Source: an uncultured Syntrophobacteraceae bacterium
GTDB lineage: Bacteria > Desulfobacterota > Binatia > UBA9968
Length of the DNA stretch: 64,000 nt
Assembly (NCBI GenBank): GCA_964572145.1
Contig: CAZNES010000004.1
Location: 13,443 to 77,442 of the forward strand
Direction of reading: 5' to 3'
Each line of letters opens with the position of its first letter. Position 1 is the first letter of the stretch. Of this stretch, positions 1-64,000 are shown piece by piece. The notes under the pieces are model-generated. The model was given only the letters and a program-made list of their open reading frames with translations. It did not search any database and had not been told where the DNA came from. The translations under genes were made by a program, and so were the position numbers.

Positions 1-416
1 TCCGGCGGGCCTAGATAGGCGAACAAGAGCCCGGCTAATTTTTCCACGGGGTAGGCCGGCTGCGAGATTTTGTCCTTGAAGTCGGCCTCCGGACTTTCGA
101 ACGGCTGCTCCAGACAATTGCCGCAGGCGTCGTACTTCCAGCCGTGATAGGCACAGCGGATGCCGTCGTCTTCGACAAATCCGTAGTAGAGCGACGCGCC
201 GCGGTGCGCGCAGTGCTCCGCGACGAGACCGTAGGTCCCGCTGCGATCTCGATACAGCACTAAATCCTCGCCTAGCACTCTGACTTTCTTTTTTGGTTTT
301 TCTTCCGTGATCTCCGCCGCCGCCGCGACGACGTGCCAGTAGCGCCTGAGGAGTTCGCCGCCCGGAGTTCCGCGGCCGACGCGCGTGAGCAGCTCATTTT
401 CTTCTTGGGTGAGCAT
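1..416 (-). CDS. Rieske [2Fe-2S] non-heme iron oxygenase alpha subunit, N-terminal part (runs off window start)
   Basis: Minus-strand ATG at 414-416; translation MLTQEENELLTRVGRGTPGGGELLRRYWHVV...EHCAHRGASL...CAYHGWKYD contains the CxH...CxxH Rieske motif; clear paralog of the 2531-3757 gene. Confidence 0.8.
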   Translation of the reverse strand, partial: MLTQEENELLTRVGRGTPGGELLRRYWHVVAAAAEITEEKPKKKVRVLGEDLVLYRDRSGTYGLVAEHCAHRGASLYYGFVEDDGIRCAYHGWKYDACGNCLEQPFESPEADFKDKISQPAYPVEKLAGLLFAYLGPP

Positions 417-1111
417 GGGACAGTCCTTTTCTTAATCGATGCCGTTTGCGATCGGCGCTTTCTCGACCTGGCGGGGATGCTAGTAAAAACTCCAGCAGAG
501 TGTCAACCGTAGAACCCCCCACCGGAGCGAAAACATCCCTAAAGGAATGACCGCATAGGTCGATCTATATATTTATGTTTCGGCTACAGACAGATTTGGC
601 GAAACGAACCGGGGACGGGCTCGAGCATGCCGTCGCGCTCCGCGCGATCGGGCAGAACCTGACCGGCCTGTTGATCGAATCTCTGGAGATTACGGTCCTG
701 GACGGCGTTTTTTACGCCCGAGGTATTGGTTTCGGCGCAGGCAAAGAATCTTCACGGCAGACCTTTGCGTGCCGTTACCCCCGTTGGATATCACCCGGTT
801 GGATGAACTGGGCGCGGCCCGCCAAACAGGGGTCTCGGGAACTCCCGACGCTTCCTCTCTGCCGGAATCGCTGCGGACGGTCGGCAGGGTGGTGGACGAA
901 AAGAAAGGGCGCCTGGTCAAGCTTTTCAAAGACGAGCGCAAGATCGCATTCGAATACGAGGACGAGAACGGGCAGCTTCACAAAAAAGAGCTTTACAGCC
1001 TCTCGCGCTACCAGAATCAGCAGGAGGGGTTGTCGCTCAGAGGCACGAAAAAGAAAGAGGATGTGTGGAAAGACAGTCAGGGGTGAGCAAGAAGAATCGC
1101 CGATACTTTTT

Positions 1112-1283
1112 TCACCTCAGCTTCTCAACGAAACCGCTCTTCCTGACTTCCTCCACGAAGCGCAATTCGACAAAATCCTCCGCCTTGGCCTTGGCGGCTC
1201 TCGGGTCGGTCAAGGCTTGAATCTCCAGCGTCTGCTTCAACCCTTCCAGCGTCAGGTAACCGTCGTCGACGAGCAGTTCGGCG
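1112..1283 (-). pseudogene. Orphan 3' fragment (last ~57 codons) of an NMT1/SsuA-like solute-binding protein gene
   Basis: Minus-strand translation AELLVDDGYLTLEGLKQTLEIQALTDPRAAKAKAEDFVELRFVEEVRKSGFVEKLR* is ~85% identical to the C-terminal region and post-stop continuation of the 3914-4792 gene; DNA similarity ends abruptly at ~1283. Confidence 0.6.
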
Positions 1284-1374
1284 ATTTTTCCCGTGTCTGT
1301 TGCCTCACATCAATCGTAATTGCTATATATTGTCGCAGAAATTCCCGCACTCAAATACCGCGCGGAGCAGCGCA

Positions 1375-2519
1375 ATGTTTTGTTCGAGGGCAAAGCAACT
1401 CTTTTTTTTCGGCTTGAGTCTCGCACTGCTCTGCTCGTGGGTGGGCCGTGGAATTGCGCGAGCGGAAGAGTCCAAGGCGGCCTGGCAAGTCGAATGGGGA
1501 AAAACCTTGAAGGCGGCCGAGACCGAGGGCGAGGTTGCGGTCTACGTGGTCGACTATCCCAGGTTTACGGTCGAGCATTTTCGCAAAGCCTATCCCAAAA
1601 TCAAGCTGTCTTTGGTGGACGGTCCGAGCGGCCCCGATCTTTCCTCGCGGCTCATGGCGGAGCGGCGAGCCGGAAAATATCAAGCGGATCTCTATATCGC
1701 CGGACAGGGGACTCACGTTTCCGTTTTATATCCGGCAAGAGCTCTCGCGCCGATGCCGGGCGCTTTCATACTGCCGGAGGTTAAAGACGAGTCGAAATGG
1801 TTCAAGGGGAAGCACCGTTTTATCGATCCCGAGACCCATCACTCATTCGTCTTCCAGGGTCATCGAGGGCTTTACGTCTCCTATAATACGCAGAGGGCGA
1901 AAGCGGACGACATCAAATCATGGTGGGACCTCACGCAACCGAAATGGAAGGGCCAGATTCTAGGCTACGATCCCTCCATTGCGGGCACCGCACGCAATGC
2001 CCTCTGGTACATGTACAAGAATTCATCCCTGGGTCCTGAGTTCATGAACAAGCTCTTCGGCGAAATGGAGATTACGCTTAGCCGCAATCATCGGCAGGTG
2101 GTCGATTGGCTGGCAGGCAAGGCCGCTCTCTGCATTGCCTGCAATGACACTGAGAGCGCGGTAGGGACCAGGGCCTACCCGTAGAGATGATCAAGCATAC
2201 GCTCAAGGAAGGCGATTACGTCGCCGGAGGACAGGGTGTCGTCAGCCTGATCGCCCCGGCGCCGCATCCCAATGCCGCGCGCATCTTTCTCAACTGGTTT
2301 CTCTCCCGGGAAGGACAGACACTTTTTCAGGAGTACTCCGTCAAGTCCGGACAGCAAAACGCGAACTCGAGGAGAATGGATATTCCTAAAGACGTCATCA
2401 AGCCCGAGTACCGCTTGAAGGAAGACGCAATCTATTGGGAAAACGGACCGGCGGTGGATCAAGAGACGGCGGAGGCCACCAAGTTGCTCAAGGAAATTTT
2501 GTCCCGGAAATCGAGATAG
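1375..2519 (+). pseudogene. Family-1 extracellular solute-binding protein (Fe3+/thiamine/polyamine type), apparently disrupted by a frameshift near 2154-2186
   Basis: ORF 1375-2184 begins with a signal peptide (MFCSRAKQLFFFGLSLALLCSWVGRGIARA) and carries the N-terminal SBP fold; the adjacent ORF 2187-2519 in another frame encodes the typical SBP C-terminal region (SLIAPAPHPNAARIFLNWFLSREGQ); together they make one ~380-aa protein. Confidence 0.5.
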
Positions 2520-2530
2520 GGAGGAGAACG

Positions 2531-3757
2531 ATGCTCTCCAGAGAAGAAAACGAACTGCTGACGCGAGTCGATCCCGGCAGCCCGATGGGAAATCTACTCA
2601 GGCGATACTGGACTCCCGCTCTGCTGGCGGAAGAAATTCCCGCGCCCGATTGCCCTCCCGTGCGGGTGAGACTTCTCGGCGAGGACCTGGTCGCCTTTCG
2701 CGACACGCAGGGAAGGATCGGCCTCTTGGACGAGCACTGCTCGCATCGAGGCACGTCGCTGTTTTACGGGCGCAACGAAGAGTGCGGTTTGAGGTGCGTC
2801 TATCACGGCTGGAAATACGACGTCGAGGGCAATGTGCTGGATACACCCGCCGAGCCTCCCGACAGCACGCTGAAAAACAAGGTCCATCATACCGCTTACC
2901 CGTGTGTCGAGGCGGGGGGCATGGTGTTCGCTTATATGGGACCGAAAGACAAGATGCCCATATTCCCGACTTACGCCTGGCTCGGCGTGCCGCAGAATCA
3001 GATCTACATAGCGAAGAGTCTCTTGGAGTGTAATTATCTCCAAGCCTTGGATGGCGACTGCGATTCTTCCCATCTGAATTTTCTCCATCGGATATTCAAG
3101 CCGGACGAGCGCAGAGATTTTCTCGCGTACGAAGATCAGTCGCCCGAATTCGAGATCGACGAGATGGAGTTCGGCTTCCGGGTCGCCGCCATCAGGAAGA
3201 TGGGCGCCGACAAGAATTACGTCCGCATCTCGCAATTCGTCATGCCGTTTATCGGCTGCGTTCCGGTCGGCCGCCTGATCGACGGGAAACTCGACGGTTT
3301 CAAAGCCGTTTACCAGGTTCCATCCGACGACCGGAATACCTGGAGATACGATTTCTTTTTCAAATGGTCGCGGCCGATTACGAAAGAAGATTCGTCGAAG
3401 CGCGATTTCGTCGGCCCCGATTACAAAAAGATTCGCAACCTCCGCAACAACTATCTCCAGGACCGGGAGGCTCAGAGGACGGTCAATTTTACCGGGATGG
3501 AAGAGTTCCTAAACCAGGACGCGTGCGCGACCGAGAGCATGGGGCCGATCGTGGACCGTACCAGAGAGCACCTCGGAGTGAGCGACTCGTACATTATCCA
3601 GGTGCGCCGGTTCTTGCTGAAGGCGGTGAAAGACGTCGAAGCGGGCAAACCGCCGCCGGGTCTCGTCTACGACCCCGGTAAGGCCGACTTTTCCCGCATT
3701 CGCTGCGACGTCGCCCATTTGCCTTCGAGCGTCTCCTGGAGAACGCTTTTCGCTTAG
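2531..3757 (+). CDS. Rieske [2Fe-2S] non-heme iron oxygenase alpha subunit (ring-hydroxylating / demethylase type)
   Basis: ATG at 2531 preceded by GGGAGGAG; CSHRGTSL...CVYHGWKYD Rieske motif; ~408 aa; N-terminus paralogous to the gene at 1-416. Confidence 0.85.
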   Translation: MLSREENELLTRVDPGSPMGNLLRRYWTPALLAEEIPAPDCPPVRVRLLGEDLVAFRDTQGRIGLLDEHCSHRGTSLFYGRNEECGLRCVYHGWKYDVEGNVLDTPAEPPDSTLKNKVHHTAYPCVEAGGMVFAYMGPKDKMPIFPTYAWLGVPQNQIYIAKSLLECNYLQALDGDCDSSHLNFLHRIFKPDERRDFLAYEDQSPEFEIDEMEFGFRVAAIRKMGADKNYVRISQFVMPFIGCVPVGRLIDGKLDGFKAVYQVPSDDRNTWRYDFFFKWSRPITKEDSSKRDFVGPDYKKIRNLRNNYLQDREAQRTVNFTGMEEFLNQDACATESMGPIVDRTREHLGVSDSYIIQVRRFLLKAVKDVEAGKPPPGLVYDPGKADFSRIRCDVAHLPSSVSWRTLFA

Positions 3758-3913
3758 TCGAGACCTGTCCCAGAATTGAAATCAACGAAGAGGCTGCGCC
3801 GGAATTTTTTATCTGAGCTTCTCCACAAATCCGCTCTTTCTGACTTCGTCCACAAAACGCAGCTCGACGAAATCCTCGACCTTGGCTTTGGCCGCCCTCG
3901 GGTCGGTCAAGGC

Positions 3914-4792
3914 TTAAATCTCCAGCGTCTGCTTCAATCCTTCCAGCGTCGGGTAACCGTCGTCGACCAGCAGCTCGGCGTTGGCCGCGTACGCGCCGTC
4001 CAACACGTCGCGGCTGAGCCCGCGGGTATATTTCTGCATCACTTTGATCGACTGTTCTTTGTGCGTTTTGAAGAAATGCGTCGATTCGGTCATGGCCAGG
4101 ACCACGCGCCGCGCCTCGTCGGGATTTTCCCGGATTTTTTTTCGCGTCGTCACGCTGCAGTTGAACTGAAACGGGACTTTCATTTTGGTCATGTCGATGA
4201 TCGTTCTGAGCCCGGCTTTTTCAGCCTGGATCTTCTCTCCCTCGGTGACGACGGTAAAGTCCAATTGCCCGGTCATCGTCGCGGCAAGCCGCGCGGGGCC
4301 GCCGCCCACCGTGACCGCTTTGATGTCTTTGTAAGCGACTCCGACTTTGGTCAGCGCCAGCCGCAGAGCGAAATCCGCCGAGGTCCCCGGAATATGCACC
4401 GCCGCGGACCTGCCTCTCAGTTGCTCGGGCGATTTGATGTTGGGATTTCCCACGATGAAATAGGGCAGCGTGTTCATCTGGCTCTGGATGATCGCGACGT
4501 CGCCGCCGGCGAGCTTGGCGTTGATGACCGCGGTGCCGACGGCGCCGCTGTAGCCGAGATCGCCGGCGATCATGCTCTGGATGCCGCGCACGCTGCCGTT
4601 GATGAAGATCAACTCCAGGTCGAGCCCGTGCTTTTTATAGAGGCCTATATCCTTGGCCAGCCAGTAGATCACCGACGAGCTGGTCGAGTCGGAGATATAG
4701 GCGATGTACGTGGCGGCCCCGGCGCTTCTGAACGGCAGGACGGTCAAGCAGAGCAGCAAGACCGAAACGCCGGCGAGGATTCTGGTCTTCAT
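3914..4792 (-). CDS. NMT1/SsuA-like ABC transporter periplasmic substrate-binding protein
   Basis: ATG at 4790-4792 with GGAGG 8 nt upstream; signal peptide MKTRILAGVSVLLLCLTVLPFRSAGA; stop TAA at 3914-3916 is in-frame relative to a conserved 35-codon continuation (see findings). Confidence 0.8.
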   Translation of the reverse strand: MKTRILAGVSVLLLCLTVLPFRSAGAATYIAYISDSTSSSVIYWLAKDIGLYKKHGLDLELIFINGSVRGIQSMIAGDLGYSGAVGTAVINAKLAGGDVAIIQSQMNTLPYFIVGNPNIKSPEQLRGRSAAVHIPGTSADFALRLALTKVGVAYKDIKAVTVGGGPARLAATMTGQLDFTVVTEGEKIQAEKAGLRTIIDMTKMKVPFQFNCSVTTRKKIRENPDEARRVVLAMTESTHFFKTHKEQSIKVMQKYTRGLSRDVLDGAYAANAELLVDDGYPTLEGLKQTLEI

Positions 4793-4946
4793 GGCGGTAA
4801 CCTCCGCGACGACGACTTCGCAGACTCGAGATAAGCCCATTCTTAACGCACCGGGAATCGCCGGGCAAGAGATCCCTTTTCTTCCGATCAACACGGCCTT
4901 TTTGTTTTTGGCCGGAGCGGCTGCTATATAGGGTGAACTTCGGCTC

Positions 4947-5675
4947 ATGGAAACCGTCAAAGCCACGTTGTGGATTTACCGCGTCGCGTTGCGCCGGGGC
5001 GTCGAGCTGCTCGCGGCGAACTGGGGCATCATCTTTGCGCCGCTGGCGTATAGCTTGATCTTGTCCGCCGCCGCGGCGCTCGTTGCGCCGTTGGGCTTGA
5101 TCGGCGGATTTATTATGACGGCGGTGACGGCGGCCTGCGGCAGCTCGGGGTTGTTTCTCATCGAGAACGTCGTTCGGATGGGCAAGTTCGATTTCAACGA
5201 TTTTTTCAAAGGTTTTTCCGCCTATCTATGGGAGATTCTCGGCATCGCGTTCATCCTGTGGATTCCCATGACGCTCTTCCGCCAAGTTGCCTACACCACG
5301 GAGGAAGGGCCGCTCATCGTTTTACTCATTCAGCTCCTTCTCTATGTCATCCTGAACCCGGTACCGGAGCTGATCTATCAAAGCCGTGTTTCGGGACTCG
5401 CGCTGCTGTCGGCGAGCTATGAGTTCATCGTCGAGAACTGGATCGAATGGTTCGCGCCCAACGTGTCGATCACCGCGGCGGCGTATGTGTTGTTGGGTTG
5501 GCTGGACGTTCCGGCGGCGTACCTGCCGTCTTTCTTCCGCTTCTTTTTTCTCTTTGCTATTTTCGGCCTTCTTCTAACGTTCCTGATGATCTTTCGCGGC
5601 CTGCTGTTTTCCGAGCTCGCCGGCTCGACGCGGCGGAGCCGGGCGTACCGTTACCACGCTGGGGCGTCGAAGTGA
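4947..5675 (+). CDS. Hypothetical polytopic membrane protein
   Basis: 242-aa ORF with ~6 hydrophobic segments; no recognisable family. Confidence 0.4.
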   Translation: METVKATLWIYRVALRRGVELLAANWGIIFAPLAYSLILSAAAALVAPLGLIGGFIMTAVTAACGSSGLFLIENVVRMGKFDFNDFFKGFSAYLWEILGIAFILWIPMTLFRQVAYTTEEGPLIVLLIQLLLYVILNPVPELIYQSRVSGLALLSASYEFIVENWIEWFAPNVSITAAAYVLLGWLDVPAAYLPSFFRFFFLFAIFGLLLTFLMIFRGLLFSELAGSTRRSRAYRYHAGASK

Positions 5676-6068
5676 GACCGATCCTCGACTTCCACCGCTG
5701 TTTGCACCAATGGTATCCTCGCCGGCCGGCGAGAAAGATTCCGGCGCTGAAAGCCGCCCAGCTTACGATCGAGGCGGCTGCCACGGCGGCGACTTTCATC
5801 TGCGCCGACAACGGCAAAAATAGAATCACGATAAAAGCCGGATAGACCAGAAAGCTCAAGATGATCAAGGCGATCCCTGCGAAGAAACGCATCGGTCTGC
5901 CGGCAGGTATGGGAGGCCTGGTCGCGTCCGGAATCTCCATGTTTCTGAAAATACCACGTTTTCCGCTTTGCGTCGCTACCGCGCTGCCGGCCGATAATTC
6001 ATCTTCCGTTGCTTGACACCGCCGCCGCCTTCGTGGTGAGCTACAGCGCGAAAAGTAAAGGAGGTCCT

Positions 6069-7388
6069 ATGAGACGATGGTCGTTGTACCTGTTGATGTT
6101 CGCGCTGTGTCTGACGGCGAGTTCGCTCCACGCCAAAGAGGTCGTGATCGTCACTTCGTTTCCCAAGGAGCTGTTTGAAAATTATAAAAAGGCTTTCGAG
6201 GCGAGATATCCCGGCACCACCGTCGTCATCAACAGCAAGCAGACCAACGCCGGCGTCACGTATTTGCGCGAGACCAAGGCGAAGCCCGAGGCGGACATCT
6301 TCTGGGTCAGCGCGCCGGACGCGTTTCAGACGCTGAAAAACGACGGCCTGCTGGAAAAGTACGCGCCGCCGAAGGAGATCATGGCGAAGATTCCGGCCAA
6401 GATCGGCAATTTCCCCATCCACGACGCCGACGGGACTTATTTCGGATTTGCGATCAGCGGCTACGGCCTCATGTGGAATAAAAATTATCTCTCGGCCAAC
6501 AAGCTCGCCGCGCCCAGGGAATGGACCGATCTCGCGAGCGCGAAGTATTACGGCCATCTCGTCATCAGCGCCCCGTCGCGCAGCGGCACCACGCATCTCA
6601 CGATCGAGACGATTCTCCAGGCGTACGGCTGGGAAAAAGGGTGGAATCTTCTCTTGAACGCCGGCGGCAACATGGGCGCGATCACCGAGCGCAGCTTCGG
6701 CGTGCCGGAGGCGGTGATCAGCGGGCAGTACGGCATCGGCGTCGTGATCGACTTCTTCGGCCTCTCGGCCATCGCCAGCGGACAGCCGGTCGATTTCGTC
6801 TATCCCTCGCTCACGTCCGTCGTGCCCGCGAGCGTCGCGATCGTCAAGGGCGCGCCCAACATGGAGGGCGCAAAAACTTTCGTCAACTATCTATTAAGCG
6901 AGCCGGGGCAGATGCTCCTCTTCTCGCCCGACATCGCGCGCCTTCCCGTCATGCCCGATCTCTACGCCAAGGGGCCGGCGAACTATCCGAATCCGTTCAA
7001 GACGAAAATGGGCGGCGTGGACTTCAACGACCAGCTCTCCTCCGGCCGGCGCGACATCGTCAACTCGCTCTACGACCACGTCATCACCTTTCGCCACAAA
7101 GAATTAAAAGACGCCTGGGCGGCGATTTACAAGGCGGAAGAAGCGGCGGCGAAAAGTAAAGCGCCGAAAATCAATGATGAGGCGCGCAGCCTGATTGCCG
7201 AGGCGCGAAAGCTCGCCGCGCAGGCGCCGATGGACGAAAAAAAGGCGAGCGATAAAGAGATCGTGAAAGGCTTCCAGGGGAAATCGGGACTCAAGGCCCA
7301 GATGGAGACCGAGTGGGAAAACGCCGCCCGGGCGAACTACGCCAAGGCCAAAGAGCTGGCGGACAAGGCGGCTGGGCTGGCGCGCTAG
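6069..7388 (+). CDS. ABC transporter substrate-binding protein, family 1 (Fe3+/thiamine/polyamine type) with an Ala/Lys/Glu-rich C-terminal tail
   Basis: ATG at 6069 after AAAGGAGG; signal peptide MRRWSLYLLMFALCLTASSLHA; VKGAPNMEGAKTFVNYLLSEPGQ motif; heads an SBP-permease-ATPase operon. Confidence 0.8.
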   Translation: MRRWSLYLLMFALCLTASSLHAKEVVIVTSFPKELFENYKKAFEARYPGTTVVINSKQTNAGVTYLRETKAKPEADIFWVSAPDAFQTLKNDGLLEKYAPPKEIMAKIPAKIGNFPIHDADGTYFGFAISGYGLMWNKNYLSANKLAAPREWTDLASAKYYGHLVISAPSRSGTTHLTIETILQAYGWEKGWNLLLNAGGNMGAITERSFGVPEAVISGQYGIGVVIDFFGLSAIASGQPVDFVYPSLTSVVPASVAIVKGAPNMEGAKTFVNYLLSEPGQMLLFSPDIARLPVMPDLYAKGPANYPNPFKTKMGGVDFNDQLSSGRRDIVNSLYDHVITFRHKELKDAWAAIYKAEEAAAKSKAPKINDEARSLIAEARKLAAQAPMDEKKASDKEIVKGFQGKSGLKAQMETEWENAARANYAKAKELADKAAGLAR

Positions 7389-7504
7389 GAGGCGTCGGTC
7401 AGCCGGCAGCGACAAGACTCGGAGAGATCCTTCGTTTCACTCAGGATGACACTCTAAGAATGTCACTCTGAGCGATAGCGAAGAGTCTCTGCAAGATCTA
7501 TCCA

Positions 7505-9214
7505 ATGACTGCCAAGAGTGAAGCAGCTCCATCCCTTCGCCTGACCGTTCGCGTTGACTGGCTCCAGGGCGCGCTCATGGCGGCGCTGCTGGTACTGCTG
7601 TTCGCTTTCGTCCTGTATCCGGTAGCGCGCGTCCTGTGGGTCGCGCTCGCCGACGAGAACAGCCGCTTTACGTTGATCCACTTCCAAAACTTTTTTCTCC
7701 GGCCGCTGTTCCGCGAGGCGCTGTGGAACAGCCTCTGGAGCGGCTTTCTCGTCGTTATCTTCGGCAGCTTTCTTGCCGTGCCGCTCGCCTACGTGATCGC
7801 GCGCTACGATTTTCGCGGCAAAGTCCTCTTGCAGACGCTGGCCACGCTGCCGCTGGTCGTGCCGCCGTTCGTCGGCGCGGTCGCTTTCCAGCAAATCCTC
7901 GGCCGCAGCGGCGCGGTCAATCTTCTGCTCATGCGCTGGTTCGACTTCACGATTCCTTTCATGGACGGCCTGACCGGTGTCGTTCTCGTTCAGACGCTGC
8001 ATTTTTTTCCCTTCATCATGCTCAACACCGCCGTCTCGCTCTCCAACATCGACGCCTCGCTGGAGGAGATGGCCCAGAGCATGGGCTGCCACGGTCTCAG
8101 GCTCTTTCGCCGCGTCACGCTGCCGCTCATGCTGCCCGGCTTCATCGCCGGCGCGCTGCTCACTTTTATCCGCGCGATCGACGACCTCGGCACGCCGCTG
8201 ATGTTGAATTACAAGAACCTCCTCGCGCCCCAGGCCTATCTCCGCATCACGACGATCGGCATCGACGACGCGGACGGCTACGTCATCTGCGTCGTCCTGG
8301 TCGTTCTCTCGCTCGCCTCGCTCTTCGCGGCGCGGAAATATCTCGGCCTGGCGGAATACGCCACGGTCCAGGGCGGCAGGGACGCGAGCCGCCGGATCGC
8401 TGGAAAGAAACTCTTCTTCGTCCTTCTCTTCAGCGCGCTGGCTCTCGCCGCGGCGTTGCTGCCGCATGCGGGAATTTTTCTGCTCTCGTTGTCGAAAGTG
8501 TGGAGCTATTCGGTTCTTCCCACCCGGTTTACTCTGGATAATTACACCGAGATTCTTTTCCGCGTGCCGCACTTCATAAAAAACACGCTGCTCTACAGCG
8601 GGCTCGCCGCCGGCTTCGACGTGATTCTCGGCGCGGCGATCGCGTTTCTTCTTTTGCGCAGCCGGTTGTGGGGAAGAAATCTGCTCGACGCGCTTGCCAC
8701 GCTGCCGCTGGCCGTTCCCGGCGTCGTGCTCGCGGTCGGTTACATCCGAGTTTTTCACGGCTGGGATTTTCCCGGCGTCGGCAAGCCGCTGACTTCCACC
8801 TGGTTCGTTCTCGTCATCGTTTACGCCGCGCGCCGGCTGCCGTACACCGTCCGCGCCTGTTACGCCGCGCTGCAACAGGTCCACGTCAGCCTGGAGGAGT
8901 CGGCGCAGAATCTCGGCGCGAACCGCCTGAGAACTTTTCTCCGCGTGACGCTGCCGCTCATCGGCGGCGGGCTGGTGGCCGGAGGGCTGATCGCCTTCGT
9001 CACTTCCTGCGTCGAGCTTTCATCTACAATCATGCTCGTGCCGCGAATCGAGTACGGGCCGATCTCATACGGCATCTACATCTATATGCAAAGCCCGCTC
9101 GGACGGGCCGCGGGCGCGGCGCTCGGAGTCGGCGCCATCGTAATGGTCGGGATCGGAACTTATCTCACGCACCGTATTTTCGGCGCGCGCGCCGGGAGCG
9201 CCTTTAGGGTGTAA
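7505..9214 (+). CDS. ABC transporter permease with two fused transmembrane domains (FbpB/ThiP-like)
   Basis: 569 aa, two repeated 6-TM halves each with the EAA-like loop; follows the SBP gene. Confidence 0.85.
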   Translation: MTAKSEAAPSLRLTVRVDWLQGALMAALLVLLFAFVLYPVARVLWVALADENSRFTLIHFQNFFLRPLFREALWNSLWSGFLVVIFGSFLAVPLAYVIARYDFRGKVLLQTLATLPLVVPPFVGAVAFQQILGRSGAVNLLLMRWFDFTIPFMDGLTGVVLVQTLHFFPFIMLNTAVSLSNIDASLEEMAQSMGCHGLRLFRRVTLPLMLPGFIAGALLTFIRAIDDLGTPLMLNYKNLLAPQAYLRITTIGIDDADGYVICVVLVVLSLASLFAARKYLGLAEYATVQGGRDASRRIAGKKLFFVLLFSALALAAALLPHAGIFLLSLSKVWSYSVLPTRFTLDNYTEILFRVPHFIKNTLLYSGLAAGFDVILGAAIAFLLLRSRLWGRNLLDALATLPLAVPGVVLAVGYIRVFHGWDFPGVGKPLTSTWFVLVIVYAARRLPYTVRACYAALQQVHVSLEESAQNLGANRLRTFLRVTLPLIGGGLVAGGLIAFVTSCVELSSTIMLVPRIEYGPISYGIYIYMQSPLGRAAGAALGVGAIVMVGIGTYLTHRIFGARAGSAFRV

Positions 9215-9216
9215 CG

Positions 9217-10293
9217 ATGAACGCGGCTCAAGTCCGGCTGGAAAAAATCGGCAAGAGGTACGGCGAGCTGTGGGCGGCGCGCGACGTCGACGTCAATATA
9301 CAAAGCGGAGAATTTTACACACTGCTCGGCCCGAGCGGTTGCGGCAAGACCACGCTGTTAAGAATCATTGCGGGATTTCTCGCGCCTGATGAAGGAACGG
9401 TGTGGTTCGACGACAAAGCGGTCAATCACGTCCCGCCGTGGCAGCGCGATGTCGGCATGGTGTTTCAGAATTACGCCCTCTGGCCGCACATGACGGTTTT
9501 CGAAAACGTCGCCTTCGGCCTGCGCGAGCGAAAGGTCCCGCGCTCCGAGATCACGAAGAGAGTTGCCGAGGCCCTCGCGCGCGTCGGCCTATCCGCTACC
9601 GAGAAGCGCCGCCCCTCGCAGCTATCCGGCGGGCAGCAGCAGCGCGTCGCTCTGGCGCGGACGCTGGTCGTGCAGCCCCGAGCGCTCTTGCTCGACGAGC
9701 CGCTGAGCAACCTCGACGCCAAGCTGCGCGCCGAGATGCGCATCGAGCTGCTGAAAATCCAGCGCGATCTCGGCATCACGACCGTCTACGTCACGCACGA
9801 TCAAGAGGAGGCGCTCGCGCTCTCGACGCGCATCGCGGTAATGGATGCGGGAAAAGTCGTGCAGGAAGGCAGCCCGCGTGAGATCTACGAGCGGCCTCGG
9901 TCGCGCTTCGTCGCCGAGTTCGTCGGCCAATCGAATCTATTTTTCGGGACGATCAAACAGTCCGGCGGCGGATTCGTGGAGATTCAAACCGGCGAGGGGT
10001 TCACGATCAAGGCCGCTCGGAACGAGGCTAAGGCCGGAAAAATTACGCTGTACATCCGGCCCGAAGCGATCGAGTTGGTGCCCGTCGGCGACGCTTCCCC
10101 GGCGAGCAACCGGCTCATCGGCAAGGTCGCCGCCTCGGCCTACCAGGGCTCGTCCGTAGCGTATGAAGTCGATGTCCAGGGTAGATCGCTCCGCGCCCAC
10201 GTGGCTCATCCGAAAATTCTTTTCCAGCGCGGCGACGTGGTCGCGGTGGTATTCGACCCGAAAGATGTAGGATGGGTGGTGGAAGAGGGTTGA
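9217..10293 (+). CDS. ABC transporter ATP-binding protein (FbpC/PotA-like) with C-terminal TOBE-like domain
   Basis: Walker A GPSGCGKTT, signature LSGGQQQRVALAR, Walker B LLLDEPLS. Confidence 0.9.
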   Translation: MNAAQVRLEKIGKRYGELWAARDVDVNIQSGEFYTLLGPSGCGKTTLLRIIAGFLAPDEGTVWFDDKAVNHVPPWQRDVGMVFQNYALWPHMTVFENVAFGLRERKVPRSEITKRVAEALARVGLSATEKRRPSQLSGGQQQRVALARTLVVQPRALLLDEPLSNLDAKLRAEMRIELLKIQRDLGITTVYVTHDQEEALALSTRIAVMDAGKVVQEGSPREIYERPRSRFVAEFVGQSNLFFGTIKQSGGGFVEIQTGEGFTIKAARNEAKAGKITLYIRPEAIELVPVGDASPASNRLIGKVAASAYQGSSVAYEVDVQGRSLRAHVAHPKILFQRGDVVAVVFDPKDVGWVVEEG

Positions 10294-10322
10294 GGTGTTT
10301 TTCTTTTTGGAGGTATTGAAAC

Positions 10323-10967
10323 ATGAAGCTTTACACTTTTTTTCGCAGCTCGGCGTCGTACCGGGTGCGGATCGCGCTCAACTTGAAAGGGTTGGAGTAC
10401 GAGCACGTGCCGATCCACTTGCGGCGCAGCGGCGGCGAACAGTTTTCGCCGGAGTATAAAGCGAAGAATCCGCAGGCGCTCGTGCCCACGTTGGAAGACG
10501 GCGGGCGGCTTCTCACCCAGTCGCTGGCGATCATCGAGTATCTCGAAGAGCTCTACCCCGAGCCGCCGCTGTTGCCGAAAGAGCCGGCCGACCGGGCGCT
10601 CGTGCGCGCGATGGCGCTCGCTATCGCGTGCGAAGTCCATCCGATCCAGAATCTCAGAGTGCTGAACTATCTCAAAAGCGAGTTCAAGCTGGGCGATCTT
10701 GAGGCGAACCGTTGGGCGCAACATTGGATCGGGCTCGGCTTCTCGGCGCTCGAAGAGATGGTGCGGGCCGCGCCGAAGCGCGGCAAATTTTGTTTCGGCG
10801 ATGCGCCGACGCTGGCCGATCTCTGCCTCGTGCCGCAGCTTTCCAACGCCAGAAGATTCGGCTGCGATTTGTCCGCGTATCCAACGCTGGTCCAGATCGA
10901 CGCGCACGGCGCGACGTTGCCGGCTTTCACCAAGGCCGCGCCGGAAAATCAGCCGGACGCGGAATAA
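10323..10967 (+). CDS. maiA: Maleylacetoacetate isomerase (glutathione S-transferase, zeta class)
   Basis: MKLYTFFRSSASYRVRIALNLKG N-terminal zeta-GST signature; ~214 aa. Confidence 0.75.
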   Translation: MKLYTFFRSSASYRVRIALNLKGLEYEHVPIHLRRSGGEQFSPEYKAKNPQALVPTLEDGGRLLTQSLAIIEYLEELYPEPPLLPKEPADRALVRAMALAIACEVHPIQNLRVLNYLKSEFKLGDLEANRWAQHWIGLGFSALEEMVRAAPKRGKFCFGDAPTLADLCLVPQLSNARRFGCDLSAYPTLVQIDAHGATLPAFTKAAPENQPDAE

Positions 10968-10977
10968 GGCGTAGAGG

Positions 10978-11088
10978 CGATGAGAGCCAACACCCACTCT
11001 CCGAGCCCGCGCAATGGGTCGGTGATTAATCCAACCCCCAGTGTCGGATGCGCGGGCTCTCCACGCGGGCATCGGCTCTCATTCGAAG
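10978..11088 (+). promoter_or_regulatory. Nested inverted-repeat (long imperfect hairpin) element in the maiA / dapA-like intergenic region
   Basis: Outer arms GATGAGAGCC ... GGCTCTCAT and inner 11-bp arms GAGCCCGCGCA ... TGCGCGGGCTC enclosing a ~35-nt loop. Confidence 0.3.
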
Positions 11089-11120
11089 AGAAGAGGGGAA
11101 GAGTAAGATAGGAGTTGAAC

Positions 11121-12053
11121 ATGGAATTTAAAGGCATCTACTGCGCCAATATCACGCCGTTCGAGCCGGACGGCAGAGCGATTCGCATGGACGAGCTGGA
11201 GCGGCTTTTCCTGGAGCTGAAGCAAGCCGGTGTCGCCGGCATGGTTTGCAACGGCCACGCTGGAGAAGGCGAGCTGCTTACGCGGAAGGAAAAAGCTGAT
11301 GTCTTGAGATTGGCGCGGCGCGCGCTCGGCGCGAATTATCCCGTCGTTGCGGGCGTTCACGCGCTGCCGACGTGGGAGTTGCTCGAGCAGGTCGCGGATG
11401 CGCAAGAGACTGGCGCGAGCGCGGTGATGCTCTGCGCGCCGCCGCTGTTCGCCTGGCACGCAGACCGTCACCCGGATTTCGGCATCGCGCAGATCCGCGC
11501 GGTGGCCGAGGCGTTTCCGCAAATGCCGATCGTGCTCTTCCAGTATTCGCCGAACAATCCCTTTTATTATCGGCCGGAGACGCTGGCGCTGATCTGCCGC
11601 GAGATTCCGCAGGTGCAGGCGATCAAGATGGCGACCAACGTGGACGTGGGCCAATTCGAAGAGGAAGTGCGCGCCGTGCTCACGGTTCCCCGCAAAGTCT
11701 ATCTGTTGCCGGCGAACGGCCGGACTTTTTATTACGCGTTTCAGCTTCAGCCGGACGGCGCTCTATCCGGCTCGGCGAACTTCTGCCCGGCGCACGACGT
11801 CGAGCTGTTCGAAGCCGCGACGCGCGGAGACTTGAAGCGCGCGAAAGAATTGCACGATCAAATCTTTCCGATCTTTCGCCGAGTCTACTGCGATCCTTAC
11901 GTCTACCTCCACATCCGTTATAAGTATTGCGCCTGGCTGCTGGGCAAGATATCGAGCCCGGCCTTGAGATCGCCGTTGGTGCCGCTCCCGGAAGATGAAG
12001 TGAAAGGATTAAAAGAAGGCCTACGCGCCGCGGGGTTGGAGCCGGTGCGCTAG
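11121..12053 (+). CDS. Dihydrodipicolinate synthase / N-acetylneuraminate lyase family (DapA-like) class I aldolase
   Basis: ATG at 11121 after TAGGAG; the ORF track begins at a TTG six nt upstream; typical DapA-family N-terminus (GIYCANITPF...). Confidence 0.75.
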   Translation: MEFKGIYCANITPFEPDGRAIRMDELERLFLELKQAGVAGMVCNGHAGEGELLTRKEKADVLRLARRALGANYPVVAGVHALPTWELLEQVADAQETGASAVMLCAPPLFAWHADRHPDFGIAQIRAVAEAFPQMPIVLFQYSPNNPFYYRPETLALICREIPQVQAIKMATNVDVGQFEEEVRAVLTVPRKVYLLPANGRTFYYAFQLQPDGALSGSANFCPAHDVELFEAATRGDLKRAKELHDQIFPIFRRVYCDPYVYLHIRYKYCAWLLGKISSPALRSPLVPLPEDEVKGLKEGLRAAGLEPVR

Positions 12054-12114
12054 CTGAGAATCTGTGGACTCCGTCGAAGATTTGATCGTGCTTCAGTATC
12101 ACGTAAATTTGTAG

Positions 12115-12165
12115 GGGCGACCCTGTGTGGTCGCCCAAAACCGGGCAGGCACACAGGCCTGTCCC
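12115..12165. terminator. Two adjacent GC-rich hairpins between convergent genes (bidirectional terminator candidates)
   Basis: GGGCGAC-loop-GTCGCCC at 12115-12136 and GGGCAGGC-ACACA-GCCTGTCCC at 12143-12165. Confidence 0.45.
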
Positions 12166-12174
12166 TAAATGAGA

Positions 12175-13809
12175 TTACGGGCTTCTTCTCAGAATCGTCA
12201 GGGTCGCCTTCTTTGTCACGCCGCCGTAAGAACCGGAGATCGTCAAGGAGGTCTTTGCTCCCGCAGTTGTATTGACGGTGAAGGTGGCGGAGCTGGTTCC
12301 CGCCGCTACCGTGACGGTTGCCGGGACACTTGCTCTAGTCGGTCTGCTGCTTGAGAGCGAGACCAAGGTGCCGCCGAGCGGAGCTGCCCCGTTAAGACTC
12401 ACGGTTCCCGTCGAGCTCGAACCGCCGCCGACCGTAGTTGGATTTAGCGAGAGAGAGGTCAACACGGGTGGCTTTACTGCGAGCGCTGTAGTCTGTGTGA
12501 TGCCGTTGTAATTCCCCGTGATCGTCGCGGTGGTCGTTGTCCCTACCGGCGATGTATTCAGCGTGAAATTCACTGAGGTCGAGCCGGCTGCGACTGTGAC
12601 GGTCGCCGGCAGCGTAACCGCGGCGTCGCCGGTGGAAAGATCGACGACGATGCCCTCGGCCGGCGCGGCGGCCGTCAGAATCACAGTGCCGCTCGCCGTC
12701 TGCCCGCCCGTAACGCTCGACGGGCTTACACTCACGGCCCTCAGCGCCGCCGCCGATTGCGCCGGGGTATTGTAGCCCAGTTGGATCACTTCGAAATCGC
12801 TTGCCGTGAGCGCGGCGAAGGCTGGATTCAAAATCCCGTTGTCCCAGCGCGTGTCGTAAGTTCCGGTGATGTACATGTCCGAGCCGTTGTCCACTACGAT
12901 GAGCCCGTACTTCTGCATTGCGCGAAAGATTTTCCGCGCGTTGGGATCGGCGGTGCGCTGGTTTACGTCCACGCTCGCGTTGAGTCTCAGCCGCGCTCCC
13001 ATGGGCAGCGCTCCCGAAGTTGTGCCCGCGCGATGGGAGGCGGGATACACGTAGCCGTTGGTAGAGCGCACGGTGACGCGGAACGCGTGGCCGATGTCGG
13101 CGACATTCGGATCGTAAACTTCGTCGTGGCGGATCAAGCCGGGAAGGATTGCCAGCCCGGCGGCGTCCGCCGAAGTCCACGTCTCCGGCCTGCGGTCGTT
13201 GGTATTCATGTCGAAGAACGCGCCCGAGCCGGCATACCATTTTATTTGCGTCGGATTGTAATAGACGTTGTAAAGCTCGTAGAGGTAGTTGCGGTCGGCG
13301 TCTACGATGAGCATGTGGCGGTCCTGGCTGCTGCGCAGATCGACGTCGCCCGGATCGCCGCCTTCGATCCAGTAAGGCTGTGTCGCCGCCGCGGGCGGGA
13401 TCGGATAGAAGGGAAAACTCTTGCCCGTTATAAGGTCGACGCCGTCACTCTCGTCCCAATATAAAAAATCCACCGCGACCAGGTCGGACGGCGTGACGCC
13501 CGACACGACGGCGTAGGGCATGCCGTAGGTGGCGTAAGTGTCCTGCGGTGTGGACGCGTCGCCGCCGAGGTCGGGATGGAGCCGCCGCGCGCTGCCGTTA
13601 TTGATAAAGGCGATGTAATTGGCCGAACGCGGATCGACCGGCCAACTGCGGATGTCGAGGTTCCACCAGTTATCGGCCAGGCAAAGCGGGAGCGCGTCAG
13701 GCAGCGCGCCGCCGGCGATGCTATCCAGAGCTTGCGCGGGTTTACATGTCCCGAACCAGAGCGCGATGGCTGCGAGCAGTAGCGAAAGACGAAAGAAACT
13801 GTGAACCAT
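12175..13809 (-). CDS. Secreted hypothetical protein with two C-terminal Ig-like (Big-type) repeats
   Basis: ATG at 13807-13809 gives signal peptide MVHSFFRLSLLLAAIALWFGTCKPAQA; the C-terminus has two repeats ...ATVTVAAG(S/T)SS..F(T)(L/V)NT... Confidence 0.6.
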   Translation of the reverse strand: MVHSFFRLSLLLAAIALWFGTCKPAQALDSIAGGALPDALPLCLADNWWNLDIRSWPVDPRSANYIAFINNGSARRLHPDLGGDASTPQDTYATYGMPYAVVSGVTPSDLVAVDFLYWDESDGVDLITGKSFPFYPIPPAAATQPYWIEGGDPGDVDLRSSQDRHMLIVDADRNYLYELYNVYYNPTQIKWYAGSGAFFDMNTNDRRPETWTSADAAGLAILPGLIRHDEVYDPNVADIGHAFRVTVRSTNGYVYPASHRAGTTSGALPMGARLRLNASVDVNQRTADPNARKIFRAMQKYGLIVVDNGSDMYITGTYDTRWDNGILNPAFAALTASDFEVIQLGYNTPAQSAAALRAVSVSPSSVTGGQTASGTVILTAAAPAEGIVVDLSTGDAAVTLPATVTVAAGSTSVNFTLNTSPVGTTTTATITGNYNGITQTTALAVKPPVLTSLSLNPTTVGGGSSSTGTVSLNGAAPLGGTLVSLSSSRPTRASVPATVTVAAGTSSATFTVNTTAGAKTSLTISGSYGGVTKKATLTILRRSP

Positions 13810-14001
13810 GTCTGCCTCCCTCGCCAACGCTACAGCAAGCCCCATGCCGGGGCGCCGCCGCCGGCAACTCCGGGAAAAGCTGGGATTGTGCTGGAAAGAA
13901 AAGACAGATTGAGAAATCGCGCGATATCCAACTTTCGTCACTCCGCGCGCCTCTGTTCATCTTTTCCTCCATCCGTCCCTTTTTATCCTTCATCTTTGTT
14001 C

Positions 14002-14031
14002 TTGACGCTGGTCGGAGAGTTGCCCTATTTT
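14002..14031 (+). promoter_or_regulatory. Sigma-70-like promoter candidate for the 14054 gene
   Basis: TTGACG (14002-14007), 17-18 nt spacer, TATTTT; ~20 nt upstream of the RBS and ATG. Confidence 0.25.
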
Positions 14032-14053
14032 GCAAAAGAGGGAGGATGAGAAG

Positions 14054-15049
14054 ATGAGATTAATATCGCTATTGATCGCCTGCATGCTCTGGTGCGCCAC
14101 TACACTCACGGCCGAAGCCGCCACGGTGTCGGTCCTCGTCGATCTCGATCCGAACAGCGCGGACCAAACCGTAATCGTCGAGACCGTCACCGCCGATCAG
14201 CAGGGTCGGCTCTATGTCTGCGACCGCGTGACGGGCAATGTCATCCGGATCGATCCCAAAGATCCCAAGCTCGTCGTGGTCGGCCGGCTTGAAGCGCGCG
14301 AAATCGACGGCAAGAAGGTCAGGGCCGACAGCTCAGGTCTCGTCTTCAACCGGCAGGGAGATCTCTATCTTACCAGCGGCGCGTTCCGCGAGATCCTCCG
14401 CATCAATAAAGCCGATCTCAATCCGGAAAAGCCGGGCGTGGCTGAGACGTTTGCGACCGGCACCGAAGGCGCCAACGGCATCGCCTTCGACAAAAACGGA
14501 ATGCTCTATGTCTCAGGCGGCCGAAACGGAAAAATATATCGCATCGGGCTTGCGGGCGGCGCCGCTGAGGATTGGGCGCAGATCGAGCTTTACACGCGCA
14601 CCCTTCCCGATGGGAAGACGCAGCAGGCGATTCCGGCCAACGGGCACGTATTCGACGCCAAAGGAGAGGTTCTTTATATAGCGGACACCGCACGGGGCGC
14701 GATCTGGAAAGTGGCGGTCGGCGCCGACGGAAAATCCGGCAAGCCTGCGCTCGTTGCGCAGAGCCCGCTGCTGGAAGGAGCGGACGGGCCGGCGTTCGAT
14801 CCGAAGGGAAATCTTTGGGTCGCGGCCAACGAGCGCAACGCGATCGTCATGGTCACGCTCGACGGCAAAGTGGAAGACATCGCGAAGAATGACAGCAAAG
14901 GGCCGCTGGAATTTCCCACTTCGGTCGTTTTTGTCGGCAACACGGCGTACGTCAACAACTTCGATACGCCGCGGCGCGACAATCTCGCCGCCGACGGCAA
15001 GACTTCGCTGGACGGCATCGGCGCGTCGATCGTGCAGATTACGCCGTAG
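14054..15049 (+). CDS. Secreted SMP-30/gluconolactonase/LRE-like beta-propeller protein
   Basis: ATG at 14054 after AGGGAGGATGAG; signal peptide MRLISLLIACMLWCATTLTAEA; repeated ...GxLYxxD / ...GNLWVA propeller motifs. Confidence 0.6.
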   Translation: MRLISLLIACMLWCATTLTAEAATVSVLVDLDPNSADQTVIVETVTADQQGRLYVCDRVTGNVIRIDPKDPKLVVVGRLEAREIDGKKVRADSSGLVFNRQGDLYLTSGAFREILRINKADLNPEKPGVAETFATGTEGANGIAFDKNGMLYVSGGRNGKIYRIGLAGGAAEDWAQIELYTRTLPDGKTQQAIPANGHVFDAKGEVLYIADTARGAIWKVAVGADGKSGKPALVAQSPLLEGADGPAFDPKGNLWVAANERNAIVMVTLDGKVEDIAKNDSKGPLEFPTSVVFVGNTAYVNNFDTPRRDNLAADGKTSLDGIGASIVQITP

Positions 15050-15060
15050 GAGGAAGAGGA

Positions 15061-15500
15061 TGAGCGCGATCGACATTAAATTCCGCATCCGACACACGAT
15101 GCTGCCGGTTGTGGACATGGACCGGACGATCGATTTTTACACCCGGCTTCTCGGCATGGACATCATGCGCATCCGCGAAGAGCCGGAGAAAAAGCTGCGC
15201 ACGTTTTATCTGGGCTACGGCAGCGAGGACGACGGCCCGGCGCTGGAATTGATCCAGACCGGCGCCGCGGATGCGAACGCCAAGATGGCCCTATGGTCGG
15301 GCCACGTCGCGCTGTACGTCTCGGACCTCTACAAGCTCGCCGAGACTTTGAAAGCGGAAGGCGTGAAATTTACCATGGAGCCACGGCCGAATAGACCCGG
15401 CAGCAAAGATTCGGATGCGTTCATTCAAGTTCCGGATGGATATACGCTGGAATTGACCGAACGGCATTCGACTACGGGGCCGCCCCTCAAGCGGTCATGA
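15061..15500 (+). CDS. VOC-family protein (glyoxalase I / lactoylglutathione lyase-like)
   Basis: ATG at 15061 after AGGAAGAGG; RHTMLPVVDMDRTIDFYTRLLGM...ELIQ... typical glyoxalase fold signature. Confidence 0.7.
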
Positions 15501-15576
15501 ACGTAGCCTAGCCGGAAGTATCTCTCCGGTCCGATGCGATACGTCTGTGTGGCGCTCACTTAATGTGCTTAAGGTA

Positions 15577-15598
15577 GGGGCGGTTCGCGAACCGCCCC
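15577..15598. terminator. Perfect 22-bp palindrome GGGGCGGTTCGCGAACCGCCCC between convergent genes
   Basis: Lies between the stop of the + gene (15500) and the stop of the - gene (15616). Confidence 0.55.
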
Positions 15599-15615
15599 TG
15601 CGACTCGGTCGACCA

Positions 15616-16287
15616 TCATATGCCCGTCGTCAGCAAATGGATCAGCGCCCCCACCGCCCCCGAAATAATCGCCAGATAAATTCCGAAGAGCGCCAGTGTA
15701 ATGAGGAGATTTTTTCCCCAATGCGCACTCAACGCGATGCCGAATGGAATCCCGGCGACGAAGCCGATGATGTGGGCGACGTAGGCCACGTTGTGATCGT
15801 AGCCCTGAATACGGCTGGGGTCGTAGACTACCGCCACGTTGTACACAAAGTATATGATCGCAACGAGTCCCTGCGGCGCGAGGAAGAGCCAGGAAAATTT
15901 GAGCGGGCTCACCAGCGTCACGCAAGCGGCGACGGTGAAAATAGCGGCGGAAGCGCCGAGCATGCCGGCGCCGCGCGGCATGAACGGGATGCTCAGCAGG
16001 AAAGCCAAAACTCCGCCGGTGAAAAAGACCATGAGGTGTTTTGCCGCCCCGACGTTTTTCTCCAGCGTATTGCCGAAAACAAAAAGAAAAAGCATGTTGC
16101 CGAAGAGATGCAGCGGACTGGCGTGAACGAAGAGAGCGGGCAGTAGCGTCCAGGGCCTGCCGTGTAGGAGATTGTTCGAGCTGAAAACGAGATTGGGTTC
16201 GGCGAACGCCGGCGGTTGCTGCCAGGCCCAAAGGCTCGCCGTGATGCAAGCGAGGATCAGAAGATAATTGGCGCGCATCACACGCAA
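15616..16287 (-). CDS. Rhomboid-family intramembrane serine protease
   Basis: Six TM segments; GASAAIF serine motif and a TM6 His (AHIIGFVAG) in the rhomboid arrangement. Confidence 0.7.
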   Translation of the reverse strand: MRVMRANYLLILACITASLWAWQQPPAFAEPNLVFSSNNLLHGRPWTLLPALFVHASPLHLFGNMLFLFVFGNTLEKNVGAAKHLMVFFTGGVLAFLLSIPFMPRGAGMLGASAAIFTVAACVTLVSPLKFSWLFLAPQGLVAIIYFVYNVAVVYDPSRIQGYDHNVAYVAHIIGFVAGIPFGIALSAHWGKNLLITLALFGIYLAIISGAVGALIHLLTTGI

Positions 16288-17375
16288 CCGAGCGCGCGCG
16301 CCACATTCGTCAGCAGCTCTTCAAAATCATCGAGCGAGTTGAAGCGTGGCGAAGCGCCGAGGTGCGGCGTGATGATCACGTTCGGAAAGCCGAGCAAAGG
16401 ATCGTCGGTGCGGCCCGGCTCGTCGTAAGGCGGATCAAGCGCAAAGCCGCCCAATCGCCCCGCGGCAAGCGCTTCGATGAGCGCCTCGCGGTTTATGAGT
16501 TGAGGCTGCGACACATTAACGAGCAGGGCGCCCGGCCTTATAATAGCGAGCTCGCGCCGGCCGATGATGCCCCACGTACCGGCGCCGCCGGGGAGATGGA
16601 GGCTCACGCAATCGGAGGTCGCGAGCAATTCGTCGAGGGAGACATAGGTCGCGTGATAGCGCCGTTCTTCCTCCGGGGCGAGACGATTTCGCTGCGTGTA
16701 AACGACGCGCATGCCAAACGCCGCAGCGCGGAGCGCCAGCTCGCGGCCGATTTCGCCCAGGCCGAAGATGCCGAGCTGCCGACCGTGCAGCGTCCAGAGG
16801 CCGGGGACGCGCGCCCAGTTGCCGTTGGCGGTGTGTGCGCGATCGAAAGTCGTGGGATCGAAACCGGCGGCGCGAAGTTGCTCGACGCTGATGTGATTGG
16901 CGGTCCGGGTGAGTTTACGCGCAAGCGCAAGCATCAGCGCCAGCGCGTGCTCGGCCGTGGCAATATTGGCGAGCCGTCTCACCGTGAGCACGCGGACTCC
17001 TGCGCGCACGCAGGCGGCGTGATCGATGGATGAAGTGACGACGCCGTATTTCTGCACGATCTTGAGCGCGCCGCCTGCGGCCGCGATCTCTGTCTCGCCG
17101 ACGCGGAATCCTTCGACGACGAGGACATCCGCCCCCGGCAGGCTCGCCCCGAGCGCCGCTTCGTCCGCTACGAGCCGGACTTCCGCTGGATAGAGACGGC
17201 CGAGGCGCGCGCGGAGCCGCTCGCACCAACCGGTAAAGTCGGGCAAATCGTGAGCGACGAAGTGATCAAAAGCCGCCGTGCGCGCGGCAGGCGTCGCCGG
17301 ATCGAGAATGACCTGGATCAGACGCGGAAAGGGATCGTCTTCGACAACGATGATGGGTCGCGGCGGAATAGGCAT
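16278..17375 (-). CDS. D-isomer-specific 2-hydroxyacid dehydrogenase family, NAD-binding
   Basis: GIFGLGEIG Rossmann motif; overall 2-HADH pattern; 10-nt overlap with the downstream rhomboid gene suggests an operon. Confidence 0.8.
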   Translation of the reverse strand: MPIPPRPIIVVEDDPFPRLIQVILDPATPAARTAAFDHFVAHDLPDFTGWCERLRARLGRLYPAEVRLVADEAALGASLPGADVLVVEGFRVGETEIAAAGGALKIVQKYGVVTSSIDHAACVRAGVRVLTVRRLANIATAEHALALMLALARKLTRTANHISVEQLRAAGFDPTTFDRAHTANGNWARVPGLWTLHGRQLGIFGLGEIGRELALRAAAFGMRVVYTQRNRLAPEEERRYHATYVSLDELLATSDCVSLHLPGGAGTWGIIGRRELAIIRPGALLVNVSQPQLINREALIEALAAGRLGGFALDPPYDEPGRTDDPLLGFPNVIITPHLGASPRFNSLDDFEELLTNVARALGCV

Positions 17376-17384
17376 CGATGGATA

Positions 17385-17915
17385 TTAGCCGGGCTCGGGA
17401 TCGATCTTCAACGCCTGCAGCACCCGCGAGAGCATGTTATAAGCGCCGATCAACATCGTGAGCTCCACCGTCCGGCGCTCGTCGTAATGTTTTCTTAGCT
17501 CGGCGAACACCGCGTCGGGCACGTCGATGTCGCGCGTCATCGCATCGACGTAGGCGAGCAGGGCACGGTGTCGATCGCTGAACATCGGCGATTCGCGCCA
17601 GTTCGCCAGCGCATCGACCTGCGCTCGGGTGAGCCCTTCTTTTAGAGCATAGACGGGGCCATGGGCGCGGAGAATGTAATCGACGCGATTTAAAATCGCG
17701 ACGCGCATCACCGCCAGCTCGCGGCTTTGCCCATCGACTTTGGTTCCGTAACGCACGGCCTGATTGAGCTCGAACCAGCCGCCGGCCAGCGCCGGGCTGT
17801 GCAGCATCATGCGGTAGATGTTCAGGAGCCGGCCGCCGCGCGCGCCGCGAATCTTGGCAATGAGATCGGACAGCTCAGGATAATTCTGCTCGTCGATCAA
17901 CGAGACGCGGGCCAT
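17385..17915 (-). CDS. Carboxymuconolactone decarboxylase family (AhpD-like) protein
   Basis: 176 aa with the CMD-family pattern (HSPALAGGWFELNQAVR...LTMLIGAYNMLSR). Confidence 0.75.
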   Translation of the reverse strand: MARVSLIDEQNYPELSDLIAKIRGARGGRLLNIYRMMLHSPALAGGWFELNQAVRYGTKVDGQSRELAVMRVAILNRVDYILRAHGPVYALKEGLTRAQVDALANWRESPMFSDRHRALLAYVDAMTRDIDVPDAVFAELRKHYDERRTVELTMLIGAYNMLSRVLQALKIDPEPG

Positions 17916-18019
17916 AAATTTCCTTTTCGGCCGCGGTAGCGCACCGTGATGCCGGATCAGTTTATGAAAGCCGGCGGAAGTCCACCTTATAAGAGACCAG
18001 CTTGCGATTGCAATTCCTG

Positions 18020-18068
18020 GAAAGAAAACACGAAGAGGGTAGCCGTAAAAAAACGGCTACCCTCTTCG
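18020..18068 (-). terminator. Intrinsic terminator on the minus strand: 14-bp perfect stem with 8-nt loop, followed by a T-rich tract
   Basis: GAAGAGGGTAGCCG-TAAAAAAA-CGGCTACCCTCTTC at 18033-18068; the minus strand then reads TGTTTTCTTTCC (18020-18031). Confidence 0.45.
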
Positions 18069-18344
18069 TCGGCTACCTGAGCTGTGCGTGCCCAGGTTTA
18101 TAAATTGTGCTAATTTTTTTCTGAGGCTATCTCCTTCCTCGGACGAATTTGAAAATGATAGCGCAAGCAGCATGCCAACGAAAAGAACTGCCGATTCGGC
18201 GATTTTTGTGAACCGCCGATCATTTGCGCGCCTCTTGCTTGAAGGCTCCAGCCTACAATGAGCTGGCGTAACCTGCACATCTTCGACACGGTTCGACTTG
18301 CAGAATATCTCGAGCATTATCAAAATAGCGCTCCGAGAGTTTCC

Positions 18345-19475
18345 ATGAAGCGTTGGGCCATTATTATTTTCGTTGTGGCGGTGTTATTTGCGGCAGGGAC
18401 CGTCGTGGGCTTTCGTATCGCGGTCGGGATGCTCAAGGATAAAGTCGTAGCGGCGCTCGGGCCCGGCAGCGAGCTGCGCGAGCTCAAAGTCGGCTGGAAC
18501 TCGATCGAGCTGGCGGGGCTGAACATCAAGGCGCCCAAAGATTGGCCGGCGGCCAAGACGCTCGAAGCGGAGCGCGTGACGATCGTTCCTAGCCTTCGCA
18601 GTCTTCTCGTCGGCGAGATCCGGATCTCTTCCATTACCGTCGAGAAACCTTATCTCTCCATATTACGCACGCCGGGAAAGCTCGCCATCGTCCCGAGTCT
18701 TATCCACCCGGGCGAGAAAAAGCCGCGCGAGGGTGAAACTTCCGGGCGCTCGGTCACGATCTCCCGGATAGAATCGAAAGACGGCGTAATGGAAGTTTAC
18801 GACGCGACCGTGGGCCGGCCGCCGGTGAGGATCCGGCTGGAGGCAATCCACGCCGTCGTGCGCGACGTGGTCGCGTCGGTGTTACAAGAGAAATCGGAAT
18901 TTGAAATCGATGCCGTCGTCAAAGGCGCGCGGCGCGACGGACGGGCGAAGATTTCCGGCTGGATGGCCGAGACCGGCAAAAATTCTTCCTCGCATTTCAT
19001 CCTCGACGGCGTCGACCTCGTGGGCCTGCAACCTTATCTGGTCAAGAAAGGGGATGTGCGTGTCGAGAAGGGGAGTATCGACCTGAACCTCAAGTCCGAG
19101 GTCAGGAACAACCAGCTCGACGGCAAAGGCAAGCTCATCATCCGCGACCTCCAGCTCGGGCAGTCGAGCGGTTTCATGAGCACGTTCATGGGCATGCCGC
19201 GCAACGCCGTGGTCAACTCCTTGAAGGACAAGCAGGGCGTGATCGATATCGATTTCGCTCTCAAGGGCGACATCACCCATCCGAACTTTTCGCTCAACGA
19301 GGCGCTCTCGACGCGCATCGCCGCCGGCATGGCAGGACAACTCGGCGTCTCGATCAAGGGGTTGGCCGAGGGAGTCGGGGCGCTCGGCGGCAAGGGCGTC
19401 GAAGGCGTCGGCAAAGCCGCCGGCGGCATCGGCTCCGCGGTGAGAGACCTGTTCGGCGGCGGCGAAAAACGCTGA
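18345..19475 (+). CDS. Membrane-anchored DUF748/AsmA-like protein
   Basis: ATG at 18345; N-terminal TM anchor MKRWAIIIFVVAVLFAAGTVVGF; weak resemblance to DUF748/AsmA-family beta-rich proteins. Confidence 0.45.
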   Translation: MKRWAIIIFVVAVLFAAGTVVGFRIAVGMLKDKVVAALGPGSELRELKVGWNSIELAGLNIKAPKDWPAAKTLEAERVTIVPSLRSLLVGEIRISSITVEKPYLSILRTPGKLAIVPSLIHPGEKKPREGETSGRSVTISRIESKDGVMEVYDATVGRPPVRIRLEAIHAVVRDVVASVLQEKSEFEIDAVVKGARRDGRAKISGWMAETGKNSSSHFILDGVDLVGLQPYLVKKGDVRVEKGSIDLNLKSEVRNNQLDGKGKLIIRDLQLGQSSGFMSTFMGMPRNAVVNSLKDKQGVIDIDFALKGDITHPNFSLNEALSTRIAAGMAGQLGVSIKGLAEGVGALGGKGVEGVGKAAGGIGSAVRDLFGGGEKR

Positions 19476-19628
19476 TACTTGTTTGCGGGCCGGGATGATT
19501 TTTCTTCGTCCGCTCAAAAGGGAAGGTCGGAAGATGCGCCGGGCCGTAAAGCGCGTGAGCGCAAAATTCTCCCTCCGCTTCGCGGAGCTGCCGTTGAGAT
19601 TGCAATCCCCGATGCTTCCTCGGTTTTT

Positions 19629-20984
19629 CTACGGATTTGCCGAGACCGGTTTCTTCGGAGGCTGCACCAACATGATCAAGACCGCCGATAGCAGAAGCGC
19701 GCCGGCAAATAGAGTAAACGAAACGAAATAACTGCCGGTCGCGTCAAACAAGAATCCGAAAAACGGCGCGCCGCTGGCCGAGAAAATTTGCGTCAGCAAC
19801 ATGCCCATGCCTCGGACCGTGCCGAGAGACAGCCGCCCGAAATAGTTCGCCCAGACCACTTCTCGCAGCACAAAGCTTCCTCCCAACCCGATGCCGTACA
19901 GAAAAAATCCTGTATAGACAAATCGAAGTTGCGTGGACGTAATGGCTATTGTGAGCCCTAAAGTCAGGGTCAGGAATTGCCCCATGGCTGCCTTTCTTAT
20001 ATCGATGCGCTCGGCGAGCAGACCCCAAAAAAGCGTGGAACCCAGTTGGGTGAACGCGATCGTGCTCATAATGGTGGCGGCCGTTATCGGCGGATAGCCG
20101 AGATCTGTGACGAATGCGAAGACGTGAAGATTGAGTCCCGCTATTCCCACGCTGGCGACGCCGAAGGTAATGACCAGAAGCCAAAATGCCCGAGTGCGAA
20201 GCGCTTCCGCTCGGGTCCACGGCACGTCGGCTGCCAGCGCCTGGCGTTGGGTTGCGGAAAGCTCGGTCTCTCTGTTCCTGGACGAGTCCGTTGGCTGTGG
20301 GACCGGTTCGCCGTCGGGATGAAGCCCCATCTCCTCGGGGCTGCTTCGAAGGAATGCGAGAGTCGGCCATACCACCAGTGCCAGTGCGAGAATTCCGAAG
20401 ACGGTCCAGGTTTGGCGCCAACCCACCCAGACAAAAAGTGACGCGGCGAGGAGCGGCATGCTTACTTTGGCAATGCCGGTTCCCAGGTTGGCAATAGCGA
20501 TCGCTCTGCCACGCTTGCGAATGAACCAGCGCGAGATGATCACCATGACGACCATGGAGCCCATTAGCGTGTCGCCGACGACCACCAACGTGCAGCGCAA
20601 CAGAAAAAATTGCCAGAACTCCTGAACCTGGCTCAAGAGAATGTAGCCTACACTGGCGACTATGGCGCCGATAACTATCAGCAACCGGCCGCCATGGCGA
20701 TCTATGAGAGGACCGACGAGAGGGGCCAACGCAGCGCTGACGAGCACTTCGCCCGTTCGGACGAGCGAGAACGCTCCCCGCGAGACGCCTAAGTCGTCCG
20801 TAATTGGCTTGAGGAAAACGCTCAGAGTGCTGGAGAGTGAAAACACGCCGGCAATTTGGGTAAGAGCTCCAATGCCGACGATCCACCAGCCATAGAAAAT
20901 GCGGCGACTTTTTTGCTCATAGCGAGACTGATTCTGGAAATTCACGATGCAACCGCCGTGTTCTGTGCATGCCTTGCTTATCAA
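19629..20984 (-). CDS. MFS transporter
   Basis: 12 predicted TM segments with a central cytoplasmic loop; MFS-like motifs. Confidence 0.8.
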   Translation of the reverse strand: MISKACTEHGGCIVNFQNQSRYEQKSRRIFYGWWIVGIGALTQIAGVFSLSSTLSVFLKPITDDLGVSRGAFSLVRTGEVLVSAALAPLVGPLIDRHGGRLLIVIGAIVASVGYILLSQVQEFWQFFLLRCTLVVVGDTLMGSMVVMVIISRWFIRKRGRAIAIANLGTGIAKVSMPLLAASLFVWVGWRQTWTVFGILALALVVWPTLAFLRSSPEEMGLHPDGEPVPQPTDSSRNRETELSATQRQALAADVPWTRAEALRTRAFWLLVITFGVASVGIAGLNLHVFAFVTDLGYPPITAATIMSTIAFTQLGSTLFWGLLAERIDIRKAAMGQFLTLTLGLTIAITSTQLRFVYTGFFLYGIGLGGSFVLREVVWANYFGRLSLGTVRGMGMLLTQIFSASGAPFFGFLFDATGSYFVSFTLFAGALLLSAVLIMLVQPPKKPVSANP

Positions 20985-21083
20985 GGATTTGTAGTGAAGT
21001 AAAAAGCGCTTGACTGCCGGTCGAAAGCCCGGCTAGTGTTAATGTGAGCCAAAAGATGACGGCATAGGGAAAGGAGCGCGGCC

Positions 21084-22175
21084 ATGTTGATCTGTTTATC
21101 GCCAGGAGGTCAGACGACTACGGTCGGTGAGTCGCCTAGGGACAAGCTTCTCGTCGGCACGGTCGAGGGAGTTTTTGCTTTCATTCGGAGCGGCGGTTCA
21201 TGGACATTTCAAGAAACGTTTCTCACCGGCGAACACATAAGCGCGCTCCTCTTTGAGCCGTCGAGTCGCACGCTCTTTGCGGGCGTTTATGGCGAGGCGC
21301 TATATGCCAGCAAGGATTTGGGACGAAATTGGGAAAGACGAGATCGGGGGCTTCAAGGATTGGAAATCTATACGCTGGCGTGTCAGGAGATTTCGGGGAA
21401 GCCTCGCATGTATGCCGGAACCCAGCCGGCACATCTCTTCTCCAGCGACGACCTGGGACAAAGCTGGATCGAGCTTTCCGCGCTACGCGAAGTACCGGGC
21501 GTCGAGAAATGGACCTTTCCAGGTCCGCCGCATCAAGCGCACGTGAAAAGCCTGGCTTTCGATCCGCGGCGTTCCGAGACGTTGTATGCCGCAGTCGAAG
21601 TCGGAGGATTTCTAAAGAGCGAAGATGGCGGCAAGAGGTGGAAAACGGTTTCAGGTTTGAACCCAGATGCGCATCGTGTTTTAGTCTCACCTTCCGATCC
21701 CGATAAAGTTTATCTGGTTATGCCGACTACCAACTGCGGACCGGCCGACATCGCCGGCGTGTGCGTAAGTCTAAACGGCGGTGAAAGCTGGGTGAGTCTG
21801 ACGCCAAGAGATTTCCGAATTGGATATGTCGATCCGCTTCTGGTCCATCCTTTTAACCGGAACCTAATGTTTGCTGCCGGCGCCAAGACGGGTCCAGGCA
21901 GTTGGAGAAAGTTGCACACGGCCGATGCGCGCATCGCCCGCAGCAGGGACGGCGGCGAGAGCTGGGAAATCTTACATAAAGGATTGCCGGAGCACATCCG
22001 AGGAAATATCGAAGCTCTTTCGATGGATGTCTGGAACGGCGGGGCGGCGCTTTTCGCCGGAACCACGGACGGAGAGGTTTTTTATAGCACAGACGAAGGA
22101 GAGAGCTGGGAGAAGATCATTCAAGGGATCGGTCCCGTTTCAAAGGCTCATCATCATCAGAACCTGCAAGCATAG
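21084..22175 (+). CDS. BNR/Ycf48-like beta-propeller repeat protein
   Basis: Repeated S-x-D-x-G-x-S/T-W BNR-like motifs (SDDLGQSW, SEDGGKRW, SLNGGESW, SRDGGESW, STDEGESW). Confidence 0.6.
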   Translation: MLICLSPGGQTTTVGESPRDKLLVGTVEGVFAFIRSGGSWTFQETFLTGEHISALLFEPSSRTLFAGVYGEALYASKDLGRNWERRDRGLQGLEIYTLACQEISGKPRMYAGTQPAHLFSSDDLGQSWIELSALREVPGVEKWTFPGPPHQAHVKSLAFDPRRSETLYAAVEVGGFLKSEDGGKRWKTVSGLNPDAHRVLVSPSDPDKVYLVMPTTNCGPADIAGVCVSLNGGESWVSLTPRDFRIGYVDPLLVHPFNRNLMFAAGAKTGPGSWRKLHTADARIARSRDGGESWEILHKGLPEHIRGNIEALSMDVWNGGAALFAGTTDGEVFYSTDEGESWEKIIQGIGPVSKAHHHQNLQA

Positions 22176-22462
22176 GCTGCCTGGTAGCCTAATTATTGCG
22201 CCTTCCAGTGCGGAATATATTACCCGATCAGGTGCAAATGCCCTAAATCCGCCTACTCGAATTAATACGGACCACCAAGGGATTTAGGCCAACTTTGACG
22301 CTATTGCCCGATTCTTGTCCAGTCCACAATGAAGAGGGAAATTTTGACGGGTGAAATCCCCTGCTTTTTTAATACCTTGCTTTTAAAAGACATATCAATT
22401 TACTGGCATATATATTGCGTTGCTGATCGGCAATCCTCCTACGGGTGTAGGTTTAACCGCTC

Positions 22463-23032
22463 ATGTCAATTCTCGAGGCAAAAAAATGGTATGTGGTGTA
22501 CTCCAAACCGCAGAAGGAGGAATTCGCCGAATTTTGCCTAAAGCTTAGAGGCATCGAGGTTTTTCTTCCCAAGCTTCTTTTTCCCGAATCGTCGAAAAAA
22601 CGCAAGCGGATCGTTCCTCTGTTCCCTAGCTATCTTTTTACTCGGATTTATACCCCGGAACAATATCACTGCATACTTTGGACGCCGGGTGTGAAGCGTA
22701 TCGTGAGCTTCAATGGAGCGCCCGCTCCGCTTGACGAAAGCGTCATTGAGTTTCTTAGGCAAGAGGGAACTCCGGAAGGAATCATCGCGGCCCGCTCTGA
22801 TATAAGGATGGGGCAAGAAGTGCAGATAACCGGCGGCCCTTTCGAAGGACTCGTCGGAATTATCCAGGAACCCCCTGATGCCAAAGGTAGGGTCAAGATT
22901 CTCATGAAATTGTTGAGCCGCCAGGTTAAAGTAGAGGTGCCTCTGCAATTTGTAAATTGTGGCTGGGTTGCGCAACCTTCCAAATCGATGCATTTTGATT
23001 TGGAATCGTCCGTTCCTCAGGCGAACGCCTGA
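22463..23032 (+). CDS. Specialised NusG paralog (RfaH/UpxY-like transcription antiterminator) at the 5' edge of the polysaccharide island
   Basis: NGN domain (KKWYVVYSKPQKE, PLFPSYLFTRIY) plus KOW domain (GQEVQITGGPFEGLVGIIQE...); 189 aa; this is the first gene of the low-GC island. Confidence 0.85.
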   Translation: MSILEAKKWYVVYSKPQKEEFAEFCLKLRGIEVFLPKLLFPESSKKRKRIVPLFPSYLFTRIYTPEQYHCILWTPGVKRIVSFNGAPAPLDESVIEFLRQEGTPEGIIAARSDIRMGQEVQITGGPFEGLVGIIQEPPDAKGRVKILMKLLSRQVKVEVPLQFVNCGWVAQPSKSMHFDLESSVPQANA

Positions 23033-23189
23033 GGGATCAGTTTTCCCGCAGAATTTTAAAGTAGGGCCGACGGCCCTAGATGGCGGAGCTATATCCTCCG
23101 CACGATAAACGGTACTTTCCCACCTAAAAATCCTTATTCCTTTGAAGTCAGCTGTCTGACCTCGGTTTTACATAATCGGAAGTAACCAT

Positions 23190-24911
23190 ATGTATAATTC
23201 ATATTTTGAATTTCGGGAAAAACCCTTTAACGTTACCCCGGATCCTCGGTATTTCTACACCAATCCAATTTACCAGGAGGCTTATGCCAGTCTCCTATAT
23301 GGAATCCGAGAACGTAAGGGGTTTATCGTTATGACGGGCGAGGTTGGGACAGGCAAAACGACACTTCTCAGAAAGTTGATGAACAATCCCGAGGAAAATA
23401 TTCGCCTCGTGTTTTTTTACAATACAACGCTGAGTTTTGAAGAGTTGGTAACTTTCGCTTGTGATGAACTAGGCTTACCGGTGAAAGGCAGTGGACGGCT
23501 CCAAAAAATCCAGGCGCTTAATGAATTTCTAGTGGAACAATCCAAGAGGGGTGGCACGGTGGTGCTGTTAGTGGACGAGGCGCAAAACTTAACGGACGAT
23601 GTATTGGAAAATTTACGGCTTCTTTCAAATCTCGAAACTGCGAACGAAAAGCTGCTGCAAATAGTCCTCGTAGGTCAAACAGAACTCGAAGCAAAGCTCA
23701 GTCAACCTCAACTGAGACAGATCAAGCAGCGGGTCGCTCTCCAGTGCAGATTGGATCGACTGAAAGATCGTGAAATCGGTCCTTTTATCAATTATAGATT
23801 GCGTGTGGCCGGTTATGAACGGGAAGGACTGTTTACTCCGGATGCCATCCGAGAGATTGCTGTCCAGTCGAGGGGCATTCCCCGGTTGATCAATATCATA
23901 TGTGACAATGCCCTGCTCATCGCATATGCTACGACTGCCAAAAAAATCACCATCGAGATAATCAAAGAGGTCGCAAACGATCTCCGTCTCGATTCGGAAG
24001 GGCTGGTCGTAGGGGCAGATCCTTCGACCGCTAAAACCTTGCCAAGGAGTGGAAGAAAAGAAACCCGCGCCAACGTAGGAGTGGGAGAACTCGCTTCCCC
24101 TACACGAAATCGGACGACAATTTTTGTTGGAACTCTTACGGTATCAATTCTCGTTCTTTTGGTCGGTGGAGCAGTTTTTTACCAATCACAGGATGACACG
24201 TGGCTTTCTAAATTAGTTTTCAGCCGATTTGGACTGGTAAGCCCGCGCCCAATCGTCTCGCAGCAGATTACAAACGCGGGGAGCGATGCCTCCTTAAGCG
24301 CAAAGGTTTCTCGTGAGGAGACCCAGCCGGTAGCGGTAAAGCAAATTGAGGTCTCATCAACTCCTTCGGCTACCTGGAAGGAAGCGCAACCAGACCTTCC
24401 GACGGTCCCTATACCACATCAAATAGCTGAAAGCTCCGCGAAATCGTTACCTGCTCAAAAGGAGCAATCCGTTATCATTCCATGGGGGAGCACGATTAGC
24501 CGCATCGCTTCCGAGTACTATGGGTCCGATAAGGTGCTGCTTGCGATGGATATTCTAAAGGAGTTCAATCCCCGCATCAAGGATCTGAACTGGGTTCTAG
24601 CGGGGCAGAATATCTCGGTTCCTCCTCTGAAACGGGAGACTCTGCTACGCAAGCAATCCGACGATACCTATTATCTTGTCCTCGACTCGTTCTTTAACGC
24701 GCAGGAAGCGGCTAAATTGGGCAAGGCGGTACGATCAAAAGGATATGAAGCCGCCATAACAGCGCGGAAAATTTCCGAAAATCTGGGGCTCCATCGCGTC
24801 GAGATTCGCGGTCTGAGCAATCTGGATGCAGCTAATCAAGCCTGGGAAGTTGCCATGGCAAATCGGTGGGTTTCATCGGGCGGCGGCCCTCCGTCGAAGG
24901 AAAATCGCTGA
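23190..24911 (+). CDS. ExeA/GspA-like AAA ATPase (PEP-CTERM-locus secretion-ATPase subfamily) with C-terminal LysM/SPOR-like peptidoglycan-binding region
   Basis: Walker A GEVGTGKTT, Walker B VVLLVDEAQ; a TM segment; the C-terminus has LysM-like (ISRIASEYYGSD...) and SPOR-like (YYLVLDSFFNAQEAAKLGKAVRSKGYEA) segments. Confidence 0.75.
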   Translation: MYNSYFEFREKPFNVTPDPRYFYTNPIYQEAYASLLYGIRERKGFIVMTGEVGTGKTTLLRKLMNNPEENIRLVFFYNTTLSFEELVTFACDELGLPVKGSGRLQKIQALNEFLVEQSKRGGTVVLLVDEAQNLTDDVLENLRLLSNLETANEKLLQIVLVGQTELEAKLSQPQLRQIKQRVALQCRLDRLKDREIGPFINYRLRVAGYEREGLFTPDAIREIAVQSRGIPRLINIICDNALLIAYATTAKKITIEIIKEVANDLRLDSEGLVVGADPSTAKTLPRSGRKETRANVGVGELASPTRNRTTIFVGTLTVSILVLLVGGAVFYQSQDDTWLSKLVFSRFGLVSPRPIVSQQITNAGSDASLSAKVSREETQPVAVKQIEVSSTPSATWKEAQPDLPTVPIPHQIAESSAKSLPAQKEQSVIIPWGSTISRIASEYYGSDKVLLAMDILKEFNPRIKDLNWVLAGQNISVPPLKRETLLRKQSDDTYYLVLDSFFNAQEAAKLGKAVRSKGYEAAITARKISENLGLHRVEIRGLSNLDAANQAWEVAMANRWVSSGGGPPSKENR

Positions 24912-24974
24912 TTTAGGGTCGCAACTGCAGGTTATGGGTTGCAAATGAATCTTAAATTATGCTAATTTGCGCAA

Positions 24975-26531
24975 ATGACTGGCGGAAGATATGCGCAATC
25001 GAGAACCTTAACGCTCGATCGCGGGGGAGACGCTCAGCCAGTAGACAAGCGCTTCCCTCGGTTCTCGCCACACGCATTTTATGGCGCAACGCTTTTTGCT
25101 AAACTTCTAGTTGCATTCCTAATTTTCACTATTTTATTTGGAGCGAGTGAAGCGAAAGCTGGATTCGCCAGCGGTTTTTCTTTTTCCCTCGGAGAGGAAT
25201 ACAACGACAATATTTTCTTTTCAAACGAAAAAAACAAAAAAAATGAGCGTGACTTTGTAACTCATCTAGTTCCGACCTTTACGCTTCTCTATGCGCTTCC
25301 TTCAGAAACCATTCCGATACTTACCGCGAGCCTAAGTCCCGAGGGACAGATTTTTGCGCATCATGGGGACCTCAGCAATTTTGGCCAAAATATATCCTTT
25401 AATGTTGGCTACACCTATCGGTATTCTCCGAGGCTGACTTTCCACGCGGCGGATAACTGGAGCCGTGGGGGCAGCACCCGAACAGTAGGCCTGGAGGCGT
25501 TAGGTCCGCCTCCTCAGTTACCAGGCACGCCGACTGCGTTCCCCGCTACCGGCGCGTTCGTACCTCTCCCGCTATACCAGGATATAGGATCGTTGGTAAC
25601 CGAGGGGAATACCGCTGCGAACTATTTTTCGCTTTACGGGTCGTACCTATACTCCCCCAATTTCACTATGTCCGGAGGATATGCTACCGGATATTCGAAT
25701 TTCAATGGGGGAAGCGAGATCTCTCAATCGATAGGTATTAGGGGTAGCTATAACTGGGCCCAACTGCACAACCTCCACGCTGGCTTTACGGTTAGCTTTA
25801 TAAACGGCAATGGCAATGGCAACGGAGGCGGGAAACACAACGGAGGATCAAACGTCGTTTATAACCTTGATATCGGGGACGATTATTTTAGTCTCCTCAA
25901 AATTCAGTTGACCCCGACCTTAACGCTGTCCGGATCAGCCGGTATTGGCCTCAATGCTTCAGGCGACGGTCCAGGGATTGTGACTAACGGGAGCCTGACC
26001 TTGATAAAAATTTGGGAGACCGCCACGTTTAACATAGCGGCTCGGAGGGGATTAACCCCCAGTTTTGGAATTTCCGGACTTTCCCTAACAACAACTGTTT
26101 CGAGTGGTTTTGGCATTCGTTTGACAGAGCGTCTCGCTGGCATTCTGGGCGTTGACTACTCTCTTTTCAATACGCAGGACGATGACGTTAAGGTTTTTCG
26201 GGCTGGCGGCGGGCTTCAGTATTGGATCACAAACTGGCTTTCTTCGAACCTCTTGTATAGCTACCGCTGGCGCGATTCCGGAACCCTCGACACCGGGGGG
26301 GGCGGATGTAATAAGACCACGAATTGCTTGCTGACTGCTGGCCAGGTGGCAGGGAATAGCATCTTTCTAGGCTTGTCGGTTCACTTCGATGTTGGGCCTA
26401 ATGTTGGATTGGCCCGAGGGCCCATACGCCCATTGTATGCTCCGATGGGAGCTCCACTGTATGCGCCGCCGGAATTTCAGCAACCTCTAAGACCGGCACC
26501 TGTGCCCTCGCAATCGCCCATATCCCAGTAA
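24975..26531 (+). CDS. Outer-membrane beta-barrel protein (PEP-CTERM-system-associated OMP-like)
   Basis: Signal peptide; alternating hydrophobic beta-strand pattern; Gly/Asn-rich loops; C-terminal aromatic-rich strands. Confidence 0.55.
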   Translation: MTGGRYAQSRTLTLDRGGDAQPVDKRFPRFSPHAFYGATLFAKLLVAFLIFTILFGASEAKAGFASGFSFSLGEEYNDNIFFSNEKNKKNERDFVTHLVPTFTLLYALPSETIPILTASLSPEGQIFAHHGDLSNFGQNISFNVGYTYRYSPRLTFHAADNWSRGGSTRTVGLEALGPPPQLPGTPTAFPATGAFVPLPLYQDIGSLVTEGNTAANYFSLYGSYLYSPNFTMSGGYATGYSNFNGGSEISQSIGIRGSYNWAQLHNLHAGFTVSFINGNGNGNGGGKHNGGSNVVYNLDIGDDYFSLLKIQLTPTLTLSGSAGIGLNASGDGPGIVTNGSLTLIKIWETATFNIAARRGLTPSFGISGLSLTTTVSSGFGIRLTERLAGILGVDYSLFNTQDDDVKVFRAGGGLQYWITNWLSSNLLYSYRWRDSGTLDTGGGGCNKTTNCLLTAGQVAGNSIFLGLSVHFDVGPNVGLARGPIRPLYAPMGAPLYAPPEFQQPLRPAPVPSQSPISQ

Positions 26532-26674
26532 TCCGCTTTTTTGGGCGTTTCCCGGTTATTCTTCAAAAGTGTAAAAGAATCTCCGCTTTTGTTTGGCGTC
26601 ATTGCACGACGCCGTGCGTGCAGCGATTCTAGGTTCCGATAAATACATCTCAGGAAAAGGAGACAGGAGCGACT

Positions 26675-27283
26675 ATGAAAATTACAAGACTTCTCTTCTG
26701 CTTGTTGATTTTGCTTCCAGCGGTATCTTGCGGAATGAAGGAGCTTCGAGTGCAGGAATATCAGTTAGCCGGCGATGTCCCCAATCCGGCAAAGCCCCCG
26801 GACGAATTCTATACCATAGGTCCCGGCGATGCGCTGGATATTGTCGTTTGGAAAGAGCCGACTATTTCTGGACCGGCCAAGGTTCGGCCGGACGGATTTA
26901 TCACTCTTCCTCTCATCAATGAGATTCAAGCTGTGGGAATGACCACGGGTCAGTTGAGGAAGGTTCTTGAGGAAAAATATCGAGAATTTGTCGCCAGTCC
27001 CTTCGTAACCATCCGAGTGACTGGAATAACTTCCAACGAGATCTTTTTGATCGGGCAGGTGGCCAAGGCGGGAGCTTATCCTGTGGTTGGGAACGATACC
27101 ATCCTGCAACTTCTCACTCGGGCAGGCGGACTCACTATATTTGCCGATCGGCATAACATCAGAGTCGTGCGCCGGCTAGAGGGAAAGGTCACAGAATATT
27201 TCGTGGATTACGAGGCGATCGTGAAGGGAGATCTCAAGCAGGATATTGTGCTTAGACCGGGAGATCGTATCATCGTGGAGTAG
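26675..27283 (+). CDS. Short Wza-type polysaccharide export lipoprotein (EpsE-like; Poly_export + one SLBB domain)
   Basis: Lipobox LLPAVSCG; PGDALDIVVW polysaccharide-export motif; 202 aa. Confidence 0.8.
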   Translation: MKITRLLFCLLILLPAVSCGMKELRVQEYQLAGDVPNPAKPPDEFYTIGPGDALDIVVWKEPTISGPAKVRPDGFITLPLINEIQAVGMTTGQLRKVLEEKYREFVASPFVTIRVTGITSNEIFLIGQVAKAGAYPVVGNDTILQLLTRAGGLTIFADRHNIRVVRRLEGKVTEYFVDYEAIVKGDLKQDIVLRPGDRIIVE

Positions 27284-27329
27284 TGGTCTATTGGCAACGT
27301 AACCAAAAGTCAAACAAAAATCTTCGGAG

Positions 27330-28841
27330 GTGCTTATGCAATCATATGGTTTGGATGCAAGAAGAGTAGTCAATGTGTTTTACGTGCAGAAAGGGTTTAT
27401 TATTACCGTATTTTTAGTCATTTTTGGCTTGGCGGTTTATCTGTCAGCGAGCCTGCCCGATATCTACAAATCGAGCACTCTGATCCTTATCACGCCGCAA
27501 AAGCTTCCGCCTTCCTATGTCAATTCAACTGTGACAACGTCCCTCGATCAACGAATCCGTTCGATAACCGAGGGCATCTTCAGTCGCACCCGGCTCGAGA
27601 GAATCGTCCAGGAGTTTAACCTATACCCGATGCTCGGTAAGATGGATGGGCGTGTAGAGAGATTGCGCAAAAGCATTCAAATCGACGTGCGTAGGACCGA
27701 TGCCTTTGCGCTTTCCTATGAACATAGAAACCCTGAGAAAGCGATGCAAGTCACGGCTCGGCTTGGAGGGCTTTTCATCGATGAGAATTTGCAGATAAGA
27801 GAGCAGCAGGCAACCGGAACGACGATTTTCATCAATGCAGAGGCCGATAGATTGCGCAAGGATTTGGAAGAGCAGGAACAAGAAGTCAATCTCTATAAAG
27901 CACAACACCGTTTCGAGCTTCCGGAACAACTCGAGGCGAATCTCAGGACGCTTGAGCAGATTCGCGCGGAACTCCAGGGCAATATGCTGCGCCTGACGTC
28001 TCTACAGGAACGGAAAGGGAATCTGGAAAAGCAACTGGTGGAAACCAAATTTGTCGTCGCCGAAGGACAAGGCGGCTCCGGCTGGCAGTCGATTGACGAC
28101 CGGAAGCTGCAGTTGGAAGACCTTCGTACCCGCTATAGTGACAGACATCCCGACGTCCTTCGTTTGAAGAGCCAGATTCAATTGTTGGAGGCGGAAGCAA
28201 AGAAACAAGCTACGCAGACTAAAGGATCTCCAGCAACGGAGGTGCCTGTGCTGCAAAATCCCCTTCAGCAAACGCTTTTCAAGCAGATCTCAGAGTTAAA
28301 TTTGGAAATCAACGCCCTCCGATCACGCAACGAGATTTTGCGAAACCAGATCGCATCGTATCAGGCCCGCGTTGACAATACTCCGGTGCGGGCCATTGAG
28401 CTTTCGAAGATCAGTCGGGTTTATGACATTACCCTCAAGAAATACAACGACCTTCAGGGTAAGGCACTTGATTCACTATTGTCGGAAAACATGGAGAAAA
28501 AACAGAAGGGCGAGCAATTCCAGGTCACCGATCCCGCCAATTTGCCGCAACAACCCGTGGCGCCGGACCGAATGCGTATTGTGTTGGTCGGCCTGGTGTT
28601 AGCGTTGACCGCCGGGTTTGGGTTGGCATTTATGAGAGAAAATTTAGACACCTCTTTCAACCGGGGCGAAGAACTGAGAGAGCACATCAATCTGCCGCTC
28701 CTAGCCACGCTGCCCGCCATCATCACGCGTGGGAGTATTCTGGAGCATCGGCGTTCTCAAATGAAACTGTTGTTGGCTTCGGTAATGGTGTTTGTGGTCG
28801 GGGCGGTTTCTATTCATCTGTACGGAAGCCTATTCTATTAG
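27330..28841 (+). CDS. Polysaccharide co-polymerase / chain-length determinant (GumC/EpsF-like, Wzz domain with long coiled coil)
   Basis: N- and C-terminal TM segments flanking a long coiled-coil periplasmic region; Wzz-like N-terminal segment. Confidence 0.75.
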   Translation: MLMQSYGLDARRVVNVFYVQKGFIITVFLVIFGLAVYLSASLPDIYKSSTLILITPQKLPPSYVNSTVTTSLDQRIRSITEGIFSRTRLERIVQEFNLYPMLGKMDGRVERLRKSIQIDVRRTDAFALSYEHRNPEKAMQVTARLGGLFIDENLQIREQQATGTTIFINAEADRLRKDLEEQEQEVNLYKAQHRFELPEQLEANLRTLEQIRAELQGNMLRLTSLQERKGNLEKQLVETKFVVAEGQGGSGWQSIDDRKLQLEDLRTRYSDRHPDVLRLKSQIQLLEAEAKKQATQTKGSPATEVPVLQNPLQQTLFKQISELNLEINALRSRNEILRNQIASYQARVDNTPVRAIELSKISRVYDITLKKYNDLQGKALDSLLSENMEKKQKGEQFQVTDPANLPQQPVAPDRMRIVLVGLVLALTAGFGLAFMRENLDTSFNRGEELREHINLPLLATLPAIITRGSILEHRRSQMKLLLASVMVFVVGAVSIHLYGSLFY

Positions 28842-28906
28842 AGGCGTCGGGACTTTCTCAGTATCACATCTCAACATATCGGTGAAAAATTTGACTGGAG
28901 GTTTCT

Positions 28907-29794
28907 ATGAGCAGAGTTTTTGAAGCACTAGAGAAGGCGAGCAAAGAAAGGACGGAGGTTGTGATCGAGCCTGCGAATGGGCAGACGCAGGCGTGGAAAG
29001 AAACGGTCGCCCCTAAAGTAGCGGACGTCAAGCCTAAGTCCAACGGCGGGCATCCTTCCATCTTAGCTCCAGGGAAATCCTGGCGCGAGAGGGCCGAGGA
29101 GCTTCTCTTTGGGCGAGACCTCAGGAGCTATGACAACTTTCCCCTTGTTGCCGTCGATAAAGGTTCTCCCGCGGCAGAGCAGTATAAGATCCTCCGTGAG
29201 CAGGTGAGGAAGCTCCGCGGACCGGCGGGAACACGGATTATCTCGGTTACCAGTCCTATCAAACGCGACGGCAAGTCAACCGTATCAGCGAACCTCGCCG
29301 TGGCCTTGGCGCTGGATTACGGCGAGCAAGTCCTTCTCATCGATTGCGATCTCCGCAACCCGCAAATGCATCAATACTTCGGTCTCCCGCGCAATCCGGG
29401 ACTAACCGATTATCTAACTTCAAGCTCCAACGGGAATGTTCTGAATTACGTCCAACAGACTTCGCTGCCCGGTCTCAAGCTTCTTCCGGCTGGGAAGTCT
29501 GCCGGTATCTCGTCAGAGCTCTTGGCGATGGACAAGATGCGAACTATTTTCGCGGAGATCCGAGAAAAGTTTCCTAACCATCAGATTATCGTCGATAGCC
29601 CGCCCGTTCTCTCGACCCCGGAACCGTTGATCTTGAGCGCCCAAGTTGACGGAATCATCATGGTCGTCCGCGCCGGCAAAACTCCGCGGGACTGCTTGGT
29701 CGAAGCGATTGAAAGCCTCAAGACCGACAAAATCATGGGCATTGTGTTAAATGGAGCCGAGCTTGGGATCACCTCCAAGTATTATTACTATTGA
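28907..29794 (+). CDS. BY-kinase (CpsD/EpsG-like tyrosine autokinase ATPase)
   Basis: Walker A SPIKRDGKST, Walker B LLIDCDLR; C-terminal Tyr cluster SKYYYY. Confidence 0.8.
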   Translation: MSRVFEALEKASKERTEVVIEPANGQTQAWKETVAPKVADVKPKSNGGHPSILAPGKSWRERAEELLFGRDLRSYDNFPLVAVDKGSPAAEQYKILREQVRKLRGPAGTRIISVTSPIKRDGKSTVSANLAVALALDYGEQVLLIDCDLRNPQMHQYFGLPRNPGLTDYLTSSSNGNVLNYVQQTSLPGLKLLPAGKSAGISSELLAMDKMRTIFAEIREKFPNHQIIVDSPPVLSTPEPLILSAQVDGIIMVVRAGKTPRDCLVEAIESLKTDKIMGIVLNGAELGITSKYYYY

Positions 29795-29821
29795 TAGAAC
29801 GGCGAGGAATCCTAACTGCCC

Positions 29822-31222
29822 ATGAGGCTGTTAAAACGCTACTATTCCGGCTTCCATTTGCTCTTGCCTTCGGTGGATCTCACCATGGCGGTGCTGATCG
29901 CCGCGATAAGCTGGTGGGTGGTGGATTTTCGTGACATTCGAGCCGGAGTCTACTGGGTCCGATACCTGTTGCAAGGAGGGTTCGTTGGAATCCTGGTTGT
30001 TATCGTTTTTTACTATTCAGACCTTTACTCGCTCGATTCGACCTTGCCTGGAAGGGAATGGTCGCTTCGTCTGGTCACTGCGTTCGGGATTGCTTGTCTC
30101 ATTTTGGGTACGTTGAGTCACTTTATACCCAGACCCGGATTGCGAGATATCTCTCTCACCACGATGCTCCTGATAGGGCTCGGGATTTTTGCGTGGCATA
30201 TCGAATTTACACGGCGGCTGAAGAAGCGCAGGATCTGCGGCAAGATTCTGATTGTCGGGACCCAGACGATCGGAAAAATCCTGGCCGAAGAATTATACCG
30301 CTGGAAACATTTGGGAATGGAGGTCGTCGGCTTTATCGCCCCCCAACCCGGGCGAATCGTGCTTTCTTACGGAAATCCGACGCCAGTCAGTTTGCCGGTG
30401 TTTCCTCGTCACGCCACGATTCAAGTGGTGGAGAGCAATGGTGTCAACCGAATCCTCGTCGAGGGCCCGGAGAGCTGCGCGGATTTTCCCGCCCAGGATC
30501 TGGTTATGCTCCGTATGCGCGGTACGCCGATCGAGGACTGCCACCGGTTCTACGAGCGCGTCATGGGCAAAATCCCCATCACGGATCTTCAACCCGGATG
30601 GCTCGTTCTTTCAGAGGGGTTTCACCGGAATCGTTGGATATTGTCCAGTAAAAGAATTGTCGACATTGCGGTGTCAATCATGGGCCTGATACTATCCGCT
30701 CCCATCACCTTGCTGGCGGTGATCGCCATCAAGTTGGATTCCAAAGGACCGATTATTTATAGTCAGGAACGAGTGGGGCAGTACGAGCGTCTTTTCAAGC
30801 TGTACAAGTTCCGCTCGATGTGTAACGACGCTGAGAGTGGCAGTGGCCCGGTTTGGGCGGTAAAAAGTGATCCACGGGTCACCCGCGTCGGGAAAATACT
30901 TCGTAAACTCAGAATCGATGAGATCCCTCAGATGGTCAACGTCCTCAAAGGCGAGATGAGCTTTGTGGGGCCAAGGCCGGAGAGACCGTTTTTCATTTCG
31001 AAGCTCAAAGAAAAGATACACTACTATCACCTTCGCTTTTCCGTTAAGCCGGGGCTTACGGGTTGGGCGCAAATCTGCTATCCCTACGGCGACAGCGAAG
31101 AGGCCGCGATCGAAAAATTGCACTACGATCTCTATTATTTGAAAAATATTTCCGCGTTGTTCGACCTCCAGATCATCTTCGAGACTCTTAAAACCGTTCT
31201 TCTTAGGCGCGGCGCCCAGTAA
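29822..31222 (+). CDS. Undecaprenyl-phosphate hexose-1-phosphate transferase (WbaP/ExoY-like priming sugar transferase)
   Basis: Four N-terminal TM segments, a central Rossmann-like region, and the C-terminal bacterial sugar transferase domain (KLYKFRSM...PRVTRVGKILRKLRIDEIPQMVNVLKGEMSFVGPRPE). Confidence 0.9.
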   Translation: MRLLKRYYSGFHLLLPSVDLTMAVLIAAISWWVVDFRDIRAGVYWVRYLLQGGFVGILVVIVFYYSDLYSLDSTLPGREWSLRLVTAFGIACLILGTLSHFIPRPGLRDISLTTMLLIGLGIFAWHIEFTRRLKKRRICGKILIVGTQTIGKILAEELYRWKHLGMEVVGFIAPQPGRIVLSYGNPTPVSLPVFPRHATIQVVESNGVNRILVEGPESCADFPAQDLVMLRMRGTPIEDCHRFYERVMGKIPITDLQPGWLVLSEGFHRNRWILSSKRIVDIAVSIMGLILSAPITLLAVIAIKLDSKGPIIYSQERVGQYERLFKLYKFRSMCNDAESGSGPVWAVKSDPRVTRVGKILRKLRIDEIPQMVNVLKGEMSFVGPRPERPFFISKLKEKIHYYHLRFSVKPGLTGWAQICYPYGDSEEAAIEKLHYDLYYLKNISALFDLQIIFETLKTVLLRRGAQ

Positions 31223-31463
31223 TGACCGTCGACTTTGCCGGTCATCTTTGTCCCACCTCAGACTGCCGAAGCTCTCTTTCCCCAATCTGGAACTCTTCGA
31301 AAGTTCTTTAGCCGTCGCCTTTTTGGCCGGTAAGGGCAGAGCCGTGCGCCGGATTCGATGTGGCGCGAAAACGCGTGAGCAGCCGCAACCCGCGGCTTGG
31401 GCTTCTGACGCAATTGAAAGGCTCCCAGCGCGCGATCTGGAAAAACTTGCCGTTGAGGGCTCT

Positions 31464-32336
31464 ATGTTAAATGCGTTAAGCGTTGATGTAGAAGACTACT
31501 ATCAAGTCTCGGCCTTTGAGTCGGTGGTTCGGTTCGAGGAGTGGGGCCGTCGTGAGAGTCGAGTGGAGTGGAATACCCATCGCGTCTTGGATCTTCTCGA
31601 TGAATATGACGTAAAGGCCACTTTTTTTGTTTTGGGCTGGGTTGCCGAAAGAAACCCCACGCTGGTGCGGATTATCTCGAAGCGCGGTCATGAAGTCGCC
31701 TCTCACGGATATGCCCATCAACTTGTTTATACTCAGACGCCCGAGGCGTTCCGAGAAGAAACCCGGCGCGCTAAGAAAATCACCGAAGATATCATCGGCC
31801 AGGCCATTATCGGCTACCGCGCGGCCAGTTATTCGATCACCGCGCGTAGCCTGTGGGCGCTGGACATTTTGGCCGAAGAGGGATTTCAGTACGATTCCAG
31901 CATTTTTCCAGTACGGCACGATCGGTATGGGATACCGGGCCACGAGCGATTTTTTCATATTCTCAACGGCAATGGACATCTCTCCATCGCCGAGATTCCT
32001 CTCTCGACCGTCCGAATTGCGGCATTAAATATTCCCATCGCCGGCGGCGGGTATTTGAGGCTATTGCCATACTCGATGACTCATCTCGCTTTGCTTTACT
32101 TGAACCGGCTGGAAGGCCAGCCGGCTATCGTTTATTTTCACCCCTGGGAGATTGATCCGGACCAGCCGCGGATCGATGCCAGTAGGACCAGCCGGTTTCG
32201 GCACTATACGAACTTAGGCGGCATGGAGCGTAAACTGCGCAAGCTCTTGGCTAACTTCTCTTTTGCCCCGATACGCGAGGTTTACCAGGGTAGCTTCAGC
32301 ATGCCCGTGAACGCTGTGCGGAGTGATGCAGCCTGA
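31464..32336 (+). CDS. Polysaccharide deacetylase family protein (PEP-CTERM-locus subfamily)
   Basis: ATG at 31464; NodB-homology motifs (LSVDVEDYY, TFFVLGW, HGYAH). Confidence 0.8.
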   Translation: MLNALSVDVEDYYQVSAFESVVRFEEWGRRESRVEWNTHRVLDLLDEYDVKATFFVLGWVAERNPTLVRIISKRGHEVASHGYAHQLVYTQTPEAFREETRRAKKITEDIIGQAIIGYRAASYSITARSLWALDILAEEGFQYDSSIFPVRHDRYGIPGHERFFHILNGNGHLSIAEIPLSTVRIAALNIPIAGGGYLRLLPYSMTHLALLYLNRLEGQPAIVYFHPWEIDPDQPRIDASRTSRFRHYTNLGGMERKLRKLLANFSFAPIREVYQGSFSMPVNAVRSDAA

Positions 32337-33366
32337 GATGCAGGTCGAAGAGGTCTCGCTGGGCGAAGCAACGTGGGACCCTTATGTTATTGGTCATGCA
32401 CGGGCAAGCGGTTACCACTTGATGGCATGGCGGCGGGTCATCGAGAGAGTCTTCGGACACCGCACGTTTTACTTGGCAGCGAGGGATGAGCAAGGACAAA
32501 TTCGCGGGGTCTTACCGTTGGTTTGTCTTTCGAGCCGGATCTTCGGTAGCTTCCTGGTGTCTCTTCCCTTTGTCAATTATGGTGGGGTGCTGGCGGACAA
32601 TGCCGTTTCCCAAGACGTGCTGTTGAGGCGCGCGGTAGATCTGGCGAAGAAGCTCGGCGCCGGCCACATCGAACTTCGGCACGAGCAACTGCCCGGTCTG
32701 GAATGGCCGAACAAACAGCACAAGGTCTCTATGCGGCTGGAGTTGCCCGATGAGTTCGACATCCTCTGGAAGAAGTTCCCCGCGAAGCTGCGCAGTCAGA
32801 TACGGCGGGCCGAGAAGGAAGGGATGACTTTCCGAGTCGGAAGAGACGACGCACTGGAGGATTTCTACGCTGTTTTTTCAAGGAACATGCGGGATCTCGG
32901 AACCCCGGTGTACAGAAAGACTTTTTTTGCCGAGATTCTGAGCAGCTTCCCAGACACTTCTCGTATCGGCATCGTCTATCTGAAGCATCGACCCATAGCT
33001 GCGGCATTCTTGTACAGCTTTCGTCGTGTTTTGGAAATTCCGTGGGCCTCTTCGGACCGGCGATACAACCGCCTCGCCCCGAACATGTTGCTGTACAAGT
33101 CGGTGCTTGAGCACGCCTGCCAAGCTGGGTTTCAGGTATTCGACCTCGGGCGTTCAACTCCCGGTGGCGGCACGTACCGCTTCAAGGAACAATGGGGAGC
33201 CCGGCCGGTTCAGCTTCATTGGCATTACTGGCTATCCAGCGGCGGTCCGCTTCCAGACTTGAGCCCATCGAACGAGAAGTTTCGGTGGGCCATTTTTTTG
33301 TGGCAGCGGCTCCCCTTGTTCGTGAGCGAGCGCCTGGGGCCGAGCATCAGCAGATCGATACCCTAG
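32323..33366 (+). CDS. FemAB-related / GNAT-fold protein (PEP-CTERM-system-associated type)
   Basis: ~345 aa with the FemAB-like acyl-transferase fold pattern; its position after the deacetylase matches known EPS loci. Confidence 0.65.
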   Translation: MMQPEMQVEEVSLGEATWDPYVIGHARASGYHLMAWRRVIERVFGHRTFYLAARDEQGQIRGVLPLVCLSSRIFGSFLVSLPFVNYGGVLADNAVSQDVLLRRAVDLAKKLGAGHIELRHEQLPGLEWPNKQHKVSMRLELPDEFDILWKKFPAKLRSQIRRAEKEGMTFRVGRDDALEDFYAVFSRNMRDLGTPVYRKTFFAEILSSFPDTSRIGIVYLKHRPIAAAFLYSFRRVLEIPWASSDRRYNRLAPNMLLYKSVLEHACQAGFQVFDLGRSTPGGGTYRFKEQWGARPVQLHWHYWLSSGGPLPDLSPSNEKFRWAIFLWQRLPLFVSERLGPSISRSIP

Positions 33367-33382
33367 AGGCTCTATTTAAGAT

Positions 33383-34234
33383 ATGGAAGTCACGGAACCA
33401 CACCCGGCCATTGATATCCCGGTTGTTCGGATCGACGCCTTGGACAACCGGTTTTTATGGGAACTGCGGGAAATGTGGCAGCACCGGGAACTGCTGTATT
33501 TTCTCATTTGGCGTGAGGTCAAGGTACGGTATAAACAAACCGCCATCGGCATTTGGTGGGCGGTCCTTCAACCCTTCATGATGATGGTGATCTTCGCGGT
33601 CATCTTCGGTAAATTTGCGAACATTCCCTCCGACGGTTTTCCGTATCCGCTTTTTGCCTACACCGCGCTCCTCCCGTGGATATATTTTTCTCAGGCAGTC
33701 ACTCGCAGCGCCTATAGTCTCGTGGGCGACGCGAGTTTGCTCCAGAAAGTTTACTTTCCCCGCTTGATTCTCCCCTTAGCGGCGGTAATTGTGCCGCTGA
33801 TAGATTTTTTGTGTAGTGTTTTGGTGCTGCTAGGCATGCTCTTCTGGTACGGTGTAACACCGACCGCCGCCTGGCTGACCTTGCCGATTTTTTTATTCAT
33901 GGCTTTTTTGACTGCGCTTGCGGTAGGACTTTGGCTGGCGCCGCTGAATGTCCGATATCGGGACGTCAACGTCGCTATCCCCGTTTTAATTCAGTTATGG
34001 ATGTACGCTTCACCGATTGTGTATCCGACGAGCATGGTGCCGGAAAAATGGCGCTTGCTCTACAGTCTCAATCCCATGGTCGGCGTCATCAACGGGTTCC
34101 GGTGGGCTCTGCTGGGGGACGCAACGGTGAATTGGTGGCCGGTCTTAGTCAGCGTCTTGATGATCGCGCTCGTTTCGTTCGTTGGAATCATTATCTTCAG
34201 GCGCGCCGAGCCGTTTTTGGCGGATATTATCTAA
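33383..34234 (+). CDS. ABC-2 type polysaccharide export permease (Wzm), copy 1
   Basis: 6 TM; YRDVNVAIPVLIQLWMYASPIVYP ABC-2 signature. Confidence 0.85.
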   Translation: MEVTEPHPAIDIPVVRIDALDNRFLWELREMWQHRELLYFLIWREVKVRYKQTAIGIWWAVLQPFMMMVIFAVIFGKFANIPSDGFPYPLFAYTALLPWIYFSQAVTRSAYSLVGDASLLQKVYFPRLILPLAAVIVPLIDFLCSVLVLLGMLFWYGVTPTAAWLTLPIFLFMAFLTALAVGLWLAPLNVRYRDVNVAIPVLIQLWMYASPIVYPTSMVPEKWRLLYSLNPMVGVINGFRWALLGDATVNWWPVLVSVLMIALVSFVGIIIFRRAEPFLADII

Positions 34235-34253
34235 CAAAGCGCGGTCAGCTTTT

Positions 34254-35507
34254 ATGAGCGATATCGCTATTAGCGCAGAAAATCTGAGTAAGCGATACTT
34301 TATCAATGTGCCGAGGTTTCGCCACGATACCTTGCGTGATCGTATCATCGATGTGGCGAGCGGGTTGTTTTCCCGCAACGGTTATTCCTCGCCGTCCGAG
34401 GGAAGCGTCTGGGCATTGAGCCAAGTCTCCTTTGAAATAACGAAGGGACAAGTCGTCGCGGTCATCGGTCGCAACGGCGCCGGAAAAAGCACTCTGTTGA
34501 AGATACTGTCTCGTGTGACCAAGCCGACGAGCGGTTCTGCGGTGATCCACGGCCGAGTCGGATCTCTCCTGGAGGTCGGCACGGGGTTTCACCCGGAGCT
34601 GACCGGCAGAGAGAACATCTATCTAAGCGGCGCCGTCTTGGGCATGCGCAAGGCTGCTATAGAGCGACATTTCGATGAGATCGTCGATTTTTCCGGTGTG
34701 GATAAGTTCATCGACACTCCCGTAAAGCGCTACTCGAGCGGTATGTTTGTCCGGCTGGCTTTTGCCGTGGCGGCGCATCTCGATTCCGAAATCCTCATCG
34801 TCGATGAAGCGCTGGCGGTGGGCGACGCGGCGTTTCAAAAAAAATGTTTGGGAAAGATGGGGGATATAGCGAAGGGTGGAAGAACCATCTTGCTCGTCAG
34901 CCATAACATGGGATTTGTTTCCAGCCTGACTCAATCTGCCATGGTCTTGGAAAACGGCAGGCAAAAGTTCTTCGGTGATACCGCCCGAGCCGTTCCCGTG
35001 TACCTGGCGAACGTCTCAAAAAAGGAGCGGGAAAATCTATTGGAGCATGCAAACCGCGCGCCGGGCATGAGACCGGCCTTCATCTCAGCCGGTCTCAGTG
35101 ACAGCGATGGACTAGCGCGGGACATCTTCTCCACGGGCGAAGAGTGGTCTCTGGAAATGGAATATGCTTGCGTGGACGAGGTAAAACTAGCCGGCGCCGG
35201 ATTCACGATCTCGACATCCGATGGCATTCTTGTGGGCGAGTTGAATTCCTTCATGTGTTTGCCGCCCCCTCATCGAATCGCGCCAAAAGGCAAAATACGA
35301 TTTTGCATCCCCGAGCTGCCGCTGTGTCCGGGGTCTTATACCGTAAGCCTCTTTTTGGTGAAGGACGATACTTTCCGCTACGATAGTATAGATTGCGCCC
35401 TCGATTTTTCGGTCGAGAAGAACGATCCGACCGGCACGGGATTCGTCCTTACACGAGCGCATGGCCTGTGCGCGTTAAAAGGCTCCTTCCAAGATACGGA
35501 TGGATAG
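34254..35507 (+). CDS. Polysaccharide ABC exporter ATP-binding protein (Wzt) with C-terminal carbohydrate-binding-like domain, copy 1
   Basis: ATG at 34254; Walker A GRNGAGKST, signature YSSGMFVRLAF, Walker B ILIVDEALAVGD; ~150-aa C-terminal extension. Confidence 0.9.
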   Translation: MSDIAISAENLSKRYFINVPRFRHDTLRDRIIDVASGLFSRNGYSSPSEGSVWALSQVSFEITKGQVVAVIGRNGAGKSTLLKILSRVTKPTSGSAVIHGRVGSLLEVGTGFHPELTGRENIYLSGAVLGMRKAAIERHFDEIVDFSGVDKFIDTPVKRYSSGMFVRLAFAVAAHLDSEILIVDEALAVGDAAFQKKCLGKMGDIAKGGRTILLVSHNMGFVSSLTQSAMVLENGRQKFFGDTARAVPVYLANVSKKERENLLEHANRAPGMRPAFISAGLSDSDGLARDIFSTGEEWSLEMEYACVDEVKLAGAGFTISTSDGILVGELNSFMCLPPPHRIAPKGKIRFCIPELPLCPGSYTVSLFLVKDDTFRYDSIDCALDFSVEKNDPTGTGFVLTRAHGLCALKGSFQDTDG

Positions 35508-35590
35508 CGCGTTGGCGACTTAAACCCATCCACAGCCGAGCATTGCCCTAGCGGGAGATTTGAGGCAGTTCAAGTATTACGGGAGATCTG

Positions 35591-36514
35591 ATGGAAGTTA
35601 CGACTCAATCTGATGATGCTTCCAGCCGCGTGCCCGGTGAAAAGGAAACGATGTCTAGGTTCGACGTGCGCGACGAAAAACAAGAAAAGCCGGATCTGCC
35701 GAGCATTCGTATCGAGCATTCCCGCGGTTGGGTTTCGCTTCGACTCCGGGAGCTATGGGATCATCGAGAGCTTCTTTATTTCCTGGTCTGGCGTGACGTG
35801 AAAGTACGCTACAAGCAGGCGGCCCTTGGCGCCACCTGGACAGTAATCCAACCGCTGATCACGATGATGATCTTTACCGTGATCTTCAGCTATTTTGCGA
35901 AAATATCTACGGCGGGGGTGCCTTACCCGCTTTTTGTTTTCAGCGCTCTGTTGCCTTGGTACTATTTTGCGTCGGCGTTCGCCCGCGGCGGCAACAGCCT
36001 TTTGGGCGACGCCCATCTAATCGAGAAGGTTTACTTTCCGCGCTTGATTCTTCCGCTTTGCGCTGTGACCACCCCGCTGATGGATTTCTTGTTCAGTTTT
36101 GTAGTTCTGATTGGCCTGATGTTCTGGTTCGGAATCACGCCTACGTGGAACGTAATGGTCTTACCTTTTTTCGTTTGTCTAGCGTTGCTGACCGCTCTTG
36201 CAACGTGTCTTTGGCTCGCGCCTCTCAATGTCAGATACCGCGACATCGGCCACACCATCCCGTTTCTGATTCAGGTATGGATGTATGCTTCTCCGGTGGT
36301 TTATCCGGTGAGCATGATTCCGGAGCGATGGCGCTTGCTCTACAGCCTGAACCCGATGGTAGGCGTGATCGAGGGCTTCCGCTGGGCACTATTCGGCAAC
36401 AAGAGACCGGCTTTCGACTTGATGGCGGTGAGCGTCGCGATGGTGTTGCTGCTGCTTTGGGGCGGAGCGATGTTCTTTCGGCGGATGGAACGGACGTTTG
36501 CGGATATCGTATGA
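35591..36514 (+). CDS. ABC-2 type polysaccharide export permease (Wzm), copy 2
   Basis: ~65% identical to the 33383-34234 product over the core; the start may be an internal Met. Confidence 0.85.
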   Translation: MEVTTQSDDASSRVPGEKETMSRFDVRDEKQEKPDLPSIRIEHSRGWVSLRLRELWDHRELLYFLVWRDVKVRYKQAALGATWTVIQPLITMMIFTVIFSYFAKISTAGVPYPLFVFSALLPWYYFASAFARGGNSLLGDAHLIEKVYFPRLILPLCAVTTPLMDFLFSFVVLIGLMFWFGITPTWNVMVLPFFVCLALLTALATCLWLAPLNVRYRDIGHTIPFLIQVWMYASPVVYPVSMIPERWRLLYSLNPMVGVIEGFRWALFGNKRPAFDLMAVSVAMVLLLLWGGAMFFRRMERTFADIV

Positions 36515-37138
36515 TGACAGCCGACGGTCGACCGCCGACGGTAGACGGACGACGGCCGGTGAGAGACCGCCGACAGTAGACGGTCCATGGCCCTTGGTCC
36601 ATCGTCCACGGTCCGCCATCGTCAGTCCCTCGTCAACCGTCTGCGGTCAGCGGTCGGTATTTTGTTAAATGTACAAATTTGAGAAATTAGAAGTTTACCA
36701 GTTGGCTCTCCAATACACGGATATGATTTACAGCCTCACGGAAAAGCTTCCGAAGAACGAGGAACACAATCTGAAGTCTCAAATAATACGGGCCGCCACT
36801 TCGGTCGTGCTCAATATTGCCGAAGGCTCGACCGGTCAGAGTGATGCGGAGCAAAGACGGTTCCTGGGTATGGCAATTCGTTCGCTTTTGGAAACTGTAG
36901 CCTGCCAACAACTCATTGAACGTCGTCGATATGTTAACAAGGAAGAACTATCTAAGGATTACGAGTTTAGCCAGATGCTTTACGCGAAGCTCCAAGCCAT
37001 GCGTCGCTCGCTCCAAAAAAGCAGGAATGAAAAGTGAAGACCCTTATTGGCTGTCCGCCGTCGCCCATCAATGGTCAGCGATCTTCTTCATCAGTCTACC
37101 GTCCTCTGTCTACCGTCAATCGTCGTTAATTTAATACC
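36515..37138. mobile_element. Inverted-repeat-flanked cassette carrying a four-helix-bundle (23S rRNA IVS family) gene, inserted between wzm2 and wzt2
   Basis: Upstream CGACGGTAGACGG / CGACAGTAGACGG plus GACCGCCGACGG; downstream the reverse complements GTCTACCGTC (x2) and CCGCCGTCGCC; lower local GC. Confidence 0.35.
36669..37037 (+). CDS. Four-helix-bundle protein (23S rRNA intervening-sequence protein family)
   Basis: MYKFEKLEVYQLALQYTDMIYSLTEKLPKNEEHNLKSQIIRAATSVVLNIAEGS... matches the family consensus (FExLxVWQ.A..L...IY..T..FP..E.Y.L.SQ..RAA.S...NIAEG). Confidence 0.75.
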   Translation: MYKFEKLEVYQLALQYTDMIYSLTEKLPKNEEHNLKSQIIRAATSVVLNIAEGSTGQSDAEQRRFLGMAIRSLLETVACQQLIERRRYVNKEELSKDYEFSQMLYAKLQAMRRSLQKSRNEK

Positions 37139-38479
37139 ATGAGCGACATTGCCATCAGAGTCGAGAATCTCTCCAAGCAGTATAAAATCGGAGTGGCCCA
37201 GTACCGTCACGATTCCATACGGGATCATCTGACGGAGTGGGTTAAGTCGCTGTTCGTTCGCAATGGCACTCCCTCTCCCTCAACTCTCGTCACTGAACCC
37301 TCCGCTCTTGGCCCTCAGGCCTCAGCGCCCAGCGGTCATCCGTCTTCGGTCGACGGTCGTTCAGATACCATTTGGGCCCTCAAGGATGTCTCGTTCGAAG
37401 TCAAGCAGGGCGAAGTAATCGGCATCATCGGTCGCAACGGCTCAGGAAAAAGCACGCTGCTCAAGATTCTCTCCCGCATCACCGAACCGACCAGCGGTTT
37501 TGTCGACATTCACGGGCGGGCAGGCTCCCTGCTGGAAGTCGGCACAGGCTTTCACCGCGATCTTACCGGGAGGGAAAATATCTATCTCAACGGCGCTATT
37601 CTGGGAATGAAGAAGGCGGAGATTGAGCGTAAATTCGACGAGATCGTTGATTTCTCGGGGGTGGAGAAGTTCATTGACACGCCGGTCAAGCGATATTCGA
37701 GCGGCATGAACGTACGCCTGGCTTTCGCGGTTGCGGCTCATTTGGACCCGGAGATTCTAATCTTGGACGAGGTGCTGGCCGTCGGCGACGCCGATTTTCA
37801 GAAGAAGTGCCTGGGCAAGATGGGCGATGTAGCCAAGGAAGGTCGAACGGTCTTGTTCGTCAGTCATAATGCTGTGGCAATAAAGAATCTGTGTCACAAA
37901 GGTATCATGCTCGAAGGGGGCACAATTGCATTCAATGGCCAAGCGGAAGACGCCGTGGATTTTTATCTTGAGAGCGTAGAGAAAAAAGAGCAGATTTGCA
38001 GATCCCCTGTGGTTGATCTGAGCAAGGCTCCGGGAAGGCGCGCCGGCTTCGCTCCGTTACTACAACGGCTCGAGCTTGTCACGGAAGGCGACCGGCCCGT
38101 AACAGACGGTCTGCCGGTCGGCGCTTCGTTAACGGCGCGGATACATTTTCGGTTAGAAAAACCCGCCTCGAACGTTCACACGAACATCGCGTTCGACAAC
38201 CTCTTTGGACAACGAATCTTTCATGCCCACAGCGGTTATGATGCCGATTACCAACAAGTGACGCGGGTAGGTGACCAAAGATGTATATGTGAGATCCCCT
38301 GTCTTAATCTGATTCCTGGGGAGTACAAGATTAAAGTAGGGCTCGATATCGACGGTGCTCCTGGGGACGGTGTAGAAGATGCCGTCCGTCTTAGGATTTT
38401 TGAGTCTGATTTTTACGGCACTGGAAAAATTCCACGGAGCGGTACGTTCGTTATGAAGCATTACTGGCGCTTCATCTAA
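37139..38479 (+). CDS. Polysaccharide ABC exporter ATP-binding protein (Wzt) with C-terminal carbohydrate-binding-like domain, copy 2
   Basis: Walker A GRNGSGKST, signature YSSGMNVRLAF, Walker B ILILDEVLAVGD; C-terminal domain divergent from copy 1. Confidence 0.9.
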   Translation: MSDIAIRVENLSKQYKIGVAQYRHDSIRDHLTEWVKSLFVRNGTPSPSTLVTEPSALGPQASAPSGHPSSVDGRSDTIWALKDVSFEVKQGEVIGIIGRNGSGKSTLLKILSRITEPTSGFVDIHGRAGSLLEVGTGFHRDLTGRENIYLNGAILGMKKAEIERKFDEIVDFSGVEKFIDTPVKRYSSGMNVRLAFAVAAHLDPEILILDEVLAVGDADFQKKCLGKMGDVAKEGRTVLFVSHNAVAIKNLCHKGIMLEGGTIAFNGQAEDAVDFYLESVEKKEQICRSPVVDLSKAPGRRAGFAPLLQRLELVTEGDRPVTDGLPVGASLTARIHFRLEKPASNVHTNIAFDNLFGQRIFHAHSGYDADYQQVTRVGDQRCICEIPCLNLIPGEYKIKVGLDIDGAPGDGVEDAVRLRIFESDFYGTGKIPRSGTFVMKHYWRFI

Positions 38480-38519
38480 AGTAAATCCTTGCTCCTCAAT
38501 CAGGAATCGGAGCTCTATT

Positions 38520-39572
38520 GTGAACCAAAAAATATTACTCATTGGTCTCGGCGGGTTTGGCCGAAATCATCTTCGCGCATGGCACGAAATGGGTATGGGA
38601 GACAATCTCTTTGTGGCCGAGCTCAATTCAGAGCGGCACCGAGAGTGTCGATTGGTTGGGATGCCCGAAGAGAGAATCACCACAGATTATCGCACCGTGC
38701 TGGATCGAGTGGACGTGGTGGATGTAGTGACTCCCTCCACCAGCCATTTTGAAATCTGCAAGGCGGCACTGTTGGCGGGAAAAGATGTTTTCGTAGAAAA
38801 GCCCATGACGATGACTTCGAAAGAAGCCGTCGATTTGGCCAATCTCGTTGTAGAGACGCGACGTATCCTTCAAGTGGGCTATTATTACCGCTTCCATCCT
38901 ATCTCTCAGTATTTGAAGGAGAGGATCCGTGCCGGAGCGTTGGGAGACCTGAGATACCTGTCTGGCAATTTCATGGGGTTTAAACGAGCGCGAACGGATG
39001 TAGGCGTTACTCACACGGATGGTATTCACTTTCTCGATCTATTCAACTGGTTCGCGGGCGGACTTCCAGAGCAAGTTTATGCTGAAACGCGGGACCATTT
39101 CGGGCGTGGAATGGAGGACTGGTCTCTGGTCGTGCTGCGTTATCGGGACGGAACGGTTGCAAAGGTTGAATGCGGTTATATTCAGCCCGGCAGATGGCAC
39201 GATAAAGTAGTGCCGAATGCTATGACGACAAAAGAAATTTTTGTCTGTGGAACTAAGGCCACCGTCGAGGCCGATTTCGAAACCGAGAATTTCGTGGTCC
39301 ACGATGTACGTCACGAATTTCAGCAAAACACTTGGGTTCCTGTAGGAAGCGGAAGCCAACTGCCCCAGGTAGGCACGGCAACACCCATTCAAATGATTTG
39401 TGCCGAGCTGCGCGCGTTCCTGGAATGCGTGGCTTCCAGAGGACGTCCTGGCAGTAACGTGATCGGCAGCGGCGTCGTACTGGCGAAGGTGATGGAAGCC
39501 ATTTATGAGTCGGCCCGGCAAAACAGGCCGATCACGCTGCAATGGACAGCCGAGGAAGCGAAAAGCCTTTAA
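38520..39572 (+). CDS. Gfo/Idh/MocA-family NAD(P)-dependent oxidoreductase
   Basis: GTG start; N-terminal LLIGLGGFGRNHL Rossmann motif; EKP motif (VFVEKPMT). Confidence 0.8.
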   Translation: MNQKILLIGLGGFGRNHLRAWHEMGMGDNLFVAELNSERHRECRLVGMPEERITTDYRTVLDRVDVVDVVTPSTSHFEICKAALLAGKDVFVEKPMTMTSKEAVDLANLVVETRRILQVGYYYRFHPISQYLKERIRAGALGDLRYLSGNFMGFKRARTDVGVTHTDGIHFLDLFNWFAGGLPEQVYAETRDHFGRGMEDWSLVVLRYRDGTVAKVECGYIQPGRWHDKVVPNAMTTKEIFVCGTKATVEADFETENFVVHDVRHEFQQNTWVPVGSGSQLPQVGTATPIQMICAELRAFLECVASRGRPGSNVIGSGVVLAKVMEAIYESARQNRPITLQWTAEEAKSL

Positions 39573-39584
39573 GGAAAGCAGACG

Positions 39585-40448
39585 ATGAAAGATATCACGG
39601 ACGGCGATCTTAAAGACCGCATTCCACTAGCTGCAAAAAAAAACGAGAGCCATCGCTCAACCATCAAGGTAGGTGGAGTGGTTATCGGAGGGGAGCGGGT
39701 CGTGGTCATGGCGGGACCGTGCGCGGTGGAAAGCCAGGAGCAGGTGCTTGAGATCGCTCATCGTGTTAAAGCTGCTGGCGCAGCGGTTCTTCGGGGTGGC
39801 GCGTACAAGCCTCTAACTTTCCCGTATCGCACGGATAGCTCTTTCGAGCTGCGGGAGCTTGGGCTCAAGTACCTTGCTGAGGCCGGCAAAGCCGCCGGTT
39901 TGCCCGTGGTCACCGAGGTTATGGACCTACGCCTAGTGGAGACCGTAGCAGAATTCGCAGATATCCTCCAGATTGGCGCACGCAACATGCAGAACTTCCC
40001 TCTATTGGAGGAAGTAGCCAAAACCAGGAAGCCGGTGATGCTCAAGCGTCACTTTGGGTGCAGCTTGCGGGACTGGCTAGGAGCAGCCGAGTATATCCTC
40101 TATGGCGGAAATCCTAATGTGATCCTCTGTGAGCGCGGTGTGGTCGCGCCCCATACCCACGCCGTCGCCTCGAGGTTCATTGTGGACATTCAGGCGGTAC
40201 CCGCGGTTAAAGAGTATTCGCACCTTCCGGTCATCGTCGATCCCAGTCACTCCACCTTCAAACGCAGCTATGTTGCTCCCGTCGCCCGTGCTGCGATAGC
40301 TGCCGGCGCAGACGGAATCATCATAGACGTACATCCCGTTCCCGAAAAGGCGGCGGTCGATCCGCTTCAGGCGCTCTCCTACGAAAGCTTCTCCGGCTTG
40401 ATGCAGGAGCTTCGCGGCATAGCTCGTGTGATGGGTCGGAATATCTGA
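39585..40448 (+). CDS. 3-deoxy-7-phosphoheptulonate (DAHP) synthase class I-beta-like PEP aldolase with altered phosphate-binding motif
   Basis: [58 protein letters not shown] all match DAHPS-I-beta/KDO8PS-superfamily motifs; the canonical KPRTS is replaced by KPLTF (39807-39821). Confidence 0.8.
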
Positions 40449-40457
40449 GCGCAAGAG

Positions 40458-41567
40458 ATGCTGGATGAACTTCAATCATACTTGAGTAATCGCCTTGATC
40501 CTTTAACCGGTACGCACAAGTGGGTCGCGGGTATTATCGGCGATCACCCGTCCCAATACGCCAAGAGCCCATCGTTGTGGAACCAAGCTTTTACGACGTT
40601 AGGGCTCGACGGGATTTTCCTTCCGTTCGATGTGGATGCCCCGAATCTCCGCTCCTTGCTGGAGATCTTGCGCCAGAGCGAACACGTCGTCGGTTTCAGT
40701 GTGACGGTTCCTTACAAGGTAGAAGTAATTAAGTTCCTCGACGATCTGGACCAGAAGGCGCGTCAGATCGGCGCCGTCAACACGGTGGCGCGAACTCAGG
40801 ACGGAAAACTTGTAGGCTACAACACCGATGGTCAAGGGTTTCTGGACATGCTGACCAAGCCGCTGCCCCGTCAGCAATGTCCATTCTTTGAAAAATTAGA
40901 GGGACGGCATGCATTGTTGATTGGAGCAGGCGGCGCCGCCAGAGCCGTAGCTTTCTTCCTGGCCGAAGCCCTCGGAGATAAGGGTCGTCTTACGATTGCC
41001 AATCGCGATTCCAATAAGGCCCGAGAGCTGGTCAACGCCGTGAAGGATACGAATTCTTCTAATGTGGACTACATCGCCGAGACGGATATCCACGGAACGG
41101 TCTCAACCTTAGACCTGATTATCAATGCCACTACCAAGGGCCAGAGTGGAGTCCGAAGGCTGGTTGGGAATCGAGCGACGTGCCTGGAGCCCTATTCTGC
41201 CTTGGCGCCTGCGAACCCCGTCGAGCTTGATGGGGAATCATTTTCCAGCGAGTCTGCGTTCTACCGTTCCTGGTATCAGCAGTCCTACCCAGACATAGAG
41301 ACCAACGTTCGTCTAGCCAATAAGATTTTGACGGCGACACCGATGAATACTGCCTTTGTCGATCTTATTTATTCACCCCTGGAGACGCGGACACTCGCGA
41401 TGGCTCGTTGGAGTGGTCACCGAGTCTTGAACGGGAGAGAGATGAATGTCCGTCAGGCAGCCGACGCCTTTGTCAACCGTGTCATGAGTCCCTACTTAAC
41501 CGCGATGGGATGGGATCTGCGGAGTACTTATCGACGCGTCTCTGAGATTATGGGCCAAGTTTGGTAA
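40458..41567 (+). CDS. Shikimate dehydrogenase (AroE)-family NAD(P)-dependent dehydrogenase with ~100-aa C-terminal extension
   Basis: AKSPSLWN, SVTVPYK (catalytic Lys), GYNTDGQG (catalytic Asp), LLIGAGGAARAV, DLIINATTKG motifs. Confidence 0.8.
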   Translation: MLDELQSYLSNRLDPLTGTHKWVAGIIGDHPSQYAKSPSLWNQAFTTLGLDGIFLPFDVDAPNLRSLLEILRQSEHVVGFSVTVPYKVEVIKFLDDLDQKARQIGAVNTVARTQDGKLVGYNTDGQGFLDMLTKPLPRQQCPFFEKLEGRHALLIGAGGAARAVAFFLAEALGDKGRLTIANRDSNKARELVNAVKDTNSSNVDYIAETDIHGTVSTLDLIINATTKGQSGVRRLVGNRATCLEPYSALAPANPVELDGESFSSESAFYRSWYQQSYPDIETNVRLANKILTATPMNTAFVDLIYSPLETRTLAMARWSGHRVLNGREMNVRQAADAFVNRVMSPYLTAMGWDLRSTYRRVSEIMGQVW

Positions 41568-42607
41568 GGGAATTCATAACCCACATGCAAAGTCTCGACA
41601 GGATCCATAAGAAACCCACTGTCGTGGCGGCTTTGGAAAGCAACCACAACGGAGACCTATCTCTAGCCAAGCGGATGGTGGATATAGCAGTTGACTGCGG
41701 ATGCGACGCAATTAAGATCCCGGTGCGGCGGGTCAAAGAATGCTACACGGAAGAAACGCTTCAACAGCCCAACTACAAGCATCCCGAGCTCGGCGCTACC
41801 TACGGCGATGCCTTAGAGAGATTGGAACTAAAAGCGGACGCTTTGCGCTCCGTTCGCGATCATTGCAGAGGACGCATCTCCTTCATCGGCGCTCCGTATG
41901 ACTTGTCTTCGATGGACTTGCTCGGAGATCTAGACGTGGATGGCTACCAGATTGATCCGCCGTTGCTTTGCCACCAACCGTTAGTTCAAGCGATAGCCGA
42001 TCGGCAAAAAAAAGTTCTGGTGTGTGTCGGCATGTGCTCGGAGCAAGAACTCGCGGCGGCACTACAGATTCTGAAGAACGTGCCCGTTATCCTGCTCCAC
42101 TGCGTTATGGCCAAATCTCTTCGCCTGGAGGATACCGCGCTCGACTATATTCCTTACCTGCGTCGGCGTTTTGGATGCGAGATAGGATACCTGGGATTTG
42201 AGGACGGCATTCATGCCGCGCTAACGGCCTACACGATCGGCGCGACGACTATTGAGAAGATATTCACAATCGATCGCCATCTGCCCGGCCCTGGACGCGC
42301 CAATAGCCTCGACCGAGAAGAACTCAGGGCTCTGGTTCAGGGTTTAGTGGCATTGGAATCCTCGCTCAAGCCCTCCGGTCCCCGCCAGCTCCTTCCCGTG
42401 GAGTTGGAGACATTCACCGATGAACGGTGCTCAGTCGTAGCCGCTCGTCCTCTAAAGGCGGGCACTACCATTCAAGCTGATATGCTTACGGTTAAGGCGG
42501 CGCTCAATGGAGTCAGTCCCCAGTTGCTCTCTTGGCTGGAGGGCAAGCGGTTGCTTTTCGACTTGCCGTTAGACGCGCCGATTACCTTCGGGGTCGTGGA
42601 TCTGTGA
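41561..42607 (+). CDS. NeuB-family nonulosonic/ulosonic acid synthase (PEP-dependent) with C-terminal SAF domain
   Basis: NHNGDLSLAKRMVDIAVDCGCDAIK NeuB signature; C-terminal SAF/antifreeze-like domain. Confidence 0.8.
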   Translation: MVREFITHMQSLDRIHKKPTVVAALESNHNGDLSLAKRMVDIAVDCGCDAIKIPVRRVKECYTEETLQQPNYKHPELGATYGDALERLELKADALRSVRDHCRGRISFIGAPYDLSSMDLLGDLDVDGYQIDPPLLCHQPLVQAIADRQKKVLVCVGMCSEQELAAALQILKNVPVILLHCVMAKSLRLEDTALDYIPYLRRRFGCEIGYLGFEDGIHAALTAYTIGATTIEKIFTIDRHLPGPGRANSLDREELRALVQGLVALESSLKPSGPRQLLPVELETFTDERCSVVAARPLKAGTTIQADMLTVKAALNGVSPQLLSWLEGKRLLFDLPLDAPITFGVVDL

Positions 42608-43281
42608 TTTCTGTAGTTATCCGCACCAAGAATGAGGAACGGTGGCTCCGGCGATGTCTCACGGCCGTGGCGCTTCAGACATATCGTCCTCTGGAAGTTA
42701 TCGTGGTGGATAATGCCTCTACCGACGGCACCGTCGGTATCGCCAAGGAGTTCGGATGTCGCATCCTTTCAATCGATGACTGCGATTTCAGTTTCGGACG
42801 CGCCCTCAACCAAGGTATTGCAGTTGCAGAAGGAGAATTGATCGCTATTCTCTCCGGCCATTGCATTCCGTTGAATGAAAGATGGCTCTCCTGCCTCGCC
42901 GCGTCGTTCGCGGATGAGCTGGTGGCGGGTGTCTATGGGCGGCAGGAACCGTTGCCCGATAGCGATCCTTTCGACAAACGGGATCTATGGACGACCTTCG
43001 GCCTCGAGCGGCGCGTGCAAACCCGAGACATTTTTTTTCACAATGCAAATTCCAGCATCCTGCGGCGCGTGTGGAACGAGGTCCCTTTCGACGAAGAAAT
43101 TTCCGGCGTGGAGGACCGCGATTGGGCGAAAAAAGTCCTAGGAAGAGGTTACAAGATTATTTATGAGCCCAGCGCCAGCGTGTATCACCATCATGGTATT
43201 CACCAGGGCCGGAATGTGGAGCGGGCCGAACGTGTCGTACGGGTCATCGAACTGATCAACAATGGGGGAAGAAAAGAGTGA
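42604..43281 (+). CDS. Glycosyltransferase family 2
   Basis: GTG start overlapping the neuB-like stop; ISVVIRTKNE...VIVVDNASTDGT...DCD GT-A motifs. Confidence 0.7.
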   Translation: MISVVIRTKNEERWLRRCLTAVALQTYRPLEVIVVDNASTDGTVGIAKEFGCRILSIDDCDFSFGRALNQGIAVAEGELIAILSGHCIPLNERWLSCLAASFADELVAGVYGRQEPLPDSDPFDKRDLWTTFGLERRVQTRDIFFHNANSSILRRVWNEVPFDEEISGVEDRDWAKKVLGRGYKIIYEPSASVYHHHGIHQGRNVERAERVVRVIELINNGGRKE

Positions 43282-43985
43282 CTGAGAGATCTCATGTCGT
43301 ATGCATCATCCCAGCTCGGGGGGGATCAAAAGGGCTTCCGCGAAAGAATGTTTGCAGGCTCGCAGGGAAACCGCTGATCGCTTACTCCGTCGAGGCCGCT
43401 CGAAAGTGCCCGCTGATTGATCGAGTCATCGTTTCTACGGACGACGAGGAGATCGCTGATATTGCCAGATCCTATGGAGCTCAGGTGCCTTTCAAGCGGC
43501 CGGCTGAGTTGGCCGTCGATGACGCCACGACGGAAAGCGTCCTCCAGCACGCGGTGCGCTGGTTGGAAGAAAATGAAAAGTATTCGGTTGATATCGTGGT
43601 CTTTCTCCAGGCCACCGACATTTTTCGCAAGCAATGGATGCTGAACGAGGTGGTTCAACGAGTGTTGAGGGACTCTACCATTGACTCTGCCTTCGTCGCG
43701 TTCGAGACGCACAAAAACTTCTGGCGCATTGTCGACAAGCAGCCAGTTCGGTTGGCGGACATACCTTATGGAGCACGTCAAAAGCGCGAGCACGTGTACC
43801 GGGAGGATACGGGCATAGCTTGTGCCACCAGGGCAGAGTTTATCAAGCAGGGAAAAAGATTGGGTCCGCGGGTTTCTATTGTGGCTAATACCGATGCCGC
43901 CTCCTTTATCGATATTGAGGATGAATTTACGTTCTGGCTTGCGGAGCAGGTGCTGTTGAGCGGGAAGCGGACGGTGAATGACTAA
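43278..43985 (+). CDS. Acylneuraminate/ulosonate cytidylyltransferase (NeuA/KdsB family), copy 1
   Basis: IIPARGGSKGLPRKN signature; 4-nt overlap with the upstream gene. Confidence 0.8.
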   Translation: MTERSHVVCIIPARGGSKGLPRKNVCRLAGKPLIAYSVEAARKCPLIDRVIVSTDDEEIADIARSYGAQVPFKRPAELAVDDATTESVLQHAVRWLEENEKYSVDIVVFLQATDIFRKQWMLNEVVQRVLRDSTIDSAFVAFETHKNFWRIVDKQPVRLADIPYGARQKREHVYREDTGIACATRAEFIKQGKRLGPRVSIVANTDAASFIDIEDEFTFWLAEQVLLSGKRTVND

Positions 43986-44719
43986 TGAGTGAGAGAATTA
44001 TCGCTATCATTCCCATCCGGGGCTCGGACGATGAATTCAAAGAGAGTCCCAGCCCTATGCTGGGGGAAAGGCCTCTCGTAGAGTACACCCTTTTAGCGGC
44101 GAAGGAGGCTCGGCTTCTGGACCGGGTGATTGTGTCCACCGACAGCGAGGCGGTAGCTGACTTCTGCCGGCGATATGGGGTTGAAGTTCCCTTCATCAGG
44201 CCAGCTTCGCTAGCCGAACCGACCGCTACCGTTACGGATGTTTTACTTCACTGCGTTGAATGGCTGGAGAGCAATGAGCACGATCACCCCGACTGGGTCA
44301 TCAAGTTGGAAATCACTCATCCTTTCAGGCCGACGGGCATCATCGATACCCTGATCAAGACCGCGCTGATGCAGAATGTGGATTCGGCTTTCCTCGCCTA
44401 TGAGGAAGTTCATGGCTTTTGGACTCTGGATCATGACGGCAGTCCCCGACTGGTAGGCGAGGAGGGGAATCTTCCCAGAAAAACCCGCAAGCCTTTTTAT
44501 AGAGACTCAAGCGGGCTAGTCGCGATGACTCGCGTGGCCAATCTCAAAGCAGGCAAGCTCTATGGTAACAATCTTGGACTGATTCCGTTTCGGGACCTCT
44601 TTGCCATCGTCGATACGCACGAAGGCGCCGGTTCATCCTATCGGGAACGAATGGGATTTCGGCTCGGCGAAATCCTTGCAGCTGAATTTAACAAAACTGT
44701 TTCCTGGAAGGGAAAATGA
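43985..44719 (+). CDS. NeuA/KdsB-family cytidylyltransferase paralog with divergent N-terminal nucleotide-binding loop, copy 2
   Basis: IAIIPIRGSDDEFKESPSPMLGERPL replaces the PARGGSKG loop; the rest aligns with copy 1 (DRVIVSTD..., VDSAFLAYE). Confidence 0.6.
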   Translation: MSERIIAIIPIRGSDDEFKESPSPMLGERPLVEYTLLAAKEARLLDRVIVSTDSEAVADFCRRYGVEVPFIRPASLAEPTATVTDVLLHCVEWLESNEHDHPDWVIKLEITHPFRPTGIIDTLIKTALMQNVDSAFLAYEEVHGFWTLDHDGSPRLVGEEGNLPRKTRKPFYRDSSGLVAMTRVANLKAGKLYGNNLGLIPFRDLFAIVDTHEGAGSSYRERMGFRLGEILAAEFNKTVSWKGK

Positions 44720-44923
44720 ATAAAGAGCCTAAAGTCGACGAAAGGGGGCAAGCGAGATCTTTGCCAAGCGCGCTGTTTAGCGCGGTTCGGACCCCGTTTC
44801 TTCTCATCGTTGGGCTGATCCTGGTGCTGTTCAGCGAAACATTTATTCCGAACTTGGTCGCGTTGTTCAACTACTGCGCCACGCCACAATTGGCGGGGTG
44901 AACCATCTTCGAGGAGGAGAGGT

Positions 44924-45790
44924 ATGTATGCGCAGACGAACATTCAGCTTTTCAATCAACTCCAGCTCGAAGGCTATTCGAATGCTGAGCTGAGTTTAAT
45001 CCGCGACGCCTATGAGCTGGCCATGCATCTGTTCACTGGGGTCTATCGAGCGTGTGGCAAGACGTTTATTGCCCATGTTGTTGGTACAGCGAGTGTTCTC
45101 GGTACCCTCCACACATCTGCGAAATTAGTCGCTGCGGGTCTTCTCCATGCCGCCTACGTGTTCGGCGACTTTGGTGAGGCGATAAATGGGATCTCGCCCA
45201 GGAAACGCCAAAAGGTCAGGGAAGCTGTGGGGGGGGATGTGGAGGAATACATTGCTAGATATACAGCCTTCAAGTGGGGACCGAAGGACATTGGCGCTGT
45301 CTATGAAGGCTTTCATGAGCTTGGGCCGACTGATCGCGACGTTCTTTTGATACGCCTGGCAAATCAAGTGGATGACTTAATGGATCTCGGTGCCTTGTAT
45401 CGCCTTGCTGGAGAGCAGAAGCGTCAGCACTACGTTGGGATTGGTCCCATGACGGTAGAAATGGCCGAGAAACTGGGATTTCCTACCTTAGCTGCTGAAC
45501 TGACAAGAGTGGTGAGAGAAACGGCTTCGACGGAAATTCCCGCCGAACTCCGTCGTCGGTATACGAATGAGATCCTGATCGCACCAAAGTCTTATTACCG
45601 ACGGCCGGCAATAATGTTTCGACAAAAACTGAGTCGAGCTCTTGATATCTTACATCGTAGTCTGGGTCTCTTAGCTAATGAACTGAAGCGGCTAAGTTGG
45701 CAGGTCGTGGAATTCACTAGCCCCATACGGGTTCGATTAGGTATCACTCGGGCGAATCTAGAACGGCTCAAAATATTTTTAACCCGCTAG
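44924..45790 (+). CDS. Hypothetical protein (weak HD-like helical domain)
   Basis: 288-aa ORF with island-like codon usage; FIAHVVGTASVL...LLHAAYVFGDFGE resembles an HD-like fold without the canonical HD dyad. Confidence 0.35.
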   Translation: MYAQTNIQLFNQLQLEGYSNAELSLIRDAYELAMHLFTGVYRACGKTFIAHVVGTASVLGTLHTSAKLVAAGLLHAAYVFGDFGEAINGISPRKRQKVREAVGGDVEEYIARYTAFKWGPKDIGAVYEGFHELGPTDRDVLLIRLANQVDDLMDLGALYRLAGEQKRQHYVGIGPMTVEMAEKLGFPTLAAELTRVVRETASTEIPAELRRRYTNEILIAPKSYYRRPAIMFRQKLSRALDILHRSLGLLANELKRLSWQVVEFTSPIRVRLGITRANLERLKIFLTR

Positions 45791-45813
45791 GCCGGACGCC
45801 TGATTGGATCGTC

Positions 45814-46587
45814 ATGGCCTCGGTCGAGAATAGTTATACGATGAGATTCAATGCAAAGTCGCTTTTGCTGAGCAACAGGGTGACAGAGATTGTTTATGAT
45901 CCGTTCTGCCTTTTTGAAGTGAACGACTATTTGCCTGTGGAAATGTATCAGGCTCTACTGGAGAGTTTTCCTCAAGCGCCGTGGTTTGTGGAACAAACCG
46001 AGGGCGACAAACGCCGGCTCAACTCTTCATACAGTCCAGAGGTTCTTAAAGATTTTTGTCGCGAGCATCCGCTCTGGGAACAATTCTTCCAATTTCTGGG
46101 CTCAGCGGCTTTCCTTCGCGACCTGAACGCCGTGGTGCGCCTTCCATTATACAAATCTCGCGGCCTTTCAGGCTTGAGGCGCTGGTCGCAGACGGCGAAT
46201 CACGGTTCCTTGACGGCGATTATAAAGACGCCGGTGACAATGCAATTCGAGTTTTCCAGGTTGGGGAGAGGAAGCTTTGTCCCGCCGCATACCGACGATC
46301 AAAAAAAACTCGTAAGCTTGCTGCTCTATTTTCCCGATCAAAAGTGGCAGGCGAATTACGGTGGAGCCACGGAGTTCTATCGCGCCAGGACCCTCGCCAA
46401 GGGAAATAATTGGAACAATCAAAGGGTCTCGTTCGAGGATTTGGTCCCGTTCGCCAGCGCGCCGTTTGTGGCGAATCGGCTCGTAGCCTTCGTCAAATCG
46501 AGTAATTCTTATCATGGCGTCCGACCGATCGCTTGTCCCGAAGGAATGGCGCGCGCTTCTCTAAATATTAACGTGAATCGCATTTAA
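45814..46587 (+). CDS. 2OG-Fe(II) oxygenase superfamily protein (PhyH-like)
   Basis: HxD...H facial triad candidates (PPHTDDQ ... SYHGV). Confidence 0.45.
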   Translation: MASVENSYTMRFNAKSLLLSNRVTEIVYDPFCLFEVNDYLPVEMYQALLESFPQAPWFVEQTEGDKRRLNSSYSPEVLKDFCREHPLWEQFFQFLGSAAFLRDLNAVVRLPLYKSRGLSGLRRWSQTANHGSLTAIIKTPVTMQFEFSRLGRGSFVPPHTDDQKKLVSLLLYFPDQKWQANYGGATEFYRARTLAKGNNWNNQRVSFEDLVPFASAPFVANRLVAFVKSSNSYHGVRPIACPEGMARASLNINVNRI

Positions 46588-46603
46588 CTGCGGCGGATCG
46601 GGT

Positions 46604-47731
46604 ATGATGGAAGGGGCGAGGAATGTCACGGCGGACCTTTTGGCAAAGGGATTGTTTAGTCGTTATTTGGAGTGTCCGATTTGCGGTTCTACCGACCGAA
46701 TTCATACGGATACTCCCTTCCAATCCAATGGATACATCGCCGCAGCGGCCCGAGGGCTCGGACTTTCGGAAAAAGACTTGGTTGATTCCATGGAGGGGCA
46801 GAAGTGTCTTGCCTGCGGGGCTCTTTATTTTGATCCGTGGTTAAGCGGTTCGTTCCAAAGGGAGTTGTACGAAGAGCTTTCGCCTCAACACAACATGGGC
46901 TGGGAGATCTTCTGGTCAATCATCAAAAATCCGTTAGAGCGTCCGCGCGACGCGGTTTTATGCGAAATGATCCGGGAAAAAATTCCCACTCTTAACACGT
47001 ATGCCGAGGTGGGCTGTCCTTTTATTGGGCTCATTCCGTATATCAGCCTTCGGGAATATCAGTACGGATCAAGGACCTTCATGGATTACCCGGGAACCTA
47101 CACCATCAAAAGTTTCATCGGAGCGCATCCGAGAGTCGGAGGAGTGCTTAATCTTGAGCGTCTGGGCAGCTACCTGGCGCGATTTTTCAATCGGCTTCAG
47201 CTCCTGAGAGCGTTTTCATTCAAGCGGCTCATCAAGCGAAGTCTTATCCGATTCGGGCAGGCACGAGAGATTCGGCGTCACGGGCCCGATTGCTACTACA
47301 TCCGGCACAGCTCGAACCTCCTGTGGGGCAAGAACTGTAAATCTCTGGGCGTGGATTGTCCGACAGCGCTTAAGAATGTTTTTGGTGCCCGGATCATTAG
47401 CTTCGAGGACCTACAAACAGAGAACGTCCGCTTCGACCTTGTAGGGATCTTCAATTCTCTGGACCACTATAAAAATCCGATCGGACTTCTGCATCAACTC
47501 TTCCAGTTTACAGATTATATCTACCTCGAAGGGCACTGCGCTGGAGCGGATTGGGGAAAACAGCACCTCTACTTCTTTGAAAAAGAAACCTTCACCGCCT
47601 TGCCTCGGCTCCTTCCATTAGGGGAGGCAATGGGCGATTTCGAAGGACGACCCTCTCAACATTGCTACAGTATTTTGCTCAGAAAAAAGAACGGCCACCA
47701 AGCCAAAGAGCAATTGGTGGCGAGTTTGTGA
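46604..47731 (+). CDS. Putative methyltransferase with N-terminal Cys4 zinc-ribbon
   Basis: CPICGS...CLACG zinc ribbon followed by a Rossmann-like region (YAEVGCPFIG). Confidence 0.35.
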   Translation: MMEGARNVTADLLAKGLFSRYLECPICGSTDRIHTDTPFQSNGYIAAAARGLGLSEKDLVDSMEGQKCLACGALYFDPWLSGSFQRELYEELSPQHNMGWEIFWSIIKNPLERPRDAVLCEMIREKIPTLNTYAEVGCPFIGLIPYISLREYQYGSRTFMDYPGTYTIKSFIGAHPRVGGVLNLERLGSYLARFFNRLQLLRAFSFKRLIKRSLIRFGQAREIRRHGPDCYYIRHSSNLLWGKNCKSLGVDCPTALKNVFGARIISFEDLQTENVRFDLVGIFNSLDHYKNPIGLLHQLFQFTDYIYLEGHCAGADWGKQHLYFFEKETFTALPRLLPLGEAMGDFEGRPSQHCYSILLRKKNGHQAKEQLVASL

Positions 47732-47868
47732 CTTCGGTCTTGTCGTTCAGAGTGAGCGGCGTAAATTCCGCACGGCTTTCTTTTTTCCACAAGTTGCCTG
47801 CAAGGTTTAATTAGCTAGAACGAAGAGGCCATTTGCCTTCGCGCCAGCGCAGTCAGGAAGGAAGTAAA

Positions 47869-48801
47869 ATGAACCCCAAACGGCTTGCCAAGAGTTTTGC
47901 TCATTGGACTATCCCGCCGGGGTTTCAAGACATATTACGGTCTTGCCTTGTAAGAAACGGAGGTATGCCCGCCACTGACCCCCAAGAGGACGCCGCTATC
48001 CTGGAAAAGCAAGCAATCCCGAACCGCGAAAAGCAAGCAATCCTGAACCGCAATATGAAGTTTCTGAATAAACATAGAGGTCGGCGATGCTTTGTGTTGG
48101 CGACGGGTCCCTCGATTTATAAGCAAGATCTGAGGCCTCTTCAGAACGAGTGGTGCATCGCTGTCAATGAGTTTTACAAGCACGAGCATTATAGCCTCAT
48201 TAAGCCCGCTTATTATACATTGCCGCCTACTTGGACAACCCGCCTAGACATGGGAAAAAGATTGAGAAGATTAGGAGAATTGAAGCAACTTTCTCAAGAC
48301 GAGATATTCTTTTTTGACGTGACCGACAAAAAGTGGGTGGAGAGTTCGAACTTTGCCGACAATCTGGAGCGGGTGCACTACCTCGACCTTAGAGATGATT
48401 TTACCCCCTCAAGTATAGACCTTACGGGATGCATGCCAGGCCCGCAGTCTACGGCATTAATTGCGACGTGGATTGCCATGTATATGGGGTTTTCTGAGGT
48501 ATATCTGCTCGGATGTGACTACGATGTTTTGTGGAAATGGGATGGGTCCTCACGCTACCTTCGAAAGGACCTTTACAAGCATTTCTACCAAGGTGCGCCT
48601 ACTGTAGGCTACGAGCCGATGGACCTTGATGGCGAACTTCGCGGGCACCTACGGCTGAGAGAACAGTATCGGTGGACTGATGATATTGCGGCGCGCCAGA
48701 ACACAAGGCTTGTTAACGCTAATCCACAGAGCTACCTGGATATCCTCCCCAGAGTGCCGTTAGAGTCAGTTCTTCTACCAGAATCCCCCGGCGTACGATG
48801 A
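47869..48801 (+). CDS. Cst-II/GT42-like (DUF115-related) CMP-ulosonic acid transferase candidate
   Basis: FVLATGPSI / CIAVNEFY / YLLGCDYD align with the AGNGPSL / CNQFY / YLSGIDFY motifs of Campylobacter Cst-II-type sialyltransferases; ATG at 47869 after AGGAAGGAAG. Confidence 0.55.
   Translation: MNPKRLAKSFAHWTIPPGFQDILRSCLVRNGGMPATDPQEDAAILEKQAIPNREKQAILNRNMKFLNKHRGRRCFVLATGPSIYKQDLRPLQNEWCIAVNEFYKHEHYSLIKPAYYTLPPTWTTRLDMGKRLRRLGELKQLSQDEIFFFDVTDKKWVESSNFADNLERVHYLDLRDDFTPSSIDLTGCMPGPQSTALIATWIAMYMGFSEVYLLGCDYDVLWKWDGSSRYLRKDLYKHFYQGAPTVGYEPMDLDGELRGHLRLREQYRWTDDIAARQNTRLVNANPQSYLDILPRVPLESVLLPESPGVR
48004..48051 (+). repeat. Perfect-but-one 24-nt in-frame tandem duplication (2 copies) inside the GT42-like gene
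   Basis: GAAAAGCAAGCAATCC(C/T)GAACCGC x2 encoding EKQAIPNR-EKQAILNR. Confidence 0.7.
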
Positions 48802-48931
48802 GAGCGTTGAGAGGGTCCTCTACTAACGCCCCTGCTCTTGCCTATCTCAGCGTCGAGAATCCGAAACCGCTGATGAGTACGGGATCCAACGACAACGTGG
48901 GCAGTTCCCAAAAACAATCGGAGGCCCCGTC

Positions 48932-49915
48932 GTGCTGAGCATTTTTGCGTTTCCCAAGCCGTTCCGGGGGCACATCGGCGTTATCCAACGCAATGCCATC
49001 GGCAGTTGGAAGCAACTGCGACCGCAATGCGAGATTTTTCTTTTCGGCGATGAAGAGGGGACCGCCGAAGTCGCCAAAGAACTTGGTGTAGTTCACGTTC
49101 CCGACATTGCCCGCAACGAGTTCGGCACCCCTCTGCTAAACCATGTCTTTAGTAAAGGCGAGCAGTTGGCGACCGAGCGGATTCACTGTTACGTCAACTG
49201 CGACATCATTCTCGGCGAAAGCTTCATTCCAGTTATCCAGCAAGTGGCCCGGTGGCGTCCTCGCTTTCTCGTGGTGGGCCGATGCTGGGACATGGACATC
49301 AAAGAACCCATCACGTTCCAGAAGACAACTTGGGAGAATGAGCTGGCCGCAATTCTGGCCCAACGCCCGAGCATGCGGGGCGAGTGGGCGATCGACTATT
49401 TTGTATTCCCCCGAGGTCTCTACGGGCAGATGCCGCCATTTGCGCTGGGAAGGGCCAAGTTCGATAACTGGCTGGTTTGGAAAGCCGGCGATCTCAAAGT
49501 GCCCGTAGTGGATGCCACACCGGTTCTAAGAGCTGTTCATCAAAACCACGATTATTCGCATGTCGCTGGGGGAAAAGATTACACGCTCTACGGCGAGGAA
49601 GCCATGCGGAACCAAGAGTATGCCGGCGGCGAAGCACACTGCTATGGGATTCATCATGCGACGCACAAGTTTCAAACCCGCGGCATCCAGCGCAACTGGC
49701 ACAGATATCGTTTGCAGTTTGACCGGCGTATGGAGCGGATGAAAGAGCATATGCATCCGATGATCCGGCGTATGCAACGGATGAAAGTCCGGCTGACGCC
49801 GACTTTCTGGCGGGTCATGGAGCGGACCCGACCGATCCGCCATGCTCTCGGCCTGCACGGCACGAACTGGAACAAGCTCAGGAACGTGCACAGGAAGAAA
49901 GAACGGATTCAGTGA
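48932..49915 (+). CDS. Hypothetical protein (possible GT-A-like transferase) with Arg/Met-rich repetitive C-terminal tail
   Basis: 327-aa ORF; the C-terminus RRMERMKEHMHPMIRRMQRMKVR is encoded by an imperfect ~30-nt tandem repeat. Confidence 0.35.
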   Translation: MLSIFAFPKPFRGHIGVIQRNAIGSWKQLRPQCEIFLFGDEEGTAEVAKELGVVHVPDIARNEFGTPLLNHVFSKGEQLATERIHCYVNCDIILGESFIPVIQQVARWRPRFLVVGRCWDMDIKEPITFQKTTWENELAAILAQRPSMRGEWAIDYFVFPRGLYGQMPPFALGRAKFDNWLVWKAGDLKVPVVDATPVLRAVHQNHDYSHVAGGKDYTLYGEEAMRNQEYAGGEAHCYGIHHATHKFQTRGIQRNWHRYRLQFDRRMERMKEHMHPMIRRMQRMKVRLTPTFWRVMERTRPIRHALGLHGTNWNKLRNVHRKKERIQ

Positions 49916-50023
49916 GAGACCTGAGCATGGCGTTGCCACTTCTCCACGCGCCTACATGTAGGTACAGCGAGCGCGGAATCGCCGCTCACTTCTAGTAATC
50001 GACAGAACAGGGTTTATCCAACT

Positions 50024-51646
50024 GTGCGTGTGCCCGTCGCATTTCTGATATTTAATCGGCCTGATCTCACCCGACGTGTGTTCGCAGAGATCGCCAAGGC
50101 TAAACCGCCGAAACTGTTGATCGTGGCCGACGGCCCGCGCCAAACCGTGCCCGGCGAAGTGGAAAAATGCGCCGCCGCGCGGGCCATCGTCGAGCAGATC
50201 GAGTGGGATTGCGAAGTGCTCAGGAATTACTCGGATGAAAATCTTGGATGCAAGCGTCGCGTGGCCACAGGGATCAGCTGGGCGTTCGAGCAAGTGGAGG
50301 AAGCGATCGTTCTCGAAGACGATACTCTCCCGCATCCGACGTTTTTTTCTTTCTGCGAGGAGTTGCTGGAAAAGTATCGCTGCGACGAAAGAGTGATGCA
50401 TATCTCCGGCGGGAACTATCAGCTTGGGCGGCGCTCCGGCGCGCACAGCTACTACTTTTCCAAGTACGATCATATATGGGGATGGGCATCGTGGCGCAGG
50501 GCATGGCAACACTACAACGTTGACATGAAACTCTGGCCGAGCCTGCGCGACACGGACTGGTTATCGGATGTTCTTGGCGACGAGGTCGCCGCAAGATGGT
50601 GGCGGGATTGGTTCGATCAGGTCTGGATGGGGCAGGTGGACACTTGGGACAGCCAGTGGGTCTTTACCATCTGGCAGCAGAGCGGCCTCTCCATCACTCC
50701 GAACGTGAACCTCGTATCCAATATCGGCTTCGGTAGCGATTCGACGCACACCCGGGAGGCCCATCCTTTGGCGACTCTGGCGATTGAGAAAATGATCTTC
50801 CCACTGGAACACCCGTCCCGCATGCTGCCCGACGCAAACGCCGACCGGTTCGCGTTCGAGTTGGCTTGTCGACCGGAAACGTCTCAAGAACACCGCGCCG
50901 TTTCAGCGCGGTCCGACGGAAACTCTCCAGGCTATTCTTCTAGGGCGATGTCAAAGCTGCTCAAACCTCTCTATCGCCGCGTGCTGCGGCCCGGCGTCGC
51001 GGACGCCGTGAGATTTGCTTCGGCGTCTCCGAGGATCGCAAAGATTCTGTTGCTCAACTTCCTCCATCGATCCGATTACAAAAGATGGGGCGATTCCCGC
51101 AATCTCGAAACTTGGTGGGTCGCGCGGACTGAAAAAATAGCCCAGCTCGTTCCCCATCACAGCCGCGTGATCGAGTTCGGAGCGGGCCGAAGACAACTGG
51201 AGAAATTGCTGGATGGAAGCTGTGATTATATACCTTCCGACCTGGTGGATCGCGGTCCCGGCACCATTATCTGCGATCTCAATAAGCGGCCGCTCCTCGA
51301 GTTGAAATATTTGGCGGCCGACGTGGCGGTTTTTGCCGGCGTCTTGGAATACATAGGCGATCTGAATTCGCTCGTCGAATGGCTTTCCGAACAGGTTTCT
51401 TCTTGCGTTGCGTCTTATGAGTGCGTTGCGCCTGCGCCGGGCGGTCTCGTTGCGCTTCGTCGGAAACTCAGGCGTCTTTACTACGGTTATATGAACAGTT
51501 ACACCGAGGAGGAGTTTGTCAGATTGTTTAGCCGGCGCGGCCTGATGTGCGCCGAAAAGGTAACCTGGGATAATCAAGAAATATTCCGATTCGTCAATCA
51601 GGCGACAGCGTCGGCGTCCCGCGCCGCCGCCGGTGAGTCTCGATGA
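50024..51646 (+). CDS. Bifunctional glycosyltransferase (GT-A-like N-domain) / SAM-dependent methyltransferase (C-domain) fusion
   Basis: N-terminus AFLIFNRPDLTRRVF...DDT GT2-like; C-terminal VIEFGAGRRQLEKLL methyltransferase motif I. Confidence 0.55.
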   Translation: MRVPVAFLIFNRPDLTRRVFAEIAKAKPPKLLIVADGPRQTVPGEVEKCAAARAIVEQIEWDCEVLRNYSDENLGCKRRVATGISWAFEQVEEAIVLEDDTLPHPTFFSFCEELLEKYRCDERVMHISGGNYQLGRRSGAHSYYFSKYDHIWGWASWRRAWQHYNVDMKLWPSLRDTDWLSDVLGDEVAARWWRDWFDQVWMGQVDTWDSQWVFTIWQQSGLSITPNVNLVSNIGFGSDSTHTREAHPLATLAIEKMIFPLEHPSRMLPDANADRFAFELACRPETSQEHRAVSARSDGNSPGYSSRAMSKLLKPLYRRVLRPGVADAVRFASASPRIAKILLLNFLHRSDYKRWGDSRNLETWWVARTEKIAQLVPHHSRVIEFGAGRRQLEKLLDGSCDYIPSDLVDRGPGTIICDLNKRPLLELKYLAADVAVFAGVLEYIGDLNSLVEWLSEQVSSCVASYECVAPAPGGLVALRRKLRRLYYGYMNSYTEEEFVRLFSRRGLMCAEKVTWDNQEIFRFVNQATASASRAAAGESR

Positions 51647-52776
51647 AGCTGGCCGTTCCCTTTGGCTTCTACGGCGCGGGCAATATCGGCGATGAATCCA
51701 CGCTCCAAGGGTTTGCGCGATTGGTTTCTCGTGATCACGATGGCATGCGGGTCTGGGTAGCCTCTCGTAACCCGTCGCACACGGCGCGAGTCGAGCCTTC
51801 CTTCAAATACTACAAATCTGTCGGTCGTGATCCGCGTAAATGGTGGGCGCAATATCGGTCGGATGCATACGTATTTGCCGGCGGCACACCGATCATGGAT
51901 ATTTTAGGGAGTTGGCCGCTGAGCGAAGTGGTACCGTTGATCTCTGCGGCTCACAGTCAAGGAAAACCCATAGCCTTCGTCGGTGTCGGCACGGAGAGGC
52001 TCCAAAGCGAATCATCGAGGCGCACGGTGTCGGAGGTTCTCGCGCCGAAAGTCGCTCGCTGGAGCGTGCGGTCCGAACGCGACAAGGAGCGGTTGACGGA
52101 TTATGGAGTGCGTCCGCAATCGGTCACCGTGGCCGCGGACATGGCCTGGTTGCTCGACCCGGTAACGATTGATTTCGGCAAGCAGCATCTCAAGCGGCTG
52201 GGACTCGGTGAAAACGAGCCCTATGTGGGCGTAAACGTCAATAATGAGTCCTTTATGCTGAAGCAGGAACCCCGGCTCTTTGAAAAGCTTGGTCGTTGTT
52301 TAGACGAGATGATCGTGCGTTACGGGGTCCGCGTTTTGTTTTTGTGTAACGAGGTGCGCGAAGACGACATGTTCGATATGGCGGCGAGCCTTAGAATTCG
52401 CGCGTCCATGAGGCACAAAGAGAGCAGCGTTTTAGTGCCGAATGAATACTTCACGCCGCAACAGATGCTGTCGCTCATCGCCTGCTGCCGCGCAACCGTA
52501 AGCACGCGCTATCACTTTTGCCTTTTCTCGGCACTACAAAAGGTGCCTTTCCTGGCGCTCAAGCGCTCCGACAAAGTCGCGGACCTATGTTGGGACCTGC
52601 AATGGCAATACGGGGCGTCCTTATCAGACATCAATGTTGCCGATCTGAGTGACGCCTTCTCGGAAATCGAAGGGAGAAGAGCGGAACTGGTCGTCCAACT
52701 CGGAAACCGCGTACAGTGTATGAGAGAAAGGGCCTTGAGGAATAATATAGCCCTCGAGGTTTTGACGTTGCAATAG
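51643..52776 (+). CDS. Polysaccharide pyruvyl transferase (CsaB/WcaK family)
   Basis: FGFYGAGNIGDEST N-terminal signature of the pyruvyl transferase family. Confidence 0.7.
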   Translation: MKLAVPFGFYGAGNIGDESTLQGFARLVSRDHDGMRVWVASRNPSHTARVEPSFKYYKSVGRDPRKWWAQYRSDAYVFAGGTPIMDILGSWPLSEVVPLISAAHSQGKPIAFVGVGTERLQSESSRRTVSEVLAPKVARWSVRSERDKERLTDYGVRPQSVTVAADMAWLLDPVTIDFGKQHLKRLGLGENEPYVGVNVNNESFMLKQEPRLFEKLGRCLDEMIVRYGVRVLFLCNEVREDDMFDMAASLRIRASMRHKESSVLVPNEYFTPQQMLSLIACCRATVSTRYHFCLFSALQKVPFLALKRSDKVADLCWDLQWQYGASLSDINVADLSDAFSEIEGRRAELVVQLGNRVQCMRERALRNNIALEVLTLQ

Positions 52777-52799
52777 ATGCGGTTGATAGGAGCGAGGGA

Positions 52800-54131
52800 G
52801 TGAGTTCAAGGCAATCGTTGAAAGTGGCCATTGACGCGTGCGGAATCGGCCTGAGAGGGGGCAGCGGGGGTGTCGGACAGGCACTTATTAGTTTGGTTCA
52901 TGACCTTGGCACCCTTAATGACGGCTCTGAAGCTTACACGGTTGTGGTTAGCTCGCAGGAACAAGCGGAGTGGGTTAAGCCCTATCTTGGACCGGGTGAC
53001 AGAATCGTGTTTAAACCGATGCCGCCGCCGGCACAAAAAGAAAATTTACCGAAACGTCTGCTCAAACGCATACGCAAGCACCTCGTGGTGGACATCCGGC
53101 AATGGCCTGAGGTGCCGATTTCAAATGGGTTTTACGAAAGCCTTGGATGTCATGTGGTTCACTTCCTGAATCAACTTGATTTCGTGCTGTGCGCGCTGCC
53201 GACGGTCTACAATCCCCATGATCTGCAACATCTGCATTATCCCCAGTTTTGGACGCCATCCGTCATCGCTCTGCGGGAGACAATCTACCCGGCTGCGTGT
53301 CACTTTGCGCAGACTGTGGTGGTGGGATCGCAATGGGTAAAAGACGATGTCATCCGACAGTATCGAATCAACTCGGAAAAAATACAAGTTATTCCCGAGG
53401 GTCCGCCGACACAGTCATGCCCCGAGCCTTCCGAGACCGATGTTGCTCGGGTGAAAGACAAGTATGGGCTTACACAGCCCTTTGCAATTTATCCCGCTGT
53501 GACATGGGAACATAAAAACCATCTCAGACTGCTCGAGGCGCTCGCCTTTCTCCGAGACAAACAAGATCTGATCGTTCCACTTGTCTGTACCGGTTCTCAG
53601 TATGCGTTCTGGCCCCACATTGAAAGGCGCGTTGGCGAGCTAAACCTCTGGCCACAAGTTAAATTTCTGGGCTTTGTCCCTGATGAAGATTTGCGATGTC
53701 TTTACCGGCTCTCTCAGTTTCTCATCCTGCCCACGCTCTTCGAAGCCAGCAGCTTGCCTATTTTTGAAGCTTGGCTGGATGGCGTGCCGGTTGCATGCTC
53801 CAACGTGACCGCGCTTCCGGATCAGGTCTTGGATGCGGCGCTGTTGTTCGACCCTACCGATATTACCTCCATTGCAAATGCGGTCGCCGAGATAACTGCA
53901 AACACGAAGCTGCGGCAGGAACTGGCTGCGCGAGGCTATCGGCGTCTCCAGGACTTCGATTGCAAACGAACCGCCAGGGCTTATCGGGCCGTATATCGCC
54001 GCGCCGCCGGTTTTCCTCTCATGGATGAAGACCGCTCGCTTCTGAGTTGGGACTGGATGCGAAGTCCGGAAAGTGCCACGCGAGATCCGTTTACCGACGC
54101 GCAGAGGCCTGCTTTACGTTACGCTAGGTAA
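52800..54131 (+). CDS. Glycosyltransferase family 1 (GT4, GT-B fold)
   Basis: C-terminal [19 protein letters not shown]-x7-E-type motif. Confidence 0.8.
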
Positions 54132-54160
54132 GATTCTGTTGCGGGCCCAGAAGAGAGAAG

Positions 54161-55249
54161 ATGAAAAAAATCTTAGTCACGGGTTCATCGGGCTTGATTG
54201 GTTCCGAAGTGTGCGCTTACTTCGGGAACGAAGGTTGGGCTGTGCACGGCATTGATAACAATAGCCGCGCGGTCTTCTTTGGCGCCGAGGGAGACACGCG
54301 CTGGAACCAGCATCGTTTGCAGACCGAAACGTGCTTTACGCACCATGAACTGGACATTCGAGATCGCGGCGGGGTGCTCCGGTTGTTGGAGGATTTGCGG
54401 CCATGCGCGATCGTGCATACGGCGGCACAGCCGTCGCACGACCTGGCGGCGAAGATCCCGTTCGAGGATTTCGACACAAACGCAGTCGGGACGCTGAACC
54501 TTCTGGAAGCCGCGCGTCGCTGCTCTCCCGACGCTGTCTTCGTTCACATGTCAACCAACAAGGTTTACGGCGACGCGCCCAACGAGCTGCCGCTTACGGA
54601 ACTAGCCAAGCGTTGGGATTATAGCCGCCCCGAGGATTACAAGGGTATCAACGAAGAAATGCGGATCGACCGCAGCAAGCACTCGCTGTTTGGGGCTTCG
54701 AAGGTAGCGGCGGACATCATGGTGCAGGAGTACGGCCGCTACTTCGGCATGAAAAGTTGTTGTCTCCGCGGTGGGTGCCTCACGGGCCCAAACCATTCAG
54801 GCGTGGAACTGCACGGTTTCCTCAGCTACCTGGTGAAATGCAACTTAGAGGGCACAAAATATACGGTCTACGGCTATAAAGGAAAACAGGTTCGAGATAA
54901 CATCCACTCGTTAGATGTAGCGCGTTTCATCCACTCGTTCATCATGAACCCGCATTGCGGCGAGGTTTACAATCTCGGCGGTGGCCGGGCGAATAGTTGC
55001 TCGATCTTGGAAGCATTTGAACTCGCAGAAAGCGTATCGGGGAAAAAAATGGTCTACGACTATGTAGACCGAAGCCGTGAAGGGGACCACGTTTGCTATA
55101 TCAGCGATCTTTCCAAGATGGTCAGCCACTATCCTCACTGGGGCATTACCAAAAGCCTGAGCGACATTTTTGAGGAGATCTATCAGGCTTGGGTCTCTCG
55201 AAACGGCACTCAGTCGTTTCGGCAGTTGAATCCCTTAATTGATGAATAA
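54161..55249 (+). CDS. NAD-dependent sugar epimerase/dehydratase (CDP-paratose 2-epimerase-like SDR)
   Basis: [10 protein letters not shown] Rossmann motif, [20 protein letters not shown] (matches tyvelose/paratose epimerase GNGKQVRD). Confidence 0.8.
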
Positions 55250-56201
55250 TTTTTCAGTTTGGCCCTGGGTAGAGCCGGCCCATGACTTCGCCGGCGCCCG
55301 GCCTCCGGATAAAGCCTGGCCGAAAATCAGCATTGTAACGCCAAACTTTAATTATGGACACCTCATCGAGGCTACCATCAGATCCGTTTTGATGCAAAAT
55401 TATCCTAATCTTGAGTACATCGTTATCGACGACGGCAGCACGGATAACAGCGTCGAGCTCATCAAGAAGTACGAGCCGAAACTCGGCTATTTCGAACGCC
55501 ATGAGAATCAAGGCCAGTACTCGACGATTAACAAAGGTTTCTCAAAGGCGACCGGGGAAATTTTTGGTTGGCTCAATAGTGACGACACGTATTTCCCCTG
55601 GACGCTTCACATTGTTGGGAAAGTCTTCGCTGAATTTCCAGAAGTCGATTGGATTATCGGCAATCCATCTACGATTCAAGACGGGGTTGTTCACTATCTT
55701 CACCCCCTGAAGCCATTCCCGCGCGCGATGATCCGAGCCGGGTTGTTTCATGAGGGTGAGGGGGGCTTCGGCTATATCCAACAGGAGAGTTGCTTCTGGC
55801 GGCGGACTTTGTGGGATAAGGCAGGTGGTCTAAGAGTTGGGTTGCGATACGTAGCTGACTATGAACTGTGGACCAGGTTCGCTAAATTCGCGGAGCTTTA
55901 TTCGGTCTCTACTCTTCTAGGCGGATTCACTGATCGTGGCAGTGGGAACAGGAGCGTAGCCAATAAGAACGAATATGTCGCCGAAGTGAAGAAAGTGATT
56001 GCGGAAATTAGGGCAGACGGAAGCTCTCCTGAGGCAAAACTAGCTCGAAGGCTCGCGATGGTCCTTACCTTGGCCAAAGGGAGTTTATATATGACATCCA
56101 TTGTCAAAAGAATGCCTTTGTTGAGGAAGCTGCAGGGCCCGGTTTTGCATTGGGACTTTCGGGATCCTATTTATGGATTGACCCAGCGTAGTTTCTTTTG
56201 A
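55239..56201 (+). CDS. Glycosyltransferase family 2
   Basis: [42 protein letters not shown] ... DDT GT-A motifs. Confidence 0.8.
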
Positions 56202-56325
56202 GATGAGGCCAGTAGCGATATTTAAGTTCGCTCTTGAGGTTCGCTTCGCACCAAAGAGGCTTGTGTCTCCTACGCTCGGATTGAGTGCAAAAGTTCCAAT
56301 GAAGACTGGAGGGTCATAATAATAA

Positions 56326-57468
56326 ATGGTGCAACGATTCATCCCAGTGGCATCTCCGGTGCTTGGTGGTAGAGAAAAGGCATATGTGCTCGACTGCCTG
56401 GAGTCCACGTGGATTTCCTCGACGGGCGAATATATCGGGCGGTTTGAGGGCGCCTTCGCGGAGTTTTGCGGCGTAAAGCACGCCGTTTCCTGTTCCAATG
56501 GGACGACCGCGCTGCACCTTGCCATGTTGGCGCTCGGCGTAGGTCCCGGCGATGAGGTCATCGTTCCCACGTTGACCTTTGTGGCGACCGCCAATGCCGT
56601 CGCCTACTGCGGGGCCCGTCCTGTTTTCGTCGATTCGGAGCCGGACACCTGGAACATCGACCCGACTTTGATCGAAGTCAAGATCGGTCCCAGGACCAGA
56701 GGCATCATCGTGGTCCATTTATTCGGTCATCCGGTAGATATGGACCCCATTTTGTCGATGGCGCGCCGCCACGGTCTATTCGTGGTGGAGGACGCCGCGC
56801 AGGCGCACGGCGCCGAATATAAGGGAAGAAGGGTCGGGTCTATCGGCGACGTCGCTACCTTCAGTTTCTTCGGCAACAAGATCATTACGACGGGTGAAGG
56901 CGGCATGGTCACGACCAACGACGGCGCCATCGCCGACAAGGTCCGACTGCTAAAAAATCACGGCATGGACCCGGCTCGGCGTTATTGGCATCCCGTCATC
57001 GGCTATAACTATAGGATGACCAATATCGCCGCCGCGATCGGTCTTGCCCAGGTCGAGAAGGTCGAACGGGAATTGGAGCGGCGCCGCGAGGTCGCGGGAT
57101 GGTATCGTGAACATCTTCGCAGGGCCGATGGAGTGGTCTGGCAAAGCGAGAAAGAATGGGCTAGGCATGTATGGTGGATGTTTAGCGTCGTATTGGACGA
57201 CGATCTCGCCGTAAAGCGGGATCAAGTCATGGGAGATCTTCATGAGCGCGGGATCGAAACCCGCCCGTTTGTTCACCCACTGCACACTTTGCCGGCATAT
57301 CGCGACGCCATGAGGGAGGGTAGTTTCCCGGCGGCCGAGCGCATCGCGCGGCGCGGCATCAACCTGCCCACCTGGGTGGGCTTGACGCGTGAGGAGGTGG
57401 GTTATGTGTGTGAAAGCTTACAGCTGGGCCTGGCCGAAGCGAAACCCTCCCATGCCTCGTGGGTTTAG
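56326..57468 (+). CDS. DegT/DnrJ/EryC1/StrS-family PLP-dependent sugar aminotransferase
   Basis: Family-wide conserved blocks (SCSNGTTALHLA, DAAQAHGA, FSFFGNKIITTGEGG with the PLP lysine). Confidence 0.9.
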   Translation: MVQRFIPVASPVLGGREKAYVLDCLESTWISSTGEYIGRFEGAFAEFCGVKHAVSCSNGTTALHLAMLALGVGPGDEVIVPTLTFVATANAVAYCGARPVFVDSEPDTWNIDPTLIEVKIGPRTRGIIVVHLFGHPVDMDPILSMARRHGLFVVEDAAQAHGAEYKGRRVGSIGDVATFSFFGNKIITTGEGGMVTTNDGAIADKVRLLKNHGMDPARRYWHPVIGYNYRMTNIAAAIGLAQVEKVERELERRREVAGWYREHLRRADGVVWQSEKEWARHVWWMFSVVLDDDLAVKRDQVMGDLHERGIETRPFVHPLHTLPAYRDAMREGSFPAAERIARRGINLPTWVGLTREEVGYVCESLQLGLAEAKPSHASWV

Positions 57469-57597
57469 CCCCAGGATAAAGCTCAGACGATCGCAAGCAA
57501 TGCCAGATTAAATCATACAGAATTCAGGTAAATATTATCGAGTAGCAGCGTGAAGCGATCCTGATATCGAATCGAAGATAGGTTATTAAAGAAAATC

Positions 57598-57626
57598 TTG
57601 ACACCAACTCTCGCTTGGGCTATTGA
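57598..57626 (+). promoter_or_regulatory. Sigma-70-like promoter candidate upstream of the HAF-repeat gene
   Basis: TTGACA (57598-57603), 17-nt spacer, TATTGA (57621-57626). Confidence 0.25.
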
Positions 57627-57764
57627 AGCGCAAGCTGACTCTGAAGGAAGCAGAAGCAAAAGTAAGCTCTCTTTCTCCGGTTCGCCCAACCGCTGGAACG
57701 GCCCAGCCGTAATCTCGGCAGCAAGAGTAGCGAGTCGGTACTATCCTAACAATAGAGGACCAAC

Positions 57765-58832
57765 GTGAGAACATTTCCTGTTTGTATAGTCAGCCTTGCA
57801 GTGGCCGTGCTCTTTTTACTGGGCGGTGTCGCGCAGCCCGCTTCTGCTCCTGTTGCATATAAGGTTGTTGACATGGGCGCCGTCGACCAGACCATAGGTG
57901 AGGTCATCCGCGGTTCCAACACTACGGATGGAGTGATAGGTGGGTCGGCAAGTTTTGGTTCTGGGACGCGCGCCTTTCTCTTGACCAATAGCAAGTTCGA
58001 GAATCTTAAGGGTTTGCCTGGTACCGATCGGAGTGTAGCTCACGGCACCAACGAACAGAGCTCAGTGGTCGGCTCTTCAAACAGTGCCAGTTCGCTGCGG
58101 GCCTTTCTCTGGACGCGCAAAGGTGGGGTGAAGGATCTGGGCACGCTGCCGGGCGATAGTGGCAGTGAGGCGTTCGGGATCAACAAACACAACGAGGTCG
58201 TCGGCTATTCAAGCGGCCCCCGTGGAATCGAGGCCGTTCTTTGGACCTCCGATGGAAAGATCCGGGGTCTTGGCGCATTGTCGAGCGGCGATTACAGCCG
58301 AGCGTTTGCCATCAATGAACTCGGCGAAGTTGTCGGCAGTTCGGGAAACTCCAGCAGGACTCGCGCCTTTCTTTGGACTCCTCACGCTGGGATGGCAACC
58401 CTCGGTCCGTTGCCCGGCGATACCGATAGCGTGGCCGTCGGTATCAACAGACATACTCAAGTGGTCGGCTATTCAAGCGGGCCGAGTGGGACTCGGGCCT
58501 TTCTCTGGACGCGTGGCGGTGGGATGAAAAACCTGGGCACGCTGCCAGGGCACGATTACAGCCGCGCTCTTTCCATTAACGATCACGGAGATGTCGTGGG
58601 GTTTTCGGGGAGTCTCTTAAGGGCTCGTGCCTTTCTTTGGACAAGCGGCCACGGGATGGAGGATCTTAACTCGTTGATTGCTGCGGGCGCTGACTCCATG
58701 CTCGCAGAAGCGGTTGGTATCAATGATCGCGGCACGATACTGGCCATCGCTCGCGATGACGACGGCCATGGAGATGCACATGACAATCACGAGTTGCCAG
58801 CTCGTGTCTTTCTCTTAGTACCTGCCCGGTGA
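57765..58832 (+). CDS. Secreted HAF-family extracellular repeat protein (6-7 repeats of ~43 aa)
   Basis: Signal peptide; repeats RAFLWT..GGM.DLGTLPGD..S.A.GIN..G.VVGYS; short C-terminus ELPARVFLLVPAR. Confidence 0.7.
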   Translation: MRTFPVCIVSLAVAVLFLLGGVAQPASAPVAYKVVDMGAVDQTIGEVIRGSNTTDGVIGGSASFGSGTRAFLLTNSKFENLKGLPGTDRSVAHGTNEQSSVVGSSNSASSLRAFLWTRKGGVKDLGTLPGDSGSEAFGINKHNEVVGYSSGPRGIEAVLWTSDGKIRGLGALSSGDYSRAFAINELGEVVGSSGNSSRTRAFLWTPHAGMATLGPLPGDTDSVAVGINRHTQVVGYSSGPSGTRAFLWTRGGGMKNLGTLPGHDYSRALSINDHGDVVGFSGSLLRARAFLWTSGHGMEDLNSLIAAGADSMLAEAVGINDRGTILAIARDDDGHGDAHDNHELPARVFLLVPAR

Positions 58833-58835
58833 GCG

Positions 58836-61800
58836 ATGCTCGAACCGACAGGGAACACGGCCAAAATCTTATTGCTGTCTTTGGCTGTTCTCTGTCTCGG
58901 TATCAGCGCCGGCATGGCAGCCCAGACTGATCCTGCTGTGGTAGGGCGGTGGTCTTCCGTGCCGGATTTGCCCTTCTACCCCGTACACCTCCATGTGCTT
59001 CCCACGGGCGAGGTGATGATTTGGCCAGGGGATGGAGGGATTTCTGGTAACGACCCACGGCTCTGGGATCCGGTCACGCAGGCCACCACCCCTTTGGCCA
59101 AGCCTGGCTATGATGTTTTCTGTTCCGGCCATTCCTTCCTGGCAGACGGCCAATTATTCGTCGCAGGCGGACACATTATAAATAACGTTGGGCTTCCGAA
59201 GGCGAGCGCCTATAATCCATTCACGGATACCTGGACTGCTCTGCCTAACATGAACGCAGGACGTTGGTATCCTACAAGCACCACATTGGCGAACGGCGAC
59301 GCGTTGGTAGTCTCCGGGAGTATTGATACAACCGTGGGCGCTAATCCGCTGCCCCAGGTTTTCCAGGTAACGACCGGCACTTGGCGTGACCTCACGAATG
59401 CGCAACTGAGCATGGATCTATACCCGCGGATGCACGTGGCGCCAAACGGCAAGGTGTTCAATTCCAGCCCGACTACAGTCACACGCTACCTCGACACCTC
59501 TGGGACCGAAGCCTGGACGGCGGTGGCCAATCGCAGTCTCTTCCGGGACTTCGGATCGTCTGTGTTGTATGACGATGGGAAAATCTTGATCATGGGCGGC
59601 GGAGACCCACCCACTAAAACAGCCGAGGTCATCGATCTGAACGCGGCGTCTCCCGCCTGGAGGTCCGTGGCTTCGATGGCCAACGCCCGCCGACAACTGA
59701 ACGCTACGATCCTGCCGGACGGCAAGGTGCTGGTGACCGGCGGCACTAGCGGGCCGGGGTTCAACAACGCCAGCTTTCCCGTCTATGCCGCTGAAATGTG
59801 GGACCCGGCGACCGAGCTATGGACAACGATGACCAGTGCCCAGATTCCGCGGCTCTATCACTCGGCTGCTGCCCTGCTGCCTGACGGGCGCCTTATCAGC
59901 ACCGGAGGAAATGGCTACCCACAAACGGAGGTCTACGAGCCGCCGTATTTATTCAAGGGAGCTCGGCCCGGGATCACTTCGGCGCCCGCGGGCGTGGCCT
60001 ACGGGGACACGTTCTTCGTGCAGACGCCGGATGCCGCCGGCATCACGCAGGTTACCTGGATACGGCTCCCCTCGGTGACACATGCGTTCAATACGGAGCA
60101 ACGGATCAACCGTTTGAGTTTTTCGCAGACAGCGGGGGGGTTAAACGTAGTGGCGCCCTCTAACCCGAACCTGGCTCCGGTAGGGTATTACATGCTGTTC
60201 ATCCTCAACAGTGCCGGCGTGCCGTCGGTCGCTCAAATCGTACGAATCAATACCGCACCACCTGGACCGGCTCCCGTTCCCACGTTGAGTTCGCTGTCGC
60301 CGAACAGCGCGATCGCAGGCGCTTCAGCCTTTGCCCTAACGGTCAACGGGAGCAACTTCATTGTTGGGTCGATGGTGCAGTGGAATGGGACGGCGCGGCC
60401 CACCACGTTTGTGAGCGCCACGCAGTTGACCGCGGTAATCTCGGCCAATGACCTGGCGGTGGCGGGCGCAGCTTCGGTAGCGGTGGTGAATCCCGCGCCG
60501 GGAGGGGGCGCCTCGAATGCGCTCATCTTCGTAATCAATCAGGCCAGCGTCACGGCAGGGCTGGTGGCCGCCTACGGCTTCGATGAAGGATCGGGCACGA
60601 CGGTGGGAGACTCGTCGGGCAACGGCCACAGCGGCGTCATTTCCGGGACGACGTGGACGACGAGTGGAAAATATGGGAACGCCCTCTCGTTTAACGGCAC
60701 AAATAGTTATGTGAGCGTTGCAAATCCAAATCTTCCCACCGGCGACTACACCTGGTCAGCCTGGATCAATCCCAATCAGACCAGTACCTTTCGGGGAATC
60801 ATGGTCTCCCACGGTACCGGTCCCGGGCAACTAGAAATGGACATAGACTCTGGCCGTGTCGTCATTTACACCAACGACAGCCAACGAATCGTGAGCGCTA
60901 CGATAATTTCCACCGGTGTATGGACTCATCTCGCTCTTTCGCGTGCGGGGAGCACGATCAGGTTATACCTCAATGGAAATCAGGATCCGAATACCGGAAC
61001 AGACGCTGCGGCGCAAAATTTTCAAGGGTGTCCCTTGTTGATAGGCGTGGACAATGATTCCGGCTGCACTGGAAGCCTAAACGGATTTTTTGACGGCCGC
61101 ATTGATGAAGTGCGGATCTACAGCCGTGCGCTGAGTCAGGCAGAGATCCAGAGTTACATGAACACACCGATCACTCCGCCGGGGCCTGACACCACACCGC
61201 CGGACACAAACATCACGGCTACTCCCGCGAACCCGAGCAACAGCAGCAGCGCAAGCTTCAGCTTTACCTCCACCGAGGCAGGCAGCAGCTTTGAGTGTCA
61301 GTTGGACGGGGGAAGCTTTGGCGCCTGCACGAGTCCCAAGAGCTACACCAGTTTGGGCGACGGGAGTCATATCTTCTACGTGCGCGCTATTGACGTTGCC
61401 GGAAACGTTGATCCGACGCCGGCGAGCTACACGTGGACGAGCGATGTTAGCTCTCCTACCATCACCATTACCTCCCCAACTTTGAATCCGACGTATACGA
61501 CCGGCAGCAGCCCGCTGAGTCTTGGTGGGACCGCGAGCGACAACAATGGGGTGACACAGGTCACATGGGCTAACGATCGGGGTGGGAGCGGGACGGCCAG
61601 CGGGACGGCGAGCTGGAGCGCGAGCGGCATAATTCTTCAAAGCGGGACCAACGTTCTTACGGTGATGGCGCGCGATGCAGCCGGCAATACGGGAACGGAC
61701 GCTCTTACCGTGAGTTATACACCACCGCCCCCGCCGCCCGACACGACGCCGCCGGACACGAGCATAACATCTTCACCGAGCAATCCGAGCAGCAGCGCGA

Positions 61801-63599
61801 GCGCGAGCTTTAGTTTTACTTCCACCGAGGCGGGGAGTTTTGAATGTAAAATGGACGCCGGCAGTTTTGTGAGCTGCGCGAGCCCTCAGAGCTACAGTAA
61901 CTTGGGGAACGGAAGTCATACCTTCCAGGTGCGGGTTACTGACTTGGCCGGTAACGTCGATCCGACGCCGGCGAGCTACACATGGACGATTGATGTCACA
62001 GTAGTCACGACAGGGCTCGTGGCCGCCTTTGGCTTCGATGAAGGATCAGGCACGACGGTGGGAGACTCGTCGGGGAACGGATACACGGGCAACATTATCG
62101 GCGCGGCGTGGACGGCGAGCGGAAAGTTTGGCAACGCCCTCTCCTTTAACGGGACGAGCAGTTACGTGAGCGCTTCGATCCCTACCCTTCCCACCGGTGA
62201 CTATACCTGGTCGTCGTGGGTGAATCCCAATCAAACTGGCACCTTTCGGGGGATTATGGTCTCCCGCGGGAGCGGTCTCGGGGGAGTAGAACTGGATATA
62301 GACGCTGGTCGTATCAACGTTTGGTCCAACGGCAACCTAGGATTAATAAGCGGTACAATAATCCCTGTTGGCGTATGGACACACGTGGCTCTCACGCGTG
62401 CGGGGAGCACGATCAGGTTATATATCAACGGGAGTCAGGATCCGAATACCGGAGCGGATGGGCTTGCTAACGATTTCGCGGGCTGTCCACTGTTGATCGG
62501 TGTCGATAATGACAGCGGCTGCACTGGAAGCCTAAACGGAAATTTTGACGGCCTCATTGATGAAATTCGGGTCTACAATCGGGCGCTGAGTCAGGCAGAG
62601 ATTCAGAGTTACATGAACACACCGGTCACTCCGGTGGGGCCCGACACCACACCGCCGGAGACGAGCATCACAGCCGCTCCCGCCAATCCGAGCAACAGCA
62701 GCAGCGCAAGCTTCAGCTTTACCTCCACCGAGGCAGGGAGCAGTTTTGAATGTCAGTTGGACGGGGGAAGCTTTGGCGCCTGCACGAGTCCCAAGAGCTA
62801 CACCGGTCTGGGAGAGGGCAGCCACACCTTCCAGGTGCGGGCCATTGATTCGGTCAGTAACATCGACCCGACGCCAGCAAGTTATACGTGGACGATTGAT
62901 AGCACGCCACCGGACACGACCCTTACAGCGACCCCGCCGAATCCGAGCAACAACGGCAATGCCAGCTTCAGCTTTACGTCCCCGGAGTCGAGCGTCGGTT
63001 TTCAATGCCAGTTGGATGGCGCTGCCTTTGCTGCCTGCACAAGCCCGAAGAGCTATACCGCTCTGGCGAGCGGCAGCCACATTTTTCAGGTGCGAGCCGT
63101 CGATGCGGCGGGAAACGTCGACCCCATCCCGGCAAGCTATACTTGGACTTATACGCCAATCACTCGCTTCCCGGCTGCCACGACAATAGAAACTGGAACG
63201 CTGTTGGCAGGCACTGCCACTAGTCTCAACGCCGACGACAACAATTATTATCAGGTCAACTCCACCTCGTCGGGCACCCGCACCACATCATGGTACGGCA
63301 TTTTCACCAGCGTGCCGAGCAACCTCAGCAAACTGAAGGTGAGCTACAAGGGCAAGAACTCGCAAAGCTGCACTCAGACGATCGCCATATGGCGCTGGAC
63401 TGATAGCACGTGGGTGCAGCTCGACTCGCGCAGTGTGAGCACCACCGAGGTTTCGATTGCCAACCTTGTTCCGGCAGGCGCGGCCGGCCAATACGTCAAC
63501 GGCGCCACCGGGGAGCTTCGGGTAAGAATCCGCTGCACGCGCTCGGGTAACTTCACCACCAGCGGCGATCTGATGAATATAGTCTACGATACCCCGTAG
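58836..63599 (+). CDS. Secreted 1,587-aa multidomain protein: galactose-oxidase/glyoxal-oxidase-like Kelch propeller + E-set domain, IPT/TIG, 2x LamG-like lectin domains, 5x Cys-containing Ig-like domains, C-terminal beta-sandwich domain
   Basis: Signal peptide; Kelch-like propeller plus DUF1929-like region (residues ~30-470); LamG motifs ([23 protein letters not shown]...[20 protein letters not shown]) twice; repeated ...[56 protein letters not shown]. Confidence 0.8.
60560..62890 (+). repeat. Recent internal tandem duplication of a ~1.45-kb module (LamG + Ig-like domains) within the giant gene
   Basis: 60560-61140 vs 62010-62580 are about 80-85% identical; 61140-61350 vs 62580-62790 are about 90% identical by eye. 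Confidence 0.6.
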
Positions 63600-63646
63600 G
63601 CCGGCCTCTCGCGACCTTACTGCCATTCAATCTTTTTACCGTGAGT

Positions 63647-63700
63647 GTGACCGCGGATACGGGCCAGTATCCGGCGCGGTCGCGAACTTTTTGGAAAACA
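63647..63700 (+). terminator. Hairpin plus T-tract terminator candidate after the giant gene
   Basis: GACCGCGGATACGG-GCCA-GTATCCGGCGCGGTC (with a bulge), followed by GCGAACTTTTT. Confidence 0.4.
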
Positions 63701-63720
63701 ATTTGCACGACCTGGAGAAA

Positions 63721-64000
63721 GTGACGGCGGTTATCCTGGCCGGCGGCCTGGGAACTCGGCTGCGCCCGGCCGTAGCCGATCGGCCGAAGGTGTTGGCTGA
63801 GGTTGGAGGCCGGCCGTTTCTCGCTTATCTTTTGGATCAATTGATGGCCGCCGGTGTCCGATCCGTCGTGCTATGCACGGGGCACCTTGGACAGCAAGTG
63901 CAGGACAGGTTTGGCGATTCTTACGGAACTTTGCGCCTGCGCTATTCACGCGAGTCATTGCCTTTAGGGACGGCCGGCGCCTTGCGTTTGGCGCTACCGC
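63721..64000 (+). CDS. Sugar-phosphate nucleotidyltransferase (NTP_transferase family), N-terminal part; runs off window end
   Basis: GTG start; VTAVILAGGLGTRLRP...GTAGAL signature of G1P thymidylyl/guanylyltransferases. Confidence 0.7.
   Translation, partial: MTAVILAGGLGTRLRPAVADRPKVLAEVGGRPFLAYLLDQLMAAGVRSVVLCTGHLGQQVQDRFGDSYGTLRLRYSRESLPLGTAGALRLALP

Follow-up and report, generated by a model that had tools for sequence, protein, structure and literature searches.

A four-helix-bundle gene enclosed by inverted heptamer arrays at a wzm-wzt operon junction, and the same bracket around PF05635 genes in other phyla

The whole gap between wzm2 and wzt2 in the 64,000-nucleotide stretch of DNA analysed here (the window), running for 624 bp from the wzm2 stop to the wzt2 start (36515-37138), is occupied by an element of the 23S rRNA intervening sequence (IVS) type that is located at an mRNA operon junction. 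It carries a four-helix-bundle (4HB) gene of the PF05635 family between arrays of 7-nt units that are inverted with respect to each other. This inverted heptamer bracket is a general signature of PF05635 genes across phyla (~100 loci), and it follows simple rules: the period is always 7, the sequence of the unit shifts with the protein clade, and the G-rich arm is the upstream one. The main point of interest of this study is the link of heptamer arrays with 4HB genes across the family. No paper stating the link was found in the open-access literature; an earlier description elsewhere is possible.

The purpose of the ORF within some 23S rRNA IVSs has been a puzzle from 1993 onward, and IVSs bearing an S23p ORF occur in Leptospira, Coxiella burnetii, Brucella and Haemophilus. 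The stand-alone genes annotated as 'four helix bundle' or 'S23 ribosomal protein' are very abundant, and their role is a puzzle that is decades old. The over-representation of 7-nt tandem repeats in bacterial genomes is likewise a long-standing puzzle (STRR 1990, Mrazek 2007). The present data tie these three puzzles together.

The cassette, its two host genes and the arrays were arranged in the window as follows.

35591-36514, forward strand: wzm2, left host gene, ABC-2 permease (PF01061, ABC2_membrane, E 1.3e-17)
36516-36585, forward strand: left G-rich arrays of GACNNNN units in two blocks, 36516-36555 and 36563-36585 (TRF period 7/14; inverted repeats I1 and I4)
36586-36655, forward strand: C-rich arrays of NNNNGTC units, inner hairpin just 5' of the ORF (complementary to 36529-36584)
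36656-36668, forward strand: AT-rich spacer GGTATTTTGTTAA before the 4HB ATG (77% complementary to 37126-37138, I19)
36669-37037, forward strand: 4HB gene (23S rRNA IVS protein, Avd-like; PF05635 and TIGR02436), 122 aa, pI 9.2
37049-37125, forward strand: right C-rich heptamer arrays, reverse complement of the left (GTCTACCGTC twice; GC skew -0.27)
37126-37138, forward strand: AT-rich spacer TTAATTTAATACC before the wzt2 ATG (right-end motif CGTCGTTAATyTAATCCy-ATG)
37139-38479, forward strand: wzt2, right host gene, ABC ATPase with a Wzt_C domain (PF00005, ABC_tran, and PF14524, Wzt_C)
37289-37360, forward strand: third heptamer array, C-rich, oriented as the right flank, in frame within wzt2 and encoding the N-terminal loop ...PSALGPQASAPSGHPSSVDGRSD...

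The surroundings are a polysaccharide locus, with Poly_export, GNVR, Bac_transf, deacetylase and FemAB-like genes followed by NeuB and CMP-sugar genes, and the Pfam content from ~21 to ~48 kb of the window consisted of polysaccharide biosynthesis and export only. A second, paralogous pair, wzm1-wzt1, is located directly upstream; its genes are separated by only ~19 nt and have no 4HB cassette. The wzm2 stop codon (TGA, 36512-36514) directly abuts the cassette, and the C-terminus of the wzm2 product (...ERTFADIV before the stop) is kept in relatives. Three independent assemblies of the cassette locus were 100% identical; the metagenome copies (L001, L002) were identical to the locus and hence provided no variation for analysis.

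The left heptamer units begin one base past the wzm2 stop, hold the terminal inverted-repeat core GACGGTAGAC and display a GC skew of +0.10. The earlier note on this DNA had described motifs upstream of the gene with their reverse complements downstream, and this description was borne out. The core occurs exactly at 36537 on the forward strand and its reverse complement GTCTACCGTC exactly at 37094 and 37108, while one-mismatch copies are located at 36523, 36572 and 36632. The best inverted-repeat arms (36523-36552 and 37088-37117) are 30 nt long with 80% complementarity, and their ungapped score of 15, compared with 7.1 +/- 1.0 in dinucleotide shuffles, was reached by 0 of 500 shuffles. The inner hairpin, composed of inverted repeats I2 (26 nt, 81%) and I5 (20 nt, 85%), scored 14.5 versus 7.8 +/- 1.2 in shuffles. 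It was also recovered in the MFE fold, which pairs 36512-36564 with ~37060-37125 and has a z-score of only -2.2. No Shine-Dalgarno sequence was evident in the spacer before the 4HB ATG (36656-36668).

The same note had called the GGTCC- and CGACGG-rich DNA around the gene low-complexity; such DNA is indeed present, but its nature is a 7-nt periodicity and not mere low complexity. The period-7 match was 0.57 upstream of the gene, 0.44 downstream and 0.62 in the third tract (37289-37360), against 0.27-0.29 in shuffles (0/1000 in each case), and a sliding scan found no value above 0.6 elsewhere in the 64 kb. The pattern (GACN4)x3GAC had 8 matches in the window, every one of them at the cassette locus, with 0.00 expected; those in the left arrays are on the forward strand. 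A chance or low-complexity origin of the arrays was ruled out by the shuffles and by the recurrence of the arrays in ~100 independent loci.

The 122-aa ORF between wzm2 and wzt2 belongs to the 'four helix bundle' family, as had been claimed. It matched PF05635 (23S_rRNA_IVP) with E 5.9e-27 and 94.4 bits (cutoff 33.8), and TIGR02436 ('four helix bundle protein') with 89.3 bits (cutoff 24). The AF2 model of the monomer (pLDDT 91.3) has helices at residues 4-24, 29-54, 59-85 and 91-121 and displays the same up-down four-helix-bundle fold as XCC0516 (2GSC) and BT_0352 (2RLD), with Foldseek TM values of 0.85 (rmsd 0.9) and 0.82, respectively. These two proteins were also its sole sequence relatives in the PDB (phmmer against 2GSC, E 1.5e-13). 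The Avd proteins of diversity-generating retroelements (DGRs) matched the model with TM ~0.78 (8UB7, 4DWL). A HEPN relationship was considered and rejected; the family is unmentioned in the HEPN survey paper, and the fold matches beyond Avd are generic helical bundles.

The conserved motif of the family, GxxRxxxSxxxNxxE (PMC3936711), is present within ...IRAATSVVLNIAEGS..., where R41, S45, N49, E52 and G53 were invariant in a 30-sequence alignment; its leading G is absent in this 4HB clade. Among the clade members dN/dS was 0.05-0.10 with saturated dS, therefore the protein has been kept for a long time by strong purifying selection.

A metagenome scan with Wzm2 yielded 80 loci. In ~47 related wzm-wzt pairs the distance between the stop of wzm and the start of wzt was -12 to +16 nt and no period-7 tract was detected in any of them, and five further pairs with gaps of 38-119 nt were likewise array-free. 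Only five pairs among ~57 displayed gaps of 470-580 nt filled by arrays and a 4HB gene or, in one of the five (L084), by the array and the first 4HB codons. Because the ~47 related pairs are tightly coupled and array-free, the tight wzm-wzt pair is the ground state and the cassette a derived insertion. The insertion into an otherwise contiguous wzm-wzt pair that had been proposed is thus supported by both the ~47 tight pairs and the five array-free pairs with 38-119 nt. A closely related empty junction was not found among these relatives, the empty ones being at most ~65% identical, and some carried a different cassette at the same site.

All of the homologues examined at 55-91% identity were located between an ABC2_membrane gene and an ABC_tran-Wzt_C gene, together with the repeats and across several phyla. 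The exceptions in position were L012 and L016, in which the 4HB gene lies just upstream of wzm, beside the same wzm-wzt junction. Since the relatives carry the gene with its repeats, the observation that the earlier note had named as speaking against it, namely relatives with the gene and no repeats, was not made. Since tandem units have no single alignment register, the inverted flanks were tested locus by locus; they were significant in 12 of the 13 loci with the order wzm, 4HB, wzt, and the arm mostly started 3-12 nt past the wzm stop. Despite saturated dS, the core GACGGTAGAC...GTCTACCGTC and the right-end motif are kept across relatives; the terminal core was retained in L174, L163, L003 and L182, and CGTCGTTAATyTAATCCy-ATG in L174, L163, L182 and L178.

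The identities of 4HB to the window locus disagreed with those of its neighbours. In L083 the 4HB was 27% identical, while Wzm and the Wzt NBD were 72% and 79% identical. The corresponding values were 59%, 62% and 70% in L087, and 85%, 59% and 70% in L163. As these conflicts show, the history of the cassette and that of its flanks are partly decoupled. At the same junction, L083, L089 and L093 carry a 4HB subfamily of 26-29% identity with a different heptamer, which in L083 is GCAAAGC / GCTTTGC. A C-terminal remnant of a second, L087-like 4HB was detected behind the intact 4HB in L176, and L180 has two cassettes within one operon. Occasional replacement by other 4HB cassettes at the same junction points to exchange.

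In the Bacteroidota, the 4HB tree sorted by junction type and not by genome, with a few switches; the junctions were aguB-aguA, purK-purE, amgK-murU, pepP-pssA, ubiA and moxR-DUF58. The cassette of the clade analysed here is old, junction-specific and long resident, with rare exchange or relocation and not active jumping. The small mobile or recombinogenic cassette suggested earlier is consistent with these data as far as insertion, true inverted repeats and cassette exchange are concerned, but recent mobility is contradicted by the saturated dS and the fixed junction. Likewise, the gene was inserted, as was implied by calling it not a native operon member, but it is by now an old and conserved resident of this operon lineage.

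The bracket was then compared around PF05635 genes elsewhere, in 80 GTDB species-representative loci holding relatives at 40-80% identity and spanning Deltaproteobacteria, Chloroflexota, Acidobacteriota, WOR-3, Spirochaetia, Bipolaricaulota and many Bacteroidota. Over the 42 nt next to the gene, the period-7 match averaged 0.44 upstream and 0.40 downstream versus a background of 0.25, to which it fell within ~150 nt of the gene, and no signal was found in the same flanks for periods of 5, 6, 8 and 9. Heptamers common to both flanks were more often inverted than direct in 56 loci and more often direct than inverted in 17. The flank-to-flank duplex energy was better than that of shuffles (p = 4e-11), and the GC skew was positive upstream in 65/77 loci and negative downstream in 60/77. 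Across the 1.03 Mb of DNA compared, period-7 tracts showed an 18-fold enrichment at distances of up to 250 nt from a 4HB gene. The heptamer differed by lineage, such as GGTTCAT / ATGAACC in Chitinophagaceae and Mucilaginibacter, GGACGAT / ATCGTCC in Anaerolineae and GACGGGA in an acidobacterium.

An independent set of annotated plasmids displayed the same layout in 6-7 of 8 loci (Nostoc, Anabaena, Calothrix, Picosynechococcus, Riemerella and Gemmatirosa). In Nostoc edaphicum the 4HB gene is preceded by (GGGAGTA)x8 and followed by (TCCCTAC)x5. Among the plasmid junctions, the 4HB gene is located between cas6 and cas4 in Anabaena 90 and between cmr2 and cmr3 in Picosynechococcus.

Two published data sets hold the link between arrays and 4HB genes unstated. 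XCC0516 (PF05635, crystallised as 2GSC), which adjoins bccP, has a GGGAATC array overlapping its start (PMC4692102, supplementary file 2), and the 23S IVS of Coxiella has tandem GACAGAT units directly 5' of the S23p ORF, their number varying by strain (PMC4990558). The arrays were weak or absent in some family members, such as L186, and in about a quarter of the loci. Heptamer arrays were also found without a 4HB gene, including 'solo' array hairpins in L018, L046, L063 and L014, and 186 heptamer arrays have been reported for Xanthomonas (PMC4692102).

The third array, which contains one (GACN4)x3GAC match on the reverse strand (37335-37358), enlarges the N-terminal loop of wzt2 to 78 aa. In cassette-less Wzt, the segment before WALKDVSF is 49-57 aa long and without a period-7 signal, whereas in at least 10 distinct cassette-bearing loci an array-encoded expansion gave 61-90 aa there, always C-rich on the sense strand. 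In L008 and L009 the upstream array has no complement other than the array within wzt. L083 retains a GTC-type intragenic array beside cassette flanks of the GCAAAGC type, and in L173 a wzt paralogue (the wzt1 orthologue) is frameshifted exactly within such an array. The intragenic array could represent a second partner for pairing, what is left of a former right end, or a tract liable to slippage.

Among known systems, the 23S rRNA IVS is the closest in layout. Both have an ORF of the PF05635 family within stem-forming terminal inverted repeats, and in the cassette these repeats pair into a stem enclosing the ORF (30-nt arms, 80%; MFE fold). Both are also inserted in a conserved, transcribed host unit, which for the IVS is highly conserved and highly transcribed. 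Tandem heptamers are another shared feature, those of the Coxiella IVS (GACAGAT) being located directly 5' of the ORF (PMC4990558). However, IVSs lie in helix 25 or 45 of 23S rRNA, while the cassette lies between the protein-coding wzm2 and wzt2, and Rfam in E-value mode matched no family in 36300-37500. The cassette differs further in its long degenerate arrays on both sides and in the strong purifying selection on its ORF, whereas the ORF of the Coxiella IVS is decaying. Excision by RNase III is a feature of rRNA IVSs and a hypothetical one of the cassette.

The DGR Avd protein shares with 4HB the four-helix-bundle fold and a basic character (pI 9.2 for 4HB). In contrast to Avd, 4HB has no reverse transcriptase among the genes from ~21 to ~48 kb of the window and no TR/VR pair within 36450-37200, and falls below the Avd equivalog cutoff, and it is flanked by heptamer arrays where Avd is flanked by a Spacer element. 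The bacterial heptanucleotide arrays comprise the cyanobacterial STRR, GGGAATC and GGGGATT of Xanthomonas and Nostoc, and TAACTGA of Beggiatoaceae. They are intergenic tandem 7-nt units that often lie near start or stop codons and often form convergent inverted pairs, of which Xanthomonas has 70-75 (PMC4692102). The papers on them regard the arrays as sequences that form G-quadruplexes or as sites at which some post-transcriptional regulator acts, with no tie to PF05635. In those genomes the arrays far outnumber the 4HB genes, while in the window they occur only at the cassette.

Two other systems are comparable by analogy only. In REP/BIME with RAYT (REPtron), a small gene is enclosed by a short repeat in inverted orientation, and this repeat is also found by itself elsewhere; integron gene cassettes are promoter-less single ORFs inserted co-directionally in a transcribed array. 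Unlike these, 4HB has no known nuclease or recombinase motif, and no integrase or attC-type site accompanies it; the repeats of the cassette are tandem 7-mers, in contrast to the single palindrome of REP.

The neighbours of 4HB genes were co-directional on both sides in >90% of the loci, therefore 4HB genes sit inside operons. A promoter and terminator scan gave counts equal to shuffles and no sign of a separate transcription unit. We judge it somewhat probable that the cassette is a self-contained element of IVS type, in which a promoter-less, co-directional, Avd-like 4HB gene lies in inverted arrays, is co-transcribed with its neighbours and has its array stem bound or cut. The cassette would be transcribed by operon read-through, and the inverted arrays would pair into long, imperfect stems, bringing the end of wzm close to the start of wzt. 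These stems might be bound by a putatively pentameric, Avd-like 4HB protein, by analogy with Avd in DGRs, and/or be cut by RNase III as in rRNA IVSs. Binding or cutting would determine how the flanking genes are processed and translated or how stable their transcripts are. Spread and exchange would proceed without a transposase, by recombination within the arrays or at the conserved ends of the genes, which is the best explanation for the exchange.

Binding by 4HB and/or cutting by RNase III is favoured because the stems of rRNA IVSs are RNase III substrates (PMC4990558) and because Avd, a pentamer, binds RNA stem-loops adjoining its own gene in DGRs (10.1101/2023.10.23.563531). The RNA-level function is thus a proposal drawn from relatives of the cassette. 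The stability of the flank duplexes did not differ between sense and antisense when G:U asymmetry was considered (40 vs 38 loci, p = 0.46), therefore the pairing of the flanks could be of use at either the RNA or the DNA level, and a DNA-level role of the arrays as hairpin, cruciform or recombination site could be envisaged. The fold z-score of -2.2, the lack of an Rfam family, the weak arrays in some members and the arrays without 4HB count against the mechanism. Alternatively, the strict wzm-wzt association and the strong purifying selection could reflect a function connected with the transporter.

Such a function would make 4HB an accessory component or regulator of Wzm/Wzt glycan exporters, a native operon member whose repeats are incidental. 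The location of all 55-91% homologues at or beside the wzm-wzt junction in several phyla, the dN/dS of 0.05-0.10 and the co-directional, promoter-less arrangement are in agreement with it. However, 4HB is found in a minority of related wzm-wzt pairs (5/~57) and is lacking from the paralogous wzm1-wzt1 of the window, the loci with the most closely related Wzm have an unrelated 4HB subfamily at this position, and other clades of the family are located at aguB-aguA, purK-purE, amgK-murU, cas genes, accB and 23S rRNA. The family-wide period of 7 and the 18-fold enrichment moreover show that the repeats are not incidental, and we regard this explanation as rather unlikely. It is improbable, too, that the cassette is an active MITE- or transposon-like element spreading by itself in the genome. 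Terminal inverted repeats, the gene-less solo hairpins of other genomes (L018, L046, L063, L014), the few junction switches in the 4HB tree and the two cassettes in one operon of L180 would fit such an element. The MITE-like multiplicity of the repeat that the earlier note had proposed to look for was not found, though: neither the arrays nor GACGGTAGAC-type termini recurred in the 64 kb. A transposase or integrase is absent, and a target-site duplication was not evident. Copies at the same junction were moreover saturated in synonymous divergence, and the 4HB tree tracked junction type and not genome.

The arrays might alternatively be contingency tracts, in which slippage by 7 nt, not a multiple of 3, toggles wzt or the length of the stem and produces phase variation of surface glycan export. 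The in-frame array within wzt2 and the wzt1 orthologue of L173 frameshifted exactly within its array are suggestive of this, as are the repeat number differing among Coxiella strains (PMC4990558) and the view that heptamer SSRs are slippage-prone (Mrazek 2007, as cited in PMC4679880). The units in the window are nevertheless degenerate and thus poor slippage substrates, the three independent assemblies of the locus were 100% identical, and the inversion of the arrays around a conserved gene is left unexplained, so that we give phase variation little credence. An origin of 4HB as an orphan Avd gene, the remnant of a DGR, is the least plausible of all. The Avd-like fold (TM ~0.78 to 8UB7 and 4DWL) comes with a weak match to the Avd equivalog (NF033474, E 0.002) that reached 18.2 bits against a cutoff of 80 bits; no reverse transcriptase (RVT domain) was encoded in the genes from ~21 to ~48 kb of the window, and no TR/VR-like long repeat was found within 36450-37200.

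Beyond a co-transcribed cassette whose stem is bound or cut, we tentatively suggest that PF05635 proteins might be the cognate partners of heptanucleotide arrays in general (STRR, GGGAATC, TAACTGA and GACNNNN), which they might bind, maintain or propagate. The result would be a phylum-spanning, hitherto unrecognised class of operon-embedded elements, with ORF-bearing 23S IVSs as a special case and the solo hairpins as possible gene-less derivatives, by analogy with REP and RAYT. If true, this would explain both the excess of 7-nt repeats and the role of a large family of 'function unknown'. The consistent bracketing of the family by inverted arrays of fixed polarity at junctions of co-transcribed genes makes the question directly testable, and cultivable systems are at hand in Xanthomonas (XCC0516 beside accB, bccP), Mucilaginibacter (the purK-purE junction) and Nostoc. 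The arrays are also of concern for annotation, as they break assemblies, can mimic CRISPR-like repeats near cas genes and can creep into coding loops such as that of wzt.

Two tandem wzm-wzt pairs, each encoding an ABC-2 permease and an ABC ATPase with Wzt_C, occupy 33383-38479 of the window within a large EPS locus. The cassette, a four-helix-bundle (4HB; PF05635) gene bracketed by inverted arrays of degenerate heptamers, was detected in the second pair only. The region is arranged as follows:

Upstream of the wzm-wzt pairs: Poly_export, GNVR, Bac_transf, DUF3473 deacetylase and FemAB-like
36656-36668: AT-rich spacer before the 4HB gene, GGTATTTTGTTAA
37126-37138: AT-rich spacer before wzt2, TTAATTTAATACC
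37289-37360: heptamer array within wzt2, in frame, Wzt N-terminal loop
Downstream of the wzm-wzt pairs: NeuB and CTP_transf_3 genes

A 24-nt unit also occurs twice at 48004-48051 (95% identity, GAAAAGCAAGCAATCCCGAACCGC), with no relation to the heptamer arrays.

The in-frame array extends the N-terminal loop of Wzt2 to 78 aa, compared with 49-57 aa in cassette-less relatives. Such intragenic wzt arrays were also identified in the comparison loci L003, L008, L009, L010, L013, L015, L019, L083, L087 and L174; the cassette-less loci, about 50 in number, all lack them. In the closest relative, L173 (region 675-1000), whose 4HB protein is 91% identical to that of the window, the wzt located 5' of wzm contains a heptamer array at 801-880 with a frameshift within it; the wzt ORF called by the gene caller begins past this array. 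The frameshift could come from phase variation or from faulty assembly, or the gene could be a pseudogene.

The wzm|wzt junction is not always occupied by the same 4HB subfamily. The closest Wzm relatives (66-72% identical), from L083 (3865-4349), L089 and L093, carry there a different subfamily, only 26-29% identical and with the protein start MTKQRPKFRFMDLEIWQ, which is flanked by another heptamer, GCAAAGC upstream and GCTTTGC-type downstream. Despite these flanks, the wzt loop of L083 still contains a GTC-type array, the type found to the right of the window's 4HB gene. In the junction of L176, an intact 4HB gene is immediately followed on its 3' side by a remnant (2887-3036) of a second, L087-like 4HB gene, encoding the C-terminal 35-50 aa (tblastn E 3e-7).

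The two spacers in the window are 77% mutually complementary, and neither contains an evident Shine-Dalgarno sequence. The wzt2 spacer is kept across the 4HB clade.

One polysaccharide operon, L180, encodes two PF05635 genes (439-834 and 2501-2878), in the junctions DegT|4HB|Bac_transf and wzm|4HB|wzt. Solo hairpins, comprising forward and reverse heptamer arrays without a gene in between, were detected in four loci:

L018: 895-1248
L046: 5279-5334
L063: 7464-7571
L014: 3886-4078

In all four, the unit type matches the flanks of the local 4HB gene.

In Xanthomonas campestris, a 4-unit GGGAATC array (repeat #15) overlaps the start codon of XCC0516 and is located at XCC0516/XCC0517, directly 3' of bccP (accB) (PMC4692102, supplementary file 2). 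XCC0516, labelled merely "conserved" by those authors (PMC4692102), is the crystallised family member (2GSC). A pair of plasmid loci (L185/L190) carry heptamer-flanked 4HB genes inside cas operons, arranged as cas6|4HB|cas4 in Anabaena sp. 90 pANA02 and as cmr2|4HB|cmr3 in a Picosynechococcus PCC 7003 plasmid. This placement may account for the "association" that has been reported between CRISPR-Cas loci and 23S_rRNA_IVP (PMC3936711, PMC10910872).

Follow-up and report, generated by a model that had tools for sequence, protein, structure and literature searches.

Seven consecutive genes on the + strand (38520–44719) of the window, that is, the whole stretch of 64,000 nt analysed, lie within a polysaccharide locus and combine relatives of DAHP synthase and shikimate dehydrogenase with relatives of NeuB and NeuA. 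What could such a set of enzymes make, and do the two relatives of aromatic-pathway enzymes belong to it or merely sit beside glycan genes?

Gene order and packing

The gene set and its order are real, as an earlier note had described them, and all the open reading frames are found on the + strand. The first gene (38520..39572) encodes a Gfo/Idh/MocA oxidoreductase (GFO_IDH_MocA, 5.5e-22; Pfam PF01408, PF22725, and PF02894). It is followed by DAHPS* (39585..40448; DAHP_synth_1, PF00793, 1.5e-63) and by SDHL, a protein of 369 aa (40458..41567; Shikimate_dh_N, PF08501, and Shikimate_DH, PF01488). Next are a NeuB-like TIM-barrel protein with a SAF domain (41561..42607; NeuB, PF03102, and SAF, PF08666), a small GT2-like protein with a GT-A fold (42604..43281; Glycos_transf_2, PF00535, 2.9e-23), the NeuA/PseF-type cytidylyltransferase CT1 (43278..43985; CTP_transf_3, PF02348, 1.7e-28), and its CTP_transf_3 paralog CT2 (43985..44719), which matches PF02348 only (5.2e-12). 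The spacing is operon-like: in gene order, gaps of 12 and 9 nt are followed by overlaps of 7, 4, 4, and 1 nt. The GT2-like gene most likely starts at the GTG at 42604, overlapping the NeuB-like stop codon as GTGA; the product is then ~225 aa long, matching the size of the homologs (the longest open reading frame begins at 42532). In public annotations, proteins of the DAHPS* and SDHL kinds carry the names DAHP synthase and shikimate dehydrogenase. No further aro genes occur among the scanned open reading frames of the window or in any related locus.

A predicted PEP aldolase with an altered aldose site

DAHPS* scores above the NCBIfam class I-beta cut-offs (NF006421, 366 vs. 335 bits; TIGR01361, 317 vs. 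268 bits), and the KDO8PS (KdsA) model gives 112 bits with a cut-off of 314. The top PDB match is 1vs1 (A. pernix DAHPS, 4e-79), with KDO8PS at 3e-24. With residue roles assigned from PMC6362186, the PEP residues are retained (R of VLRGG, K of KP, R of GARN, K of LKR, and R of CERG), as are the metal residues C, H, and D, with the metal Glu changed to Asp. The E4P-binding KPRTS motif has become KPLTFPYR, with a 3-aa insertion and with the E4P-binding Arg and Ser replaced. This altered motif is present in every cassette copy and in 120/120 closest homologs, 117 of which also have the new Arg (of PYR); this nearly invariant Arg could bind a phosphate, and the substrate may be phosphorylated. In a metagenome sample, cassette neighbours accompany 8/8 loci with the DAHPS* motif vs. 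1/67 canonical KPR-type loci (Fisher p = 5e-10). Judged by its residues, DAHPS* is a metal-dependent PEP aldolase derived from class I-beta DAHP synthases, with an altered aldose site.

The NeuB-like protein, CT1, CT2, and the GT2-like protein

The NeuB-like protein reaches 190 bits with the NeuB_NnaB model (cut-off 400) and 134 bits with PseI (cut-off 340). Aligned with N. meningitidis NeuB (1xuu numbering), it shows the replacements E25A, Q55P, T110A, K129Q, S132P, E134L, S154C, N184M, Y186K, S213L, H215F, H236I, D247G, and R314A. Both Mn ligands (H215F, H236I) and the PEP-binding K129, S132, S213, and N184 are thus gone. In sialic acid synthases, the Mn-ligand histidines are fully conserved (PMC11339185). 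Positions H215, H236, and K129 are also substituted in the NeuB-like copies of L090, L001, L023, L031, L084, L002, and L039; the L032 copy retains an SDH motif, and the canonical NeuB/LegI of L003, L033, and L089 retain all three positions. A variant cassette (L094/L095) has no NeuB-like gene.

CT1 gives 137 bits with the PseF model (cut-off 206) and matches the PDB NeuA 9ftb (2.7e-29). Its P-loop IPARGGSKG(L/I)PxKN is conserved among cassette CT1 copies (the L022 copy is a CT2-type fusion domain). CT1 adjoins DAHPS* and SDHL in L027, L036, L039, and L035 despite a changed gene order, and is near DAHPS* in L094, L095, L098, L100, and L127. It is probably the CMP-sugar synthetase of the pathway. 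All 12 aligned copies of CT2 lack both P-loop lysines (the sequence there is IP(I/V)RG.D..). The GT2-like protein, among the most conserved members of the cassette (52–70% identity), has SGHC at the expected DXD site in all full-length aligned copies except that of L025 (SAHS). Since the GT2-like and CT2-like proteins are fused in two loci, L022 and L094, they would work together; CT2, functionally coupled to its GT2-like neighbour, is unlikely to be a cytidylyltransferase.

The NeuB-like, GT2-like, and CT2-like proteins are thus conserved, and by their residues devoid of the catalytic signatures of their families. With the catalytic residues of the NeuB-like protein and of CT2 lost, the cassette is predicted to hold a single competent PEP aldolase, DAHPS* being the sole PEP-condensing enzyme with an intact site, and a single competent CMP-transferase, rather than a pair of either. 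The earlier interpretation therefore needs revision where it counted two different PEP-condensing aldolases and tandem CMP-transferases; its gene set stands, and an ulosonic acid pathway is still the best reading.

The oxidoreductases

The Gfo/Idh/MocA gene lies directly 5′ of DAHPS* in most loci. Its product is 54–69% identical to that of the gene in this position in L001, L002, L003, L010, L011, L014, L015, L023, and L025, and Pfam GFO genes adjoin DAHPS* also in L084, L090, L091, L092, L094, and L100. Among NCBIfam models and PDB entries, the protein is closest to dehydrogenases that act on sugar or cyclitol rings: the archaeal UDP-GlcNAc 3-dehydrogenase model (108 bits), PDB 7bvj, DgpA, and inositol dehydrogenases.

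SDHL scores 178 bits with the aroE model TIGR00507, under the cut-off of 200. The SDH catalytic Lys/Asp dyad and the NADP motif are retained; a 26-sequence alignment shows no variation at K87, D124, N108, Q333, GAGGAARA, or the NR-motif Arg (R183), and the carboxylate motif HSxSP reads YAKSP. An insertion of ~70 aa at ~229–297 is modelled as a β-hairpin and a long helix (AF2, pLDDT 94), and no solved structure covers it. In a neighbour-joining tree, SDHL forms a clade apart from canonical AroE, which is present in the same phyla. These features mark SDHL as a long-form NADP(H) oxidoreductase of the shikimate dehydrogenase family. Roughly half of the long-form SDHL genes are solitary and follow a PrkA–YeaH–SpoVR operon. 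SDHL may therefore act on a general metabolite, or it might yet be a true shikimate dehydrogenase.

A 2OG-Fe(II) oxygenase is encoded 3′ of the cassette (45814..46587, + strand; PF13640). Along its entire length, it shares 42% identity (E 1e-58) with an oxygenase encoded between DAHPS* and SDHL in L092, and L032 has a partial homolog at its edge. It is a recurrent accessory gene, and its product a candidate tailoring hydroxylase.

Recurrence and genomic context

The same gene set is found in >20 unrelated contigs. The cassette occurs in at least eight phyla, with copies in Dehalococcoidia, Nitrospirota (among them Nitrospira sp. Kam-Ns4a, a complete genome), Nitrospinota, Planctomycetes, Acidobacteria, Gemmatimonadaceae, Victivallales, and MAGs labelled “Deltaproteobacteria”. 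Because of this recurrence, and because the DAHPS motif predicts the context, the arrangement exceeds chance. We found no paper describing this cassette or pathway.

In Nitrospira, the cassette lies beside flagellin genes. A PF04413 (WaaA/GT30-like) gene is directly 3′ of the cassette in L091 and L092, Capsule_synth (KpsC/S-like) genes are near it in L003, L089, and L022, and genes for an MptE/Maf-like protein and flagellin in L084 and L002. Characterised members of the WaaA/GT30, KpsC/S, and MptE/Maf families use CMP-ulosonic donors. There is no conserved phosphatase in the cassette.

In the window, two Wzm/Wzt ABC exporter pairs (33383..38479, + strand; ABC2_membrane, and ABC_tran with Wzt_C) lie directly 5′ of the cassette, with a carbohydrate-binding domain at the C terminus of each Wzt protein. 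In the window, no transferase of a recognisable Kdo, sialyl, or Maf type could be confirmed. No match supports the nearby Cst-II-like enzyme of the earlier note; among the open reading frames of unknown function 3′ of the cassette, there is no significant family match beyond a sub-threshold MptE-like (Maf/DUF115) one, in a 322-aa protein (47833..48801, + strand; PF01973, E 1.6e-4, 21.9 bits vs. a cut-off of 34.6). That protein, with no NCBIfam match and not conserved alongside the cassette, is a candidate transferase only.

Proposed pathway and alternatives

We read 38520–44719, with a probability of roughly 0.55, as one instance of a widespread cassette that makes a Kdo-like, non-canonical 3-deoxy-2-ulosonic acid, which would be activated with CMP and transferred to exopolysaccharide or flagellin. 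All steps are drawn from sequence and context. DAHPS* would condense PEP, through its rebuilt aldose-binding loop, with an aldose other than erythrose 4-phosphate, perhaps one that lacks a phosphate or a sugar phosphate with a longer chain. The Gfo/Idh/MocA protein and SDHL would then use NAD(P) to oxidise and reduce ring carbons of the pyranose acid (resembling quinate/dehydroshikimate) or of a precursor, with net epimerisation or keto-reduction. CT1 would activate the acid with CTP, and a locus-specific transferase would put it on a glycan: in Nitrospira, on flagellin, and in the window, on the polymer exported by the neighbouring Wzm/Wzt systems, where it may cap the chain and be read by the C-terminal domain of Wzt. 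The NeuB-like, GT2-like, and CT2-like proteins would be accessory or tailoring components.

The triad of Gfo/Idh/MocA, DAHPS*, and SDHL might instead make a free or carbocyclic acid related to shikimate, either a metabolite resembling shikimate or quinate or an acyl substituent, used by glycan genes only at some loci. SDHL retains nearly all the shikimate-binding and catalytic residues and has solitary relatives in a housekeeping-like context; in a Nitrospinota MAG, the triad occurs alone (no glycan gene within 10 kb); and in L003, it abuts a complete Leg-type pathway equipped with a separate NeuB and CT, as might be expected if the product were a substituent. We nevertheless hold this alternative to be fairly unlikely, since no AroB-, AroD-, or EEVS-type cyclase is present in or near any cassette examined, CT1, of the CMP-ulosonic-acid type, keeps the tightest linkage to DAHPS* of all the partners where loci are rearranged, and Kdo-transferase-like genes directly follow the cassette in L091 and L092. 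Two parallel acids, one of 7 or 8 carbons from DAHPS* with one cytidylyltransferase and a nonulosonic acid from the NeuB-like protein with the other, would agree with the Pfam assignments (NeuB and CTP_transf_3), with the retention of both kinds of protein across phyla, and with the SDH motif of the L032 copy. This is quite improbable given that the NeuB-like protein lacks both Mn ligands and most of the residues that bind PEP and sugar, that CT2 lacks the P-loop lysines, and that the variant L094/L095 has no NeuB-like gene; moreover, neither NeuC, LegG, PseG, an aminotransferase, nor an acetyltransferase is conserved in the cassette, which leaves no conserved route to a free hexosamine or hexose.

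That ordinary aromatic amino-acid genes (an aroG-type DAHPS and an aroE) merely sit inside a polysaccharide locus is suggested by the I-beta scores of DAHPS* and by the public annotations. It is very improbable, and largely refuted by the E4P site altered in every copy, by a KPLTFPYR motif tied to a glycan context that canonical KPR-type loci lack, by the sub-threshold aroE score, insertion, and separate clade of SDHL in phyla that also have canonical AroE, and by the lack of further aro genes among the scanned open reading frames of the window and in the related loci. A canonical Kdo, Neu, Leg, or Pse locus under unusual annotation is barely tenable: the cassette does contain NeuB-, NeuA-, and GT-family domains, and true Leg-type genes occur at some related loci, but the KdsA, NeuB, PseI, and PseF scores are all far under their cut-offs, KdsD and KdsC are missing, the NeuB-like protein is catalytically degenerate, and no UDP- or GDP-GlcNAc-modifying enzymes are conserved in the cassette. 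This identity is refuted at the sequence level. The earlier note's view that the locus is neither a shikimate pathway nor a canonical ulosonic acid locus is thus borne out, and its DAHPS-like and AroE-like enzymes are specialised paralogs, associated with glycan genes in different phyla. Its proposal of an ulosonic acid activated as a CMP-sugar is still the best reading, with WaaA/GT30-, KpsC/S-, and MptE/Maf-like families flanking the cassette elsewhere. If true, an aromatic-pathway enzyme has been repurposed for a new CMP-activated Kdo-like sugar acid.

Comparison with known systems

The 5-ketofructose reductase 7cok, an SDH-family enzyme acting on a keto-sugar, offers a precedent for SDHL. 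For export, the carbohydrate-binding domain of Wzt recognises, in known systems, a chain-terminating residue, which is β-Kdo in the WbbB system (PMC9445017, PMC9587256); the link between Wzt and the product of the cassette is inferred.

Organization of the cassette and its surroundings

Seven open reading frames follow each other on the forward (+) strand between 38520 and 44719, at the coordinates and with the domains that the earlier note had assigned to them. By domain search, they encode a Gfo/Idh/MocA oxidoreductase (GFO, 38520-39572), a DAHP-synthase class I-beta-like protein with a DAHP_synth_1 domain (DAHPS*, 39585-40448), a long-form AroE-like protein with Shikimate_dh_N and Shikimate_DH domains (SDHL, 40458-41567), a NeuB-like protein with NeuB and SAF domains (41561-42607), a GT2-like protein with a Glycos_transf_2 domain (42532 or 42604 to 43281), and two proteins with a CTP_transf_3 domain (CT1, 43278-43985, and CT2, 43985-44719). 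The first genes are separated by 12 and 9 nt, and the following ones overlap by 7, 4, 4, and 1 nt. The GT2-like gene most likely starts at the GTG at 42604, with a GTGA overlap with the stop codon of the NeuB-like gene. In a scan for terminator-like sites, their number does not exceed the chance expectation.

The cassette lies inside a polysaccharide locus that forms a lower-GC island at about 22-58 kb of the window. The GC content is 0.47-0.57 in this region (about 22000-58000) versus 0.57-0.63 in the flanks. Reduced GC is common in surface-glycan islands, and the lower value is compatible with a horizontal acquisition of the region. Upstream of the cassette, genes of the PEP-CTERM/XrtA type of EPS locus (22463-33366) encode a NusG-like protein, an AAA_22 ATPase, a TIGR03016-like outer-membrane protein (a weak match), Poly_export and Wzz/GNVR proteins, a ParA-like ATPase, a Bac_transf priming transferase, a DUF3473 polysaccharide deacetylase, and a FemAB-like acyltransferase. 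They are followed by two tandem Wzm/Wzt pairs (33383-38479), each Wzt with a Wzt_C carbohydrate-binding domain. Between the two pairs sits the gene of a 23S rRNA-intervening-sequence protein (36669-37037). Two exporters might correspond to two polymers or to two terminal modifications.

Downstream of the cassette come an HD-domain/DUF6817 protein (44924-45790), a 2OG-Fe(II) oxygenase (45814-46587), and three ORFs without a significant Pfam or NCBIfam match (46604-47731, 47833-48801, and 48932-49915). Further downstream are genes for a methyltransferase, a pyruvyl transferase, glycosyltransferases, an epimerase/dehydratase, and a DegT aminotransferase, and then a HAF-repeat protein (57765-58832). 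Next to the EPS locus, a protein of 1587 aa (58836-63599) combines a Kelch propeller like that of galactose or glyoxal oxidases with two Laminin_G_3 (ConA-like), Big_13, and other Ig-like domains. This could be a secreted protein that oxidizes or binds carbohydrates. At the other end of the window, an ABC transporter resembles the PhnS2/PhnU2/PhnT2 type for 2-aminoethylphosphonate (6009-10293; every score under the equivalog cut-off), with a DapA/aldolase-family gene nearby (11115-12053).

A DAHP synthase-like protein with a different aldose site

DAHPS* (PF00793, 214.7 bits) scores above the NCBIfam class I-beta cut-offs (NF006421, 366 vs. 335; TIGR01361, 317 vs. 268). Its best match in the PDB is the DAHPS of A. 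pernix (1vs1, 4e-79), with KDO8PS at 3e-24. In an alignment with solved DAHPS, canonical DAHPS from control loci, and 14 cassette copies, all the PEP-binding residues (Arg, Lys, Ala-Arg, Lys, Arg) and the Cys, His, and Asp metal ligands are kept, the Glu metal ligand being an Asp in most DAHPS* copies (residue roles as in PMC6362186). The DAHPS motif VLRGGAFKPRTSPYSFQG becomes VLRGGA(Y/F)... in DAHPS*. The change concerns the KPRT(S) motif of DAHPS, in which Arg and Thr bind erythrose 4-phosphate (E4P). In the window and in the 14 aligned cassette loci this motif reads KPLTFPYR with a 3-aa insertion: Leu stands for the Arg and Phe for the next Ser, three residues lengthen the loop, and PYR brings in a new Arg. 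Among the closest DAHPS* homologs, KP(L/M/I)TFPY occurs in 120 out of 120, followed by R in 117. On the other hand, among the best 150 cluster representatives (50%-identity clusters of a library of 1.8 billion proteins), KPR(T/S) is retained in 128 of the 143 readable sequences and KP(L/A/C)TF is found in about seven.

The variant motif goes with the cassette. Most of the matches listed from a scan of an independent metagenome sample with the DAHPS* alignment are canonical DAHPS, which share peptide patterns with it, and those serve as a control set. Among the matches listed, cassette neighbors accompany all eight loci with KPL(T/S)FPYR, versus one of 67 canonical DAHPS loci, where the neighbor is an SDH gene (Fisher p = 5e-10). 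Since the PEP and metal residues are kept and the E4P motif is replaced, DAHPS* is, as far as its residues tell, competent for PEP and metal with a rebuilt aldose site. Such a site would suit either an aldose without phosphate or a longer sugar phosphate, with the new Arg holding the latter. The conserved genes of the cassette include no phosphatase, which mildly favors the non-phosphorylated substrate. In a Dehalococcoidia locus (L079, 3673-4407), a DAHPS located about 1.8 kb away from a canonical AroE has retained KPRTS but has two other features in common with DAHPS*, the KRHFG sequence and an insertion of 3 aa behind ERGI; it might represent an evolutionary intermediate.

The long-form AroE-like protein

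SDHL belongs to a family of proteins of 365-375 aa that are abundant in metagenomes. In a collection of species-representative genomes, homologs with 39-51% identity over the full length are present in 36 genomes, all of them MAGs, from "Deltaproteobacteria," Binatia, Syntrophobacter, Dehalococcoidia, Nitrospinota, Planctomycetes, Acidobacteria/Vicinamibacterales, Verrucomicrobia, Victivallales, Gemmatimonadaceae, and Bacteriovoracaceae. The catalytic Lys (NVTxPxK), Asp (NTD), and Gln (MxxxQA) of AroE and its NADP motifs, GxGGxxR and NR(T), are all present. In a 26-sequence alignment, K87, Asn108, D124, Q333, the NADP loop G156-A160, and R183 of the NR motif are invariant. The carboxylate motif HSxSP, however, reads YAKSP, with the first Ser replaced by Ala.

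The architecture differs as well, with 369 aa versus about 270 aa in AroE. The aroE model TIGR00507 matches in two stretches and gives 178 bits for a cut-off of 200. The AlphaFold model (pLDDT 94) contains an insertion of about 70 residues (around 229-297), made of a beta-hairpin and a long helix, together with extra C-terminal helices. In a search of PDB structures, no solved structure covers these additions and the matches are only to ordinary AroE, YdiB, and 5-ketofructose reductase. In a neighbor-joining tree, the SDHL proteins form a single clade apart from the canonical AroE (L040-L083) of the same phyla, Nitrospirales and Dehalococcoidia.

About half of the long-form genes are solo, and in the tree they make up a subclade within the cassette-linked group. 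They occur in MAGs of "Deltaproteobacteria" and Binatia, where they follow a PrkA-YeaH(DUF444)-SpoVR operon and DAHPS* is absent from the surrounding 10 kb (L004, L005, L009, L012, L013, L016, L017, L019, L020, L026, and L028-L030, with SDHL near 10001 in most). In L003, a PrkA-YeaH-SpoVR operon lies a few kb from a cassette. One Nitrospinota MAG has the GFO-DAHPS*-SDHL triad alone. Because solo genes are common and the triad can stand by itself, the substrate of SDHL may not be confined to glycan synthesis. In the Nitrospirota locus L002, two SDHL paralogs of 372 and 369 aa (6517-7635 and 10001-11110) flank the GFO-DAHPS* pair.

NeuB-like, GT2-like, and CTP_transf_3 proteins

The NeuB-like protein has the TIM barrel of NeuB (PF03102, 160 bits) and the C-terminal SAF, or antifreeze-like, domain (PF08666, 28 bits), with equivalog scores far below the cut-offs (190 vs. 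400 and 134 vs. 340 bits). In N. meningitidis NeuB (1xuu numbering), His215 and His236 are Mn ligands, Lys53, Lys129, and Ser/Thr110 bind PEP, and Arg314 belongs to the SAF domain (PMC11339185). With the same numbering, the changes in the NeuB-like protein are E25A, Q55P, T110A, K129Q, S132P, E134L, S154C, N184M, Y186K, S213L, H215F, H236I, D247G, and R314A. Of the residues by which a catalytic NeuB, PseI, or LegI is recognized, both Mn ligands, the PEP-binding residues at 110 and 129, and Arg314 are lost. Positions H215, H236, and K129 are also substituted in seven other cassette copies, and they are kept in the true NeuB/LegI proteins of L003, L033, and L089. Between loci, identity is 30-42% for the NeuB-like protein versus 60-80% for DAHPS*, and the NeuB-like gene is absent from the variant cassette L094/L095.

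The two CTP_transf_3 proteins are not equivalent. CT1 has the P-loop (P)ARxxSK(G)(L/I)PxKN with the catalytic Arg and Lys; its sequence, IPARGGSKGLPRKN, is conserved in the CT1 copies of cassettes as IPARGGSKG(L/I)PxKN. In the PDB, CT1 matches the NeuA 9ftb (2.7e-29), and the PseF equivalog stays below its cut-off (137 vs. 206). In CT2, the Pfam score for CTP_transf_3 is only 46.5 bits, the P-loop reads IPIRGSDDEFKESPSP, and both lysines are lost in 12 out of 12 aligned copies. The GT2-like protein has the GT2 fold by HMM (PF00535, 83 bits), but at the position of the DXD motif, which binds metal and nucleotide sugar, as judged by alignment, there is SGHC in all full-length aligned copies but one (SAHS in L025). 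The GT2-like and CT2 proteins are naturally fused in L022 (about 7341-8690) and in L094 (2825-4201; 458 aa, with Pfam GT2 and CTP_transf_3), which indicates that they act as one unit.

The earlier note had proposed two PEP aldolases and tandem CMP-transferases. Both hold at the domain level, with DAHP_synth_1 and NeuB on one side and two CTP_transf_3 on the other, but neither holds for catalysis, with a NeuB-like protein lacking the Mn ligands and PEP residues and a CT2 lacking both P-loop lysines. Two active PEP aldolases are accordingly rejected. Since the NeuB-like protein and CT2 have lost the catalytic signatures of their families, the cassette would contain one competent PEP aldolase (DAHPS*) and one competent CMP-transferase (CT1).

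Occurrence of the cassette in other genomes

According to tblastn with the window proteins and Pfam gene tables, the set recurs across phyla. It is found in Dehalococcoidia (L001/L007), in two Nitrospirota (L002 and L084, the latter being the complete genome of Nitrospira sp. Kam-Ns4a, OZ224218.1), in L090, L091, and L092, and also in loci of Acidobacteria, Planctomycetes, and Gemmatimonadaceae, often with the identical seven-gene order. A search for conserved partners by greedy longest-ORF clustering suffered from antisense shadow ORFs where the GC content is high, and the tblastn and Pfam tables were relied upon. Across rearranged loci, the most consistent partners of DAHPS* are CT1, the GT2-like protein, and GFO, with an SDH in most. 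Full-text searches of the literature found no description of the cassette; in public annotation, its proteins appear as DAHP synthase and shikimate dehydrogenase.

In the window, the genes beyond 44719 are not co-conserved with the cassette, so that 38520-44719 is the conserved unit. The exception is the 2OG-Fe(II) oxygenase, with a homolog between DAHPS* and SDHL in L092 (42% identity, E 1e-58) and a partial homolog in L032. The HD-domain/DUF6817 protein does not recur with the cassette. The two Nitrospirota loci have flagellar filament genes with CsrA and FliW immediately upstream of the cassette, namely flagellin in L002 and FlgK plus flagellin in L084; in L084 the cassette is followed by methyltransferases and an MptE-like (Maf-type) TPR protein of 1174 aa. 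An asparagine-synthase-like glutamine amidotransferase (about 620-645 aa) adjoins the cassette in L023 (3412-6359), L025, L039, and L002 (17001-18938), with a SAM methyltransferase beside it in the first three, which suggests that the product is amidated and methylated in some lineages. In L092, the cassette is followed (15799-19060) by a WaaA/GT30-like gene and then by SIS_2 (GmhA-like isomerase), HAD phosphatase, and TAL_FSA transaldolase-family genes; in this one locus, the last three may form a precursor-supply module, perhaps for a heptose-type aldose.

Proposed pathway and possible transfer of its product

Several families of transferases flank the cassette. PF04413, the N-terminal domain of WaaA-type GT30 Kdo transferases, comes directly after CT2 in L091 and L092; Capsule_synth proteins (KpsC/KpsS-type beta-Kdo transferases) are beside the cassette in L003, L089, and L022; and MptE/Maf-type proteins occur with flagellin beside the cassette elsewhere. 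Characterized GT30, KpsC/S-type, and Maf-type members use CMP-ulosonic acid donors, and these flanking families are the strongest contextual argument for a CMP-activated Kdo-like acid as the end of the pathway. When the GT30-like, KpsC/S-like, and Maf-like proteins of related loci are used as tblastn queries, no CMP-sugar transferase is found in the window. The Cst-II-like enzyme named in the earlier note likewise finds no support in these matches or in the Pfam and NCBIfam searches of the three downstream ORFs. There the cassette directly follows the two Wzm/Wzt exporters with Wzt_C, a domain that in known systems reads the chain-terminating modification, beta-Kdo in the WbbB system (PMC9445017, PMC9587256). 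By analogy, the cassette product may cap the exported polymer.

We give a probability of roughly 55% to the central model, in which the cassette is a CMP-ulosonic-acid pathway. DAHPS* would condense PEP with an aldose into a 3-deoxy-2-ulosonic acid, the pyranose form of which resembles quinate or dehydroshikimate. GFO and SDHL would then perform NAD(P)-dependent oxidation and reduction at ring carbons, possibly with epimerization; a keto-sugar reductase of the SDH family (7cok) offers a precedent for the SDHL step. After an optional 2OG-dependent hydroxylation, CT1 would activate the acid with CMP, and a locus-specific enzyme would transfer it. A wider reading, to which we lend somewhat less than even credence, would see in the cassette the first route to an unassigned class of bacterial ulosonic acids, with a DAHPS-derived synthase, SDH-like ring tailoring, use in flagella and EPS in Nitrospira and many uncultured phyla, and new chemistry on a CMP-sugar by the degenerate NeuB-, GT2-, and CT2-like proteins. 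Its product could be a heptulosonic or heptulosaric (Dha-like), an epimeric octulosonic, or a longer-chain acid.

Among surface determinants, Kdo and the sialic, pseudaminic, and legionaminic acids play a key part, and every ulosonic acid route known to us uses a KdsA- or NeuB-type synthase. A third synthase lineage, drawn from aromatic amino-acid metabolism and partnered by an SDH-like enzyme, would add a new sugar type and would be a clear case of enzyme recruitment. Under the labels DAHP synthase and shikimate dehydrogenase, these genes would skew metabolic reconstructions from environmental genomes, and KPLTFPYR is a simple recognition mark for DAHPS*. The carriers (Nitrospira, Nitrospinota, Dehalococcoidia, Acidobacteria, Planctomycetes) are environmentally important and hard to culture, and the glycans of their flagella and EPS influence how biofilms and granules form. 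We know of no organism in which the biosynthesis of 3-deoxy-heptulosaric acid (Dha) has been solved; more speculatively, the cassette is a candidate for it.

Comparison with known systems

The annotated names would make DAHPS* and SDHL ordinary aromatic-pathway enzymes. With steps 1 and 4 of the shikimate pathway (DAHPS I-beta, and AroE with its YdiB, RifI, and SdhL paralogs) the cassette does share the DAHPS fold with its metal and PEP residues and, in SDHL, the catalytic Lys/Asp and the NADP motif of AroE. However, the E4P-binding Arg/Ser that mark a functional DAHPS are replaced in DAHPS*, and SDHL departs from AroE in score, architecture, and clade, with the insertion of about 70 aa, the extra C-terminal helices, and YAKSP for HSxSP. 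AroB, AroD, AroK, AroA, and AroC are not found nearby, the context being glycan, flagellar, or standalone, and no other aromatic-pathway gene is present among the window ORFs scanned. With the E4P motif replaced, SDHL below the aroE cut-off and in a separate clade, and no aro neighbors among the ORFs scanned, this explanation is rejected.

Another explanation would be a canonical Kdo, Neu, Leg, or Pse locus. As in the Kdo pathway (KdsD-KdsA-KdsC-KdsB), a class I metal-dependent PEP aldolase of the DAHPS/KDO8PS superfamily would make a 3-deoxy-2-ulosonic acid, which is CMP-activated and then transferred, and WaaA (GT30)-like or KpsC/KpsS (GT107)-like genes flank the cassette in L091, L092, L003, L089, and L022. 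The aldolase, however, derives from DAHPS I-beta (KDO8P_synth, the KdsA model, gives 112 bits for a cut-off of 314), with KPLTF where KdsA has KANRS, and the cytidylyltransferase is of the NeuA/PseF type (kdsB model, 43 vs. 155 bits). The KdsD isomerase (SIS+CBS) and the KdsC phosphatase (HAD) are missing: the window cassette contains no SIS or HAD gene, and the SIS_2/HAD/TAL trio occurs in only one related locus, L092. GFO and the SDH-like ring oxidoreductase are without Kdo counterpart. With the nonulosonic pathways (NeuBAC, PseBCHGIF, LegBCHGIF), the cassette shares a NeuA-type CMP-synthetase, a NeuB-fold protein with SAF, the flagellin-glycosylation island and EPS settings, and the MptE/Maf-like association. 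Unlike in those pathways, the NeuB-fold protein is without Mn ligands and PEP-binding residues, hexosamine-modifying or sugar-nucleotide-hydrolyzing enzymes are not conserved in the cassette, and the competent synthase is of the DAHP_synth_1 family. Membership among canonical loci is rejected on these grounds, for KdsA/B/C/D as for NeuB/PseI/LegI.

Two other systems illuminate single parts of the model of a CMP-ulosonic-acid pathway. The 5-ketofructose reductase of Gluconobacter (7cok/7col) is an SDH-family enzyme acting on a keto-sugar and thereby a precedent for carbohydrate redox, but at about 280 aa it is a short form that lacks the insertion, its role is catabolic or redox and outside any CMP-sugar cassette, and it matches SDHL with only about 26% identity (E 3e-26). 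The WbbB system for beta-Kdo termination (Klebsiella O12, Raoultella terrigena) has in common an ABC-transporter-dependent route through a Wzm/Wzt with the Wzt C-terminal carbohydrate-binding domain. In it an ulosonic acid caps the chain, and in the window two Wzm/Wzt(Wzt_C) pairs are upstream of the cassette; no WbbB/GT99-like protein is recognized in the window. Taken as a whole, the cassette works like the Kdo and nonulosonic pathways, with a PEP aldolase, a CMP-synthetase, and a transferase, and the new part would be a CMP-ulosonic-acid pathway built on another synthase lineage with SDH-type tailoring.

Follow-up and report, generated by a model that had tools for sequence, protein, structure and literature searches.

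A DAHP synthase-like protein with an altered phosphate clamp

The question raised by this locus is which aldehyde is condensed with PEP by a protein that resembles a type Iβ DAHP synthase (DAHPS) but carries KPLTF where those enzymes carry KPRTS. The open reading frame (ORF) lies in a window of 64,000 nucleotides, by which we mean the whole stretch of DNA that was analysed. The ORF and its relevant features are listed here.

39585..40448, forward strand: putative PEP:aldose condensing enzyme derived from type Iβ DAHPS, 287 amino acids (PF00793 at 1.5e-63)
39720..39722, forward strand: Cys46, a conserved metal ligand (GPCAVES), from alignments
39807..39821, forward strand: KPLTF, replacing the KPRTS clamp for the phosphate of erythrose-4-phosphate (E4P); K75 and T78 kept, Arg changed to L77 and Ser to F79
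39822..39854, forward strand: rest of the β2-α2 loop, 11 residues with a 3-residue insertion relative to canonical PYSFQG-L, from alignments
40050..40070, forward strand: β5-α5 loop HFGCSLR with H156 and R162, specificity-determining positions
40149..40160, forward strand: PHTH, the end of a 3-residue insertion in the β6-α6 loop, from alignments
40248..40259, forward strand: metal ligand H222 (DPSH) kept, with F225 nearby, from alignments
40326..40328, forward strand: D248 at the position of a metal-ligand Glu (IIDVHP), in the Nitrospira-type subclade only, from homologue counts
40356..40367, forward strand: V258-D259-P260-L261, with the metal- and aldose-binding Asp kept and its flanks changed from S-D-G-x

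In T. maritima DAHPS, the phosphate of E4P is contacted by the Arg and Thr of KPRT (PMC6362186). The original prediction was that this clamp is altered here, with Lys kept, Arg replaced by Leu, and Ser by Phe. It agrees with both the codons at 39807–39821 (aag cct cta act ttc, encoding K75-P-L77-T-F79) and the HMMER alignment, which places the 11-residue segment containing KPLTF directly over GGAFKPRTSPY of solved Iβ enzymes. The solved enzymes aligned were those of A. pernix (1vs1, 4e-79) and P. furiosus (1zco), and the T. maritima/P. furiosus chimera (4grs). One concern was that the KPRTS-equivalent loop might lie elsewhere in the sequence; the alignment falls exactly on KPRTS, and a search for KPR elsewhere in the 287-residue protein found none.

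The altered motif is conserved. It reads KPLTF in 117, KPMTF in two, and KPITF in one of the closest homologues (n = 120, identity at least 69%). Among more distant relatives (n = 115), we found KPLTF in 103, KPCTF in six, KPATF in four, and KPTTF and KPRTF in one each. Across the subfamily as a whole (n = 241), KP(L/C/A)TF is present in nearly all members, and KPR followed by T/S and then S/G/N/A occurs in none of the 241. Canonical relatives (n = 126) keep the clamp Arg in every case (126/126) and the Ser in 97%, which speaks against a second concern, namely that bona fide DAHP synthases carry KPLTF. A scan of genome contigs, dominated by the generic GARNMQNF pattern, returned only canonical DAHPS and was used as a control set; KPRTS was present in 73 of its 80 loci, and the remaining seven carried KPRSS, KPRTG, or KPRSN.

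Conservation across homologues rules out a chance mutation or sequencing error at KPLTF. Its retention in hundreds of sequences from independent assemblies likewise counts against a local sequence artefact.

A conserved catalytic core and a remodelled pocket

The best solved relatives of the ORF product are Iβ DAHP synthases, at about 50% identity. Its AF2 model (pLDDT 92.9) adopts the DAHPS barrel and superimposes on 1vs1 with a Foldseek TM-score of 0.88 by query length and 0.94 by target length. The remodelled loops are the least confident parts of the model, residues 71–90 being lowest at a pLDDT of about 75.

The roles of the PEP-binding residues and metal ligands were taken from work on DAHPS (PMC6362186). 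The PEP ligands R70, K75, A132/R133, K154, and R184, which fall in the LRGG, KPR, GAR, LKR, and ERG motifs of DAHPS, are invariant in the subfamily alignment, as are the metal ligands C46, H222, and D259; the fourth metal position, canonically Glu, is Asp248 here. In total, 43 columns are invariant across sequences down to about 40% identity. The invariance of PEP and metal ligands over this range argues for a working catalyst. Together with the loss of the clamp Arg, it supports the earlier suggestion of a competent PEP aldolase whose aldehyde would not be held by the E4P phosphate clamp.

The same prediction had described the other active-site blocks as intact, and this stands only in part. 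The blocks it listed, 26 residues in all, are present, but H190, H156, F225, VDPL, D248, and the insertion differ from the canonical enzymes. Three residues are added directly after KPLTFPY. Common to the subfamily are a 3-residue insertion and an N-terminal MKDI(T/S)xxDL motif. In the β5-α5 loop, LKRG becomes LKRH: a Gly with 92% conservation among canonical enzymes gives way to H156, which is at least 90% conserved in the subfamily. R162, rare in canonical enzymes, does not vary across the subfamily. The canonical ERGI-RTFE is replaced by a 10-residue segment with a 3-residue insertion, in which H190 substitutes the ERGIR Arg (90% conserved) and H192 substitutes a Phe. Canonical enzymes have a Gly, with 99% conservation, where this protein has F225 (DPSHxxG to DPSHSTF), and the surroundings of the metal-binding Asp change from SDG to VDPL. 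Whether the metal site has Asp or Glu follows the clades, with D-VHP in 118 of 120 near-clade homologues and Glu in 111 of 115 far-clade members.

There are 18–20 subfamily-specific positions in all, and they fall mostly just after the predicted β2, β5, β6, β7, and β8 strands. R82 is a further new basic residue in this subclade. H156, R162, H190, and H192, joined in the subclade by R82, could form a relocated phosphate or carboxylate site.

The gene lies in a putative glycan biosynthesis module

In the window, the gene is surrounded by an ABC-transporter-dependent exopolysaccharide locus. Its immediate neighbours are as follows.

38520..39572, forward strand: Gfo/Idh/MocA oxidoreductase, directly upstream (Pfam)
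40458..41567, forward strand: AroE-like oxidoreductase of the shikimate dehydrogenase family, directly downstream (Pfam Shikimate_dh_N/Shikimate_DH)
41561..42607, forward strand: NeuB-like synthase with an SAF domain (PF03102 at 8e-47 plus SAF)
42532..43281, forward strand: small GT2-family protein (PF00535 at 2.9e-23), true start probably near 42600
43278..43985, forward strand: CT1, a NeuA/PseF-like cytidylyltransferase (PF02348)
43985..44719, forward strand: CT2, a divergent second cytidylyltransferase-like protein (PF02348 at 5e-12)

The Gfo/Idh/MocA protein has only weak best matches, to UDP-GlcNAc 3-dehydrogenase (NCBIfam, 108 bits), PDB 7bvj, DgpA, and inositol dehydrogenases. The AroE-like protein scores under every NCBIfam AroE cut-off; it keeps the catalytic Lys (SVTVPYK) and Asp (YNTDG), its first carboxylate-binding Ser is Ala, and about 70 residues are inserted. 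The NeuB-like gene, two genes downstream of the DAHPS-like ORF, encodes a protein that scores under the NeuB and PseI cut-offs and matches NeuB, SiaC, and PseI structures in the PDB at 1.5e-23 to about 3e-19. CT1 is closer to NeuA (2.7e-29) than to KdsB (5e-9) in the PDB search and is the predicted CMP-activating enzyme of the module. CT2 is 36% identical to CT1. At three other loci (L101, L155, and L138), the small GT2 protein is fused to a divergent CTP_transf_3-like domain that is probably the counterpart of CT2. Just after CT2 in the window, and at two further loci (L001 and L002), there is a putative phosphohydrolase with an HD domain (DUF6817/HD_4).

Among close relatives, the cassette of Gfo, DAHPS-like, AroE-like, NeuB-like, GT2, and two cytidylyltransferase genes is kept at L001, L002, L004, L087, L088, and L089. 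The module is found within polysaccharide loci, and one Nitrospira genome has it next to flagellin genes. At L004, only a few genes separate it from the upstream genes of the flagellar filament (FlgK, flagellin, CsrA, and FliW), and a Maf/MptE-like protein is encoded after it. Two loci represent distant relatives. In the patescibacterial locus L090, the DAHPS-like gene is directly followed by a cytidylyltransferase gene whose product is 60% identical to CT1 of the window. The DAHPS-like gene of L091 is part of a legionaminic-acid-like cluster.

Of 120 loci retrieved by an unbiased metagenome scan, 104 contain the gene, most commonly in the order CT, GT2, Gfo, DAHPS-like, AroE-like. Sixteen loci were well flanked (at least 3.5 kb on both sides). 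A CTP_transf_3 cytidylyltransferase is present within 5 kb in all 16, GT2 and Gfo genes in 14 each, and the AroE-like gene in 13. The NeuB-like gene, found in 4 of the 16, is an add-on typical of the Nitrospira-type cassette.

Given the adjoining AroE homologue, the ORF may have a shikimate-type role. Apart from that divergent AroE-like gene, no shikimate genes occur in any locus read, and neither dehydroquinate synthase nor dehydratase was seen in any of them; the context is one of glycans and CMP-sugars. This context, with a cytidylyltransferase in 16 of 16 loci, points to a sugar-acid rather than an aromatic pathway, as had been proposed from the motif.

Comparison with known enzyme families

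The protein shares with type Iβ DAHPS the (β/α)8 fold (TM-score 0.84–0.89 by query length, at 47–55% identity), the PEP-binding residues, the Cys/His/Asp metal ligands, and the lack of a regulatory domain. It exceeds the curated NCBIfam cut-offs for DAHPS (366 against 335 for NF006421; 317.2 against 267.75 for TIGR01361). However, it lacks the KPR(T/S)(S/G/N) clamp, has lost the ERGIR Arg in the 3-residue PHTH insertion, and departs at KRG (KRH) and DPSHxxG (DPSHxxF), at the metal Glu (Asp, in the subclade), in its N-terminal MKDI(T/S)xxDL, and in its home in a CMP-sugar and glycan module. Distant members of the subfamily miss the TIGR01361 cut-off of 267.75, with scores of 263.9, 243.9, and 219.5, and far-clade members fall below all DAHPS cut-offs.

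KdsA belongs to the same superfamily and uses the same chemistry; its product, too, is activated with CMP by an enzyme of the CTP_transf_3 type and ends up in surface glycans. It carries a KANRS motif, binds arabinose-5-phosphate, and works with the KdsD isomerase and the KdsC phosphatase. Neither KdsD nor KdsC is found in the module. The ORF product is only about 28–30% identical to KdsA (TM-score about 0.78), carries KPLTF rather than KANRS, and falls far below the KDO8PS cut-offs (111.9 against 314 for TIGR01362; 107.8 against 242 for NF003543).

NeuB, PseI, and LegI condense PEP with a non-phosphorylated aldose to give an ulosonic acid, which a NeuA-like cytidylyltransferase then activates with CMP, and their genes lie in flagellin and polysaccharide glycosylation loci. 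The likeness of the ORF to this family is one of functional analogy, and its partner CT1 is NeuA-like. In contrast to these enzymes, which form another branch of the superfamily, it matches PF03102 at only 26.5 bits over part of the barrel, lacks SAF, and has a Cys-containing metal site of DAHPS type; the NeuB barrel and C-terminal SAF are both present in the neighbouring ORF at 41561–42607.

Extra copies of DAHPS have also been recruited into specialised clusters, for example BagF/FevY (NF041229). As far as is known, such secondary-metabolism paralogues keep E4P as substrate and feed aromatic products, whereas the context here is glycan biosynthesis, and the ORF scores 281 against a cut-off of 700. 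What the subfamily does combine is the conserved core of the α-carboxyketose synthase superfamily and a steady pairing with a cytidylyltransferase of the CMP-ulosonate type.

Proposed reaction and alternative explanations

We propose that the ORF product is an active α-carboxyketose synthase that depends on a metal, derives from type Iβ DAHPS, has been retooled for another aldehyde, and makes a product that is then CMP-activated. We give this reading, which rests on sequence, modelling, and gene context, a probability of about 65%. KPRTS has lost its Arg and Ser, and ERGIR its Arg, so that the E4P clamp is gone; its place is taken by a pocket with many Leu, Phe, and His residues. A neutral aldose without a phosphate group is therefore the most likely partner. 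Our leading guess is that a nucleotide sugar releases it, as a 6-deoxy sugar or one with another kind of hydrophobic tail. The product is most likely a sugar acid that resembles sialic acid and is destined for surface polysaccharides or flagellin. Retention of Thr78 of the clamp and the roughly 50% identity to proven DAHP synthases count against this explanation, as do the scores above the curated DAHPS cut-offs, the AroE homologue next door, and the new basic or polar residues that could bind an anion.

From these patterns we infer a reaction and an order of partner enzymes as follows. PEP would bind as in DAHPS, via R70, K75, A132/R133, K154, and R184, and a divalent metal on C46, H222, D248, and D259 would polarise the carbonyl of the open-chain aldose. 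C3 of PEP would then attack, water would add at C2, and phosphate would leave to give a 3-deoxy-2-ulosonic acid, which CT1 would turn into a CMP-sugar. The Gfo/Idh/MocA and AroE-like dehydrogenases may adjust stereochemistry or oxidation state, acting either on the precursor or on the pyranose form of the ulosonate, a near isostere of quinate. The small GT2 protein and its cytidylyltransferase-like partner may either prepare and release the free aldose or transfer the sugar. The CMP-sugar would supply the exopolysaccharide locus around the gene in the window, and in Nitrospira sp. Kam-Ns4a the same cassette would serve the glycosylation of flagellin.

It is unlikely that the protein is a true DAHP synthase, with the phosphate of E4P held by a relocated site (R162, the His cluster, or R82) and DAHP sent to a non-aromatic fate. 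One such fate would be dephosphorylation to 3-deoxy-arabino-heptulosonate, modification by the quinate/shikimate-dehydrogenase-like neighbour, and CMP activation of a 7-carbon acid. Beyond the identity to solved DAHPS and the scores over the NCBIfam cut-offs, this explanation draws on the invariance of the residues in contact with the E4P head group (K75, P76, T78, and D259), on the new invariant Arg and His residues, and on the AroE-like gene next door in 13 of 16 loci. Modified 7-carbon ulosonic acids have also been reported in microbial surveys (PMC8157484). However, the clamp Arg and the ERGIR Arg are gone in essentially all members, the clamp Ser has become a bulky hydrophobic residue, no phosphatase is conserved in the module, and the far clade scores as DAHPS under none of the cut-offs. 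The loci read also lack the dehydroquinate enzymes.

A longer phosphorylated sugar, for example a hexose-6-phosphate, is quite unlikely as the substrate. Here the phosphate site would have moved outward, and a nonulosonate-9-phosphate would be dephosphorylated before CMP activation. Animal Neu5Ac-9-P synthase and Bacteroides Kdn-9-P synthase make products of this kind, and replacement of the inner clamp, the Arg and His residues gained in the segments that directly follow the predicted β5 and β6 strands, the NeuA-like CT1, and the HD-domain protein at three loci would all be consistent with such a route. Yet the HD-domain protein is missing from L004, L087, L088, L090, and L091 and, when used as the search seed, from all 104 metagenome loci. 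Furthermore, no HAD phosphatase or sugar-phosphate isomerase was seen among the annotated neighbours, and neither a kinase nor an isomerase for this kind of substrate is conserved.

A degenerate, non-catalytic paralogue (a pseudoenzyme or scaffold) or a local artefact is very improbable: two canonical substrate-binding residues are lost and the metal-site Glu is Asp in the subclade, but the 43 invariant columns cover all residues that bind PEP and three of those that bind the metal, the genes are tightly ordered as in an operon, and the AF2 model is confident.

Two further ideas about the proposed synthase and its neighbours were set aside. A NeuC-like UDP-GlcNAc 2-epimerase (L089, L090, and L091) was considered as a general supplier of the aldose, but Epimerase_2 occurs in only 2–4 of 104 loci. 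The DAHPS-like and NeuB-like enzymes might also work one after the other, giving a sugar acid with more than nine carbons like that reported in Magnetospirillum; we rejected this because nothing links the two enzymes, an ulosonic acid offers no free aldehyde to a second condensation, and the NeuB-like gene is missing from 12 of the 16 well-flanked loci.

A candidate class of ulosonic-acid synthases

The KPxTF/PHTH subfamily is spread over Nitrospirota, Patescibacteria, one Chloroflexota protein, and marine metagenomes. Complete genomes with the gene include Nitrospira sp. Kam-Ns4a (OZ224218.1) and one of Patescibacteria (GCA_028717685.1). With dense sampling, all KPxTF/PHTH proteins form a single clade in a neighbour-joining tree with a bootstrap of 95/100, which falls to 26/100 after removal of 18 signature columns; the grouping thus rests in part on the very residues under discussion. 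A literature search found nothing on the subfamily or its module. In tblastn searches, plasmids and phages gave only canonical aroF-type genes, below 60% identity. A viral-contig scan with a KPLTFPY DNA pattern gave five matches, all by chance in non-coding frames.

More tentatively, at slightly under even odds, the KPxTF/PHTH proteins may be an unrecognised class of DAHPS-derived ulosonic-acid synthases. With a NeuA-like cytidylyltransferase, a GT2 protein (in some cases fused to a cytidylyltransferase), Gfo/Idh/MocA, and AroE-like dehydrogenases, they would make up a pathway, complete in itself and mostly independent of NeuB, to one or more undescribed CMP-activated sugar acids of seven to nine carbons on the polysaccharides and flagella of Nitrospirota, Patescibacteria, and abundant marine bacteria.

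In public databases, close relatives appear under the label '3-deoxy-7-phosphoheptulonate synthase', whereas 'N-acetylneuraminate synthase family protein' is used for distant ones. Such labels would lead metabolic reconstructions to credit genomes, including reduced Patescibacteria, wrongly with the entry step of the aromatic pathway and to miss a glycan pathway. The subfamily would also amount to a natural experiment in switching the aldose specificity of the DAHPS/KDO8PS scaffold, a matter studied until now chiefly through mutants in the KPRS and KANRS motifs. Mass-spectrometric surveys keep meeting unassigned ulosonic acids (PMC8157484; bioRxiv 10.64898/2026.04.20.719630), and a conserved, widespread module could provide a genetic handle on at least some of them. 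It may likewise bear on the surface structures of nitrifiers that are important in wastewater treatment.

At L087, a gene of the WaaA-like Kdo-transferase family follows the cytidylyltransferase genes. In line with the proposed reading, Nitrospirota MAGs (L010, L012, L026, and L043) encode a separate canonical KPRTS enzyme, at 51–53% identity.

Active-site residues of the DAHPS-like protein

The ORF at 39585..40448 (plus strand, 287 aa) encodes a DAHP_synth_1 protein (PF00793, 1.5e-63). Among solved structures it comes closest to type Iβ DAHP synthases, namely those of Aeropyrum pernix (1vs1, 4e-79), Pyrococcus furiosus (1zco) and Thermotoga maritima (1rzm), whereas KDO8P synthases match far more weakly, at about 1e-24. 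Plus-strand nucleotides 39807-39821 (aag cct cta act ttc) encode K-P-L-T-F, residues 75-79. In alignments to the solved Iβ enzymes, [11 protein letters not shown] aligns exactly with GGAFKPRTSPY, and the rest of the protein contains no KPR. KPLTF thus stands where the original prediction placed it, at the KPRTS position, and no equivalent loop was found elsewhere in the protein. The Arg and Thr of KPRT bind E4P in the T. maritima complex (PMC6362186).

The remaining active-site blocks had been described as intact, which is only partly correct because several further differences accompany the kept ligands. Judged by the ligand roles listed for Iβ DAHPS in PMC6362186, all PEP ligands (R70, K75, A132/R133, K154, R184) and the metal ligands C46, H222 and D259 are retained. 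The position of the usual metal-ligand Glu holds Asp (IIDVHP). Alignments with the solved structures and a 12-sequence alignment both place a 3-residue insertion directly after the KPLTF motif and show LKRG replaced by LKRH, DPSHxxG by DPSHSTF, and the SDG around the metal-binding Asp by VDPL. In addition, ERGI-RTFE becomes [10 protein letters not shown], with a 3-residue insertion and the canonical Arg and Phe replaced by His190 and His192.

Given an alignment of 96 subfamily sequences, AlphaFold2 produced a confident model (pLDDT 92.9, pTM 0.92), with its lowest-confidence stretches at residues 71-90 (KPLTF loop) and 181-200 (PHTH loop). Foldseek matched it to the Iβ enzyme 1vs1 with a TM-score of 0.88 by query length and 0.94 by target length (rmsd 1.9 Å); against KDO8PS the TM-score was about 0.78.

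A conserved subfamily carries the variant motif

The nearest 120 proteins in the database are at least 69% identical to it; their motif reads KPLTF in 117, KPMTF in two and KPITF in one, and Asp occupies the metal-Glu position in 118. A broader search covered about 15 billion proteins, with a single sequence standing for each 50%-identity cluster. Its best 150 matches were mostly KPRTS (111) or KPRSS (16), and a few combined KP(L/A/C)TF with the PHTH insertion. Profile searching with these distant variants brought in many further members, of which 115 new sequences were counted: KPLTF 103, KPCTF 6, KPATF 4, KPTTF 1 and KPRTF 1. Nearly all have PHTH, 104 of the 115 have LKRH, 113 carry an N-terminal KD(I/V/L)(S/T) motif, and 111 retain the metal Glu. 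The Asp (window 40326-40328) occurs only in the Nitrospira-type subclade.

Subfamily-specific positions (241 subfamily members against 126 canonical sequences)
K2, D3, D8 (N-terminus)
L77: canonical Arg, 100%
F79: canonical Ser, 97%
H156: canonical Gly, 92%
G158, S160, R162
D163: canonical Glu, 94%
G166
P189: insertion
H190: canonical Arg, 90%
H192: canonical Phe, 87%
S196, Q203
F225: canonical Gly, 99%
V258, P260, L261

The same comparison showed D248 to be specific to the Nitrospira-type near clade. Canonical Iβ DAHPS lack the subfamily's N-terminal motif MKDI(T/S)xxDL (window 39585-39611), in which K2, D3 and D8 do not vary; a short helix is predicted there by the model (residues 6-12).

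In neighbor-joining trees, one split separates all variants, with bootstrap support of 55/100 when 11 variants are included and 95/100 with 50. Support drops to 26/100 without the 18 signature columns, so the signature residues and the shared indel carry much of this grouping. The near clade is supported at 100/100. By these sequence comparisons, KPLTF is the feature of a conserved subfamily and no accident. Its carriers are many, but they include no demonstrated DAHP synthase and form a separate lineage; no set of bona fide DAHP synthases with KPLTF emerged that would count against the original prediction.

Genomic context

The gene lies inside a low-GC, single-strand exopolysaccharide locus that spans roughly 22 to 58 kb of the window (GC 0.47-0.55 at 22000-58000 versus 0.57-0.62 in the flanks). 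Its first genes are those of a NusG-like paralogue (22463-23032) and of an AAA_22 ATPase; after them come Poly_export, Wzz/GNVR, a ParA-like ATPase, Bac_transf, a DUF3473 deacetylase, a FemAB-like protein and two Wzm/Wzt exporter pairs. It resembles PEP-CTERM/exosortase-type EPS loci; no exosortase was seen within 22000-58000. The ABC polysaccharide exporter pairs stand in tandem at 33383-38479, the second with a 122-aa ORF (36669-37037; PF05635, the '23S rRNA intervening sequence protein' family) between its permease and ATPase genes. The DAHPS-like gene belongs to a tightly packed cassette.

Genes of the cassette
start 38520: Gfo/Idh/MocA protein
start 39585: DAHPS-like protein
start 40458: AroE-like protein
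start 41561: NeuB-like protein with SAF domain
start 42532: small GT2
starts 43278 and 43985: two CTP_transf_3 cytidylyltransferases, CT1 and the divergent CT2

Downstream follow HD/DUF6817, a 2OG-Fe(II) oxygenase, a weak MptE-like match, a methyltransferase, a pyruvyl transferase, glycosyltransferases, an epimerase and DegT.

CT1 is much nearer to CMP-sialic acid synthetases (NeuA, 2.7e-29) than to KdsB (5e-9), and the NeuB-like protein is a divergent NeuB/PseI relative. The catalytic residues of shikimate dehydrogenase, Lys and Asp, are conserved in the AroE-like protein, where Ala occupies the position of the first carboxylate-binding Ser and about 70 aa are inserted. It scores under every AroE cut-off; the sugar ketoreductase 5-ketofructose reductase (7cok) belongs to its family. 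The best matches of the Gfo protein, all weak, are UDP-GlcNAc 3-dehydrogenase (NCBIfam), PDB entry 7bvj, DgpA and inositol dehydrogenases.

Five loci of close relatives (L001, L002, L087, L088, L089) contain the same seven-gene cassette, with a WaaA-family (Kdo transferase) gene after the cytidylyltransferases in L087. The cassette is also present in the complete genome of Nitrospira sp. Kam-Ns4a (L004), where FlgK, flagellin, CsrA and FliW lie a few genes upstream of it and methyltransferases and a large Maf/MptE-like protein come after it, an arrangement typical of flagellin glycosylation regions. Among distant relatives, a Patescibacteria locus (L090) has the variant gene within a glycan cluster, with a radical-SAM gene on one side and, on the other, a cytidylyltransferase that shares 60% identity with CT1, and L091 has CT, GT2, Gfo and then the variant gene within a legionaminic-acid-like cluster.

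Scanning metagenomes for DNA encoding (Y/F)KPLTFPY gave at least 120 loci; 104 of those listed contain the gene. On these 104, whose contigs are often short, the partners were Gfo (71), AroE-like (70), CT (53), small GT2 (46), radical SAM (13) and NeuB-like (10). Where at least 3.5 kb was available on both sides (n=16), CT was present in 16/16, GT2 and Gfo in 14/16 each, AroE-like in 13/16 and NeuB-like in 4/16. The commonest order among the listed loci is CT, GT2, Gfo, DAHPS-like, AroE-like. A NeuB-like neighbour accompanies five of seven Asp loci versus two of 75 Glu loci (metal-site residue; listed loci L092-L211).

In three loci (L101, 2825-4198; L155, 7418-8773; L138, 1544-2887), the small GT2 and a second, divergent CTP_transf_3 domain form one protein of about 450 aa; these Rosetta-stone fusions point to a functional tie between the window GT2 (42532) and CT2 (43985). 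Frequent neighbours in the listed loci are SDR epimerase/dehydratases (24 loci) and DegT aminotransferases (12 loci); NeuC-like epimerases are rare, and an FMN-dependent 2-hydroxyacid dehydrogenase (PF01070) occurs in 19 of the 104, often ahead of CT. No HAD phosphatase, sugar-phosphate isomerase, dehydroquinate synthase or dehydroquinate dehydratase was present in any annotated neighbourhood.

Proposed function

The kept PEP/metal core, the lost E4P clamp and second Arg, the remodelled aldose loops, and the consistent association with a NeuA-like CT and two sugar-type dehydrogenases in glycan loci together lead us to infer that the protein is no DAHPS of the aromatic pathway but an ulosonate synthase for glycans (probability roughly 0.65). 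It would make a 3-deoxy-2-ulosonic acid that is then CMP-activated, for exopolysaccharide here or flagellin glycosylation in Nitrospira sp. Kam-Ns4a. With distinctly less confidence, we favour a neutral, non-phosphorylated aldose as substrate, because of the Leu/Phe/Phe/His pocket and the absent phosphatase.

By analogy with NulO pathways, a parallel five-step scheme is reasonable. The CT-like domain would make a nucleotide sugar, which the Gfo and/or AroE-like protein would redox-edit; GT2, acting like PseG, would hydrolyse it to the free aldose; the DAHPS-like enzyme would condense this with PEP; and CT1 would activate the product. Another possibility is that the AroE-like enzyme works on the pyranose ulosonate, a near isostere of quinate.

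E4P could still be the substrate, bound through a relocated phosphate site to give a 7-carbon sugar acid; we regard this as unlikely. Slightly less probable still is a longer sugar phosphate that is dephosphorylated later, with which the HD-domain gene in the window is compatible, although that gene is not conserved elsewhere. An inactive paralogue is very improbable.

By homology the protein is an offshoot of Iβ DAHPS, but it lacks the defining E4P clamp and pathway association and is therefore not filed as a DAHP synthase. NeuB-type synthases are its closest likeness by proposed function, without family membership. NCBIfam cut-offs would nevertheless class it as a DAHP synthase: near-clade members score above them and far-clade members below. 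Names within this one subfamily (P0005, P0078, P0287, P0312) range from '3-deoxy-7-phosphoheptulonate synthase' (JGI; NCBI, near clade) to 'N-acetylneuraminate synthase family protein' (NCBI, far clade), so that a widespread enzyme is consistently mis-annotated. A full-text literature search found no description of the subfamily or module. Published surveys list many ulosonic acids with 7 to 10 carbons that are unassigned, and the protein likely represents a route to an undescribed bacterial sugar acid.

Other features of the loci

The PF01070 gene lies directly upstream of the module CT in L091 (6370-7425), L116 (6589-7632), L147 (6092-7126) and L211 (7108-8085), and L133 (11467-13416) fuses a CT-like domain to a D-2-hydroxyacid dehydrogenase. 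Pyruvate-kinase-like, ATP-sulfurylase and APS-kinase genes adjoin the module in two unrelated loci (L088, 13828-16565; L091, 10882-14729), a hint that the glycan may be sulfated and that a PK-like enzyme may accompany PEP-using synthases.

Just past the exopolysaccharide locus, a 1587-aa ORF (58836-63599) combines a glyoxal/galactose-oxidase-type kelch propeller with two LamG (concanavalin-like) and several Ig-like domains; its product may be secreted and may oxidise or bind carbohydrates. Unrelated to the cassette, the window also encodes a Rieske/LigXa-like oxygenase (2435-3757) and a complete ABC importer (6009-10293) with solute-binding protein, permease and TOBE-domain ATPase.
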